Source: Mytilus edulis (lineage: Eukaryota). Taken from it: DNA of 64,000 nt. The position numbers and the translations under genes are program-made. Below are positions 1 to 64,000 of the stretch, piece after piece; the first letter of the stretch is position 1; every line of letters starts with the position of its first letter. The stretch lies in assembly GCF_963676685.1 (NCBI RefSeq), contig NC_092349.1, positions 76,508,001 through 76,572,000 on the forward strand. The letters are read 5' to 3'. The notes beneath the pieces were generated by a model. The model worked only from the letters and a program-made list of their open reading frames with translations. It searched no databases and had not been told where the DNA came from.

Positions 1-735
1 GAGGAAAGATTTACTGCTACGAAAGGTAGCTAAATTCAAACCAAGAACACTTCCAAGGATGCAGAGCAAAAATTATTTCAATCTGATAAAATTTGACTTA
101 AGTAAAAACAAATTTTATCTGATGCTGTATTTTTTTAATGGACATTGGCCAAATATGGTAAATCTAGGGATTGCAGTTATTATTTCAATCTGGAACTTAT
201 CAATTTTATTCTTTTTTATCCCTCTGGAATGCTAACACAATAACAAGAACAATTTTATTTGCATTACGGTGTTGATATAACGAAATCAGCTAATTAGCGG
301 TATCACCGTCCGCGCGGACACCGGGGACTCCACTGATGACCACATAAATTCTGTTTGTGTCATTGGCACATGTTTTCTTTTGTTGACAACGAACCATATG
401 TCACATGTGCACTTTTGGCGAGGAAAATACTAGGGGAAACACTTGCATGTATAACCGACAACACTGTCTGGTTATTTATACTTAAAATGCATAGCTGAAA
501 TAAGAGTGCCAGGAAAAGTGTTAAACTTAGTATTATACATAATTCCTTATTAACACACCATTTGAATGCAAATGTAAATAAGTTGGTACAATTTTACAAT
601 ATGGTATGAATTGACTGTGGTCATGGTGGTACAAGTAAGCAGTGGTATGAGTTTGCATTTATACGAGTTAGTTTTTAGTGACCAGTACAAGTCTGCAATG
701 GTACAATTAACTATAATTCGTTTCATATTTGTTTT

Positions 736-2194
736 CAGTGTTCCAGCTAGGATTTCAAAAGGGCAGGGTGTCAGTTCTGAAAAGGGCACATTTAACGCGT
801 GAAAGATCATTTGAAAAAGGCATGTTTTAATAAAGATGTAAACCAAACATTGTTTTATTCCTTTGATTATAGGTAACATATATATACTCAAAGGCAACAC
901 AGCAGCTGTGCTGAGTAGCTTAATCATGTTAGGGTAGAGTGTAGTTAACCCTAATTTACTGTTTAATAAAAACTTGATACAAGCCATGATTGTTCTATCT
1001 TGACTGCTTTTTTCCTCTATAAGTTCACAAAATGATGTCCATGTGTATTTAGCATTCTTTGCCAGTTTCAAATTGTTCAAGTTACAGGAACTGAGTTCAA
1101 TATTCAGATCAACAAGGCTAGAAAAAAGATCAAGTGATAAATTGTGCTCTACCAAATAGTAGATCACCTTCAACGCATCTTTAATAGCACTTCGTGAGTT
1201 TTGGTTAATTTTTTGATTGCATTTATCAGTATTTTCCTGTTCAGACTCACTATTATCAGAGGCCAAGTGCTCAGAGCAGTGTTCATGTTCTTTTATTTTA
1301 TCTAGGCGTATAGTTTTGCAACCAGTGTCACTCCATACACCAACTTTACTGTGCTTTTGACACAGTTGACAAATCATAACATCATCTATGTTTTTCAACC
1401 AGGGTCTACCGTATTGCCATTTTGAATCAAAAACAGTTTTATGTCCACTATTGTGCTTTCTTCTTTTATTGGGGCTTTCCGTATATTCAAAAGTTCTACT
1501 TTCTTCATTTTTTCTTTTTAAGTTTTCATCCAGTTTTTTGGGACTTTCATTTTCACTACTTCCATTACTATTTCTGAAAAAAATATCTTTTATAAAGTAT
1601 TTTTTCCCGTTATCGTCTTTTCCAAGAAGTAATTTAAAATTTAAAAAAAAAGATATCCAGTTATTTTTTTCAAGTATCGTCTTTACACAAGAGTTTTTAA
1701 AATAATTATATTTCAGTGGAATCAATTTCAATCAAATGGAAAAAGTTACTATTAGAAATTAAAAATATAACAAACTCACGTAGTGCTAAAAAAGTCGACT
1801 AAACTTCTGTTCGTCACTTTATTTTGTTTACTTTCCTCTTTCAATCGTCGTTCACGCTTAGGCATTGTGATTGTAAATAAGACAAGAAAAACAAACTCAG
1901 AATGTTATATAGTTTTTATTTAATGAGTTAAAATCACTGTTAATTAATAGATTCTAGTATTACATATCACACAGGTAAATCTATTTTTAACTTTTTAATG
2001 TTGACAAGGACGCATTAATCTGTAATGGCGGATCATACGACAAAACGAACAAAATCAAACATCGTCGATCTCAAAAAGGGCAGGGCGCAACGAAAAAGGC
2101 ACAGGGCGCTTAGAAATCTTTAAAAAGGGCACAGGGCGCAACTGAAAAAAGGGCGGGCGCCGCGCCCTCTGAAAACGACCTAGCTGGAACACTG
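736..2194 (-). mobile_element. Internally deleted hAT-superfamily DNA transposon (5-bp TSD, hAT5-like)
   Basis: Perfect 16-bp TIRs CAGTGTTCCAGCTAGG (736-751) / CCTAGCTGGAACACTG (2179-2194); GTTTT on both sides (731-735, 2195-2199); subterminal AAAAGGGCA(C/G)AGGG repeats; transposase remnant inside. Confidence 0.85.
887..1620 (-). pseudogene. hAT transposase remnant (ZNF862-like): zinc finger and N-terminal part fused to C-terminal dimerisation-domain fragment
   Basis: Part of ORF 550..1731. F..KW....PWL...MICQLC...GC...RLDKIKEHE.CSEH zinc finger and LAKNAKYT are followed almost directly by LYPNMIKLLSTAAVLPLS; the catalytic DDE core is absent. Boundaries approximate. Confidence 0.75.
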
Positions 2195-2484
2195 GTTTTT
2201 ATTCACTACTTTGTGCATTGTCATTATACATAAATCAGGCTGTTCGCTTTTTAGTTTGAATATTGTTTTGCATTTGTCATTTTGGGGCCTTGCTTAGCTG
2301 ACTATGCATTTTCAGTATTGGTTTTACTCATTGTTGAAGATGTTTCATTTGATTGTATATCAGTTGAGCCTGCGGTGAAATTATAGTGTCTTTTCAGGCT
2401 TTTGATTTCTGGTGACATTGTGAAAACATTGTTTAATATCATTTATTGAAGTTGGATCTGAATTAGCTGTGGAACCGTAGTTCT

Positions 2485-2565
2485 TAGGTCCTTATGTTAT
2501 CTTTTGACTATTTGCGGACCATAGACTATGGTCCGCAAATAGTCAAAAGATAACATAAGGACCTA
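2485..2565. repeat. Perfect 81-bp palindrome (40-bp arms, 1-nt spacer)
   Basis: TAGGTCCTTATGTTATCTTTTGACTATTTGCGGACCATAG-A-CTATGGTCCGCAAATAGTCAAAAGATAACATAAGGACCTA read directly. Confidence 0.97.
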
Positions 2566-2668
2566 TGAATAAGCTTTTATAAGCTGTGTTTTCTATAAGA
2601 TTAATATGCATTGATTTATTCTTTCAAACCGGTCCTTTCAAACCATCTTGAATAATTTGATGTCTGAC

Positions 2669-2821
2669 CTGATAGCCAACCACATAATCGGGGAAGATAA
2701 ACATTCCTAATGCTATCCATGTTGTAAACACAAGGTCAGAGATTTTAGATTTTGACCCTGCAGCTAATCCAACTAGAAGAGCTAATCCTCTAACAACATC
2801 AAATATGCAACAATCAGTCAT
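2669..2821 (-). CDS. Possible first coding exon of a small membrane protein
   Basis: MTDCCIFDVVRGLALLVGLAAG...LVFTTWIALGMFIFPDYVVGYQ followed by a CAG|GTCAGA donor; CpG-rich upstream region with CCGGAAGT at ~2878. Downstream exons not confidently found. Confidence 0.3.
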
Positions 2822-3272
2822 CTTGAGATTGAGTCAAAGGTAAACAACGCTTTCGTTGTTTTGCTTTTGGAGCGCGACCGGAAGTTAGTTTGAAACAAGC
2901 GCTTGAGGAGCGACCTCTTGTGGAATATGGACACTTTTGTCAAAAAGTAACAGCTTTTAAAAAAGCTTGCCGTTAAATCGCCAAGGTGCCTGATGCATCA
3001 TACTTTAAAAAAAACTTATTATTCTATTCTAAAAGGTTTCCAAATCAATGATTATATCATTTAATTTAAAGAAAGCATTTGAAATAAATTCGACAAATTC
3101 TCCGAATTCGTGTTTAATAGACCACTTGCACATTAAATGGCGTTTCGCTTTCAAATCTGCAAAATATATCGACCGGAAATAGGTGGGGCAAAAGACGTCA
3201 CAGTTTTTGCTTGTTTACCATAGCGATTGCCCAACACAACTTGTTTCATTCTGCTATAATACTACTATAACG

Positions 3273-6200
3273 ATGTTATCATTTAAATCTTTGACAATTC
3301 CAAAGATTCAGTTGTATTTGAGAGATAGAGGTATAGTGGCAAATGGTTACAAACAGAAAGATTTGGCCAGTTTAGCTGAGGCGGTGGAAAAATTGAACAT
3401 TCCGTATGACCCCAATTTTCTAGCAGACGACGTAGACTCTACCATACAAGATCGCCTGAGAAGAGCCGGTTGTAGTTTTTCTGACCCATTTACCATAGGA
3501 GGGTAATTTAGATAATTTTTCATTCATTTCTATGACTTTTACGCCCCTCTGCATACTTCTTTAAACCGGCTTTTTCACCTTTTCTTACTAGGGGGTCCCA
3601 ACGAGGGGCTATCAACGTAGAATATGTATGTCCTTAATACACTTGCCCTAAAATTAACCAAAATTCGTACCTTTACCTGACTAAGATTTTTTATTATATC
3701 CTTTATCGTTTGAATGAGTTATACTGACAAAATAAGTCAGAAAATAATATTTTCGGCTTTCTTTTAATTGAAGAGCCCCCAACCTATATAAAAATGTACC
3801 CAACTAACCCATATTCCTACCCTGACAGTATCCCTAAATATTAAACCTTACTTTAAACTAGAAAATCATATAATATGCTAACAATACAAACCATAAATGA
3901 ACCCTAAATCTTACTGTATTTTTTAAATTTGCCTAACCCATAAAGGCATGACCTGAAGTAAACACTGTATTCCCTAGAATCTAACCATTTGAACTTAGAT
4001 CCAATCCTTCTCACAATTTAAAAGTACCTGAAAATATGTTAAGTTACACAATACTTTCATATGTAGGGTCATACCCTAGTCCAAATAATAATGACATCTG
4101 GCAAAGCTATTTTAATTTTTTTTTTGGCAGTCCAAATTATTATGATGTCTGGTAAGGCTGTTCTAATTTTTTTTTTTGGACTGTCCAAGAAAAACATTTA
4201 AAAAGCGTTGCCAGAAGTCACAATTATTTGGACTAGGCCATACCCCAACCATATACAGCATAGTGCTCACCAGTCTTCTACTCCAATCTTAAAACCCTCA
4301 CTCTTACATTAATAGTACCCAACTGTACATATTGCATGTTAGTCCATTAACTTGAAAACCTACAGTTTTATCCCTAACCATAATCAAACCATAACCCTCA
4401 AGTAATGGGATTCCTAAAGTAAAAGGAGTCAAAATGAGGGTCATGCTTCTTTTTCTTTGTGTCTGAAGCAAATTACTAAAATATATTTTTCTATCTAGCA
4501 GTAAGGCAGCAACCATTTGATTTTCGGGGGGGGGGGGGGGGGGGGGGGGGGGGGCTATGGATTTTTTTGGAAAAAAAGTTTGTTTCCAGTGTATGGAGAA
4601 AAAAAAATTGTTTTTGACCCTGAGAAAAAAAATTGTGTGTTTCACCCTCAACTGCCACTTAATGTAATGCTAAAATTGAAAGAAAAAAATTGTTTTCGCC
4701 TTGTTGCCAAAAAAATAAATTGTCTTTGGCCGAAGATGAAAAAAAAAACCATAGCCCCCCCCCCCCCCCCCCTCCCAAAAATGAAATGGTTGCTGCCTAT
4801 TAATGAAATTATTTCTAAAACTCATATTATGGCACCTTTTTAAAAATATGATTATTCCTGTCAATCTGAAACAATACTATAAAGGGAGATCCCATTTGAC
4901 AAGACAATGGTGAAATTTAAAAAAAGGCATTCAAGACGGTATGGATAAAAATGATTTATAAATAAAAGAAAAGGGGGGGGGGGGGGTTGAGACATTTTGC
5001 CAAAAAACTCAACTCATGGAACAAAAATGTACGGATAAACAAATTTCACGGTCCACTGAACAAAGAAAATGAAAGTGGGAGTTTCAGGTTAAACTTAGTA
5101 CACATGTTCCCTATTTGGTATGATTTTCTAATTTTAATGGCAAATTTAGATTTTTTACCACATTTCATGGTCCATTGAACATGGAAAATGATAGTGCGAG
5201 TGGGGGCATCCGTGTACTTAGGACATATTCTTGTTTTACTAGAAAAATCCATTAATTTCTTACCAGCAATGCATTATGTAGTGTTGATTAATGTTAAACT
5301 TTTATTTTTTTCAGATATGATGAAGATTTTTCTGGTATACCTGACTTTTCCTTGTACGACATCTTCAATTATTTGTTGTTGCAACGTTCAGATTATGATA
5401 AGAGGAAGTTGAAAGCTTATAAGAGTGCAGAGGACTACCGCTTGTTTTATGATGGACATGTCCAGGAACTGAAAGTCAACTATCTTAAGGTTAACAGCTC
5501 AGTTTGTGTTTTTATTGGAAAGGTGAGACCAACACAGAGGGCAAAGACGTTGACTGGGAAGATGACCTACCAGTGCTGGTTTGTTGTAGACAAGACTCTA
5601 GGTGATGTTAAAGCAGCTTACTGTGAATGTCCAGGAGGGTAAATATAAAATTATTATATTTGTCAAATTCTTGACCCACTGTATTTTCTATTGTTATATG
5701 AAAATAAGAAGATGTGGTATGATTGCCATTGATAAAACTCTCCACAAGTGACAAATTGACAGCAAAATCATCATCTTACTATAGATACAATCTTCAACAT
5801 CTAGAAAAAAACTAAGGGAAGTCAGCTATAAATTTTTTGAAATGACAAATGTAAAACAATCCATAGAATACAGCTCATGGTCTGATTTATTTTAAAAAAA
5901 AATGAAGGAAAACCAAATATGAAATATTTCAACAAACAATGACCATTTTATTAAATATTCCTGACTTGGGACATGCACAGAAACCAAGTGGTGGGGTTAA
6001 ACTATTTTGTAAGAACATTTGTATAACAGCCTTAAGTATAGGTGGATTTAAAGTCATAATTCCACCTTATGTAATAATGCTGTCTTTTGATTGGACGAGA
6101 AACATGGTATTTTTTCACCAATTTCTATATATTGAGATTTTCTTTTCTCTGCCGGGGTTTTTGCAATTAGGGAATTCCATGTGCCGGGGTATTTGCTAGC

Positions 6201-9200
6201 AAATACAATGGCAGATGGGAAATACCCTAGCAAATACCATGGCAGATGGGGAATACCATGTCTAAAAATAACTCAATGAATTATTTCTATTCTAATATGA
6301 CAAATTCATGGTCATTCTAAATATGTGTTTCCAGATGAAATATTTAGGATAAAAAGCATCATTATTGAATTTGAAGCGAATGACGTCATAATTCAAACTC
6401 AACGGATACTAATTGGCAACCGGTCACATAAAACTTGAATCCAGTTGTATTACGCGTCACTGAAACTGATGAACAAAGTGTAGTAGTCAGCCGAGAAGCA
6501 GCTTATTAGCATACAAAGGCAGAGATATATACAGTCAGTGACTGTACATAAAAAAAAGAAATGATTATACGGTCAATCCAATTTGACTGTGCAATTAGCA
6601 CAGCTGCAGTGTATACAAAAATTAGACATTCAAGTCGAAATTTCATATGATACCTGATTATAATAAACTTTCTGAGGTAGAACATTCGGTGGAATTAAAC
6701 AATTATATCATGCTTACAAGGGGTATTTGCCAAAAATACCGGTTTCGAGGTAATCAAATTTCCCTCGCCTAACGGCTCTGGAAATTTGTACCTCTCAACC
6801 GGTATTTTTGGCAAATACCCCTTGTAAGCATGATATATTTGTATAAAACTCAAGGTTGGTTTTCAAGCTTCTGTGTCTTGTATTAGGCAGTTGGAATTTA
6901 AAAATTCTGCTGATGTAATTTGATGACTTTCAATAAAAAATGCCAATGTTTAGTTAACCTTAAAAAATCTATAATGATTATAATATATGTATGCATGTGC
7001 TAACTTTCTTTAATACAATTTAATTGCAGTGCTGATGGAGCTTGTCGTCATGTTGCAGCATGCTTATATGAGTTGGAGGCATTTGAGAAGAAGTCTGTTA
7101 CTGATGGTCCTTGCCAGTGGAAGAAACGAAAGAGGGAACACGATGAGCCAGTAGAAGTGGAACGAATGAAAATTATCAAACCAAGGTTTTTAACTTAATC
7201 ATGTTCATCTTTAGCACTGGTAAAATTCAAACATTAATAAAAAAATATTCTAGATTTCACTCATATATATTATATATATACAGTATTAGTATATGTATAT
7301 ACATGTATTTATAGAATAACTAACCAAAGAATTCAAATGGAGAAAAATATTCAACAAGTGACCGAACAACACATTAATTCATGAATGCGCACAACGAGTT
7401 GAATATTTTTTTATATTTGATGTCTTTAATTAGTTATTCTTTTCATTACATTGGCAAATGGCATTTTTTTACAGAAATTAATGCAAAACATGTTAGGAAC
7501 TATATTTTTTTCTACGCATTCACAATTTGTGTTCATCGCCTATTGTTGTATGACGTCAGAGAGTGAAATAATAACAACTGTTATTTCACATGTGAAATTT
7601 TTCGATTTTTTTTTTAACTGAGAAATCAATGTATTTCATTGCAACCAATGTAATAAATATATATGTTACACAAGGATCCAGACTGGCCTCTAATCTAAAA
7701 ATAACCATTTTAATTCATTTTTTTTTATTATATTTATTAGGAATAAGTTATTTTAATAACAATAATAATTAAGAACTTTGTTTTCATTTTTCTTCTCTGA
7801 AAATAGACTCCTCATTAAATATTCATCTTGTCGCTTCTGGAAGTTTCTTGTTGCTACTGAAAAACTTGGAAATCCTAAATACCGGGCACATACAATGCCA
7901 ATATTTAATGCCTGTCCAATAAATACATTTAAATGTTTAATATTCCAAATTAGGAGGATGGAAGCATGTGTATCATCAGCAGACCATGTGGTTTCCAGTT
8001 TTGATCCTAGACAGATGGTTGACAGAGCTACAGAAGACGAGAAGATAAAACAGTTTGCAAGTAAATTAGCACAGGTATAACAACAATTCTTATGCATTGA
8101 AATTTAATTATGAACTTGTTTTGCCTTAGAGTAGAGATAACTGTATTGTAATTGAAGCTTTGCGGCATCCATAGGTACTTTTACTGTCTCAAATACCCGT
8201 TTACCTGTCTCTGCTATGCATCGCCAGGTAAACTAAATTTGCTACAGTAAAACTACCGATGGACGTCCTGAAAGCTTCAAATAACAAAACAGTTATTTCT
8301 TAAATAATTTAACAACACGCCCACCGGTTTTATTGGTGGATACACTATACTTCAAGTACAGCGCCCTCTAGCGACTCCTCTTGAGGTTTGAAATCATATT
8401 GTACAGATATCTTTTTCCTATGTAATTTTAAAACCTCAAAATGAAGTCTTGAGCAGAACTCTGTGTCCATTGAAAATATATGTATCAAGGTGCTTACACT
8501 TGGTGCATAGTTATAACATACATCAACCATTCTTGAAAGTTTAAGGATTGATAAAATTGGACAGTAACAATTACATTTTCAAAAATATAAAAAGCAAAAA
8601 AAATATCAAAATAATTACTTTTGTGCAAGACCTTTTTTAAACAATAAACCATACTTTAATACTTAAATATTACTCCTATTATAATTTTTTTTTTGTTAAC
8701 AATGAAAGCTTAAATTTATTTATTATGGCATTAGTGTTCTTTCTTAAATGTTCAATGCAATATCAATTATTATTTTAAATTTTTGCACTTCAGTCTGCAG
8801 CATATATATTATATATATGCACCAAGTGTCACCTTTTTAATTTATGAATTTAAACAACATTAATTCTTATTTAAAAAAAAAATACTACAGAAAATGGTGA
8901 CAATTTACCTTGTGAAATTTATGCTTTGAATTTTGTTCAAGTATAATAATCATTAATAGGATTTTGCAATCATTTCATTAATTTCAAAACTAATATAAAT
9001 GTTTTTTAAGAAAGTTACTGAGTTCATATATAAAAAAAATAAGTTCTGCTCCTGGCTTTAACAAAACACCACAAAGCCAGTAAAGGTAAAAGTAAAAATT
9101 GTAAACAAAAACAAAAATATATCAACAAATACCAACCCTGAAAAAAAACCTTATTAAAACATTGTGTAATTTTTTCATACTTAATTTTCTTTTTCAAATT

Positions 9201-10291
9201 TTCACAATTTACTTTTAAGAAAATGCATCATATAGTGAACACAAATATTGAAGTCATTAAAATGCCAAATTCACATAATTAAAAAAATATACTTAATATC
9301 TTTTTCCATTGTCCATATATATACAGTTAATATTTTTCTTCAAATTCTTAAATTCAAAATTGATATTTTTTCTTGAAAAACATATAATTAATACTTTTGT
9401 TTATAATTCAACTTGGTTTTTGAATAGATAAATCCAGAGGCTAGAGCACTAGAATTTCTACCCCATGAACCAGTAGATGTGGCAAAGATGGACTATTCAG
9501 AGGCAATACAGGACTTAACAATTCCTACTAAGGCTAAGTATTTTAAAGATAAGTATGTATGTTTAATTGATAATGAAGAGGACATAGTTGATAAATTTAT
9601 GGCTAGCCTATCATTCAGTTCAGATGATGTTAAGCTGATATCAAGAGCAACTCAGGGCCAGAGTAGCAACAACTTATGGTTCACTATGAGGAAAGGTTTA
9701 ATTACTGCTTCTAACTTTCAGGCTATAATGAATAATGAGGACCCAGATCATATTTGCAGCCGAATTATAGGTAGTGAATCACTTTCTGTAAAGAATAAAT
9801 TCCAAGAATTGGCCTTAGACTGGGGTAGACGCAAGGAATCAAAAGCCAGGAACCTATACCAAACAGCTCATGGTTTGAAAAGGAATAAATGTATAACTGA
9901 AACTGGTTTGGTGGTAAATCCGAAGTATCCATGTATAGGTTGTAGTCCAGATGGAGTGATCACATGTAAATGCCATGAGAGTAAAGTTATTGAAATTAAG
10001 TGTCCGTTTTCACTAAGAAATAAATCTGCTAAATCTGTATTACACATGAAAACTAATTCTGATGGTTATATTGATTTTTCTTCACAGTATTATTGTCAAG
10101 TGCAAGGACAAATGGGAATTATGGAGATGAAAAAGTGTGATTTGGTATTCTACACCAAACATGGAATAGAACATGTAGAAGTCAATTTTGATGAAGAATT
10201 TTTTAACAGAATGCTGGTGAAACTGCAAAACTTCTTTACAGATTATATTGCACCATTTCTTCTAGAAATAGTGAGTAAAGAGAACTTATAA
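3273..10291 (+). CDS. ISL2EU accessory protein: SAP-like N-terminus, SWIM zinc finger, YqaJ/lambda-exonuclease domain (~564 aa, 5 exons)
   Basis: Exons 3273-3502, 5315-5638, 7030-7185, 7954-8074, 9428-10291; all GT..AG, phases compatible, 1695 nt with no stop. SWIM CECPGGADGACRH spans the exon 2/3 junction. YqaJ motifs TQGQS..LWF..RKGLITAS, WG...E, GL.V....P.IGCSPDG, IEIKCP, YYCQVQGQM. Confidence 0.88.
4077..4235. mobile_element. MITE with TAG termini and ~10-bp TSD (AcademH- or Mutator-like)
   Basis: TAGTCCAAATAAT...ATTATTTGGACTA; flanks GGTCATACCC (4067-4076) / GGCCATACCC (4236-4245). A related copy lies at 18061-18226. Confidence 0.65.
4505..4797. mobile_element. MITE with poly-G/poly-C subterminal tracts (Harbinger-like)
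   Basis: TIR GGCAGCAACCATTT / AAATGGTTGCTGCC; inner inverted GGGGCTATGG / CCATAGCCCC; flanks TAA / TAT. Confidence 0.75.
5021..5235 (-). repeat. Partial copy of the Helentron/HINE-like repeat family
   Basis: Reverse complement matches the start of the 54209-54843 element (CAAGAAT.TGTCC.AAGTACACGGATGCCCC.ACTCGCA.TATCATTTTCCATGTTCAATGGACC). Confidence 0.75.
6704..6837. repeat. Long hairpin (41-bp perfect outer arms), probable end of a non-autonomous element
   Basis: TATATCATGCTTACAAGGGGTATTTGCCAAAAATACCGGTT (6704-6744) and its exact reverse complement (6797-6837); imperfect inner stem and GC-rich loop. Confidence 0.9.
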
Positions 10292-10296
10292 AAATA

Positions 10297-10486
10297 AGAC
10301 CGTTAATTTCCCTTTTTGAATGGTTTTACACTAGTAATTTTGGGGCACTTTATAGCTTGTTGTTCGGTGTGAGCCAATGCTCTGTGTTGAAGGCCGTACC
10401 TTGACCTATAATGGTTTACTTTTATAACTTGTTATTTGGATGGAGAGTTGTCTCATTGGCCCGCATACCAAATCTTCCTATATCTA
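10297..10486 (+). repeat. Dispersed ~190-bp repeat (second copy at 29742-29933)
   Basis: AGACCGTT...GAATGGTTTTACAC...TTCGGTGTGAGCCAA...GTTGAAGGCCGTACCTTG.CCTATAATGGTTTAC...GTCTCATTGGC...CATACCA.A..TTCCTATATCTA at both loci; related 3' ends near 5705, 36880, 51230, 61030. Confidence 0.85.
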
Positions 10487-11080
10487 ATAAAAATAAATTT
10501 ACTAAAAATTGGTCCATGGGTACTTTAAATATTTTACTAAATATTAATTTGATATCTATAAAATTTTTCAATCCAAAATACTATGCAACTCAAAATAATG
10601 GTTCTTGGTACTTAAACGATTAATTTAAAGCAAAAGATTAATTTTTCTTCTGGGTGGTGGGTTTACTTAGGTACATTGTAGATGCATGTATTATAATATT
10701 AATATATTTTTTAACAATTTTCAATAGATTTCTTCAAAATTATTAAAAGCACTGACCAGTTCTCACACTATGTATAATTTCGACCTAGCCTACTTAAGAG
10801 TAATTCCTGCGTCAAGTACAGTCTAGTATGTTAACTTTTCAATGGTTATTGTTTCATGCATATTCCGGAGAAAGCATTTGCTTGTCCTGGCTTTGTCATC
10901 AACATCAACATTTTCAAACGATATAAAACAAACAAATAGAACTAGACAAATTTTCACTCACCAAAGGTTTTTTATTAAAACCTATTAAAGTTGATAATCT
11001 ACAATATTTTTAAGACCTTGTAAAAGATTGTAATTTTTTATACACCCATGTCTACAGATGATACTGCATGTCTATATGAA

Positions 11081-11569
11081 GGGCATATGATACAGTTACA
11101 GGGGAGGTAACTTAGTAACGTACAATGTTATTTATGGGACACTTAAAACTGTGACATATTGGGAAAAGATGCATTTCAACTGGTTTTTTTTATGATTTAG
11201 AGTTATTTAACTTGGAAATGAGTAGAAGGGCCCCCCCCCCCCCCCCCCCCACCCTTTTTTACAATGGCATATTAATTCAGTTTGATTAGGTTTGAAGAGT
11301 AAATTCTATTAATTTAAATGAAAAGTCCACATTCATTTTTTTAGAATTCATAAATATAGTGTAAAGTACACTGAATTATTTTTTCCAAAGAACTGTTTAA
11401 CAAAAAGCCCATATTGTTTATCTGTTTTTTAGAGATTTCCCCCCCCCCCTTCTGCAGCACATTAAGGTATATTTTTATCTGACATATTTAAATTGCTTAG
11501 GTGAAAACTAGTTTGTATCCAAATTTTCATAAAACATTTATCATGGAATCATAACTGTATCATATGCCC
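11081..11569. mobile_element. Kolobok-like MITE (RR termini, TTAA target)
   Basis: TIR GGGCATATGATACAGTTA / TAACTGTATCATATGCCC; flanks TGAA / TTAA; related to 39166-39796. Confidence 0.75.
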
Positions 11570-13052
11570 TTAAAATAAGTTGTATTACTGTTGTTGTCGT
11601 TGTTGTTAGTTTGATGCCTCATTGAGGGTTAACATGTGTCCCTTTTCATTCATGCTTATTTAATTATGCTTGTTGTGCTGATGCCTAATTTAGGTTTACC
11701 CTGTTACATCCTTTAATTTACTGTCAATCTTGTTTGGCTGATGCCTTTATATAAATAGCCAAATATGTACCAAATTTACTTTTTGAATTAATTATAAATT
11801 TTGTAAATCCAAGTAGATAAGTAAATTATAATGAATCAGATATACCCATTTGACCCACTTAAATTAATATTGTTTAACCCTTTTGCTGACAAATGAAGGT
11901 TTAATAGTAGATATGAATTTTAAAAGTTTTTGAAAATTCAGCACAATTTTAATGATGCCTATTATTCTATAAAACTGGATGTTTACTTTATTGTTTCCAT
12001 TGGTTGCTTTCGCTCAAATTTGTGTTGTGTCGGGATCTGATAATTATTTTCCTAAATCTTGTTTCTGGTAAATCAATATAACTACACAGTGCCATACATG
12101 TATAGTTGGTTATATTTACTTCATTACAATTTGTATCCACAACTGACTCATTGACAAATATAACACATCTCATTAACTTAAGATGGAATACTTTGTAGTT
12201 ATTTAAAAAAAATTGGTTCTCTATAGATGATTTAAGGTAGTTCAGGGGTAAACTGCCATCTTGAATTGTACAATCACAGTAAATAATCAATTATTTGGTG
12301 TTTCTTTTTGCCCAAATCTGAAAAATTGGAGAAAGATTTGCAATTTATTCTTTACACTGTATTTTTTAATTTAAGGAAACTTAGTTACCGGTATGCACTT
12401 CATTATCAAAACTATTTTAACAAATACAAAATATTGGTGCTTTTAGGAACAAATTATTTAAATGAGCCATTTAAGGGGAGATAACTCTTTTAGTAGATTA
12501 TTTGTACTGGACATATAGAGAACTTTCATTTTTTTACACCCCCCCCCCCCCCCCCCCCCCCGCCCCCTTTCCCTTAAAATTATGACTGGACGTATTATTT
12601 TATACAAATGTCAGACGTCCGTCTGTCCATGTTGAAAAGAGCAAAGTTAAATCTTTATTTTCTATACCTCTGAACTACCTTAAAGTGTTTATTTGTACTG
12701 ATATCACTTTCCACTAGTAGTCTTATCCCAAAGAGGTTAACTGGAGATTAAAGCAGGAATGCTTACCATTTAAGAGCACCTTTCTCAGTGTTAATATAAG
12801 GATGTATTCTTAATAATGCTATTGTTTTTCAGGATAGGTAAATATTTAAAATAAATGTTCTTGTTCTTTATTTATTTAATTTTGTTTTAAACAAAGTGTT
12901 GTCTGTCCCTTCTGAACATGCAAATTGATTTGTCCAATGTGTCTTCAACAGAAATAGTGATAATCTAATAAGAAATGTTTTATTTAAGTGAGATCTGTTT
13001 TTGGCCATGAAATACCTAAATTTGATTCAAAGATGGCAAAAATGAAGAGATC

Positions 13053-16000
13053 TTACTTCACAAGTTTAGACCGCAAGTTACACAAAGCACCACATACAAA
13101 AATAATATCATCAAGGATGGGTTTAAGAGTAAGAGGCAATGTGCCCTGTAGTAGCTGAAATGATTTGATATCACCTATAGCTCGTTCTACATGGATGCGT
13201 GCATTTGCAATACGCCTAGTCCTTGTAACTGCTCTACTGCTCAACTGTCTGCCATTTGCAAAAGGTGGAATTGCAAGAGTTGCACCCTTTAAAGCCAGGA
13301 GATCACTTATGGTGAATCCACGGTCAGCCATAACCTCATCGCCAAACTCCAACATTTCCAAGAACCCAGATGCTTGTGTAATCCTGCGGTCTGAAACTGC
13401 CCCTGACCACAACTTTGACAAGAAACAGAATGAACCACTTGGTGTTATACCTACCAAAAGTTTGAATGTATTATTATGCTTATAACTTGACCAAGTGATT
13501 CTCTGGGCAGAAGGTAATGAGGGTTTTTGAACAAAAAATTCAGTGCAATCTATAACTACTCTGGTTTTAGGGAAATACTTAAAACATTTAGGCATATTTT
13601 CCTTTATTTGATCTTTAGTGGGCCACTTGATAAGAAAATCCAGTTCTTTCCGTAAAAACACAATCCATGTGGAAAAGATACGGGAAACAGTTGAAGAACT
13701 TATACACAACATATCTCCCAAGACATCTGTGTCCAATCCCTTCCTCAGTCGTACAAGGCTCATCAAGTACTCCTCCCAAAGTGATAACTCCCTCAATGCT
13801 CCCCTTTTCTGTAAAACAAAATCCAAGAAAAGACTACTATTGAGATTTGTCAATTTTGTTGATTTTTTTATTGTTTATTACTTATTTTTTCTGATTTTCA
13901 TCATTTTTCTGGCTTATGAGATTTACCGTGTTAAAGCCAGGAGCAAAATATCTATTAAACATATCAAGTAAAGCATTCTGAATAATACTCTTTAAAGCCT
14001 AACTGACATTTTCAAAATTACATGTACTATTTTCTGGAACAATTACCCACAAACTTAAATTAATCATGACATATGAGAAGAACTTTTGTTTGTTTCCATA
14101 GAAATTTCTGTACAAAAGATGAATTTATTTTAATAATAGTAGGGTATGTTTACACGAGTTCTGCTCATGACTTGGCATAAAGATACACATGACATTTTTT
14201 AAAAACAAATTGTAGTGTTCAGTAAACCCTGACAACTGTTACTTTTCATCCTTGGTAAAATAAAAATAAAAAGTAATAATGAATATAATATTTGGTTGAT
14301 TTGATCACAATTGCATATTACCATCTAATCAGTAATAACAAAAATAAGTTTTTACAAAATCATTATGCCAAGTCGCTAGGGGGCGCTGTTCCAACAGTGT
14401 ATCCACTAATAAAACCAGTGGACGTTGTAAACAATGCTTGATATAAAGACTTTGATGCTAACAAGAAATATTTATTGTTACATTTTTCATGTTTTTACAG
14501 GTATCAATGGAGACCTTGTAGCAGGACATAAATTAATGAAGAGACACGTTTTTGAGAAATGACCATGTGTTGATTTTTAATATAAAGTATTAACACTGGC
14601 TATTGCTTGAATAAGTGCTCAAAATCCATCAAAAAGAACAGATCTGTCTGAGGAAATCTTACTATTTATGTTGAGTATTTGAATAAAATATAGGTAAGGT
14701 TTTAACTAAAGTGAATTATGAGACAGATAACTTACCTTTCCACTGACATCATTCTCTGTATCGTCGAAGCTGTCATCAACCCTAGATGACCCATACCAAT
14801 ACTTCATCCTAGAAGCCTTCAACTCGACATGACTAAAAACAAGTTTCAAGACATCCAGTGTCATTCCTGAAAATTTAACAATGAGGCTGTTAAAACTGAT
14901 AATGTGTTATTTTATCGATCTTAATTTTGCATCTACTTTCAATTACCGGTGAGTTAATCCTTTTTTTTTTTAAATCACTAAAACATATCCCAAAAATCTG
15001 CATACATTGAATAGACCAATATGTTATGATTAAAAATAATATTCCATGCTTTCATTCCAATCTTATTCTTATGATAAGGTCAGGGGGACCTTTTAAATAC
15101 CTGTATAGGCTTTAGGCTTCTTTTCCACATCTGAAACAAATAACTGTCTTCTCATGGTCTTCAAGTTGACATTGGTACTGCTGTCAGAATAAGTTGGATG
15201 GTAAGTCTGAGATCCTGAATCTGCAATTTAAGTTCAAATATAAATGCATGTATAACACTTTTTTCTCTATGCAACCCTACATGTATATTTGAATTTTGAA
15301 AGACTTTTATTTGGGGTTTTCTTCACTTTCTTGTCCAAAACCAAATGAAGCAAGAAAATCAAGTCATAGTCAAATAAACGCTGCCAATATTGAGACAATA
15401 ATCATGATAATTATTGGTTAAAAAAACATTTTTCCAAATTTTTACGCCCCCCGCTGTAGCATATAGTGGCATTAAGTTTTACACTTTTCTGTTGGTTTCC
15501 TTTCTGTTAACTTGAGTTTTATTCAACAAAACATTATGAAACTTATACAAATGCTATTTACCATGTTTATCACTGAACAAGGAATAAGTTGAATTTTGAT
15601 GGTTACTTAAAAACTATTGCAGAGTTTAATTTTGCCCCTTTACTAATGAAAAATTACATTATGCAAATAGATCAAAGTAAAAAATCTGAAAATAACAATT
15701 GAAAGTGATTGTTATTTCACTAATTCAGTGAAAAACTAAACAATCTCAAAAGTAAACGTTTTGTTTCGAAGTACATTTTTGTAAATTGTGGCTAGACAAA
15801 TTCACTGCAATAAGGAACATTCTAATATACATGTAAGACACTTTAATATATTAAGATTATGATATCCAGATATAAAACAGTGCTGTACTACTTCATTGAT
15901 TGCCAAGGTTAACAGGGGCAGAATTAGAGGATTTTTCAGCCCCCCACCTTTTGATGAAAAAATTTGGTTGATTAAATATATACGGAATCACTGAAGCATG

Positions 16001-19000
16001 TATGAAGCGGCTACTTTTTACGAAAATTTCTGGATCTGTCATTGCTTGATGTATAAACTTCACACCTTCCCGCATAACCTCCAGCCCATTTAGAAATATA
16101 GAGCTCCCATGTCATCATAAATATATATAAATTTACCTTTTGTTTCCACAGGTAGAGGAGTAGCAGTAAAGATAGTGGTGTCAATGTCATCTGGTACTTT
16201 CCCTTCGTCGCTAGGCCTTAGTTCAATCTCTGCTTCAAAATCTAAAATTATTTAATGAAATATGTTATATCTATTATAAATCAACAGAATTATCTGCCCT
16301 TTATATTTTAACTGGTTTTATATTTTGAAATACAAACTTAATGCTTTTTTATACTTTAATGTAAAAATTTGAAGTTTTAGATTATTTTGTTATATACTGC
16401 AAGTTATTTTATGTACTTGGGAAAATAATTTCTATTCATAGCAAAAAACAAAAAAATCTGCAACGTGCCCAACACAGATGCTCAGAAAGAATATCCATTT
16501 AATTATAATTATCAGCCAGATAAATATTCTATAGAGAACGTGTCAAGAAAAAGAAAAAATACAACATTTCATGCATTCGTTTATCTGGATCTCACCTACC
16601 TAAATACTAAAAATATTTACAGATTTTTACCATTCTGATATAATTTAATTTTGGATGTAAAGCGTCCACTGATTGGCTGACGTCCTTTTGTTTATCAGCC
16701 CATAGACATAATTTTGTCATGTGGCTGTGATGTCATCAATGTTTTTTCATGGTTTAATCCCGTTTAAAATGAAATTTCAAATTAAATTATAAGAAATAAT
16801 TGAAATTTTTTTTCTAACTATTCAAAATAAAATAAAAAATGTGGTGCACACTGTAAAATGGCCCGTTGTGAGAAAAAATACTACAGTTACTCCTTAATTG
16901 TTCAAAAATAGTCACATTTTAAACTAAATTTTACAAGGTTGAGCCTAAACGGTGGGTAAAATATGACACTGACCTTTAATTTATCATGTTTATTTTTTAC
17001 ATTGTGTAATGTCAACTTATGCACTTACTTCATGATGTTGTATAAGATTTGCGAAATTGTACATTTTTATGATCATTTTATTAAAAAAAATGTGATTTGG
17101 AAAATTTTAAATGCATACATGTATTTACATGTAAGCAATATAAAAAATAAAATCAAAATAATTGAAATTATGACACATTTGTTGTTGTCATGGTTGTTGT
17201 TTAAGATAAAATAAAATAATGAACATATTTCAACAAATTAAATGATTTAAAAAGGAAACTAATGTGCAGACAATTTTAATGTGTTTTCGGACATTGATAA
17301 TATATTAATTGTAGCCTTTGCTATGTTTGAAGGAGGTCAATAATTTACATTTTAAGATGTATTGACTGAGGATAACAATTTTCTAAAGATACAGTAACAT
17401 GTTTTAAAAGATCTTACCTGGAACATGAACTATACAGTAAGAATGATCTAGGTCTACTGTTCCCTGATCAGCTGATTTTCCTAAAATAATGAAATGCTTT
17501 ATTATATGAAACATTACACATTTATACAAAAAATTACAGTTTATCAATTTGATAGACATTGTTTTAACTTCACCCAATACATGTAACTACATGTAATATC
17601 TGACATGAAAATAGGGAAATGTTGTGGATTTAAATATGTTCACAACAGTCTTTACTCTTAGCCACTTGTCTGAAGACGCAGACCAGTATAAATAATTAAT
17701 CAGACTAGTTAGTTGTTGTTTATTTAGAAACATATGTAAAATGTGGGAATATTGGTCTTTGGACTAGATCAGTAGGATTTTGATGCAGACTGCACCACAT
17801 GCATAAGATATTAATAACACAATACTGTACATGTAAATGTACATGTCATGCATATATTTTCTGTTTGTGAATACTATATTTGGACAGACTGGTAGCCGTA
17901 GGTACTGTACATATAAATGTATCTCAATGTCAGTTTTATTTGTGTATGTCTTTGAGCACGTTGAACTGCCTTTAGCATTAGTAACACCAAATTTTGTGAT
18001 TAAGCATTGTGACATTACAGTGGTCATTTTTTAAGTCTGCAGCTACATGTACACAAATGTTAGTCCAAATAATTATGACGTCTCGAAAGGCTTTTATATT
18101 TTTTTGACGCAATAATTATGAGGTCTTGAAATGCTATTATATTTTTTTCTTTGAGTAAGGTGTCAAAGAACAAAAAAAATAGCCTTTCTAGACAGCCTTT
18201 TGAAGACATCATAATTATTTGGCCTACACAAATTATGCTATTTCAGTCAGGCCTAAATTAAATATTGTTTGTTTCCCCAATCCCGACCCTGCAAAGCCAG
18301 GTGTGGGTAGGTACATTTGTAGGTTGGAAAAAAAATTTATTTTTCCATAAGCTTGAACAATATTGGACGGATCCGGCAAGCCTGAAAATTTGAAATTAAT
18401 AGAATAATATTTGACTTAGTTTTGACAATAAAATTTTATGAGCTGCACCAATTTTGCAGGGTTTGTCAGGATTTGGGAAACAAACAATATTTAATTTTAG
18501 GCCTCAATATTCATTGGCATAACAGCCTTGTACTTACAAATTGATGTTTTTATAAGTTTGTAGTTTGAACAGTTCAATGTATGAAATATGAAACTGTTTT
18601 TGGATAGCTCCTACATAATTTCACACAATATTTTTTAGTATCATGAGTTCATAAACATGTATAAATGCAGCACCTGCATGTTCAAGTAAAAAGTGCCATT
18701 GGGATATATGTCAATCATGTCAAATTTTAAACAAAGTAATATTTAAACATAATGAACCTTTATATCGAAAATACAAGCATTGTATTACATTATATATACA
18801 TTTCGTACCAGGTTTTTTCACCTTCCTACACACAAGGCTTGGACGGTCTATTGGTGCCCTTCTTTTCCGGTTCTGCAGCATGAAATTTTCCTTCTCAGCT
18901 TCACAGGCGCCTGCAGGAATAGGATCGGGATATTCCTCAGTCGGACCGTTCCCCCTTACAAAGTGCAGTGAGCAGATGTAGCTATATTTCGTCACTTTTT

Positions 19001-19166
19001 CAACGTTCAGGTCAGGTCGTCCGCAGGCTCTTATCCATCTTTCACACTTCACTCTATTCCGTAATGGCTTTGGGAACGGAATAAAGTGCACATCCTTCTC
19101 CGCGAGTCTCTCTGGGTACCTACTGTCACTCTTACAAACCCCGTACATGCAATTTTTGTTCACCAT
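13053..19166 (-). CDS. THAP-domain Harbinger/ISL2EU DDE transposase (~510 aa, 6 exons)
   Basis: Exons 19166-18809, 17480-17418, 16241-16137, 15220-15101, 14866-14736, 13808-13053; GT..AG, 1533 nt open. THAP (C-x4-C...FP...W...C...ICSLHF...P), DHSY motif, YTG, HTH (LVRLRKGL....LG....IS.STVSRIF..W), catalytic IDCTE / MADRGF / RIHVER. Confidence 0.9.
18061..18226. mobile_element. MITE, same family as 4077-4235
   Basis: TAGTCCAAATAATTATGACGTCT / AGACATCATAATTATTTGGCCTA; flanks CACAAATGT / CACAAATTA. Confidence 0.6.
18250..18503. mobile_element. Harbinger-like MITE, 3-bp TCA TSD
   Basis: TIR GGCCTAAATTAAATATTGTTTGTTTCCC / GGGAAACAAACAATATTTAATTTTAGGCC; TCA at 18247-18249 and 18504-18506. Confidence 0.8.
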
Positions 19167-19314
19167 AGTCAATCGGAAATGTGTTTGTTTACCCTGGTTA
19201 CAATGGCGGATTTGGAAATTCTGCCCGCCTTTTGGTACAGTCAATATAGATTTCGAAATTCCGAAGTTACATACTTCCGGTATGACTAATCACCAAACAA
19301 TGTGCAAGTGGTCT

Positions 19315-22300
19315 ATTAAAATTGAAAAAAGTTAATATAGGGCTTTAATTGATTCCGGGGCAAGTTGCTCTTTATTACATAAAAGAGTTTATCAAGCTAT
19401 GAAAAGTCTACCTTAGTTAATTAAAAGTAAAGTATCTCTTCAAGCGGTAAACAGTGTTCTTATTAGTAGAAGGTAGCGATTTGTAAATTGGGTGATCAAA
19501 AATAAATCATGTTTTTCATGTAGTGTCGGATATGAATAGAAATATAATTCTGGAAAGAGATTTTCTACAACAACAAGGCGTGCGTGTCTATTTTGACTTA
19601 AACTGTATAAGAATTGGAAAAGTTTACGTGCCTCTTCAAAATGACATCCATATTGCCTCAATAGTAAGAGTTGCTAAGAGGACACTTTTAAAACCTCAAA
19701 GTGTAAAAAAGATCAAGAAACATTCATGTTTTCTAAACTCTGAATTGTTACAAGTATCTGCCGTGGATTCGGGCTATATAAATTCGGAAGCAGGATTATT
19801 AGTAAGTAACTCAGTTACTTAAATACATAATATTCCTGTTTTAATGTTAAACAACACCAATAAAACTATTTGTTTAAATAGGGGATGTGTAGTAGGAAAA
19901 GTCAGTGACATCAATACAAATGACGTTTCATGTGTAACAAAAGATGGTCAAACAATTGAGTCAATCGATACATCAAATCAGAAAATTGATGTTCCTCAAG
20001 ATTATCTAGAAGTTGTAAGATCTCTTGTAAATGCAAATGAGGACATATTCGCTAATAGTGACAAAGATTTAGGGGGGAATGACACTGTTAAAATGTTTAT
20101 TGATACGGGATATCATCACCCTATTAAATTAAAACCGTATAGAACTCCTATACATAAAAGGCCAATAGTTGATAAAGCAATTGATGAAATGCCGGAAGCA
20201 AATATTATAAGAAGGTCAAGATCACCATGGTCATTTCCGATTGTCGTTGTTGATGAAAAGGATGGATCTAAACGATTTTGTATTGATTTCCGTTTATTGA
20301 ACCGTATAACGAAAGTTATCCCTTATCCTTTACCATTTCAATGATAGACGATATTTTGGCACAATTAAATAAAGCAAGGTATTGTACAAGTTTGGACTTA
20401 AAGAGTGGGTACTGGCAAATAAACATGACAGAAAGTGACAAAGAAAAGACTGCATTCACTACTTGTCACAGGGGTCTTTTTGAATTTAATGCTATGCCTT
20501 TTGGACTTGTAAACGCGCCTAGTATTTTTAGCCAGCTCATATCTATTGCAATGCAAGGATTATACCAATTTTCGGTTGCCTATTTTCTGAAACATTTGAA
20601 AACCATTTACGTCACATTCAGACAGTGTTTGATAGGTTGAGACAACATAATCTGAAATTAAAAGTAAAGAAATGTAGTTTTATTAAAGAAGAAACTAAAT
20701 ATTTGGGTTTTGTTATAACGCGTGAAGGTGTTAGACCAGATCAAGATAAAGTAAAAGCTATTCAGACAATTCCGATACCCAAAACTGTGAAAGAAGTTAG
20801 AGGATTTATTGGTATGTGTAGTTACTACAGAAGATTCATTCCGAATTTTTATAAAAAAGCGGAACCTCGTGTCAATTTTACGAGAAAATATTCGAAATAT
20901 CATTGGTCAGAGGGTTTTGACGTAGGCTTTAATTACTTAAAAGATATTTTAACAGTGAAACCTCTAATTGCATATCCAAACCCTCTAATTTGCCTTATGT
21001 CTTGTACACTGATACAAGTGATACATGTGTTAACTAGTGCATGCTTGACACAGATATTACCAATGTCATTTCAACTGATCGGGCGGAGCTTACGTTTTAA
21101 TTTGCATAAGGACAGTCTATTTGAAGATGTGTGTGATTAGGATGATTGCAGTTATAATTATTACTGATTTCTAATCACCTATCAGTGCCATCAAAGGAAT
21201 TTACAAAAGAAAAACTGGACACTTCATTGATGAGTTTATCCTAAAACACCTATCTATAGATGGAATGGTTTATTATGAGCGAAACGGTAAACTCCACCCA
21301 GTCAAGTGAAATAAATTGAGTAATAACTGAAGAAGAAAATGCAGTTGAAAAACCTATTTAATTTCTATAGCATAAATTAAGCTAGACTCAAACTCTGGGG
21401 TTAACTGTTGAAAAAGAAGCGTTTACGATTCATTATGCACTCCAGAAATTAGATTTTTATTTCCACGGAGCAAATTTTATCATCAAAACGGATCATAAAC
21501 CTTTGAAATATTTACTAGATTCTCCAATGAAAAACAGAGAGCTACAAATGTGGTCTTTAGGGATATATATATCTGGATATAATTGTAAGATTGAGTACAT
21601 AGCAGGAGAAACAAACTATTTTGCAGATCTTTTGTCAAGAACTCCGCAAAGTGATGACGATAAGGGAATAAGTAATGAAACTGTCGATCCCGATATAAAT
21701 GATAACACCTATGAAATTAATACAATTAATTCAAATAAATTAAACACAAGAAATTTTGCTACTTGCACTGTAGAACAACCGGATTTACCTAGTAAGGAGA
21801 CTTATCAAAATGAAGATTTAAATATGAAATTAGAACAAGCAAAAGATTTGAACATTGTTAAGGTTAAAAGGAAAATTGAAACAGGTACAGCGGGAAGCTC
21901 TACACAAAGTCAATTCGTGATTATTGAAGATGTTGTTTATTTTCTGTCACAGCCTCATATTGATCCTCTAATCCGATTATATGTTTCAGAACATTTAAGG
22001 GAAGATATTGTCGTTCAATATCATGATAATAATGGTCATTTAGGTATTGATAAAACATATGACAGTATAAAGCTACGGTATTACTGGCCAGGGTTATACA
22101 AGAAGATATATGCTTATGTCACCATGTGTGTTACATGTCAAACTAGAAATTTAAGAAAAGTAAATCCTCCTGTTCAAGAAGTAGATACATCACCTTATCC
22201 GTTTGCTAAAATAGCATTAGATTTATCAGGAAAATATCCAGAAACATTGTCTGGGAATAAATATATCATTGGCTTCATTGCTCTTTATTTAATTCGGGAT

Positions 22301-23419
22301 TCCCTGAAGCTTTTGCAGTAAAAGATAAAAAAAAAAAAAAAAAGCCGAAACAATTGCTCATTTGCTTATCGAGGAAATAATTCCAAGACATTCAGTCCCA
22401 TTACAAATTTTAATGATAACAGATCTGAAAATGTGAATAAAATTATGAAGAAAACATGCGAAACTCTGAATATAAATCATATTACTACTTCGTTTTACCA
22501 TCTGCAAAGTAACGGACGAATTGAAAGGTTCCATCGTACTCTCCATGATGTTTTATCTAAACTAATGAAAGACAACACATCAATGTGGGATTTGTTTTTA
22601 AATCAAGCTTTGACCGCTATTAGGTTAAACATAAGTGAGTCTTCTAAATTTTCACCGTTCTATTTGTTATACACTCGAGATGCCGTTCTTCCCATTGATA
22701 ACATAATGAAACCTAGCTCATAGGAAATATATTGTCGAAGACTTGCATCAAATAATGCCAAATCAACAACATAAATCATTCGTGCTGGTACATAGGTCCA
22801 TAAAACAAGTTCAAATGCGCCAGTTAAAATATAAATAAAAACTGTTTAGATGAAGGTTTTAAGATAGGGGATCCTGTTTATTGTAAAAATCACTTGAAGA
22901 AAAATAAATTAGATAATCGATGGACACCGTATTTCCGTATTGTTGACCAAACCTCGGCAGTGTCATTCGTGATCCAGGTCAATTGACTGGAGGTACGAAA
23001 AGCACATCTGCGAATAGCTAAAATCGATGAGTGGGTATTCCTTAAATAAGGATAAACAATTAAGAAAAGCTGCGTATGTTGCATCTCCTGATGTCAGTAG
23101 TTCAGACATGGAGGTTGACACTGACTCGGATTCTGATTTTAATAAAAAAAAAACTCTTGCTACTCTTGCAAAGAAATATCGAAAAAACGAACAAATAGTT
23201 CTGATGAAGAATCAATTCTTCTTATAGAGTAAACCCTTAAAAGAAAAAGAAAGAGAGGAAAATTATGACAGTGATTCAGAGGAATCAATGTCTGTAAAGG
23301 AGATTATCGAGACAAATCTGAAAACGAGAAAAGTTAGGCAAACATTGCCGTCACATATAGGTAAAGATAAAAATGTTAAAGTAAAAAAATTGTTGGCGTC
23401 AATTTCTAACATGTTGTAA
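19315..23419 (+). pseudogene. Decayed Gypsy/Ty3 pol (protease, RT, RNase H, integrase)
   Basis: ALIDSGAS protease (~19340); SRSPWSFPIVVV.KDGSKRFCIDFR, LDLKSGYWQI, MPFGLVNAP (RT); VRGFIGMCSYYRRFI; TDHKPLKYL (RNase H); H-x4-H...CVTCQ and SNGRIERFHRTL (integrase). Many stops and frameshifts. The protease N-terminus lies at ~3069-3118, on the far side of the ISL2EU element. Confidence 0.93.
21058..21322. mobile_element. 265-bp MITE inserted in Gypsy RNase H
   Basis: Imperfect ~40-bp TIRs (TACCAATGTCATTTCAACTGATCGGGCGGAGCTTAC / GTAAACTCCACCCAGTCAAGTGAAATAAATTGAGTA); flanks ATAT / ATAA; removal restores CLTQ-ITEEENAVEKPI. Confidence 0.75.
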
Positions 23420-24160
23420 GGCTTCACAATAAGTTGATATTGATTGCACGGGATTGTAAATTGTACACAAATAAATGACTTGTTTATTGCTTTTAAAGAA
23501 TTGTATGTTGATTTAAAAAAATTCACTAGAGCTGTTAAAGAAAGAATTTTTCAAATTGAGAGACATGTTAGGATAAATTCGATAACTGAAGGACCATCAC
23601 GTCTTGTAACGCAGGATCAATTTTGTTTTTCTTACCTACAAATGCAGCTGAATATACTGTCGTTAGGTCATTTGCCATCAAGCGTGATGTCTCCGAGAAA
23701 AAAAAAATAACAAAACTGTTAATTGGGATTAATATAAAATTGCCACCAGGCATAATGCCACCGAGTGATCCAATTACTAAATTATGGGATTACTATCAAA
23801 TCTTAAGCTTTCACACCGTGTTGGATTATTATCGTATAATCGTTGTTTTGTCGGTACCATTGATAGATTATAACAGTAATTTTGATATTTTAAAACCATT
23901 TAATTTACTTATTCCGATAAACTTAAATCCGCAAGTGGGCAGTACAAAGTCCATGCTAGCGTTCTATAATCTTGAAGCCAAGGCGTTAGGTGTAAATGCT
24001 AAATATATTCTTCTAAATTATGATGAACTAAATAAATGTATTCATTCGATAAGAAATTTTTGTGACACAAGAAGTCCAGTCTATCGAATAAATCTAAGTA
24101 AATTTTGTAAAGTTGCTCTTTTTTTACCTTGTAAACATCAAAGGAATGCTAATCCAATTC

Positions 24161-24243
24161 CATCATCAGGTGGGGTCCTCCTTCCTTGGCTGTTTCGGCG
24201 CTATTCCACAACAACCTCCAGAGGTGCGCCGGCTCAGGTGATC
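24161..24243 (-). ncRNA. Candidate rearranged (non-circularly permuted) hammerhead ribozyme, copy 1
   Basis: Minus strand: GGCGC..CCUCU..GGUUGU-U-GUGG..GCGCC-GAAA-CAGCC..GGAGG..CCAC-CUGAUGA. Stem III GGUUGU/ACAGCC, stem I GUGG/CCAC, stem II GGCGC/GCGCC. Confidence 0.55.
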
Positions 24244-24375
24244 AATCTGAACCTGGAACTGGATGGCCTACACGGCTCCGATGTCTCAGCTGATGTCATT
24301 GCTGTTCTTCTGTAACTGAATGCTGTTCTGTATATCTAAATCTGTCCATTATCTACACAATAAATGTTCATTGTT

Positions 24376-27300
24376 CTAACACTTTGTACTTTTCCACACT
24401 TCGTCTCTTTTCCTCCAAATCCACTGTGATGCCACTTCTGCTTCTCTACACACTTCTGTAATCAGTTTCTTCCTCTCTGCTCCTATTACTCCCAAGGTCC
24501 TAAGTGTCCGCCACATTGACTGTCCTGCAAAGCCCCTGCATCCGACTTCTATTGCCAAACACCACGTCCTCCATCCCCGCTGTTTGCAATCCTCTACTAG
24601 CTGCTGGTATTTTGCCATCTTTCTTTCATAAGCTTCCTCTATTCTGTCTTCCCATGGGACTGTCAGTTCCAGCAAGACCGCCTGCCTAGTTCCCTGTGAC
24701 CAAATGACTATATCTGGTCTTAGCGATGCTGCTGCTATTTCTGCTGGGAAACTCATGCGTTGATGTATGTCTGCTGTCATCTGCCAGTCTGATGCTGTTC
24801 CAAGTATCCCTAAACCTTCTGCCTGGTTGTCTTTCTTTTCTCCAGCCCTCACAAAATTTACAAATGTGATGTTCTTCTGCATCTTTCTCTTCTTTCTCCT
24901 GGTGGTATCCAACTTTGCTGCTATTGTTTTCAATACACTGTCATGCCTCCATGTATATCTTCCATCTTTCAATGCGACTGGACATGCTGACAACACATGC
25001 TGTAGAGATGCTGGTTTGTCTTTGCATAAGGTGCACGTTGGGTCTTCTATCAACCCCCAGGTATAGAGGTTTGATGGGCTTGGTAAAACATCATACACTG
25101 ATCTTAGTAGAAAACTCAATCTGTATCCCTCCATACTCCAAATCTCGCTCCAGGTCAAAGCCCTGCTTCTCGCTCCTTGCCAATTCAACCAACTACCCTG
25201 CTGTTTCATTCCTACTGCCTTAACATTCCTACTCTCTTCTTCCATCTGTCGTATTTCCTGTTGCACCAGTTCCCTCCGTCCCTTCTCATTTGCTGTATCC
25301 CACCTTGGTTTTGTTGTCATACCAAATCCCTGTCTACCAACTGCTGTTACACCAACGATGACACTGTGCTTTAGTCTAGTCTCAGCTTCCTTAACTGCTT
25401 CGTCTGCTTTCCATTTTCTTCCTGTCCTGATCTTTACTTTGGCTCCTCTCACTTTAGCATCTTTGCTGTCTCTCAACGTCATAACCTGTCTTGTCTTTGT
25501 AACTTTATACTCTTCTGTCAATGCCTTCATTGGTAATTGTAGCTTTGTTCCTGTGCTGTACAATCCAATGCTGCTGAAACTTCTTGGCACACCCAACCAT
25601 CTTCTTAGGCATGCACTGATCTTTCTCTCTAAGGCCTCAACTTTGGACAATGGGAACTCGTAAACTAGTAATGGCCACAATATCCTTGGTAAGACCCCAT
25701 GTTGATATATCCAGGCCTTATATCTTCCTGGGAGCCCACTTTTGTCTATCTTCGTCAGCCATTCTACCAATTGCACTTGAACTTCACCCATGTTTACCAT
25801 ATCTGCTAGTGTTGCATCAAACTTTTTACCTAGGCATTTCACTGGTTTCTCTCCAACTGTTGGTATCTTTTCACCTGCTAACTCAAATGTCTCATCTTGC
25901 ACTTTGCCTTTCCTCACTATCAAACTTCTAGATTTACTTGGTTTGAACTTCATCCTGGCCCACTTAATCATCCTTTCCAATTCCTCTAAAGTCCATCTTC
26001 CCTCTATGACTGTTTTTGCTGTCACTGTCATATCATCCATAAAAGCTCTTACTGGTGGTTGTTCGACCCCTGATGACAATAATGGTCCTCTACTTGGTTT
26101 TTCTACTGATTTTACAATCAAGTTCATTGCTGCTGCAAACAGGACTACTGATACTGTACACCCCGTTAGTATTCCAACCTCAAGTCTCTGCCAAGCTGTG
26201 GTGAAGTCTCCAGCTGTGAACCTCATTTCAATCTTGTCAAAATACTCTCGCAGCATAGTTCTGATAGTTGGTGGAACATGATACCTCTCCAATGTCAGGT
26301 CTACTAGTTTGTGAGGTATGGACCCATAAGCATTAGCCAGATCTAGCCAAAACACTGCTAAGTCACTTTTCTTCTCCTTTGCTTCTCTTAAAATCTGTGT
26401 AATAACGCTGGTGTGTTCGATGCAACCAGATACTTCAGGCATGCCTCCTTTCTGGACTGCGATGTCTATATATTCGTTGCCAAGCAGGTACCTCGTCGTT
26501 CTCCTTGCGAAAACTGCCAGGAATATCTTCCCCTCAATGTTCAATAGGGAGATGGTTCTAAACTGTTCAACTTTCCTGGAGTTCTCTTCTTTTGGTATAA
26601 AACATCCTTCTGCCTTGTACCATGACTCTGTCATCTTTCTCCTTCTCCAAATTACTTTTAATAGCTTCCACAACCTTCTGATCAGTCTGGGACAGTTCTT
26701 ATATACCCTATATGAAATACCATTTGGTCCTGCATGGTGCTGACCCTGCTCTTGCCTTTCTCACTACGTCCTGCACTTCTTGGAACTTCAGGTCTGACTC
26801 ATCAAACTGTTCTTTTGGCTCCTCTGGTGTTAACAATTTCTCACATTCTTCCAGGTCTTCTCCTCGTCTCTCATTACTGTGGGTCTTCCTGAGATGTTCT
26901 TCCACTTCTTCCCTCGAGTTTTCCAGTTTGCCAGATCCTCTCGCTCCAAATAATCGCTTCATATACTGAAATGGGTTTGTTGTTAATGTTGTTCTCTCCT
27001 TTGCCTTTTTCTTTCTATCTCTTCTATGCGTTTCTGCTCTTGTAAGTGTTTTAAGTTTCTCCCTAGTTTCCTTTCTTAACTGCTGTAATGGTAACCTTTC
27101 ATTCTCATTGGCGACTTTGTACCTCTTCTTTAACCTTCTCAGGTCTCCTCTCAATTCCTTGATCTTCTGTCTCCGGTTACTATGGCCTAGTTTTGTTGGT
27201 TGTTTCCCTTGTGGTACCACTCCAAATCTGTCCTTTCCTACGCTGTAAATAATGGACGTCATTGCTGTTATCTTTCTGTCTACACTGCCTGCTAATGTTG

Positions 27301-27907
27301 CCTCTAAGATGTTTTCCAAATCGTCGTCAAGCGCTTTCCAAGCTGCTTTGTCTGCATTCGTTGGCCATTTGATCTTCTCTTTGCGTGGCTCATTCTCTTC
27401 TCTACGGGTTGTTGGTTCTATCCCGTCTTCTTTACGGACTGTTGTTTCTATCCCGTCTTCTCTATGGACTGTTGGTTCTATCCTCTCTATCTCTTCTGCC
27501 TCGTCAAGTTGTTCTACCTCTGTAGGCTGTTCCTCGTGCTCATCCTCACCCTGGGTCACAGGGAGGCTATCATCACTGTGGTTTGCTTCCTGGATGGTCT
27601 CCTCCTCCGTCTGACCAGATCTCTCTGTGCGTTGATTGCCAGAATGGGGTTGCACACATTTCATTCTACTTTGATGGATCTTCAAACCTCTAGAATTCTT
27701 ACAGACTTTACCACAAAAACATTTACATCCGTTGTTCTGGTTCGTTGTCCTTGTCGGTTCCATAGTCGTTTCCTGGTCCTGTCCTATGGGCTGTTCATCC
27801 TCCCTCGCTCTCGCACAGCCCCGAGGGTGTCTTAGTATATATCGTTCCATAGCGTGTAAAATGGGTTCCCCTTCACAGGAGATGCACTTTGACTTGCCAA
27901 GCCTCAT
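24376..27907 (-). pseudogene. RT-RLE polyprotein with one frameshift
   Basis: CFCGKVCKNSRGLKIHQSRMKC finger; FRTISLLN, WLDLANAYGSIPH, GILTGCTVS, AFMDD; CTLC...LQHVLSAC, WRHDSVL, RPDIVIW, LLELTVPWE, K..KY, IEVGCRG. A TGCA insertion at 26731-26734 breaks SAP-GPNGISYRVYK. Start codon uncertain (27907 or 27850). Confidence 0.9.
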
Positions 27908-28018
27908 GCCCCGGTTACCAGTCTCTCCTGGCTGCCTCCTGTCTCTCCAGGTTGCCACTGTTCTCTTCACAGTCGTCAACCAGACTTTCCTGGTGGTCAC
28001 TGGGTTTCCAGAAGTTGA

Positions 28019-29122
28019 TTACCTTGTAAACATCAAAGGAATGCTAATCCAATTCCATCATCAGGTGGGGTCCTCCTTCCTTGGCTGTTTCGGCGCTATT
28101 CCACAACAACCTCCAGAGGTGCGCCGGCTCAGGTGATCAATCTGAACCTGGAACTGGATGGCCTACACGGCTCCGATGTCTCAGCTGATGTCATTGCTGT
28201 TCTTCTGTAACTGAATGCTGTTCTGTATATCTAAATCTGTCCATTATCTACACAATAAATGTTCATTGTTCTAACACTTTGTACTTTTCCACACTTCGTC
28301 TCTTTTCCTCCAAATCCACTGTGATGCCACTTCTGCTTCTCTACACACTTCTGTAATCAGTTTCTTCCTCTCTGCTCCTACTACTCCCAAGGTCCTAAGT
28401 GCCCGCCACATTGACTGTCCTGCAAAGCCCCTGCATCCGACTTCTATTGCCAAACACCACGTCCTCCATCCCCGCTGTTTGCAATCCTCTACTAGCTGCT
28501 GGTATTTTGCCATCTTTCTTTCATAAGCTTCCTCTATTCTGTCTTCCCATGGGACTGTCAGTTCCAGCAAGACCGCTTGCCTAGTTCCCTGTGACCAAAT
28601 GACTATATCTGGTCTTAGCGATGTTGCTGCTATTTCTGCTGGGAAACTCATGCGTTGATGTATGTCTGCTGTCATCTGCCAGTCTGATGCTGTTCCAAGT
28701 ATCCCTAAACCTTCTGCCTGGTTGTCTTTCTTTTCTCCAGCCCTCACAAAATTTACAAATGTGATGTTCTTCTGCATCTTTCTCTTCTTTCTCCTGGTGG
28801 TATCCAACTTTGCTGCTATTGTTTTCAATACACTGTCATGCCTCCATGTATATCTTCCATCTTTCAATGCGACTGGACATGCTGACAACACATGCTGTAG
28901 AGATGCTGGTTTGTCTTTGCATAAGGTGCACGTTGGGTCTTCTATCAACCCCCATGTATAGAGGTTTGATGGGCTTGGTAAAACATCATACACTGATCTT
29001 AGTAGAAAACTCAATCTGTATCCCTCCATACTCCAAATCTCGCTCAAGGTCAAAGCCCTGCTTCTCGCTCCTTGCCAATTCAACCAACTACCCTGCTGTT
29101 TCATTCCTACTGCCTTAACATT
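28019..29122 (-). mobile_element. 5'-truncated second copy of the same non-LTR element, directly upstream in tandem
   Basis: Near-identical to 24124-25227 (offset 3895; only a few substitutions, e.g. AAAS/AATS, RTL/RAL, W/L); ORF 28271..29104. Confidence 0.95.
28056..28138 (-). ncRNA. Candidate rearranged hammerhead ribozyme, copy 2 (upstream of the full-length element)
   Basis: Same sequence as 24161-24243. Confidence 0.55.
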
Positions 29123-29170
29123 TAAGAATGATGTAAAATTGATTGAAAATAATTGTCATACCACCATTAA

Positions 29171-30579
29171 TACCGCAGTCCCTCTAGGCCACGATCGCAC
29201 TACGATCTGTGAAAAAACTGCAAATTTTGATGATCGTAGTACGATCGTGTAGATCGTAGTAAGGTCGTATCACGGTCGTACGTGGTGAGGTCTTCAAGAT
29301 CGTAATGAGCGTGGCCTACTTTGGACATGTTCAAAACAATCGTGGTGCGGTCTCGGCGAAATCGTGTCGTAGTAGAAGCGTAGTGAGAGCGTACTAAGGT
29401 CGCTGTGCCAACGTAGCGAAAGCGTGATTCTATTCGGAGAGACTGCGCTACGACCTCACTACGACCATCACGTTCTCACCGCGACCCAACTACGCTTACA
29501 CTACGACTATACCACGTTTACAACACGCTGTTCAAGACCATAGGACGATTCTAGCACGCCCTTGCCGTCCTCATCACGCTCTTCTTGCAACCTGACTACG
29601 TTCATATTACGACCATCATTCTCATGGTCATTTTCACATAAAATATATTAAATCTCTCCAGGTTTGTTTGTTTGTATGTAATTAGGACTTCTTGTCCATC
29701 TTCTCTAACGGCTCAACCATGCTTCTCGTTTTTATATAGATTAGACCGTTGAATTTCCCGTTTGAATGGTTTTACACACCTAATTTTTGGGGCCCTTTAT
29801 AGCTTGCTGTTCGGTGTGAGCCAAGGTTACGTGTTGAAGGCCGTACCTTGGCCTATAATGGTTTACTTTTATAAATTGTTACTTGGATGGAGAGGCGTCT
29901 CATTGGCACTCATACCACACATTCCTATATCTATTGACACATTTGTCTGCTATCGTTCACTACAATATCGTCATTTGAGCTTTATGGACCACCAATAGGT
30001 TGTAATTTAGATTCGATTGGTCGGTCCGACATCTCTTGATCGGGGTTCGTTTCTATCAGAGCTCCATCTGCCTCTACATCAAACCCGGCCTGCCACCTCT
30101 CCCACGTGTTCTAGTAGATTTTGGTGGCATGTCTGTATTGTTTCTACGAATCTACGTATTAATCAGAGATAGAAGGAATGGAACTATATTGATATGGAAC
30201 ACGATGTTGGCGTTATTGCTGAAAACATAGTAAGATCGCGGTATGAACGTAGTATATTCGTGGTAAGAACGTGCTATAATCGCAGTAGAAGCGTGGTAAG
30301 ATCGTGCTGCAATCGGATAACTCGTGGTATAATCGTACTGAGAACGTGATGAGCGTAGAAAGATCTTGATAAGCGTAGTGAGGTCGCAGAATAAGCGCAG
30401 TTAGAACGTGGTATAGTCGTAACAGGATCGTTGTAGGAGCGTAATGAGGACGTAGTAGCATCGTGTAAACAACGGAAATTTACATTTTCATGACGCTCAT
30501 ACCGTGACCTAACGACGATCTGAATTTATTTTAGATCGCGGTGAGCGTGGTGCGATCGTGGTAAAGTGTGTATTGGGCT
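29171..30579. mobile_element. Non-autonomous Harbinger-like element (TAA TSD) with CpG-rich subterminal repeats
   Basis: Imperfect TIRs around CCACGATCGCAC.ACG / CGTGGTGCGATCGTGG; TAA at 29168-29170 and 30580-30582; removal restores env frame CHTTI-KINTILPM; many ACGATC/GATCGT motifs; carries a dispersed repeat at 29742-29933. Confidence 0.82.
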
Positions 30580-31658
30580 TAAAATTAATACAATACTTCC
30601 AATGGCGGAATACTTATCTTCGGGAACGTGGCTAATCGTTATAGCCAAGCCGTTGCGTATGTTAATTAACGTGGACCTAACAGTCAGGCCGTAGAAAAAA
30701 TAATGAAACCGCCTATCGATTTATTAACTCTCGATGTCGGTTGCTCAGCTAATAACGATCAGTTTACTTTACTACCCTACTATCACATTGAATCTAAACT
30801 AAATATCGATGAACCATTTGCCAAGTTTATGAAAAATTATAATAATACATTTGTTAATATGTGGAAACATTTATACGTTATTATCCCGGAAAATCAATCA
30901 CGCCCGCTGTTGCAAGCGTTAAAAGGAATTGCAACTCTTTCAATGGATTCCTTGGTTCAAAAACTTAACGGGGATAATAAGATGCCGGACTTGCAAAAGA
31001 GAGAGTCTACATTTCAAATATGGGTCTTTATTGTCCTAACTGTGGTCATATTAATTATTGCCAAATGGGCGGGGACAAATTTAAAACGCTGGTTAGCCAA
31101 AACTTTCATTAGGACAAGACAGACTTTGACAAAGCCTGACGAAGAAGTGGCGGGTTTCACAGACGAAATTCAGAGCGTGGTCACCGAAAATGAAGATGGA
31201 CAATCTAACCCACTCTCATGTCTGAAGGGCATGATACAGAAGTCGAAACGTAAAAGATACACTTCGTTGTCAAGTCGAACACCTCAGCAAACCATGAAAC
31301 CCGAAGAACTTTCATTGGAAAATCCGTTGCTGATGATAAGCCGAATGCCAACCTTCGGAAATATTCCCGAGTTGATCTACAAAGTGGAATCTGAGCAATA
31401 ATTTGTGAATTAGAAATAGAATCCACTCAATAACGTGTATAGTTACATATAGAACAATGTAGAACATGGATTTTTGTTGTGATAATACTTATATATTATT
31501 ACTGTGGGAACTTTATAGCGATAGAAGAGTGAAGAAACTTTATACCAGGAATAAATATGTTTAAGTATAAATAACATAAACTTTAATATGAAGGAACCAG
31601 ACAACGTCATGTTGGACTTACCTTGGAACCTTCCGTACACACATTTTATTTCCATATA

Positions 31659-33072
31659 CAGTGAATTTGTATTATGTAGAATCCCTGATTTATGTAGAAT
31701 CACTAAACTCATAAGTGGTTATATAGAATCCCTGAAAATGACCAGTGATTTTACATAATCACTGAACATTTTAATAATTATTCTATAAATTCCCTGAAAT
31801 TATTTTAGGTATTATCAATAATTCAAAGATCCTTCGTTTGATAAAAATTAAATATGGACAAAATCATACTTTGTTTGTTCTTAGAAAGTTTAAGGACAGT
31901 AAGACATGCTTTAAATTATGTAAAGATTCTGGCTACCATCTACTATATATCATACATATTGCACATCATTATACATCAATATAGGATGTTAGCTATTGGT
32001 TATAGATAAAAACAAGTCTAAATATTTGACGAACATTGTTTTTGTGATTAAAGCAAAAGTAATAAAAGCTAGATATATAGTTTTTTTTAAGTACTTTTTA
32101 TCACTATGCACATTTCTGTGATTAGCATCTCATTTGTATCCTATTATTTTGGTCAGGTTTGGGACGACTTGGTGTTGAACCAAAGATGTGTATGGTCTTT
32201 CTAGACAAATCCTTGGTTGGACCTATTGTTTGTAAAGAATTTAATTCACGTAGACACATTTTTGGTTGATATGCAATCTACTTAATTTCAATTTTAATCC
32301 ATCATGGTTTATTAAGATTATATAACAAAAAAACTCAAGTGTAAATCCACAGGGCATGTTATGTGTGGTTCAACAAATGGTGAATAAGGTTCTTTGTATT
32401 TTGTGAACAAGACATTAAAACATGATATCCTCTAGTTTTAGTACCTCAGCTGTTTGTACTGAACACTTTATTGTTCTTCGATGTGTAAAATCTGATTCGA
32501 TATGTGAAGGACAATATTTGTTAAAATGCGGATGTTGTGGTAAAAACATACATGTGATTCAAATAGTCGATGTCATTCAAATTAATTTGTAAAAATAGAT
32601 GATTGTTTTTGAAATATTGTTCTTAACATTTAAATATAATCATTGTGCTAAATATTTAAGTATATTGTTTCTAACATTTTAATGTATTGTTGTTATATAT
32701 AAAGGCAACAGCAGTATACCGCTGTTCAAACTCATAAATCCATGGACAAAAAACAAAATCGGGGTAACAAACTAAAACTGACATTCTTATACATGTATAT
32801 TGTGCTTAACATTTCACAACTTTTGTTTAAAATGACGTTTTAATATGTCTATTTTAGAACTAATTATTTAACTTAATTTATTCATTTCTATATAAATACA
32901 ACTAATTCATCACTTCAGTTATTATGTATAATCTCTGACAGTTTTCTAGTGATTATACATAATGCCTGAAAGTTTTAGTGAGTATATACAATCCCTAAAC
33001 TGACCAGTGATTCTACATAATCCCTGAAAAATTCGGGGATTCTACATAATCACTGATTATACAAATTCACTG
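31659..33072. mobile_element. Non-autonomous Tc1/mariner-like element (CAGT termini, TA TSD)
   Basis: CAGTGAATTTGTAT / ATACAAATTCACTG with TA on both sides; subterminal TGTAGAATC(C/A)CT repeats at both ends. Confidence 0.8.
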
Positions 33073-34104
33073 TACATATATATATCTCAAGAATACTGTT
33101 ATTAACATCGAGCTTTTAAATTAAAGAAAATTTCAATGTTTAAAAACTTTCTTTTATTAGCATTGGAGGAATGTAACAAAGTTACTTGTATCATCATTAT
33201 ATGCATCAGGAATTTATAATAAGCCTAGTGATTGATATCTATTCACATCTCTATTCATCAATGTATCATGAATAATAAATAACAAATAATTCAAATATTT
33301 GGGGATGGGGTAAAAAGTGCTGCAAGTTTTGTTTATTTGACATCGATTTTACATATATCTGTATTGGTCAATAATTTTTTTCCCGAAATTAAGTTAAGAG
33401 AGGGTTGGGGTCAGTGAAAAAAAAATATGTGAATTAAGTTGTTTTATCCTACATGGAACTTTTGTTGTCGTTCCTTATTGTCCTGTGAACTTTTATCAAA
33501 GGTCGTCACTGCAGAAAATGCATAGTATGCGAGATTTTTAATGATTTGCAAATATCTCTTTTACCTCGAGCTCAATACAATAATTTATGCCCACAGTTGA
33601 TACATGTATTGTGTTTTTTGGAGTAAACGGATCCCTTTTTCAAGCAAACCAGTCCCATTTTTTTCTAGTGTAGACTGCTTGTTAGTTACATACGATCAAA
33701 TCGATCCTCTCATGTTTATAGCAAGTATTAATAGTTGTCAATATTGTCCACTTTATGTGTAATGGCATTACTGTTTTGATAACTAACTATAACGCATACA
33801 TCCTTTTTTCGAGTTCTACAATCATATTATCAGGTTTTTATTTATTTCTCTCAAAACCTAGTCCGGGATTTTTAAAAGAAAATATGATCATGAAATAATA
33901 ATAATAATGGCATACAGGAACTGTAAAATTATAACTTTTTAGAACATATTACCATTAACCTCACAGTATTACATCAGTCAATAAAACCAAAACGAGATTC
34001 ATAAATTTGATATGATTGAACTTCGATTTTTCAATTTATAATCATTAAATGCTACTTGTATATTGTTTACCGCAAACTGAAGTTTGACTGCAAAATAACT
34101 TGAA

Positions 34105-34367
34105 ATGTTCAATGGACCATGAAATTGGGGGTCAAAACTCTTAATTTGGCATTAAAATTAGAAAGATTATAGCATAAGGAACATGTATACTGAGTTTTAG
34201 GTTGATTGGACTTCAACTTCATCAAAAACTACCTCGACCAAAAACTTTAACCTGAAGCGGGACAGAGAAACGTACGAACGGACGGACGATCGGAAGGACG
34301 GATGAACAAACGGACGCACAAACCAGAAATCATAATGCCCTCTACTATCGTAGATGGGGCATTATAA
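34105..34367 (+). repeat. Helentron/HINE-like repeat, single core
   Basis: One ~167-bp core shared with 54255-54745, then a GGAC microsatellite and terminal stem-loop ATGCCCCTCTAC...GTAGATGGGGCAT. Confidence 0.75.
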
Positions 34368-35132
34368 ACATTTCAACAAATAAGTACAAGCTTTGAAATG
34401 GTCTTTGTTTCTGTTTAAAATTTCCCCAACTTTTATTGATTTGGGACGATGTATAAGCTAGCTAGTCTGATGTTGTTGACGACTTGACTGCTTCCCTGAA
34501 GATAACTTTTGTTTACTTTTTTCGTTGGGTTGCTGTCTCATTGACGTTATCAACATCTCTCATTATTCATAGTATCCTTATATCTACGTATATAACATCA
34601 GAGATGTCCAGTGCCTTTGTTTATTTGAATGCCCTAAGCTGCCTGGTATTTAAAGGATATTGAAATATAAAACTCCTGTGGTATTATTTGTTATATTTCA
34701 GTAAAGTGTTTGTAAATGTACGGACTATAAAATTCTATGAAAGCATTTTCTTCGATTTTTTTATAATTATAAAGCTTAATTTCAAATTTTAGAATAAAAA
34801 TATACACTCAACTTGTATAATCAAATAATATGTGGTTAAACAATTAACGAAATCAGACACAAAAATGTCCGATCTTGTGAATTGGATTACTGAGCACGAC
34901 CACAACGCAGGTTTTCCAAAGAGACACTTCCGGTTGTTCACCTGGATAGGATTGGATAGAGTACTACTGATATCAGTATTAAACACTTCTTTAACACAAC
35001 TAGTACACGGTCCATAGGTTTGAATAACTTATGTCAAATCACTCATGGTACGTCTGAATATAAAGTCCACTTAGGAATATATTATTCTACGGAGTTCATG
35101 TTTAAAGCAACTATGACGTCTACATCTCTTAT

Positions 35133-38100
35133 CTAATACTTCCTGAAAGTAATATAAGACAATAATAAATGGATCAATATAACAAAGAAAATATATTTTT
35201 TTTTAAAGTTAGAAGAATTATATGATATCCATACCACAGGTTTAAACGACGATGCCATACGTAAGCAGTGGCGGATCCAGGGTGTGTGTGGGGTTTGAAA
35301 TCCCCCTTTTTGAACGATCAATGCATTTGAATGGGGAAATATAGTTGGACCCCCCTTTTTGTCCTGGGTTGGAACCTCCCTTTAAAATGGATGGATCCGC
35401 CAATATATGAGGTAGGATCTGCTATTCATTTGTAGTCATTAGAGACCCCTCCTAGTTTAAGGTGGGGTTCTTTTGTTAATCTTTTAGTTTTTGAAGGTGG
35501 TGTTTGTGGACTGTTGTTCGTCTCTTGCTCGTTTTTTGTTTCTTGATGGTATTTAAATTTGTTTTCCACGTTATGAGTTTGCCTATTCCTTTGGTAATTT
35601 CCGCTTTTCTTTTAGACTTTGCCTGATATCTTACTACTAAAAATAGCAATCTAACAAATCTTTACTAATATAATAACGAATCAAACAGGGTTGAGATCTC
35701 AAAAAACATGTTTAACCCCGATACAAGTTTGCGCCTGTCCCAGGTCAGGAGCCTCTGGCCTTTGTTAGTCTTGTATGATTTTAAATTTTAGTTTCTTGTG
35801 TATAATTCGGAATTTAGTATACGTCCATTATCACTGAACTAGTATACATATTTGTTAAGGGGCCAGCTGAAGGACGCCTTCGGGTGCGGGAGTTCCTCGC
35901 TATAGTAAAATTGAAGACCCCTTTGTGGCCTTTGACTGTTGTCTGCTCTATGGTCGGGTCGCTTTGACACATTTCTCATTTCCATTCTGAATTTTATTTT
36001 CCCTGTTCTTACAATACACATTTTATACCTTGGCTTTCTACTTCTAGATCCATCTGATTGATCACCACTTTCATCATCAGAACTGGAAAAATAAAATAAA
36101 GCCATGTAATCATACTAACATATACAATGAACACATAAAAGTCGTATGACAGTACAAACACAAATGCTAAAACTTTTTCACAGCATTCTGATCATTTCAG
36201 TTTGTGTTCAGTTAGACTAAAATAATTCTGTATTTTCCTTTTAAATCTCAAGCAATGCATTTGTTTAAGCCAAAATAATCCAATAACATAAAAGTATGGT
36301 GTAATATGATCGGCCGTTAGACGCCCACTATAACCAGCGATCATTTGGCATGGGTGTAAGTATACCATATAAATTCGAAAAAAAGTACTATACATTTACA
36401 GAAAATAGTTTCTATGGCTTATTTATTAAATCCTACGTCGTCTTTACCGATAATGCACGTCACAAAGGAAATTCCAAAATAGTCATAACACGAGTGTCTT
36501 ACCCGATCGAAAGTTTTGAAATTGTTTCTTTTCAGATAAAACTATTGTTCATTCAGGACTGCTTGTATTGTTCACTTGAATCCTTTAATTAACGGTCATA
36601 ACTTACCCTTTTCGGTGGTGTTTTGATTTCTCTTTCCTGCTGAAAAAAAAACAACAACACGTGTATACATAATACTCACTATCGATTAACGCATATTTAT
36701 GCTATTTAAATATGGTCTCTTACTCTATCGAAATTTAAATCTTAGATCATCTTAGGTATTGAATAACTAGAATTGCTGAAAGATATAAATCAATGATAAA
36801 TCTAAAAATATCGTTTAAATATTTTTCTCTCATTTTTCGTTTTATTTGTGTGAAGAATATTAAATTATTAACTATATACTGGTGACCTATAGTTGTTAAT
36901 TCTGTGTCATTTTTGTCTTTTGTAGATAATTGTCTCATTGGCAATCATACCACATCTTCTTTTTTATATTTAATGCATTGTCAGCACTATTGGCTACTTC
37001 GTGGCGTACTTTTTTAATGGAAAAAGCCGAAGTTCTAGGGGAGAACTACAGACCTTCTGCAAGGAAACTGACAATCCTTGTTTATTAAGATTGGGTTCAA
37101 GCGAATTACTAACGTACGGGATTCAAACTCATAAACTCATTATTTACAGGCAGGTGAAACAGTAGTTTAAATACTCAGACCACTTGGCCACCGAGTCCCA
37201 TGAACAATAGAAGAAGTATGTTTTGACATTGTACCTGATTGTGTTTCAAATAATTACCTTGGCTTTCTTGATCTACTCATTGATCTATCGGATAAACCAC
37301 CGCTTTCATCATCAGAACTAGAAATGTAAAATTATTGAGAAATAGAAAATCCGTGAAATTATGTTAACATGGTTAAAATACACGAAGATACATATCATTC
37401 ATATATTTAAGGAATGACTGTAATATTTTTTCTGTCTATGAAGAAATAACATAAACAATTTGGTGCACACTGAATAACGCGCGTAGCGGGTTATTTAACA
37501 GTGTGCACCACATTTTTTATGTTATTTCGAATAGACAGAAAAAATATTACACTCATTTCTTATAATAATTTAATTCTAAATTCCATTTTAAACCGTAGAA
37601 AACCATGAAAAAACGTTGATGACGTCACGGTCACATGTCTATGGGCTGATAACAAAATAACGTCAGCCAATCAGAAGACATGTAACATCTAAAATTAAAT
37701 TATATTTAAATAATACATAAAACAAGCTGAAATCTAATGGCAGTTTTCTTGTTGTTTTTATTTTTGCTTCTTATTCTATGCTCAGTTAAACTAAGAGAAT
37801 TGTACATTTTCCTAACCAAGATTCGTATGAGCTAAATTATCCAATGACATTTAAGTATGATGTGATATAATTGGCTATGTTGTTCCTTTTTGGATAAAGT
37901 CATTGTTCATTCAGAAGTACATATATCGTAATTAACTTTAATAACTTACCATTTGCGATGGTGTTTCGATTTCTCTTTCTTGCTAAAATAAAAATTAAAA
38001 AAAACCACACGTGAATATACTGACTACAGGGTAACACAAACGAATGAAGGTGAAATGACACGAATACTTTAAAATATATCTGCATGCAGGGATTATGGCA

Positions 38101-41100
38101 AAATATTCAATTTTTCAGTAGGGAACCAGTTCTTGCCACAGCACTATTATTTGAATAATATATAAGAATGATATACAAATGGATGAACCGATTATATATA
38201 CATGTAACTGTAATATTAATATATTATATAACAACAAACAATTGTATACTGATTTGTATCACTACACTATACAGTACTAGTTATAACAGTGAGGTTGCAT
38301 TTCCTGTCATTTATTCATCATCCACACACGAACTTGTCTAAAAAATACCTTTGTACATTAATCTCAGTTTCAGGTATAGAGATGTGATTTTTTTCTGTGA
38401 TAAGCGCTTTTCACCATCCACAAGAACTTTCTGTCATCCGATGTTCAGTACTTCAGTACTTTGATTAATAATAGATGAAGTATTCCACGACATTGTATGT
38501 AAATGTAAACCGCAGATTTCAAATTTACCTTGTTTTTCTTGATCTGCTCTTTGATCTATCTGATAAACCAACTTTTTCATCATTGCAACTGGAAAATATA
38601 CAATAAATAATAATATAGTTGTCAATTATTTTAGAAGCAGAAAAGTCGTGAAAGTATGTTATCTTACCTCCTATATATTTCTAGGAAGATCAGTGGCTAA
38701 AAGCCAACACATGAAGACCCTGGTTACTTAATATTGGGTTTCTTAGTATTTTATTTTAATACACGGTAAGTAAGAACATTTCGTTTTATAATAAAAACGT
38801 GACGTTTCAAAGAAAAATCTGAAACGTTTCGCCTGGACAACAGCTGAAGAAATTGATGATAAAAGATTGACAATAAATGCAGAACTTTTTTATTTCACGT
38901 TTGTTTCTTTTTATTTAAAATAGGCAACTAGTCTGAATTCCACATGATAAGATAGTCGGTAAGATAAATCCGTTACACAGTGTGCTATAGTGACTGACCT
39001 ATTACGATATATACGATATCAGTATCACCAATATATGGATCTTACTGGCCCCGTATATATCGTATTAGGTCAATAGCACACTGAAAATTTTACTTATCTT
39101 GGCTGATAATACATGCCATAGAATAAATCTCAAAGAAAGCTTTTGATTTTCCATGAACGTCTTAAGGGCATACGTACGGTACAGTTTTGATCCCGTATTT
39201 ACATTTTGATAAAAAAAAATACATATATACAATTTTTTTTTACCTGATTAAATCAAATATGTAATAAAAAAAATACCTTCATGTTCTTCTTTTTAAGTAA
39301 AATGAGGTCGAAATTTTGTATATACATTTGCTCAAAATTCGGATTTGTGGCCGTATTTTCCCTTTCGAAAGAAAGCCATAACTTTATTGTTTTAAAAGAT
39401 AAACACTGATTGTTTTTTGTTAAATAATTGGTAATTTCTGTATTTTATAAGTATTCTAAAAATCATACATTTTTTATACAGAAATAAGTTATATTTATCA
39501 AATGTTCATGAACTTAGAAAAACACACCATTTTTGCTGTACATTTATCAAATTAAAAAAAATGCACTATTTACGTTTTCATGAAAATTAGCACACATAAT
39601 CTTTTCGCGTAATCAAACCAAATGGCATTTTAAAAAAGAGGGGTCTATGAACTCGTTTTCAAGTCAAATAAGTTTGAATGATAAAAATCAGTCAAAAACT
39701 GAATCTTTTCCCGATAAGTCATATAGTTTGACGTCGCGAAAATAACAATTTACGTTAGCAACGTCATTAACTTCCCTGTAACTGTATCGTATGAACTTAA
39801 TTCCTCTATTAGAAGTTAAGGTGGTACCCAACACTTTCACTAAAATTAATTTGGCTCGTTTAATTTTCATAAAATTTGGACAAAGTATATACTTTGACCC
39901 TTTGACAAAAATATAAAAATTTCAAAAACTTTGAACCACCCGTTTTATCAGAAAAATTACACTGGTTATATAGCAGTTTGACAAAATCTAGTTTTGATCA
40001 TTGAGAAGCTTCATATTCCCTTAACAGCACACCGTAATTCAAACGTTTAGCTGATTTTACAGAGTTATCTCCCTGTAGTGTTAGGTACCATCTTAAGTTA
40101 TCGTTCTGTTGCAGGTAGCATTATCAATCATTCAAATTGCCCTGTATTGCATGTTTGCATGAATCCTTTAACTAACGCTAATAACTCACCCTTTTCGATG
40201 GTGGTTCGATTTTTCTTTCCTGTTTAAATAACAAACAAAAAACGTGTATATACTCACTATTAATTTACACATATTTATGAAACTATAAATATATTCCAAA
40301 TACTTGTAAAATCTCTATAATGGTAGTTACTTTGGCACCTTGTTCAATTTGACATTAAATCTTAAAATTATTATTCGACCTTATCTTTAAATGTATTTCC
40401 GGTGGGCCGGATTTTTAAAATCCAACTAAGTTGGACATCACGTGACTTTTGTGACGTATATTACCCGCCATTTTGTTTTATATTTCCCCATATAGAATGC
40501 ATATATGCTTCAATAAAGTTTAATTTTCTCTTAAACCTAATCCGTTTTCTTACTTTTGCAAATCAATCCTTGATATTCAAACATATTTCTATCAATCAAT
40601 GTTGGTCCTAACAGTTTAATTTTTGAATAAATTCGGTCAAATCGGAATCGTAAAACATGCACTTTTTCTCATCATTTCTCCGTTGACTCAATGCTAAATT
40701 ACCGATACCCATGTCTACTTTTACAACAAATAAAGAAATTCTGTAAATAAAAAACAAACTTTGCAAATCGATTAAGTATATTCAAACATATAGCTGGGGA
40801 GAAATACTACTTAAAACAGTTTAATTTCAGGGCAATTTCGGTCAAACATCGATTTGAAAACGGGAATTTTCCGAGATTTTCAAAATGGCGGCTGATGTAT
40901 CATATGAAAATGTTGCATCAATTCAATGATTTCTATAGTAGACTTTCCTAGATTATATCTAATTTTTCATAAAGAATCTCTGATGTTTCTGTTATTTTCC
41001 TTTAGTGATATTTCGATATCATTGATTTCAAAATGTCTTAATAAATTTTTTTTATTTTAAGTGTGACACAGGAACATTTATTTTGACAGATATTCATCCA

Positions 41101-44100
41101 GGAGATATACTGTTACCAGAAAATACTTTACAATATCTATAATATAAAAAATCTCTTCTTTTTTAAAGGTGTTTTTCAAGTTTTCTGTATATTTTATCTT
41201 TTTTTAGAAATATATTTATTCATTTCTTTTAAAACAAAAACAAAAATGTTTTCATCCTAAGAGAAAAAAAACAATGTCCAATTATAATAGATAAATATTC
41301 TATACCTTTAAAATTTCATTCCTTGACCAAACAGGTGAAATCTAACTTGGGTTATAATGTTACATCATAATATATTGTCAGGTAGACGTGAAAACCAAAA
41401 GCAACCAGCTGACATTAAACATCCTGTCAGTGTGTATACATGTATTACCAGAGTTTAAATTTTGTGATATACAAAAGTTTTCATAAATGTACAAATAAAT
41501 ATCTTCTCCTTCCCGTGTCAAATCAGAAGAAGTATGTTTATAAACTTATAAACTAAAGTATAAACTTTAGGAAAATATGAATATTATGAAAATTTCTTTA
41601 AAAAAATATTTTTTGCTTAAAAGGCATTCAAATATTTATATGTTTCTATAATTATTTCAAAGAAATATTCTGAATTAAATTTTAATTTAAATGAATTTGT
41701 TTCATTGAATATGATTTTATTGTTATTTATCTTTTAATTCAATATTTAAAGCTAAATTCAGGCAATAAATCGATTTAAAGTTTAAATTGTGTAAAACAAA
41801 AGATTTATTATATACATTCCAACAGAGACGTTTAATACGATTGGTCTGGTTTTAACAATATTGCATACCCGATAATATCTATCGACAGAGTTATCGGTCC
41901 TGAATAGGACTGATATAGTTGGGTATGGCTGTGTAAAAAATTCACAAATTTTATCATTTTATAGTTAATTGATTACCTCTCACTTTGTCGAAATGTTTAC
42001 AAATACCACATATCATAGAATACCACTTGCGACTGACGTAAACAATGGTTAATCGCAAAGTTAAGTCTTAACTTTTCATTAATAGATGACGAATTCTAAA
42101 TTTGATATTTGTAAGTATACTTTAGTTTTCACAGATACCTTGGCTTTCTTGATCTTCCTCTAGATCCATCTGATGAATCATTGCTTTCATCATCAGAACT
42201 ACAAAAAAAATACTTTCATTTGAACATAATTTGTTTTTGTATTTATACCGATTTCATTTAACAATGCATGCCATTATTTCCGAACATAATTATAGAATTA
42301 TAAATCGTCCGGATAAAAAAAAGCCAATTGCTTCGGCAATAAAACGTTGTTTTTTTCTTTTATATAAAAATTCTGAACACATGATTACTATGACAGTTTG
42401 AAATGTAACGAAAAGCGTGTTAATACCTTGAGTCGCTGCTTGATTTATCAGAACTGCTACTGCTGCTGCTGCTGCTGCTGCTACTGCTACTACTACTGGA
42501 ACTCCTAGATTTCCTTTCAAGTAAAATAAGACCTATTACACAAGGAGACAATTCAAATGTATGACATATACAATTTTAGGTCAATGTCAGGAAAATATAA
42601 ACTTTTTTGTATGAGGCTGAGAAACTAGGGAAGGGCGAGGTTGTATCGACCCCTTCCCAAGTTTTGCGCCGAGTACAAAAAAGTTTATATTTTTTTGACA
42701 TTGACCTAATATTGTCTTTATACTGCAGCTTAAGTTAATAAATTGACGTAACGTAAATGGAAAACTTATGTTCATCCCTTAATGGACAGGAAGTGTTCCA
42801 TGATGAAATTGACATAGTACACAGGGGCGGATCCAGCCATTTTAAAAAGGGGGGTTCCCAACCCAGGACAAAGGGGGAGGGGTTCCAACAATATTTCCCC
42901 ATTCAAATGCATTGATCGGCCAAAAAAAGGGGGGTTCCAACCCCCGGACACCCCCCCCCCCCCCCTGGATCCGCCAATGGTACAAAATATAGCTTTGTTA
43001 CTATATTCAGGAAATAAACACAACTAGTTGTAGTATGAAACGAAGTATGTCTTATAAGACCCAATAACACATGTACATATATATTTTACTATATACAACT
43101 ATAGTCATATGTAGTGAATAAAATAAGTATCCAAGACTTTTCTTGAAGATCGATTAATTGATAGATTGATCATGGTGTTTGCTTTACGACATCTGAGCGC
43201 CAATAGACTATATCGCGGCGAGAGCTGATTTGAATAACTATACAATATTAAAAGTAATTTTTAATTTACCTTTTTAACATTTTAACTAAATTTTAAACTT
43301 TTATTGAAAAAGTGTGTGCTACAAAAATTAATTTAACAAAAGTAACAACACAAATGGGTATTCAAGGTGATATCATGCCATGAGAGACGCATTTTTTATT
43401 TTGAATACAATTTTCATATAACGACGTGCATATTTGCGTAAATTGGTCAGAAAGCAGATTTAGACATTCTAAATTCAGATCATTAAGGCTTTGTGTTTTG
43501 TTTTTATTTCAAAGTTAAGATTAATTACCTTTTGTTATATTGCATACTCAGGGATTCTAAAAATTAAAATATATGCGCCTTCAAATAATATCAAACCGTT
43601 TCATCTTTTAAAATGTTAATATATATATCTTTTGAACACTTACCATTTTCGACGTGGCTTTGATTTTTCTTTTCTGAAAAAAAATAAATTTGAATAATTG
43701 AGACTAAATTTGTATTTTTATATCATTTGATAACAAACTAGTCTAGGGCTTAACTTTTGGCTATTTCTGGTGTTCACGATAAATAAAACATAGAAAAGTT
43801 CAAATCAAGAATGTTTAATTTTCAATATAGAAACACTCATTTTAGCGATTGATTTGCTCAGTTAAATTCAATCATACACATTTTCATATATTAAAAAAAG
43901 TTGAAACAAAAATACACTTTTATGTTAGTTATCTGTATCCGTATAATTCATAAAATGTTTGTGTTGTATGATATAAAAGGAATTCAATGCAAAAGCGTGT
44001 TCTTTTATTATTGTTTAGGAAATTTCTTATCTTGTTTTTAGTCTGATTTTTTTATTTCCCCATTATTGATTTCCAAGGCCCCACATAATTACAAATCATG

Positions 44101-44708
44101 AAATTAAAGAGTGTAAGGGTCGAATAATTTCTCGTAATTTATCAGCTAAATTTAAGTATAGATTTCAAATGTACATACTTCTGTTTAGATTTAAACTTGA
44201 TTGCGATATAAAGAACAGTCCCATCTGTTTTCTCCAGAGATGTTCTGCTAAGCTGGAGTGAGTCGTTGAACAATCTTTCTTCTGGTTTATTATAAATGTA
44301 ATGCATGAGCAATCTTTGTGCTAAGGCAATGGCGTAGATCTCGGAATCTTTCATGGCATCGATGGCGTCGTCACGAATAAGGTCTTCTTCCACACAGCCA
44401 ATCACTACCATTTGGTCATATCCTTTCTCCTCCCAGAACCTCTTCCGGTCTTTCAGTTCCTTCTTTTGCCATGTTTTTCTGTCCGTGAAAGTAAAGGTAC
44501 TATCCTCTTTTGACTTGACGGGAATGTGACCAAGAACAAACTGGAGTACTTCCCCTTTGTTGTCGAAATATTTAAGGACTTCATCTGTAACTTCTTGTAG
44601 TCTTGTAAATGTTTCGTCAAAGGTTATGTAATGTAACTCATGTTTTTTCTTCTTTTCACAATCACAAGGATTGTACAGTTGTGCCAGACGAAATTTAGTT
44701 GAAGACAT
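35133..44708 (-). CDS. Uncharacterised ~299-aa protein: ~177-aa globular domain plus charged tail encoded by tandem micro-exon pairs
   Basis: Exons 44708-44179, 43673-43644, 42198-42139, 40219-40190, 38588-38529, 37982-37950, 37317-37258, 36639-36607, 36082-36029, 35142-35133. All GT..AG and phase 2, 900 nt open. Repeats KEKS(K/N)..RK / SDDES..SD.S..RSRKPR. The last exon is the least certain. Confidence 0.75.
35707..35997 (+). repeat. Dispersed repeat, inverted copy at ~51885-52135
   Basis: GTTAGTCTTGTATG...GGAATTTAGTAT.ACGTCCATTATCACTGAACTAGTATACA...GGGGCCAGCTGAAG...TGCGGGAGTT...TTTGACACATT matches the reverse complement of 51885-52135. Confidence 0.85.
37408..37705. repeat. Hairpin-ended repeat (~155-bp hairpin + CCAAT-containing tail); inverted degenerate copy at ~16640-16870
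   Basis: Arms 37408-37472 / 37499-37562 around GCGCGTAGCGG; tail GATGACGTCACGGTCACATGTCTATGGGCTGATAA...AGCCAATCAG matches the reverse complement at 16640-16760. Confidence 0.8.
39166..39796. mobile_element. Kolobok-like MITE (TTAA TSD)
   Basis: TTAA|GGGCATACG..GTACAGTT ... AACTGTATCGTATGAAC|TTAA; family of 11081-11569. Confidence 0.75.
39820..40092. mobile_element. Kolobok-like MITE (TTAA TSD)
   Basis: TTAA|GGTGGTACCCAACACT ... AGTGTTAGGTACCATC|TTAA. Confidence 0.8.
42452..42498. repeat. (CTG/CTA)n trinucleotide microsatellite
   Basis: ACTGCTACTGCTGCTGCTGCTGCTGCTGCTACTGCTACTACTACTG. Confidence 0.95.
42822..42979. mobile_element. hAT-like MITE with 5-bp TSD GTACA
   Basis: CAGGGGCGGATCCAG / CTGGATCCGCCAATG; GTACA at 42817-42821 and 42980-42984; inverted degenerate copy at 35266-35405. 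Confidence 0.8.
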
Positions 44709-45143
44709 TTTGTTATTTCTTCACCTGGATCAAATGAGAAAGAAAAAAAATAAATATACAAATTGCTGCATATTATAGATGTTTGTGTTACCGACCGTGG
44801 ATTTGTTACAGTATATATTTGCATATTTCTTATAAATTTTATTGAGAATCAATAGTAAATAAATGGTGAAATACACGTCAAGAAAAAATTTAATGACTTG
44901 AAATTTATATGAACAAAAGAGATGTATCTTAAGAATAGGGTACGTTACTGTGATTAGATTGCTACATGGGCGTTTTTCAATAAAAGCGTTCCTTTCAGAC
45001 CTAAAAAAAAAAATGGAAAATCAACTAGTCTAAAATTTATTTTCAAGAGTTATTTTGAATACCTCTATTATAGACCTGTTTGTAAACAAAAAGTGCAATC
45101 TTAGATACTCTTTAAAATGATATTATTTTCATAATTTGTGTAC

Positions 45144-45945
45144 TGTTTCGTAGGGGACTTTTGTCCCCTACGAAACTGCTTCTAAACACACATATTTTTG
45201 CAATTTTAAATGTTTCCTATACATGCTATAGACATTCCAGTTTGTTTACGTTATATACTAGAAAAATCTCATTTTTTTCTGAATTGGAGAACCATTTTTT
45301 ATTGATAACTCATGTTACGTAGTGGACATTTTGATGCGTTTCGTAGTTGACAAAACCGTTTCGTAGTGGACAAAAAGTTTCGTAGTTGACATCAACCCTA
45401 TTCTATGTTAATAAAAACATAATAAAAATTACATGAAACTAACCTTTGTTATTTGCTTTGCACGAATATAATTGAAAAAAGAGTAAAAAAAGACTGCATG
45501 GTAGTGGTAGTGTCCACTACGAAACGTTTTTCTCCCAAACTTGTTTCGTAGGGGACCGTTTCGTAGGGGACGTATTCAGATATAGGAAGATGTGGTGTGA
45601 GTGCTTTATTTTTTTCTCACAACCCCAATATTGCAATAGTAACAAGACTGACTGTATTCATCAAAGCGTTATTAAGCTGTACACTGATATTTTTTTCATA
45701 ATTTTAAAACCAGTTACTGAAGGAGATTTGACCCGTTTCGTAGTGGACATTTACAAAAATACGGTATCACTCTGGTCCATTTGATGTGCTCAATTTTTCT
45801 TACCAACAGTTTAATTGCCGTTATAAAAGCATCACTTCTTTTGTAAGACCCTAATGTTTATATCTCTTGCAAACAAAAAATTACATTGATTTTATAAAAC
45901 TGTTTATAAGCAAGTTTTATTGACTTCCTTTCGTAGTGGACACTG
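45144..45945. repeat. Cluster of ~11 TTTCGTAG(T/G)(G/T)GAC motifs in both orientations
   Basis: Copies near 45146, 45164(rc), 45316, 45339, 45359, 45378, 45511(rc), 45544, 45559, 45736, 45929; probably subterminal repeats of a DNA transposon whose ends are unclear. Confidence 0.7.
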
Positions 45946-47577
45946 TGTTAGGGACACACCTTCTAAAATAAAAAAAATCCTATGTTAAAAGCTGTTTATT
46001 AAAATATGTTGGCTCTAAACATACTTTTGAATTATTAAAGAACTTATATTAAGTAAAATTAATATTTATTTCTTCATTTTTTTTACGATATTTGAGAGTA
46101 TGAATGTTGAACAGGCGGTCTAGGGACATGCCATTTTGGTTGTTTTGGACCATTCAGGAATCAATATCTTATCAATCTCTCTAAAAAATAAACTGTTTCT
46201 TTGCTTAAAAATGTTATATCTAATTCAATGTACTGACTGCACAAAAAATTACTTGCAAAGATCAAACACATTTTTTTTAAAGTGACTGGGACAAGAAAGT
46301 ACGTTTATATACAAGTTTTTCATGAACAATATTTAATCTGTAATTATATACGACAGAAACTGAATGAATGACACAAATTTAAACTTCTCTGTATGATTGA
46401 TCTGAGAAAGAAAAAAAAAAAAATTCGTGTGCAACATATCTAGCCTTTAGATTCCGTTTAGTTGTTTATGTCGTTTGGTTGGTGATGTCTAATTTACGAA
46501 ACCTCCACATCTCCGTGTTTTTAATTATGACAACATACAAATAAATATTCAAAGACGTATGAAATTGTAAAATATAAATTAAACTGCATTGTAACCAATT
46601 TCAGACAACAACAGGGTACGTTGAAATAAGGAGGAACAAAATATTATGTTGAAATTATCAAAGGGAGATAATTATCAAAAAACATATTGATGATATGCAA
46701 TTTGTATACGATCATGTTAATTAAATTGAAGAATCAAACAGTAAAATACACAAAATACATCAAACATGCAATATATATATAAAAAGTCTCTATTACCTGA
46801 CAAATATCAAGGTTCGTACGAAAAATCAATATACTAGAATATTTACAAACATCGTACGTTGTCAATATAAACATATATAGAGTTATTTTTAAATATCCAT
46901 CGATTAACTTACCTTCGATTAGCTTACCTGTGTCTGAATTTATAGTTTTTTCAAGGCGGTTAATATTTAAATCATATAGTCGTAAAGCCATATAAATTTT
47001 CCTTCGACCAGGTTACCAAGGCATGGAATTCTCTTATATTTCATCACTTATGTTATTATAGATGACATAATTAATATTGTTCTGAAAAGTGAAATCAAAA
47101 ATATTATAATGTATGGTATGTAAAAATATAAAGGTGCATATAATTATTAGAAATATGCGTAAGCAATTGATGTTTATTTAGACAGCAGTAAATTAAAAAA
47201 TGCTGATATAAAAAGATTTAAAATTTTTAATGTAGCATAGCTATATCTTTCTCCTCAATTTTCAAACATGACATCTAATCGAAATAAGAATTGTAAGATT
47301 AACCAAGATGTCATATTTGGACTGTTCACAGAGTTGATTAAAAGTTAAATGTATCTACATATTTTTTTATTACATCAATTTTAATCTCACATTTAGTCAT
47401 TTCTTATCCCCCCCCCCCCCGAACTATACGGTATTTACTTTGCTCATTAGCGATTAATTAAAAATGGAGATGCAGTTTGCGAACCAGCGAAACAACTATA
47501 CACCAGAGAATTAAGAACGAAGATGCCATCCACTACACTCTTCAGCAAAAAACGTATATACCCATACCTTATAGTCA

Positions 47578-48960
47578 GATATAACACGAACCAACATGAC
47601 AACACGCAAGGATATAAGACGAACCAACATGGCAACATGCAAGGGTATAACACGAACCAACATGACAACATGCAAGGATATAACACGAACGAACATGACG
47701 ACATGCAAGGATATAAGATGAACCAACATAACAACATGCAAGAATATAAGACGAACCAACATGACAACACGCAAGTATATAAGACGAATCAACATGGCAA
47801 CATGCAAGGATATAAGACGAACCAACATGACAACATGCAAGGATATAACACGAACCAACATGACAACATGCAAGAATATAACACAAACCAACATGAAGAC
47901 ATGCAAGGATATAACACGAACGAACATGACGACATACAAGGATATAACACGAACCAACATGACAACATGCAAGGATATAAGACGAACCAACATGACAACA
48001 TGCAAGGATATAACACGAACCAACATGACAACATGCAAGGATATAAGACGAACCAACATGACAACATGCAAGGATGTAACACGAACCAACATGACAACAT
48101 GCAAGGATATAACACGAACCAACATGACAAAATGCAAGAATATAACACGAACCAACATGACGACATGCAAGGATATAACACGAACGAACATGACGACATA
48201 CAAGGATATAACACGAACCAACATGACAACATGCAAGGATATAAGACGAACCAACATGACGAATGCAAGGATGTAACACGAACCAACATGACAACATGCA
48301 AGGATATAACACGAACCAACATGAAAATATGCAAGGATATAACACGAACCAAAATGACGACATGCAAGGATATAACACGAACCAACATGACAATATGCAA
48401 GGATATAACACGAACCAAAATGACGACATGCAAGGATATAACACGAACCAACATGACAATATGCAAGGATATAACACGAACCAACATGACAATATGCAAG
48501 GATATAACACGAACCAACATGACAACATGCAAGGATATAAGACGAACCAACATGACAACATGTAAGGATATAAGACGAACCAACATGACAATATGCAAGG
48601 ATATAACACGAACCAACATGACAATATGCAAGGATATAACACGAACCAACATGACGACATGCAAGGATATAACACGAACCAACATGACAACATGCAAGGA
48701 TATAACACGAACCAACATGACAATATGCAAGGATATATAACACGAACCAACATGACAACATGCAAGGATATAACACGAACCAACATGACAACATGCAAGG
48801 ATATAACACGAACCAACATGACAACATGCAAGGATATAACACGAACCAACATGACAACATGCAAGGATGTAACACGAACCAACATGACAATATGCAAGGA
48901 TATAACACGAACCAGCATGACAACATGCAAAGATATAAGAACCAACATGACAACATGCAA
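47578..48960. repeat. 33-bp minisatellite, ~42 copies
   Basis: Consensus GGATATAACACGAACCAACATGACAACATGCAA; small indels near 48261 and 48735. Confidence 0.97.
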
Positions 48961-49638
48961 ACAGCCTCATTTATGTCAGAAACGAAAGCAAATATAACTT
49001 ACAAAAAGTTTTCAACCAACGACAACCATCGAATAACAGGTATCTCTTATCTGTGGCGTCTCTGTCTTTCTTAGTGGTTTACATCCGTGTCATTTGTACT
49101 CGTGATATTTGTCAGTTCCAACTTCGAACAGAGAAATGTCAACTTTGAACTTAGAAATAATAACTTACAAATGATTCGTGCTGAGAAATACCAGTAAATT
49201 ACTGAGGATGTCAATTTTAACCATGAGAAACGTCAACTGGAAATGAGGAATGTCTTACTAGTTTGAAATGAGAAATTTCACCAGCATTTACTTTCGTATT
49301 AATGTCATCAAGATTATATCAGATGTAGGGTATGAGTGGACAACATGATCAAAATTTCAAATGTTACGTGAATTGAGCATTGCATCTTTAAATGCGGTTA
49401 AAAGATTAACTCTAAAATATCTAGTAATGTAATGATATAAAAAAAACGTTGAATAAATAATGCTTCTTTTAATACAGAAAAATGATACAAAAAATTGTAC
49501 AAACTCTATTTAAAAGTAATTATGAACATCACTGCTGATGTTTTTCTTATGTCATCTTCAGAAAAATTATAACAAAAAAATCAACAAAGTCAATAGTAAA
49601 CATGGTAAATGTGAACACTGACAATTTTTTTTTATTTA

Positions 49639-52600
49639 TTATTTCATCTTCCATACTTTGATATAATTAATTTGTAAAGCAGCATTTTCTCCATTGTTTA
49701 TCTGTGGACTCCATGTCGGATGCCACAAATGTCTGGCCTGCCAAAAATCTCTAACAGCGAAATCCGACGCGTCACGCCAAGGTTTGGGATATGGCATATT
49801 CATCCACGGGTCTGAAAAAAAAGTAGTTCCACCAACTGCAACATCCAAAACGAGGTAAAACTACAAAAAATAATATTAACGGATTAACTACATGTGACTA
49901 CATCAAAATAGAAAGATGCGTATTTTTAACTTTATACTTTGTTATTATTTGTTTTACGAGTTATAGAATATTTTTTTTTAATTCAGTTTGAAACCAGTTT
50001 AATACTGATAAACTACTCATGTTTACTTTAATAATAATTTAATTTCAATTTAAAATATATCGCCAGACAAAGGTGTCACTATTTCACTACTATTATGCAT
50101 GAATTCAAGACAAAGGTGTTATTTTTCTCTCGATATATGATAAAAATACAATAAGCACCAAAAAAACATTTTCTACAGAACATAACTTTATATGATAGTA
50201 TGCCATTACATATATACCTCCTGATCGAAAGGTGTCATGGTAGATCCTCCAACATTAGCATGCCAAGGGTTTGTCAGTCCTGTTGAGTTCAATTCTCCCA
50301 TTTCCCAAAAACCACCTTGACTTGGTTCACTTTTTAAAATTTCGACACCGTCAACAGAAAAACTTAAAAAAGAAAATATATATCAAAATTGTATGAAATA
50401 ATTTTTAATCTTCTATTTAGCACCATTATAATGTGTAGTCTCTTCGCAATATACATACATATGTGCATTCTTGTAAAAGTGTAAATGCACCAACACACAC
50501 ACACACACACACACACACCACATCTAGAATATCACTTAAAAAACTTTTCAGTTTATAAATAATTTTATTGAACTGACATTACGGTTGCAACACCATTTAC
50601 CTTTAGTTCTCCGCTGTTGTTGTTTTTCTTTGGTAACTGGTGTTTCTTACATTTAGTGGATATTTTAGCATCTTAAAATTTAGGTCTTGTACTTGCATGA
50701 ATAATGACGCTCGGTAATGTATCGTTTGCACAGACATATATATATATGTTTTCATATAAAAAGGTTGCCGTCGTTATTAGTATTATTTACAAATCGAAAT
50801 TTTATGATTAATGTTATTGATAATACCTTATGTGTTTGTCATCCCATTCAATAGAGAATTTATGGAAGTTGTCTGCAAAAGTGCTGGAGGTTAATATCCT
50901 GTAAAACATACATACAGATATGTTTAGAAAGGTGAAAAAATAAGGACACTTTTGCAGCATCCTTCCATCCATCAAGAAACAATAGTTGTGCTTGAAATAT
51001 CCAAGAAAACTAACATCCGAACAGCAGCCGGTTATCGTCAATTGTCATGAATCAAAAGATATACATTGGATCCTTTCAGATTTCAGTCTTCCTGGCAGCT
51101 AGAAGCTAGTATTCCCCAGTTGTAATCATTTGCCACTTGTCACATATGTGTGTATGACTATGTGATTGGTAGTTTTCTGGATTTTAATCATTTATTGTTT
51201 TTTTTTTGCTTTATATTGGTTGTTCAGGGCCGTACGGTGACCTATTGTTGTTAATGTCTGTGTCTTTTTGTCTCTTGTGGGAAGTTGTCTTTTTTTGCAT
51301 TATACCTCATCTTCTTATGTTTATATTATGAATAGCTATTGCATTTAGACACGTCATCTTCGGGTATGTGTTAACAAGTGATAAGTACTTTCCCCTCAAA
51401 TGGTTTACATCTAGGTCACAGCCTTTTGATTATCTTTCAACTTTCTTTTTTTTTTAATAATAGTATTGGAATAAATTTGCAGCAGAAACATTCGTAATAG
51501 AAATACTAAAACACTCACTTCTCAACTGTTGCTTTAGCGGTTTTATCATGTTGTGGACTAGGTCCAAAATGAAGAGAACTTTGAATGCTATCAACAGCTT
51601 TTGTTACTCCATTTGAATCTTTATAATTCATGTTTCCTTTTAAATAAAACAATATAAAGATTCAAACCACACAGTCAAGATTTTCGATTTATAAATTATT
51701 ACTATCAAAACAAAAATACTGATAAAGAAATGTCTTCTGTTTTTTTGATCGCGTTGTAACGTCGCTTTGACACATTCCCCATTTCTATTCTTAATTTTAT
51801 GTTGCTTTAAGACGATTTTTCAACATTCCATAAAGTTTCTTGTTCATCGCCACCTCCCCCATTATTGTTTCAAATTAAAAACAAAAATTTAATAAAATTG
51901 AGAATGGAAATAGGGAATGTGTCAAAGAGACAACTACCCGACCAAAGAGCGGACAACAGCCGAATGCCACAAATGGGTCTTCAATGCAGCGAGAAACTCC
52001 CGCACCCGGAGGCGTGCTTCAGCTGGCCCCTAACCAAAAATGTATACTAGTTCAGTGATAATGGACGTCATACTAAACTCCGAAATTACACAAGAAACTA
52101 AAATTAAAAGCCATACAAGACTAACAAAGACAAGGGGCTCGTTGTTTGTTTTTTTTTGTTTAATTGTTAATGAGATGTAGAATTTCCTTTTTATACTAAA
52201 ATTCCGAATGTTCTACACCACTCAAGCATACATGCATTAAACAAAGGGAGTACTGGAATCGAAAGGAAATGTTGCATTGCAAATTAAATTATTGTGTAAA
52301 ACTAATATATTTGTTTACATGTATATGTGCAACTGTTAATAAGACTTATATGAAAACTGCAGAGTAGCAACGGAATCAACATTTAGGTATACTAATAATA
52401 ATAAGTTCTCTTGTTTATTGTAGTTTAAGTAACACTATTTTCATCAACTGCTTGCAATCTACCGTTAAAACACATTTTGAAAAAGTACAAAAAAAGTAAA
52501 ATCACAAAACTATAATACTAAACTCCGAGGAAAATTCAAACGGACAGTCTCTAATGAAATGGCAAAATCAAAAGCTGAAACACATCAAACGAATGGACAA

Positions 52601-55600
52601 CAACTGTCATATTCGTGACTTATGAGAACTGAAAAACCACAACTCGACGAGAAAAAGGCAAGTTCACGGACAAACATAAATAAATCAAGGTCACAGCCGA
52701 AAATAAAAACAAAAAAGACAAGGTCACGACCAAAAAGAGAAGTAGACATACAACAACCTACAAAACATGACACAGATAACACAGATAACTGGAGATTGTT
52801 TGTCAGGAATCGCACCAAAACAAGAGTAGAGTAGAGCTATGGTGATCTGGAAGCGTTATCAGTTTCCACTGTAACACTTCTAGTAGACTTTTTATCGTAA
52901 AAACCTGTCTTTTAGTTGCATTCGGTGATGCCACCATCGAGGAAATTAAGTTACTTATATAAAATGAAAACAAATGTAAGTCCTATGTATTTTATCCTCC
53001 TTATTCGCAAACAGTTTTTTAATATTAAAATAGTTCAGATATACTTAGACATTTTAAAAATCAGTTGCAGTTTAAATTGGTACTGTTAATGTTATTACTA
53101 TCAGTGGGTCAATATCTCTTCTACAAGACTATTAGTCCCAAAGGGTATCACCTGCCCAAAAACAGTATTTCGGTACTAGCATGACAATGCAGATATTGTG
53201 TACAATGTTTTTAAATTTTGAATTCAGATACTATAAATATTTCAACACTTATAATTTGTAAATCTTTAACACATAGATATGTATCGTATCTCCCTCGTGA
53301 TTCCCTGTCCTGGTTTGGCTTTATTCTCGGTTCTTTTTTGCTTTTATCAATTTTTCAACTTTTATATAAGTTTGAGGATAAATTTGCCCGAGAAGTTCTG
53401 AACTGAAATTTATTGTCGCCAAAAGTAATGATAACAGATACGGAACTCAATACAGGAAGACCGTTATCAATTGGCAAAATCGAATGCTTAAACACATCAA
53501 ACGAATATATAACAACTGTCATATTCCTGACTTGGTACAGGCATTTACTTATGTATTAAATGGTGCAGTAAAATTGGTACCATTAATGCTATTATAAAAG
53601 TGAAAAACATTCAACAAGGTACATCAACTGACCTCTTGTCTCTACTATATCCATTTCACCCGACGCAGGCCATCTGCCATAGGAACTCCACTTCGGCAAC
53701 ATCTTGATCGCTGTTTGAAAATGTATAATGATACTAATTATAACCATCAATTTAATACAATTTATTTATTGCATATTGCATGAGAACACATGAACATTGA
53801 ATGGTTATTAGTCAATTGTTAGATATTGTTTTTTCCGATTTCTGATTCTTTTGATTTCATTAATTGTTTTTCACATGTAACTTACCATGAGCCATATGCT
53901 TGATATCCATAAAGTTACGATTAAAATGTAAATAAAAGACTTTTTGTAAGACGTCACCTTATGATAATGTATGATCTGTAGTAATTAAATCTTGCATTAT
54001 ATTTACCAGGCCATATCCAGTCTCCTTTTGGCATTTTGGCCTCGACTTCAACTTTCCCATACTTAAAGCTAAATCCTCTTTTACTACGTAAACGAGCCGA
54101 CTGAATTGGATTTATTGGATGAGCAACACTTCCGGTCCTCTTACATCCGGAATATGCATTACTGGTACATTCTTCATCATTAAATCCACCTAAAATATAG
54201 ATAAAATCAACAAGAATGTGTCCAAAGTACACGGATGCCCCACTCGCATTATCATTTTCCATGTTCAATGGACCGTGAAATTGGGTAAAAAATCTAATTT
54301 GGCCTTAAAAGTAAAAAGATCAACTAATAGAACATGTGTACTAAGTTTCAAGTTGATTGGACTTTAACTTCATCAAAAACTACCTTGACCTAAAACTTTA
54401 ACCTGAAACTCACACTTTTAATTTCTATGTTCAGTGGACCATGAAGCTAGGGTCAAAGTCTAATTTGGTTTAAAAATAAGAAAGATCATATCATAAGGAA
54501 CATGTGTACTAAGTTTCAAGTTGATTGGACTTCAGCTTCATCAAAAACTACCTTGACCAAAAACTTTAACCTGAAACTGACACTTTTAATTTCTATGTTC
54601 AGTGGACCATGAAAGTGGTGTGAAAAGTCTAATTTTGTTTTAAAATAAGAAAGGTCATATCATAAGGAACATGTGTATGAAGTTTCAAGTTGATTGGACT
54701 TCAGCTTCATCAAAAACTACCTTAACCAAAAACTTTAACCTGAAGTGGGACGAACGGACGGACGGACGCACAGACGGACGGACGCACAGAGGCACATACC
54801 AGAAAACAGAATGCCCCTCTACTATTGTAGGTGGGGCATAATAAAAAGAATCAAAATAGACAGAGCTTTCAATCAATTACAAAGGCATCTGCAATGAATA
54901 ACAATAAAAAAAAAAATTGTAGTACTGTGTTTGTAGATGCAAAACAAATGTTTTAAAATGTTATTCTTGAATTCAAAAGTTTAACTTTTTGTATAAACTT
55001 TCAAAAGAGTAATATAAAAAGTATATTGTGCAATATAAATATATGCACGTCAACAAATATCACTACGTTACCCCAAAGATCCAATGTTCCGGATGTCAGA
55101 AAACTCTCCCCGTAATGGTCAGAGGTCAAAGTCTGAAATTAAATTCACGGATTTACCGACACCTACCTAATAAAGTGATGTTAAAACATAAAAAAAATAT
55201 TTTCAACTATGAAATTAGAAATATGACTGTAAAGCAATTAATGTAGTGGTAGAAAAAATATTGATATAGCTATAAAATGCATAAGATAACCCATAGATAT
55301 AATAGCAATCTATGGATAGCCATACTCCTAAAGACACAAAAATAACAGAGCGAGCTACTATACAAACACAGTCTTTAAATATTTAGCTTTTTCTGCTCAC
55401 ATTTTAATTCTTTCCTATGACGTTGACAACCCGTTAATCTTTAACTTCTTCCACCAAACATTTTGTTTTAGTTTCTGATTGTAATTTTTACCTTATTTTT
55501 AGTTTCCTGGTCCTAGAATTAGTTTTAGTGTCCTTGATCAAACCTTTTTTTCAGTTTCAGATTGTGATTATTTCTTTTTTTAGGTGTTAATCTTTTTGAT

Positions 55601-56548
55601 GATTCGTTTGTCCTTTATTTGTCTATTTCATGTACGTTCATTCTCAAGTTGCTTTGCTTTGATGTTCTACAGATTGCTATTTAATTTTACGTGTCGTTAA
55701 TATTTTTTAGTCTTTCTTGTAGATATGTGTAACAACTTAGGGATATCTAGTTGGTAACTTACTGGCTTAATATACAAGATACCGTTCCTGACATAGCTGT
55801 TAGTCCTGTTGTTTGTGTAGTATTGAAATTCTGAATCCTACAATACGTCAAATTTGACAGAATATGTTGTAATATGGAAGCAACTATCAATTAAATGTAA
55901 CGGTGACAAATATATCATAATTGAGACAACAATCATACGACACAAAACGTGTATAAGTCGTCTAGAGATTCGCAAATGGTCTCTTCATTTATTAGGCAGT
56001 TGGTTTTCTCGGTTGAATTGTTTTACATCTTGTTATACTTTTTTATTAGCTTATTATACTTTTGTTAACATAATACCGAACTTACAGTTGCTTACATCCA
56101 CGCCCTGCTGCCTCATAGGCAACCAAACAACATTTTATTGTTTTTTTGTATTATTTATACGCAGTTATGTTAATCTCCATAAGTTTTAAACGATTCCATC
56201 GTAATCTAACTGTGACGTCATTGCGGTCGTTTCTATTGGTTGTCGTCACATTTAATAAGTTCTGTTAGGAGCAAACCGATAAGAAAATCAAATTTAGAAA
56301 AAAATACTGACGAGGTAAGTACTCACCCTATTACCACCAGCTGTTATTTCATGTTCCCAAACACAGTGGTTCAAACTATCAAACTCGTCATCAAATATCA
56401 GACAAGGATATTGTTGACAATTGTAATCTACATAAAGTATTATTTATTAAATGTTAGTACGGAATAGTATACTATAATAACAACTAAACCAAAATAATTA
56501 GCAAACAAAACAAAAAGTCATCATCATCAAGATATTATTGAGCCGCAC

Positions 56549-56582
<34 letters not shown>

Positions 56583-59500
56583 TGAAATGACGTATAAATG
56601 CAGTGTCTTGTACCTCCTTAATTTGTCTTTGAAACAATTTATTTCCACAGAAATCGCCATTTTTTTTAGAAAATAACCCAATTCGGAAGCCGTTATCGAT
56701 CCGTGGCTTATACGCTTTCGCGCATACTCAGTCGACGTACTGCCCTCGAAATTTAAAATCACTTTGTATCAACACTTGCCCCATTGTACCGCAATTTCGC
56801 GGGCATCGTCTAGTAAATATAAATGAGAAGGAAGTATCTATGGAACAGTTGATTCTTCAATATATAATACATTGAGTTCAATGAACTTCAAATCATTTGT
56901 TCTATCAATTGTATGTAACAACATGGTTTTCTTTTATTTGTTTGAATACGACTTCAATAATTAGTATGTACATTTATTGTAAGACATACCTTTATTACAA
57001 CAAGACCCCTTGTTTATAGTTCCAACATGTAATCCGTTAGCCGTACCAGTTCCATTTTGAACGTTTGAGGTCATGTTGTTTGAACCTGTATTCGAAGTTG
57101 ATACTGATGTACTATTTGAACTTCCCTTCATATTTCCATGTGAAGAATTTCCAGACATATGATTTGAAGAATTTCCAGACATATGATTTGAAGAATTTCC
57201 AGACATATGATTCGAAGAATTTCCAGACATATAATTTGAAGAATTTCCAGACATATGATTTGGAGAATGAGTAGAATATCCAAAAGCACTGTGTCCACTT
57301 GAGTTATTATTTGAGCTATTTGAATTTGGTACAATAGTTGTATTGCTAGATGATACCGATGGCGTAGAGTATGATGCGTTTGTCCCTCCGATTAAAACTG
57401 TGCTGTTGTGACTTCCTGATATCGTTGTAATGTTGGAACCAGGAACGAAGGGCTTCGTGGCAGATGTTGTCAAGGCGTTAGTGGTAGGGGCGTTTGATGA
57501 GGTTGATATTACAGTTGATGTTGATGCTAAGTGTGTAGTTGATGATATGGTTGTTGATGGTACGGTTATCGTTGTTGGTACAGTTGAAGTTGTTGACATT
57601 CCAACCATTGCTGTAAAAATTTAATTTATCTATGATTGAACACACCATTAGGCGGTAGAGTTTTAGGAAAACAACATAGTTTTGTCAAATTTAAAATATA
57701 ATCTATTGGAAAATTAAACAAGATGTGAAATACTATAAAAGATTGTTGAACATTTATATTGTGAATATATAGTGATATTTATCTTTTTATGATGATGGGT
57801 TTCAATTGTCTTCTTAGTTTAAATAAGAAGTTATTATTCCATTAAATGATTTTGATAGAAATATAATCCTAATCTTACTTAACTGTAACAGCTACCTCTG
57901 ACGTTAATTTTATTGGTTTAATAATTAGATTCTATATATTTTTATAAAAGCCAACAGCTTGCTAATCAAGATACTGTCAGTTTTGAATGCACATAGCAAA
58001 ATGATATACAAATATATTTTTATTTATAGTAATTGATATAAAATATATATGCAAGACTCAAATCTATGGTGGGTTCCAAATATATGGCAGATTCCTAATC
58101 TATGGCGTCATGCAATCTCAAATCTATGGCAGATTTTGTACAACCTAATCTATGGCAGATTTGTTACGACCTAATCTATGGCAAGTTTTGTAATTTTCTA
58201 ATCTATGGCGGATTTATTTTGTTTCCAAATCTATGGTAAAGTTTGTGTTAATAGAAAACAATGCAATACATTTTCGACTAATGATGGGCTTAAGCAAGTG
58301 GAAATATATGGGAGCATGTCTATAAACATTTGTGAAATAAACATTTCATAATGTTCAACCAAAACAAAAATCCCGTTATACTATATAAAAAACTAAGTAT
58401 TTTATTATCCCAGGAATAGATTACCTTAGCCGTATTTAACCAAACTTTTTGAAATTTTGGGTCATTAATGCTCTTCAACTTAGTTCTTGTTTGGCTTAAA
58501 AACTATTTTGATCTGAGCGTCACTGATGAGTCTTATGTAGACGAAACGCGCGTGACGCGTCTGGCATATTAAATTATAATCCTGGTACCTTTGATAACTA
58601 TAAATTCATATACCTTAATACAGACTTCAGGATTAAAATGATGTCCCTGTAAAAAGAAAATATCTGTGCAAGGTACCTGTTTAACCCATTCATTAAACCA
58701 ACTAATAAGTTCTTTAACAAACAAGCAGGCAGCTTTTTAAACAAAAAAATATAATAAAAAAGTACCAAATAAAAATGAACAGTTTAGATTTTCAAATAAT
58801 ATTTATTTCAGCAATATCGTTAACACATCTTTTTTAATTAATGACAATTTTATCTTTTACTTTATAAACTGTGCCAGCTGAAGACAGTAAACAGTAATTA
58901 CTAAAACTCTCTTTTTCTAAAATATGTGGTACTAAAAATAGCGGTGCCCTTATTTATCGCGGGCATCGTCCGGTACAGCACATTTTGTCCCTCTTTGGGA
59001 TAATAGGTTACATCTTCCTTTAAACCACCCGCAAATTGTTATCAGTGAAATACCTTCATCTTGAATGGTGATGAAATCAATGGGTTTCGCCATCGTTAGC
59101 GGCGGCGAAGATGTAATATGGCGTTATTCAATTGTGACGTTATATGTTATTTTCCCCTCAGATCTGGCATAGATTTGGAGAAAACATAAATCTGCCATAT
59201 ATTTGAGTTGTTTGGCGTTTGTAACGTCACATTTGCCATGGATTAGGAATCTGCCATATATTTGAAACCCGCCATAGATTTGAGTCCTACATATATTTAT
59301 GTTATATAACATTTGTAAAATTCTTACGCCCAAGAGTAATAGTCTGTCCTGTTAATGTTTCTCCTAGTGAATGTTTCTCTCCCCATACCCAGTAATTAAT
59401 AACATCTCCTTGTTTGGCAGCAACAGGAAAAGTATATTCCCAATGATCACCTAAATATTTGAAGAAGAAAATACAATAAAGAGTAAAATCACAAAAATAC

Positions 59501-61558
59501 CGAACTCCGATGAAAATTCAGAACTGAAAGTCCATAATCCAAAAACCCAAACACAACAAACGAATGGACAACAACTGTCATAAATGGAAAGTTTATGACT
59601 ATGAATTTGGTAGTAGACACTAATTTCAGTTTTACACTTGTTCCATATGTTAATGAGGGAACAGTGTTTGTTGATAAGCAATACATTGTGTTTACCTTAT
59701 TTTAATCTAATCACTAAAATAAATAAACATGTTATTCTGAATCGAAAAGATTTTTTTTTCCTTTTACAGTACTATTGCCTGATTTTTCAGAACATGTTTC
59801 ATTTGTAGATACTTTAAAGTAAAAAAAAGTAAAAAAGATAAAGAAAAGTTACCATTAATTTTCTACTTTTCAATTGTAAAAAGATACAAACTTAAACAAA
59901 GAACTGGAAACTATTATTATTTGATATTCGAAATATCAAGATGGTTAAGTAATCTCATCGCTGGCAATGACGGTTATTAGTAATACGATAATTAGTTTTA
60001 TAATTTGATTTTCTTCTTGAGTAGTTCGGTCATAAACATTAGCTTGACTGACCTTTTGATGTTATTTTTAGCCATGGCGTTGTCAGTTTGTTTTAGATTT
60101 ATGAGTTTGACTATCCCTTTGGTATCTTTCGTCCCTCTTTTACAGCATACAGAAAACGTTTCATATATATTTTATCAATTTTTACCTGATTTGTCATAAC
60201 CAAAGAAATCGTGTGTATTTTCTCCAGCTTCAATGCCAGTTATCGGTTTGTTGATATTGAAATGTATTGCACTTCTGTCGTAACCTTGGACTGCAAGTTA
60301 AAAAAATATGACAAGATTACAATATATTAATATTCTTATAAAGAATTTTGATAATGTGTTAAATAGTTTTCATAAAACTTGTAACAGTGCACAGTGTGTG
60401 ATAAGTGCAAAACTTACCACACATACCAGACTTATCGAATTATATTGATACAATAGCAGTTATTTTAAACGATGCTTAGCAATTATTTCCCATCATTCAT
60501 GTACTGTACTGTTAAGTTAAACTAGACATAGTGATGTGCCCACAGTCGACTCTGAGGTCGCTGTATAATATAAAAGTCAATGCAGGATCTTTTGAGATAT
60601 CATTGTGTCTAGGAGACACAATTGATGCCCCAGCAAATGCAAAGTGTTATTTTAAAATAACTATAACATTTAACCGCTTATACCCCAAAAGTGACATAGT
60701 TCAACTATCTCCCGAAAGAGCAAATATAAATAAAAATTAAAACCCTGACTACATGCACACCTTCAATATATGTATAAATAGCCAGATAAATTAAAACTTC
60801 CTAGGATTCAAACTGGAGAAGAAGTTATGCGGAATAACTATATGCCCATAATGGGACGGACGGTCGGAAGGACTGAGAGACGGACGGACGGACGGACAGA
60901 CAGGGGTAAAACAATATGAACCCCCTACTTTCAGTTGCGGAGGCATGAAAACATTTTCATTCTTTATTTTCCTGTTTGAATTATTTAACACTAGTAATGT
61001 TTGGTCTCTTTCTAGCTTGCAGTTCCGTGTGAGTCCATGCTTTTGTGTTGAAGACTGTACTTGCACCTCTAATTGATAATATTGTATGGATTGCGACTCG
61101 AATGGAGAGTTGTCTCATTGGCTCCCTATTTATATAGGCGACATGATATTGATATTTGCATATGATTCGATTATTTGTTTTATTTGTACGATTTTACGGA
61201 ATGCAGTTTTGGAATTTTTGTTACTTTAAAATGCCAATCGGTAATAGTGTTTTACAAAAAAATTATGTATCTGCAAGGGCACAAACTGGTATCTCTTTGA
61301 TCTAACGGCCCAGCATATACTGAAGGGGATTTGATTAAAAGGTGATAAGAAAGTTATATTCAAATCTTACCCCAAAAAAATCAATAAGCTCAATCTTAGC
61401 AAACTTCAATGCTAAATTTAGACATAAAAGATGTTAAACATACCTGGTATTGATACTTTGATTCCGTTGGGGACGAGCTGGAATGTAGTTGATCCTAGTC
61501 CTCCAGTTATATGTACAATACTCAAAAAGATAACTAATGAACCTACAGTTACCACCAT
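49639..61558 (-). CDS. Beta-1,3-glucan recognition protein / beta-1,3-glucanase (signal peptide, CBM39-like domain, Ser/Thr/Asn linker, GH16), ~672 aa, 13 coding exons
   Basis: Exons 61558-61444, 60290-60186, 59450-59328, 57610-56990, 56427-56327, 55837-55763, 55132-55072, 54189-54007, 53710-53633, 51636-51519, 50898-50827, 50362-50218, 49860-49639; GT..AG, 2019 nt open. Motifs [103 protein letters not shown]. Confidence 0.92.
50494..50518. repeat. (CA)n microsatellite
   Basis: Read directly; intronic. Confidence 0.95.
54209..54843 (+). mobile_element. Helentron/HINE (DINE-1/pearl-like) element with three ~167-bp tandem cores
   Basis: Cores start near 54255, 54422, 54590; (GGAC)n tract 54748-54785; terminal hairpin ATGCCCCTCTAC...GTAGGTGGGGCAT; A-rich flanks. 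Confidence 0.75.
57141..57260 (-). repeat. Coding 24-bp tandem repeat x5 (N-H/Y-MSGNSS)
   Basis: GAAGAATTTCCAGACATATGATTT units inside the linker exon. Confidence 0.93.
58050..59291. mobile_element. Non-autonomous TIR element with TG(T/C)A termini and 4-bp TATA TSD (Ginger-like)
   Basis: ~55-bp TIRs TGCAAGACTCAAATCTATGGTGGGTTCCAAATATATGGCAGATTCCTAATC / GATTAGGAATCTGCCATATATTTGAAACCCGCCATAGATTTGAGTCCTACA; subterminal AATCTATGGC repeats. Confidence 0.8.
58519..58565 (+). ncRNA. Type I hammerhead ribozyme (Penelope-repeat-associated type)
   Basis: GUCA-CUGAUGA-GUCU(UAUGU)AGAC-GAAA-CGCG(CGUGA)CGCG-UC-UGGC; complete core; predicted cut after C58561. Confidence 0.85.
60610..60950 (+). repeat. Degenerate HINE-like element
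   Basis: (GGAC)n tract 60854-60903 followed by a short imperfect terminal hairpin CCCCCTACTTTCAGTTGCGGAGG. Confidence 0.55.
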
Positions 61559-63054
61559 CTAAAAAAGGAAAAAGTAATAAGATATGTAATAGTAGTATAA
61601 TCTTGATTGTACTGTCGTAGATAAAATTGATCTATATACCTATAACGATGCAAGGTTCTACGACTGTAATGCTTGAAATACAATTATAACCAAAAAACCG
61701 AACTCCAAGCGAAATTCAAGAAGATGAAATCCATTGACATAAACCAAACCTAGACATTATGGACCATCGAAACGAATGGAACATATCTGATCAAAACATA
61801 TATATCTTAATAACTCGCGTGCTGGTATATCATATGAAGATGACACAATCACATATGTTTATTTTTAATAGATTAAAATCTGTCATATTCAAGACTTTAC
61901 AGACATTTTCTGTAGAATCATAGAATAAAATATGTTAAAAATATGTTCTCTTGTCGCAATTGCGACACGATATTATGTGACTTATCGCCGACTGTATACT
62001 TGCAAAGATGTACATATAACACACATATCCTTTATTGAATTCATACCTGGAATAATGGAAAATGGTAAAAACTAATTTTACTCTTTTTTCATGTTATGTT
62101 ACATTGTTTTGTTTTTTTGCGTCACCATTAACATTTCGCCCGACAAAACTATATTTAACTTCACCCAAAAAGATCGTTATGTTGGAATTGATGTTAATTG
62201 TCAATGTATAAACTGTTAAAGAAGTAGGGAGTGTTTATCTCGGTCTTATCATATAGTTATATTAGTTTTGCAGGTAACGTAAGGCATCGTTGTGAATTTA
62301 ATATATTTTGATAAATCCCACGTTTGTCCTTTCTATGGTTTAACCTTGGTTTTTGTTGTTATTTTTTACAAAGAGAACATTCGTGCCTTTTGATTGTCTA
62401 TTTGTGTTTTCGTCTTTGATAATGCGATTTCGATTGCTTAGAAACTGCCAACTCAATTGACTTTTTTGGTCGAAAGCACATTTGGTCAGTTTTGATGATT
62501 AATATCAAAACCGTCTGTTTGTATTCCAGATGGTACAGATTATTTATGCTTGAAGAAGACTTGTTCTTGTTTTATTAAACGAAGACTTTAATAAAATGTC
62601 GATACTGACAAGAATTATAACTTATATTTCTTTAATTATCCTTTGTTAAATAAGAAATAAGTTAGAAACTATGTTCTATTTCCATGAGCAAAGTTGGCTT
62701 ATGACAGGGTAATTTGGCTATTTGCTAGATTTTCCTTTTTGTCATATTGTTCCTAAATAGTTCAACTATTCATACATTCTTGGCTACCAAATTTTAAAAT
62801 GCAACGTTCCTTATGTGATGCAGGTGAATCCAAAAAATGCTATTCAGGTTTATAAAATGTTAGTTTTCTTGATTCCTATTTTACAAACATAAATGTCTAT
62901 GCCTGACTAAAGCCAAATTCCTAATAAACAGTTGCCGATTTCATCTGATGTTTATAATTTTGCTCAAATTTTATTTGCTAATTACCTTGTTCTTTTGAAT
63001 TCATAGGCCGAATGTCTGGTGATTTTGATTCCCGACTTTGTTAGGTTGAGAACA

Positions 63055-63385
63055 AAATAAAATCACCAAAATACTGAACTCTAAGGAAAATTTAATACGG
63101 AAAGTTCCTTATCAAATGGCAAAATCAAAAGATAAAACACAGCAAACGAATAGACAAGCCTGTCATATTCCTGACTTTGTACAGGCATTTTCTTATGTAG
63201 AAAATGGTGGACTGAACCTGGTTTTATAGCGCTAAACCTCTCACTTGTATGACAGTCGCATCAAATTCCATTATATTGACAACGATGCGTGAATAAAACA
63301 GATATAATAGATAAAATTGTCAAAATAGGGGTACAGCAGTCATCACCGTGTCACAATCTCAATCAGAACAAAAACGAACAAAAAT
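63055..63385 (+). repeat. Dispersed repeat (partial copies near 52495, 53470, 59480, 61690)
   Basis: AAAATCAC.AAAATACTGAACTC..AGGAAAATT...CAAATGGCAAAATCAAA...ACACA.CAAACGAAT.GACAA...CTGTCATATTCCTGACTT shared between loci. Confidence 0.8.
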
Positions 63386-63389
63386 TTAA

Positions 63390-63931
63390 GGAGGCACGAG
63401 GGTTAAAAAAATTCACCAAAAATTTAAACATTTTGTTTTTCATAACAAATTTTATTTATTACACTATTAGTTATTACTTTACGATATGGTACAAAAATCA
63501 ACCAAGAAATCAATTACTTTTGGCCCCGGATGACTTTTAAAATGTTTATATTATTGAAAGAGCTCCAAATTATCTCCCTTTTTTGCATTAAAATTGAAAT
63601 ATCTTTTTTTAACTCATCGGTGACCTATATTTTTATTATTTTTTTCAAATTAGCTGTACTTGAACTAAACTATAGTTAAATTGAAGAGATTTCTGTAATT
63701 TTTTTATTATTTTTATTTCGATATTATCTTTTTTTCTCCTATTAGTTCAACCGAAAAAAAGTACCTAAACAAAAATGCATCCTTCTTTCGACGGCAGATT
63801 GTTAGCTTAAATGAACGGTGACCCCATATTTTTATTTTATTTTTATTTTAAGTATAGGATAAAGTTTATTTGTAGAAAAAAAAGCGAAATCCTATATTTA
63901 AAAAAAATATGATTTAAACAGACGAGCCTCC
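63390..63931. mobile_element. Kolobok-like MITE (TTAA TSD)
   Basis: TTAA|GGAGGCACG ... CGAGCCTCC|TTAA. Confidence 0.75.
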
Positions 63932-64000
63932 TTAACAAAGAAGCACACAAAAGCATATATCAAATTTAACAACCACGTTCATTGCTTACTTATTTTTGTA

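Follow-up and report, generated by a model that had tools for sequence, protein, structure and literature searches.

ISL2EU transposons belong to the PHIS superfamily (PMC4122938, PMC4482050) and are defined by an AT target-site duplication inside an A/AT/T target (PMC4482050). Described members, among them oyster ISL2EU-1 to -4_CGig, come from animal hosts and combine short terminal inverted repeats (TIRs) with a THAP-HTH-DDE transposase of ~450-550 aa and a YqaJ open reading frame of ~500-650 aa. Some published families list no YqaJ ORF (PMC4482050 Table S2). All 25 of the 25 families in that table measure between 746 and 7,117 bp, with the oyster families at 4.8-5.4 kb, and a TIR that "usually" starts with GG is a tendency of the group, no requirement (PMC4482050). 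PMC4482050 acknowledges the role of the YqaJ gene as an open question, and PMC9179366 reports no proof of ISL2EU activity as of 2022. An initial annotation of the present locus called the two-component mechanism poorly characterised.

The window, by which we mean the whole stretch of DNA analysed, comprises 64,000 nucleotides of Mytilus edulis and contains a 16,196-bp element at positions 3119-19314 (Table 1). Taken together, its AT duplication, TIRs, THAP, HTH and DDE domains, PHIS spacing and YqaJ ORF make it almost certainly an ISL2EU transposon. All of these features were found, and the identity, intactness and splicing proposed in the initial annotation were borne out. PIF/Harbinger elements have a related DDE_Tnp_4 transposase and the same two-gene layout, but they produce a 3-bp TWA duplication and encode a Myb/SANT partner, whereas the element here has AT and a nuclease partner. 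Pfam found no Myb/SANT match in its proteins, and membership in PIF/Harbinger was rejected on both grounds. Spy is the sister clade by transposase and likewise uses an AT-rich target. Spy elements, however, make no duplication, mostly have one ORF and mostly lack THAP, and the element differs in each. Placement in Spy, with no duplication, an AAA/TTT target and a single ORF, was rejected in view of the AT duplication and the two genes. KolobokE, likewise a DDE transposon of eukaryotes, carries a PD-(D/E)xK nuclease similar to lambda exonuclease, but its transposase belongs to another superfamily, its duplication is TTAA and its nuclease lies downstream of the transposase domain (PMC9587614). 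With an AT duplication, a DDE_Tnp_4 transposase and a separate convergent nuclease gene, the element was not assigned to KolobokE either.

Table 1. Positions of the features of the element within the window
Feature	Position	Strand	Details
Left AT target-site duplication	3117..3118		target A/AT/T; sequence and empty paralogous sites
Left 16-bp TIR	3119..3134	+	sequence match
ORF2 exon 1	3273..3502	+	SAP-like helix pair, inferred from relatives and model
ORF2 exon 2	5315..5638	+	beta-sheet; first half of SWIM motif (C180, C182)
Nested high-copy repeat, 789 bp	6056..6844		in ORF2 intron 2; long terminal hairpin; contig joints and genome matches
ORF2 exon 3	7030..7185	+	second half of SWIM motif (C190, H192); basic KKRKRE stretch
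ORF2 exon 4	7954..8074	+	antisense strand: acceptor before 8027, for 265-aa transposase isoform
ORF2 exon 5	9428..10291	+	lambda-exonuclease/YqaJ domain (E414, D452, E466, K468; R365); internal donor after 10270
Transposase exon 6	13808-13053	-	HTH_Tnp_4 and DDE_Tnp_4 (D346, D421, E467)
Transposase exon 5	14866-14736	-	donor shared with 265-aa isoform
Transposase exon 4	15220-15101	-	spliced model and contig joints
Transposase exon 3	16241-16137	-	antisense strand: acceptor before 16152, for 561-aa ORF2 isoform
Transposase exon 2	17480-17418	-	spliced model and contig joints
Transposase exon 1	19166-18809	-	THAP zinc finger
Right 16-bp TIR	19299..19314	-	sequence match
Right AT target-site duplication	19315..19316		sequence and empty sites

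The left TIR reads AGACCACTTGCACATT, and its reverse complement closes the right end with 16/16 letters matching. The 16-mer occurs in the window at the two ends and nowhere else, and genome-wide (1.37 Gb) it occurs 12 times, against 0 for a control pattern. At 16 bp the repeat falls inside the ISL2EU range of 6-259 bp. It starts with AG instead of the customary GG, and other families of the same genome start with AG, GG or AC. The flanks read TTTAAT/element/ATTAAA. At two empty paralogous sites, C5:76291290 and C11:52039398, both flanks are contiguous around a single AT. Separate searches with the left and the right flank both lead to C5:76291290, where the two meet and share 2 bp. Because the empty sites carry the joined flanks with one AT, the 2-bp duplication is real; the initial annotation had thus described both the perfect TIRs and the AT duplication correctly. 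When identical ends are counted a single time, 11 of the 16 family ends listed have AAT directly outside the repeat. The insertion host is a decayed Gypsy-type retroelement, the protease region of which is disrupted and the paralogues of which are empty.

The two genes are convergent. ORF2, on the plus strand, splices from 5 exons across 4 GT-AG introns into 564 stop-free codons, and the transposase gene, on the minus strand, joins 6 exons across 5 GT-AG introns to encode 510 aa. Coding sequence makes up 3,228 bp of the element, introns 9,905 bp and the stop-to-stop gap 2,761 bp. Two alternative donors for transposase intron 1 were rejected, giving a stop or a frameshift, which leaves 1/3 donors open. 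The uninterrupted ORFs proposed at the outset agree with public Mytilus proteins, P0147 being identical at 510/510 residues and P0125 at 563/564. Junction mapping, suggested as a check in the initial annotation, recovered eight of the nine predicted junctions as contig joints among the best 15 of 33 joints listed. All five transposase junctions are present in contigs of runs X15, X3 and X14 (three studies), and three of the four ORF2 junctions (introns 2-4) in those of X3 and X14 (two studies); X15 is recorded as RNA, and the type of X3 and X14 is not recorded as RNA. The joint of ORF2 intron 1 is not among the best 15 of 33 joints listed, and this junction is crossed with identical residues by the public model P0125. 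The X14 contig carries 267 more letters upstream of ORF2 exon 2. Run X6 showed no spliced joints and was left out of the RNA evidence. The claim that the system is invisible without splicing did not hold: the last exons, unspliced, already match YqaJ (E 6e-24) and DDE_Tnp_4 (E 2e-45), and both proteins are annotated publicly, as uncharacterised.

The transposase contains THAP (residues 6-72), HTH_Tnp_4 (266-315) and DDE_Tnp_4 (345-503) domains, all above Pfam cut-offs. All 119 aligned relatives share D346, K369, D399, P440 and E467. The series D346-K369-D399-D421-P440-R463-E467, with spacings of 22, 29, 21, 18, 22 and 3, fits the PHIS motif D(19-29)K(29)D(18-40)D(11-19)P(18-28)R(3)E (PMC4122938). 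The predicted structure, built on P0147, has a compact core (pLDDT 84.5). Its fold search returned no match at E<=0.001; the highest-ranking entries were DDE enzymes, the ISCth4 transposase being best at E 2.5e-3.

ORF2 matches the YqaJ domain PF09588 (E 2e-23) and Viral_alk_exo (E 2e-13) in Pfam. Its best PDB match is lambda exonuclease, both by sequence (E 6e-8) and by fold (E 2e-9; model built on P0125, pLDDT 88.6). LHK exonuclease is among the top matches by both measures and herpesvirus enzymes rank below these two. The fold matches listed include KSHV SOX and EBV nuclease and do not include TnsA. Fold and active site are shared with lambda exonuclease and LHK-Exo (PDB 3sm4, 3syy) over ORF2 residues ~356-536; compared with lambda exonuclease, ORF2 adds ~340 N-terminal residues (SAP-like, SWIM) and the element is without an annealase partner. 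Counting the relatives with a residue in the column, among 156 aligned, E414 is conserved in 133/134, D452 in 134/134, E466 in 131/133, K468 in 131/133 and R365 in 125/134, values that are inflated for the motif, the relatives having been gathered by similarity to the query. The alignment pairs R365, E414, D452, E466 and K468 with conserved lambda positions, which we take to be R28, E85, D119, E129 and K131. Lambda exonuclease requires 5'-phosphorylated ends; it contacts the 5' phosphate through Arg-28, and the K131A mutant has no activity (PMC11611040). Judged by alignment, ORF2 keeps every lambda-exonuclease active-site residue, and the DDE and exonuclease residues are intact in the two proteins, as had been stated for all catalytic motifs. 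In the N-terminal half, a CxC-x7-CxH SWIM-type motif is kept in 113-117 of 116-118 relatives, with no Pfam SWIM match for ORF2 itself. The two N-terminal helices score as SAP at E<=0.01 in 10 of 28 chosen relatives, and ORF2 itself gave no SAP match.

Three other families in the same genome, of 6.4, 7.1-7.3 and 12.6-13.4 kb, have the convergent layout and AAT flanks. The gene pair recurs in this orientation in the three other families for which both genes lay within the range examined, with transposases 41-60% identical to that of the element. The element is the largest seen, more than twice the longest of the 25 published families, and lies at the end of the size range typical of the genome. 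The description "unusually large" therefore stands against the published maximum (16.2 kb versus 7.1 kb) and less so within this genome, where relatives reach about 13 kb. Compared with published ISL2EU elements of 0.7-7.1 kb, its nine introns alone contribute 9.9 kb, host repeats included. Capture of a VMP1-like gene by the family was also considered and finds no support in this genome, as neither protein gave a tblastn match in the 40 kb analysed for each of its three VMP1-like loci.

ORF2 exon 5 has one strong match in the genome. No other full-length copy was found in this assembly by searches that give a lower bound, and the remaining loci are one-ended, internal or deleted. The search for further copies proposed in the initial annotation thus yielded related ends and derivatives at other loci. 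A transposase-side end at C1:34177242 is 99.1% identical over 2.7 kb in a different flank, a 1,134-bp two-ended derivative has AAT flanks, and older family ends are 80-98% identical. An internal, decayed relative is 82-95% identical, differing by 5-10% in introns and 1-5% in exons; against it dN/dS is ~0.2 (of the changes in 469 codons, 23 are synonymous and 17 non-synonymous), a rough value that includes a stop and an indel. In other Mytilus species copies are known from annotated genes, and public clusters were taken as the best 15 members each, of 27, 16 and 15. M. californianus has six annotated loci with 510-aa transposases and M. galloprovincialis several for each gene, and in M. galloprovincialis, M. 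edulis and M. coruscus the accessions of the two proteins follow one another directly.

ORF2 exon 5 is present in 20 of the 24 runs listed, and contigs of all four runs compared (4/4) show few differences from the element. In the same four (4/4) the nested 789-bp repeat is skipped, by a joint of 6055 to 6845. This repeat has 36 near-full-length matches at 84-100% identity, from 40 scored of 1058 candidates, itself included. The window copy also has the private residues S305 and T263. Judging from these sequences, the family appears to have moved recently, with the window copy slightly derived, not the youngest, and its introns still gaining repeats. The proposal of a recently mobile copy is accordingly upheld for the family, by its ends at other loci and the 99.1% identical end, and weakened for this copy by the 789-bp repeat and the private residues. 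From anatomy and transcription we infer that the element is autonomous. In run X10, a contig has 28 unaligned letters before TTAAT and the left TIR, below our 31-letter standard and a hint of polymorphism. Runs X10 and X12 have low cover past the right end, which also hints at insertion polymorphism, below the evidence standard.

Public models include two further isoforms, a 265-aa transposase isoform annotated at four loci in two species and a 561-aa ORF2 isoform, and both map exactly onto window sequence. In the former, transposase exon 5 is spliced to an acceptor antisense to ORF2 exon 4, and the HTH and DDE exon is skipped. In the latter, an internal ORF2 donor is joined to an acceptor antisense to transposase exon 3. 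The two read-through junctions are not among the best 15 of 33 contig joints listed. Annotated isoforms that splice antisense to the partner gene distinguish the element from published ISL2EU members. If these isoforms are real, the two genes are transcribed across a shared stretch of at least 8 kb and a THAP-only protein is made, possibly a candidate repressor. In the Drosophila P element, alternative splicing likewise gives a THAP-bearing repressor without a complete catalytic domain. The isoform here differs in that it skips the whole catalytic exon and terminates antisense to the partner gene, and repression by it is putative.

We consider it likely that the element is a complete, spliced two-gene ISL2EU in which the transposase cuts and pastes and the SWIM-YqaJ protein acts on breaks as a 5'-to-3' exonuclease. 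The THAP-HTH-DDE transposase would bind and cut the element at its 16-bp ends and insert it into A/AT/T sites with a 2-nt stagger, cut-and-paste with such a stagger being usual in the family. The SAP-like/SWIM half of ORF2 would recruit it to the break, and ORF2 would remove 5'-phosphorylated strands at the breaks made by the transposase. This role is proposed because its residues for catalysis and for the phosphate pocket hardly vary and because lambda exonuclease depends on ends of this kind. We suggest only tentatively that ORF2 trims the non-transferred strand or attached flank, a job like that of TnsA in a different fold subfamily. Somewhat more doubtful is that it resects the donor break, with homologous repair then copying the element back. 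Some other role is as tentative a prospect as trimming. Tn7 offers a functional precedent, in which the separate nuclease TnsA cuts 5' ends while the DDE protein TnsB cuts 3' ends and transfers strands (PMC9308760). However, TnsA is an endonuclease and ORF2 resembles a processive exonuclease, so the analogy concerns how the two work. That ISL2EU as a whole is a eukaryotic heteromeric transposase, in which ORF2 catalysis is required to clear 5' strands and reciprocal read-through splicing provides self-regulation through a THAP-only repressor and overlapping sense-antisense RNA, seems to us unlikely. Spy elements mostly have one ORF (PMC4122938) and their transposases are reported to be active in cells, and therefore the clade as a whole does not depend on a nuclease partner.

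The nuclease activity could also be secondary, with ORF2 serving, like the Myb/SANT protein of Harbinger, as a DNA- or chromatin-binding escort of the transposase. In Harbinger, nuclear import is made possible by the second protein, which binds the transposase and the TIRs (PMC9179366), and ORF2 contains SWIM and SAP-like regions as well as stretches of basic residues. A C-terminal PHD finger occurs in 36 of the 115 ORF2 relatives with a complete nuclease end, but none was found in ORF2 or elsewhere in the element, nor in 7 scanned regions of other families. The transposase, moreover, has its own THAP and HTH, and the almost invariant catalytic and 5'-phosphate-pocket residues argue against a mere escort, which we regard as improbable. 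The Viral_alk_exo match and the herpesvirus enzymes among the fold matches raise the possibility that ORF2 functions outside transposition, as a linked counter-silencing or host-modulating nuclease (for instance on RNA, like herpesvirus alkaline nucleases) or as a passenger, and families with no listed YqaJ ORF would agree with this. Yet lambda and LHK exonucleases outrank the herpesvirus enzymes, the convergent pair is kept across families with transposases as divergent as noted above, and accessory nucleases recur in unrelated Kolobok transposons (PMC9587614), which makes such a role distinctly improbable.

It is hardly credible that the two genes are a domesticated, immobile pair of the host with leftover ends. 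Such a pair would accord with the single full-length copy in this assembly, with transcription and splicing, with purifying selection and with near-identity in many runs, but not with perfect TIRs and a duplication, the disruption of a decayed retroelement whose paralogues are empty, the loci spread over different contigs in the annotations of other Mytilus or the 99.1% identical end elsewhere. Because family ends lie at other loci and near-identical genes at several Mytilus loci, we regard the element as mobile, not domesticated. The outcomes that the initial annotation had set against itself did not appear: spliced joints and shared ends are present, and the genes were not seen without TIRs at orthologous sites.

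A literature search found no account of an ISL2EU family in Mytilus, its match concerning Kolobok. Judged by title and the start of the abstract, nothing on ISL2EU combined a transposon with YqaJ or lambda exonuclease and SWIM, and no match linked Harbinger, PHD finger and YqaJ. The element is a newly described, unusually large, transcribed member of the known ISL2EU group, and the family may already be held in Repbase. Its value is limited in that the same test of the two proteins could be run with compact, intact ISL2EU families already in the literature. For both proteins the Mytilus family supplies full-length transcripts that occur naturally; with its exact ends, its proven target site and its signs of recent movement, it allows a two-protein test to be set up directly. 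Taken together, our results indicate that an ISL2EU element can reach 16 kb with 80% of its length non-coding, and that public annotations contain such elements as uncharacterised gene pairs.

Public isoforms of near-identical copies, when mapped onto the element, correspond to putative reciprocal read-through splices between its two genes (see table). The shortened transposase isoform retains the THAP domain only and is represented by P0150 in M. galloprovincialis and by P0142 and P0153, from three loci, in M. californianus. In the public models so mapped, both genes read through into the other, each using an acceptor that is antisense to one of the partner's exons. Because purine-rich exons place pyrimidine tracts opposite them, these annotated isoforms could be splicing noise.

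In M. galloprovincialis, four loci distributed over three contigs have ORF2 spliced onto exons of another gene (proteins P0001, P0131, P0135 and P0136), starting from the same internal ORF2 donor as read-through isoform P0137. We take this partner gene to be VMP1-like; the Pfam VTT domain gives a weak, sub-cut-off match in two of the four proteins. The searched M. edulis assembly has three VMP1-like loci (C6:60.3M, C8:77.2M and C14:68.7M, as contig and position), the latter two having about 30 kb in common at 97–99% identity. A tblastn search with both proteins over 40 kb per locus found no link to the window's ISL2EU family at any of the three.

Features in the window and further ISL2EU copies in the searched M. 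edulis assembly (window positions unless a contig is named)
Feature	Location	Strand	Basis
393-aa open frame, zf-C17orf113 domain	550-1731	(-)	domain match
Gypsy-type retroelement parts / downstream frames	~2900-3118, 19315-22720, 23590-24315, 30670-31401		domain matches
265-aa transposase isoform splice	14736 to 8027	(-)	mapping of public protein models
561-aa ORF2 isoform splice (P0137)	10270 to 16152	(+)	mapping of public protein model
Non-LTR retrotransposon	24376-29155	(-)	RT with zinc knuckle and restriction-like endonuclease motif
Groups of short repeated exon-like units (families D7, D10, D11)	36000-43700	(-)	
33-bp tandem repeat, 42 copies, several frames open	47578-48960		
Ser/Thr/Asn-rich open frame with 24-bp repeat, mucin-like	56961-57620	(-)	
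Copies of three further ISL2EU families	C12:19.13M, C2:46.18M, C11:23.18M, C10:59.14M, C2:38.02M, C9:4.01M		

The element interrupts a decayed LTR retroelement of Gypsy type within its protease region; this retroelement retains matches to RT, RNase H and an integrase zinc finger in broken frames, and two downstream open frames have no Pfam match. The non-LTR retrotransposon, presumably of a HERO/NeSL-like clade, has its coding region broken into two frames near 26730. Part of its 3' portion is repeated in tandem after it, with 24124-24423 identical to 28019-28318. The zf-C17orf113 frame is probably a remnant of a hAT-related transposase. Every exon-like unit in the repeated groups ends in a splice-donor-like motif, and these units probably belong to a host gene with duplicated exons.

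Among ORF2 relatives with a complete nuclease end (set P0168-P0316), 36 of 115 have a PHD finger at the C terminus, in many cases of the ING-like type, as judged from the protein sequences. No description of a PHD finger in ISL2EU was found in the literature searched. Six M. californianus transposases (P0006, P0154, P0157, P0158, P0162 and P0163) are 95.5–96.9% identical to that of the window, and the M. californianus ORF2 (P0134) is 84% identical to its counterpart over 520 aligned residues. These identities would reflect either faster divergence of the nuclease protein than of the transposase or a comparison of models from different subfamilies.

Three more ISL2EU families, of about 7.1–7.3, 12.6–13.4 and 6.4 kb, are present in the M. 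edulis assembly, all with convergent genes and AAT flanks; two 6.4-kb copies are 99.0% identical to each other. ORF2 of the C10 copy is a single 599-aa open frame, and intron number therefore varies among ISL2EU families.

Follow-up and report, generated by a model that had tools for sequence, protein, structure and literature searches.

The host element and its setting

The window (the whole 64,000-nt stretch of Mytilus edulis DNA analyzed here) contains a retrotransposon on its minus strand. A full unit of 3895 bp, with its ORF split near 26710-26760, lies downstream of and head-to-tail with a truncated copy; other copies of the element have open frames of 1084-1213 aa. Just behind the ORF, 110-225 nt past its stop, and again 3895 bp upstream, is a domain of six helices that holds a full hammerhead core. 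The features are as follows.

24376-28018, minus: retrotransposon ORF with RT, CCHC knuckle and RPD..E nuclease motif, in two frames split near 26710-26760
28019-29122, minus: 5'-truncated upstream copy, head-to-tail with the full unit
24152-24264, minus: whole six-helix hammerhead-like domain, downstream copy, in the order X5'-Y-II5'-Z5'-III/GUH/I-II3'/GAAA/III-Z3'-I/CUGAUGA-X3'
24254-24264, minus: helix X, 5' strand (11 bp), present in the MFE fold; partner 24152-24162
24231-24253, minus: hairpin Y (7 bp), present in the MFE fold; its loop palindrome UGAUCA (24244-24239) is a candidate kissing loop
24226-24230, minus: stem II, 5' strand GGCGC (G10.1 side), detached from CUGAUGA
24220-24224, minus: helix Z, 5' strand CCUCU; partner 24177-24181
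24206-24216, minus: block S, GGUUGU-U-GUGG (stem III strand, GUU triplet, stem I strand)
24210/24209, minus: predicted scissile bond of the downstream copy, by analogy with hammerheads
24188-24201, minus: block G, GCGCC-GAAA-CAGCC (stem II 3' strand, GAAA, stem III strand)
24177-24181, minus: helix Z, 3' strand GGAGG
24163-24173, minus: stem I strand and CUGAUGA (CCAC-CUGAUGA)
24152-24162, minus: helix X, 3' strand, immediately 3' of A9
24124-24151, minus: tail, with which the insertion ends at its 3' side 84-86 nt beyond the predicted cut
28047-28159, minus: identical upstream copy of the domain, predicted cut at 28105/28104
27918-28011, minus: five short hairpins in an array at the unit start, purine-rich in their loops and joined by linkers of the UGAC/UGGC type; contiguous with the tail of the upstream ribozyme

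The host is a HERO-like RLE non-LTR retrotransposon. Its single ORF encodes RT, then a CCHC knuckle, then a PD..D/E nuclease, as in RLE-type elements of the R2 group, and the best solved relatives of the protein are R2 structures (profile match, E 4e-41). Among named proteins the nearest is one of Mytilus galloprovincialis (96%), and further relatives occur in bivalves, fish and amphioxus. A Tetraodon polyprotein (AAN12398, BAC82599), which we take to be Zebulon/HEROTn of the HERO clade, is 53% identical across the whole 794-aa query. In a quick tree built from the C-terminal part, without outgroups and without the related locus L097, the element also groups near this protein. The flanks in 26 regions are unrelated and A/T-rich, indicating no specific target, and the HERO clade is described as having no specific target site (PMC3636483).

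Several other features were noted in the window. Three copies of an in-frame 30-bp repeat (27396-27483, minus) lie within the N-terminal portion of the ORF, on the downstream side of a Cys/His zinc-finger-like motif. Beside the upstream copy, dispersed 11/33-bp repeats form two clusters of opposite orientation (29180-30570) and resemble the ends of foldback DNA transposons. A 33-bp repeat is present in 42 copies, with several open frames, at 47578-48960, and remnants of an LTR retrotransposon (RT, RNase H, integrase zinc-finger) lie at 20532-22321 on the plus strand. ORFs at 550-1731, 9428-10291, 13053-13874 and 18720-19289, with zf-C17orf113, YqaJ-like recombinase, DDE_Tnp_4 transposase and THAP domains, are probably DNA-transposon remnants. 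The plus strand also has a minimal type I hammerhead at 58515-58566, with a 4-bp stem I, a 3-bp stem II, a stem III and a GUC triplet, that falls below Rfam gathering scores; we presume it to be of the kind found in Penelope-like elements.

A conserved fold behind the ORF

The two copies of the domain are identical in sequence, and the identity extends over 28019-28318. A preliminary description of this DNA had named the three core strands, a GGCGC upstream of them and a CCUCU/GGAGG helix; all are where it had placed them on the minus strand, and the strands read S-G-C, which bears out its statement that their order is not a circular permutation. Helix X, hairpin Y and the second copy were missing from that list of parts. 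By comparison with Fig. 1C of PMC10085705, helix Z appears to be the equivalent of the helix through which stems I and II of type SGC hammerheads interact. All helices can close inside one 113-nt stretch. The pseudoknotted fold proposed earlier is supported, and the dimeric fold offered as its alternative is unnecessary for building the core.

A descriptor of the six helices and the core, derived from these same sequences, gives a score of 37 to both window copies, the only two places it finds in the window, and at best 26.5 to 616 approximate shuffles of the window searched on both strands. Applied to 79 related loci (283 kb), which remain from the best 80 of 477 metagenome loci encoding a relative, it finds 35 matches in the sense and none in the antisense orientation, and its maximum in 123 Mb of shuffled loci is 28.5. 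By itself the window motif is unremarkable in MFE folding (z -1.33) because stems I and II are pseudoknots. The expectation that standard models would miss the fold was confirmed: Rfam gave no relevant match near the motif, across the window or in eight related loci.

Relatives retain the fold while its helices change in sequence. Among 50 metagenome loci that have the ORF end and at least 130 nt behind it, 46 carry the fold; of the remaining four, one has only its 5' half and three are without it, and Rfam found nothing relevant in these three. By our reading, the genome harbors five or more subfamilies, whose proteins share 42-60% identity with that in the window; each of them retains the fold but builds its helices from different sequences. 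Four carriers match named proteins from Pecten, Dreissena, Limanda and Rhinichthys at 93-99% identity. The family with the conserved fold occurs in mussels, scallops and fish. Outside this set, IMG/VR contained no protein relative, and 80 of the 86 pattern matches there, when scanned, yielded one weak, badly paired match.

The covariation analysis that had been suggested as a check was done on 34 of 63 distinct descriptor matches, aligned with MAFFT without structure after near-identical copies and mis-parsed rows were dropped. The strands are conserved, and 88.5% of cells are paired, compared to 61.4% in shuffles and 36-43% in slid registers of the same alignment, figures inflated by relatedness and by a descriptor that itself demands the helices. 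Double-sided changes occur in 28 of 31 pairs: 3/3 in stem I (97.0% paired), 4/5 in stem II (96.5%), 5/6 in stem III (90.7%) and 6/6 counted pairs in helix X. Matches found by the covariance model alone also keep the pairs, as judged by eye. We regard the conserved structure as real with near certainty.

Two relatives differ in what they retain. A deep-branching member with 43% protein identity keeps the fold with a loop that lacks a palindrome (L146:2381-2492). In a related element on a closed 3824-nt contig (L140:1150-1660), one of the three loci without the fold, an array-like hairpin stretch is retained; its long non-coding part has no hammerhead fold by the descriptor and no Rfam match, and may hold another ribozyme.

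Block C is opened by a four-way junction

The core is wired in an unusual way. In the scheme of Eckert 2023, a hammerhead consists of blocks S, G and C, which are assumed to be uninterruptible, and natural SGC and CSG hammerheads from metatranscriptomes and metagenomes have been validated (PMC10085705). The S-G-C order has thus already been published as type SGC (the HRIMA-1 motif and variants). This agrees with the remark in the preliminary description that rearranged hammerheads have been reported, and the order itself is known; a report of the break in Block C was not found in the open-access literature.

This break lies between A9 and G10.1. The strand that follows CUGANGA by 0-2 nt, which would form the canonical SGC stem II, makes at least three pairs with the strand before GAAA in just one of 34 sequences and was ruled out as its partner. 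The upstream strand makes at least four pairs in 32 of 34, in agreement with the earlier proposal that stem II is supplied from upstream. Because the upstream and not the downstream strand pairs with the strand before GAAA, Block C is opened between A9 and G10.1, and the 5' strand of stem II lies upstream of block S, as read from pairing and covariation. No unpaired bases occur at the steps A9-X, X-Y and Y-II in 30 of 34 sequences (the descriptor partly selects for this), and therefore the core, helix X, hairpin Y and stem II form a perfect four-way junction. If the core stacks on stem II and X stacks on Y, then C11.1-G12 would be continuous and A9 would cross over. One extra base at the A9/G10.1 position is tolerated in a viroid hammerhead. 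In the open-access literature we found neither a hammerhead with such a junction nor a ribozyme described for HERO elements. The new part is the break of Block C by a four-way junction; the ribozyme class was already known.

We also considered whether the upstream CUGAGCC could be a decayed CUGANGA of a type-CSG ribozyme. This was rejected: these bases make up the 3' side of hairpin Y, and their sequence varies freely.

The loop of hairpin Y contains a palindrome of at least 6 nt in 29 of 49 rows (about 11% expected by chance) and none in 17, which nevertheless keep the core; the rows are related, so these counts overstate their independence. On different branches of the quick tree the palindrome switches among UGAUCA, UGGCCA, UCAUGA and UGUACA, which suggests loop-loop pairing.

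The core nucleotides argue for catalysis

Core positions were scored in 52 distinct metagenome matches, wherever a match covers the position. U4, G5 and A9 are present in 50/50, and A13, A14, A15.1 and U16.1 in 51/51; G8 (49/50), G12 (48/51) and G10.1 and C11.1 (47/51 each) are nearly as constant. All four bases occur at N7, and N17 is U in 20, C in 19, A in 11 and G in one, and thus is not G in 50 of 51. CUGANGA, GAAA and NUH are therefore conserved in this set, with N7 free and G avoided at N17. An invariant core with a free N7 and an N17 other than G is the tolerance pattern of working hammerheads. Because the observed conservation matches this pattern, we consider self-cleavage at the predicted site to be very likely. 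The position proposed earlier, 24210/24209, is supported as the site analogous to that cut in hammerheads.

Copy ends, tandems and RNA

The preliminary description had also proposed that the cut defines the end of the element's transcript. In three sets of scored matches (40, 40 and 42, the first two being the best 40 of about 100 candidates), no genomic copy ends at the predicted cut. Inserted copies stop 84-90 nt past it; their last bases are AAGGT followed by a ragged stretch of 0-6 bases identical to the beginning of the next unit. The cut therefore does not define the 3' end of inserted copies, and more likely defines both ends of a unit-length template.

We analyzed 25 independent insertions, drawn from 26 regions and the window after merging one duplicate pair and one split copy. 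Seven are short, nine start at unit positions 52-387 and nine pass the junction between units. The 5' ends of 18 of the 25 fall within -1380 to +387 of this junction, and none starts at unit positions 388-1620. Eight family-A copies extend as far as the unit start, and every one of them goes on into a partial 3' copy. In one of the nine tandem insertions the start lies 5 nt after the cut, and the other eight extend 150-1290 nt past it. Therefore, either cut RNA was re-joined or jumped, or uncut RNA was copied.

Variants within the tandems bear on their source. In three of the nine, both repeats share variants that are absent from other insertions (5, 1 and 1), much as paired LTRs share private variants; gene conversion could be an alternative source of such sharing. 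At site 3512, two insertions have a variant in common that their downstream repeats carry and their upstream repeats lack, a pattern that fits read-through from a tandem source.

RNA data were limited. Three raw RNA runs gave 0, 94 and 59 reads, which are sparse, of mixed strand and without a pile of molecule ends, and no RNA run is among the sequencing-run holders listed. From one small run, tentatively taken to be RNA, the unit assembles as a single closed 3924-nt contig, as tandem DNA would also do.

A model for replication and its rivals

We think it reasonably probable that, as a whole, these observations reflect a self-cleaving hammerhead of new topology that serves the replication of a HERO-like element. 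In the first step, which is very probable, the tandem G-A pairs of the core would stack on stem II and helix X on hairpin Y, giving a stacked four-way junction that rebuilds the active site even though A9 is not bonded to G10.1, and the RNA would be cut after GUH. In the second step, for which the chances are slightly better than even, a transcript spanning two folds would be cut twice to release a unit of ~3.9 kb. The ends of this unit would be the two halves of one ribozyme, able to re-pair through X, II, Z and III and thereby to form a circle, either nicked or ligated. After the cut, these helices still pair the halves by 28 bp in the window copy (summed from helix lengths), which would let a double-cut unit close on itself. 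Two folds may be brought together by the palindromic loop of Y, a suggestion that we regard as evenly balanced. In the third step, the RT/RLE protein would prime within this continuous template, at a short spacer rich in A/U that separates the ribozyme tail from the hairpin array. Copying about one turn, and sometimes more, would yield a full unit with a partial 3' copy in front of it, and the product would restore a source with two ribozymes.

On such a template, the ribozyme, tail, priming site and array would form one non-coding block of ~250 nt. The array is conserved in 20 aligned loci, with double-sided changes in 9 of 13 predicted pairs, in hairpins 2 and 3 only. It may bind an element protein or aid cap-independent translation (compare PMC13725137). 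Double cleavage and ligation into circles has been described for the retrozymes of mussels (PMC7229834).

Some of the same observations could be explained if an active ribozyme, in the style of the HDV-type ribozyme of R2, did no more than trim the 5' end and assist translation; a promoting effect of cleavage on cap-independent translation is described in PMC13725137. The upstream copy would then release the element from a read-through transcript and the downstream copy would stay uncut, for example when bound by the element's protein, and the longer tandems would come from uncut transcripts or from template jumps between paired RNAs. Ten of the 25 insertions are indeed 3509-3976 nt long, slightly below the 3981 nt expected of a linear RNA beginning at the cut; contig L088 starts 1 nt after its cut; and the variants at site 3512 agree with such a source. 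However, eight insertions are longer than 3981 nt, and the junction is uniform in the compared family-A tandem rows, whereas R2 template jumps leave ragged junctions. Both folds in the window are identical in sequence, and silencing one of them selectively requires an extra assumption. We consider trimming as the sole role to be unlikely. Less probable still is a fold that derives from a hammerhead but does not cut, and onto which the RT/RLE protein docks. Its position is that of 3' UTR protein-binding structures, inserts retain the tail beyond the cut, the sparse reads show no ends, and the canonical SGC stem II fails to form (at least three pairs in 1/34). Yet stem II does form and covary with the upstream strand, and the conservation pattern is catalytic (G5 and A9 invariant, G8 and G12 nearly so, N7 free and N17 free except for G); docking alone would give no reason for avoiding G at N17.

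A third reading places the core between two molecules, or two copies within one transcript, joined through kissing Y loops, so that cutting would be tied to dimer formation. Dimeric cleavage is reported for other hammerheads (PMC7229834), and the loop palindrome (29/49 rows against a chance of ~11%, with a sequence that changes between branches) would suit it. Nonetheless, every helix can be closed within a single 113-nt stretch, and the 17 of 49 rows without a palindrome keep the core, a count that overstates independence among related sequences. We regard an obligate dimer as very improbable.

A unit-length or circular template made by the ribozyme is in our judgment the best account of the tandem copies, with a somewhat better than even chance of being correct. 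More tentatively, and with slightly less than an even chance, we suggest that HERO-like elements in general are autonomous LINE-type elements that replicate through ribozyme-made circular RNA primed internally, which would explain their partial tandems.

Implications

The fold would add a hammerhead architecture beyond the six block orders of the 2023 scheme. We suspect that it was overlooked in common animal retrotransposons because the RefSeq search patterns, as described in PMC10085705, presumed an unbroken Block C. If our interpretation is correct, a whole clade of RLE retrotransposons gains a ribozyme, and its head-to-tail copies gain an explanation that can be tested. In the textbook picture, target-primed reverse transcription starts from the RNA 3' end; a circular template primed internally would differ from this, and would possibly be a new replication route for a LINE-type element. 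Ribozyme engineering could also use the open helix next to the active site as a natural port.

Comparison with known systems

The domain shares its core nucleotides, stems I-III and GUH triplet with hammerhead types I-III. In contrast to their circular C-G-S order and three-way junction without a pseudoknot, the order here is S-G-C, which no circular permutation produces. Type SGC, as described in PMC10085705, has in common with this fold the order site-GAAA-CUGANGA, a double-pseudoknot core, a short linker between the stem I and stem II strands, and an extra helix that joins the far sides of stems I and II. In that type the 5' strand of stem II follows CUGANGA, whereas here it lies upstream of block S, with X and Y at the break. 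The same paper places no type SGC RNA in the genome of a known organism, whereas this fold is found in animal retrotransposons.

R2 elements with a 5' HDV-like ribozyme likewise have a single ORF with RT, CCHC and RLE, and a ribozyme at the unit boundary (as described in PMC3636483 and PMC7650587). Compared to these, the ribozyme here is of the hammerhead rather than the HDV class and lies after the ORF, ~85 nt inward of the insert end; the flanks show no fixed target, and partial copies are arranged head-to-tail. Retrozymes and Penelope-like elements with type I hammerheads, present in mussels, also form tandem repeats that contain a hammerhead, and in retrozymes double cleavage gives unit-length RNA whose circles are ligated mainly by RtcB (according to PMC7229834). 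The retrozymes described there are non-coding and 170-400 nt long, whereas the element here is an autonomous RT/RLE element of 3.9 kb with a different ribozyme topology. The element also resembles, at the protein level, the HERO clade, including the Tetraodon protein (53% identity), a clade for which we found no ribozyme reported in the open-access literature. The tandem layout seen here is, we presume, also that of Zebulon.
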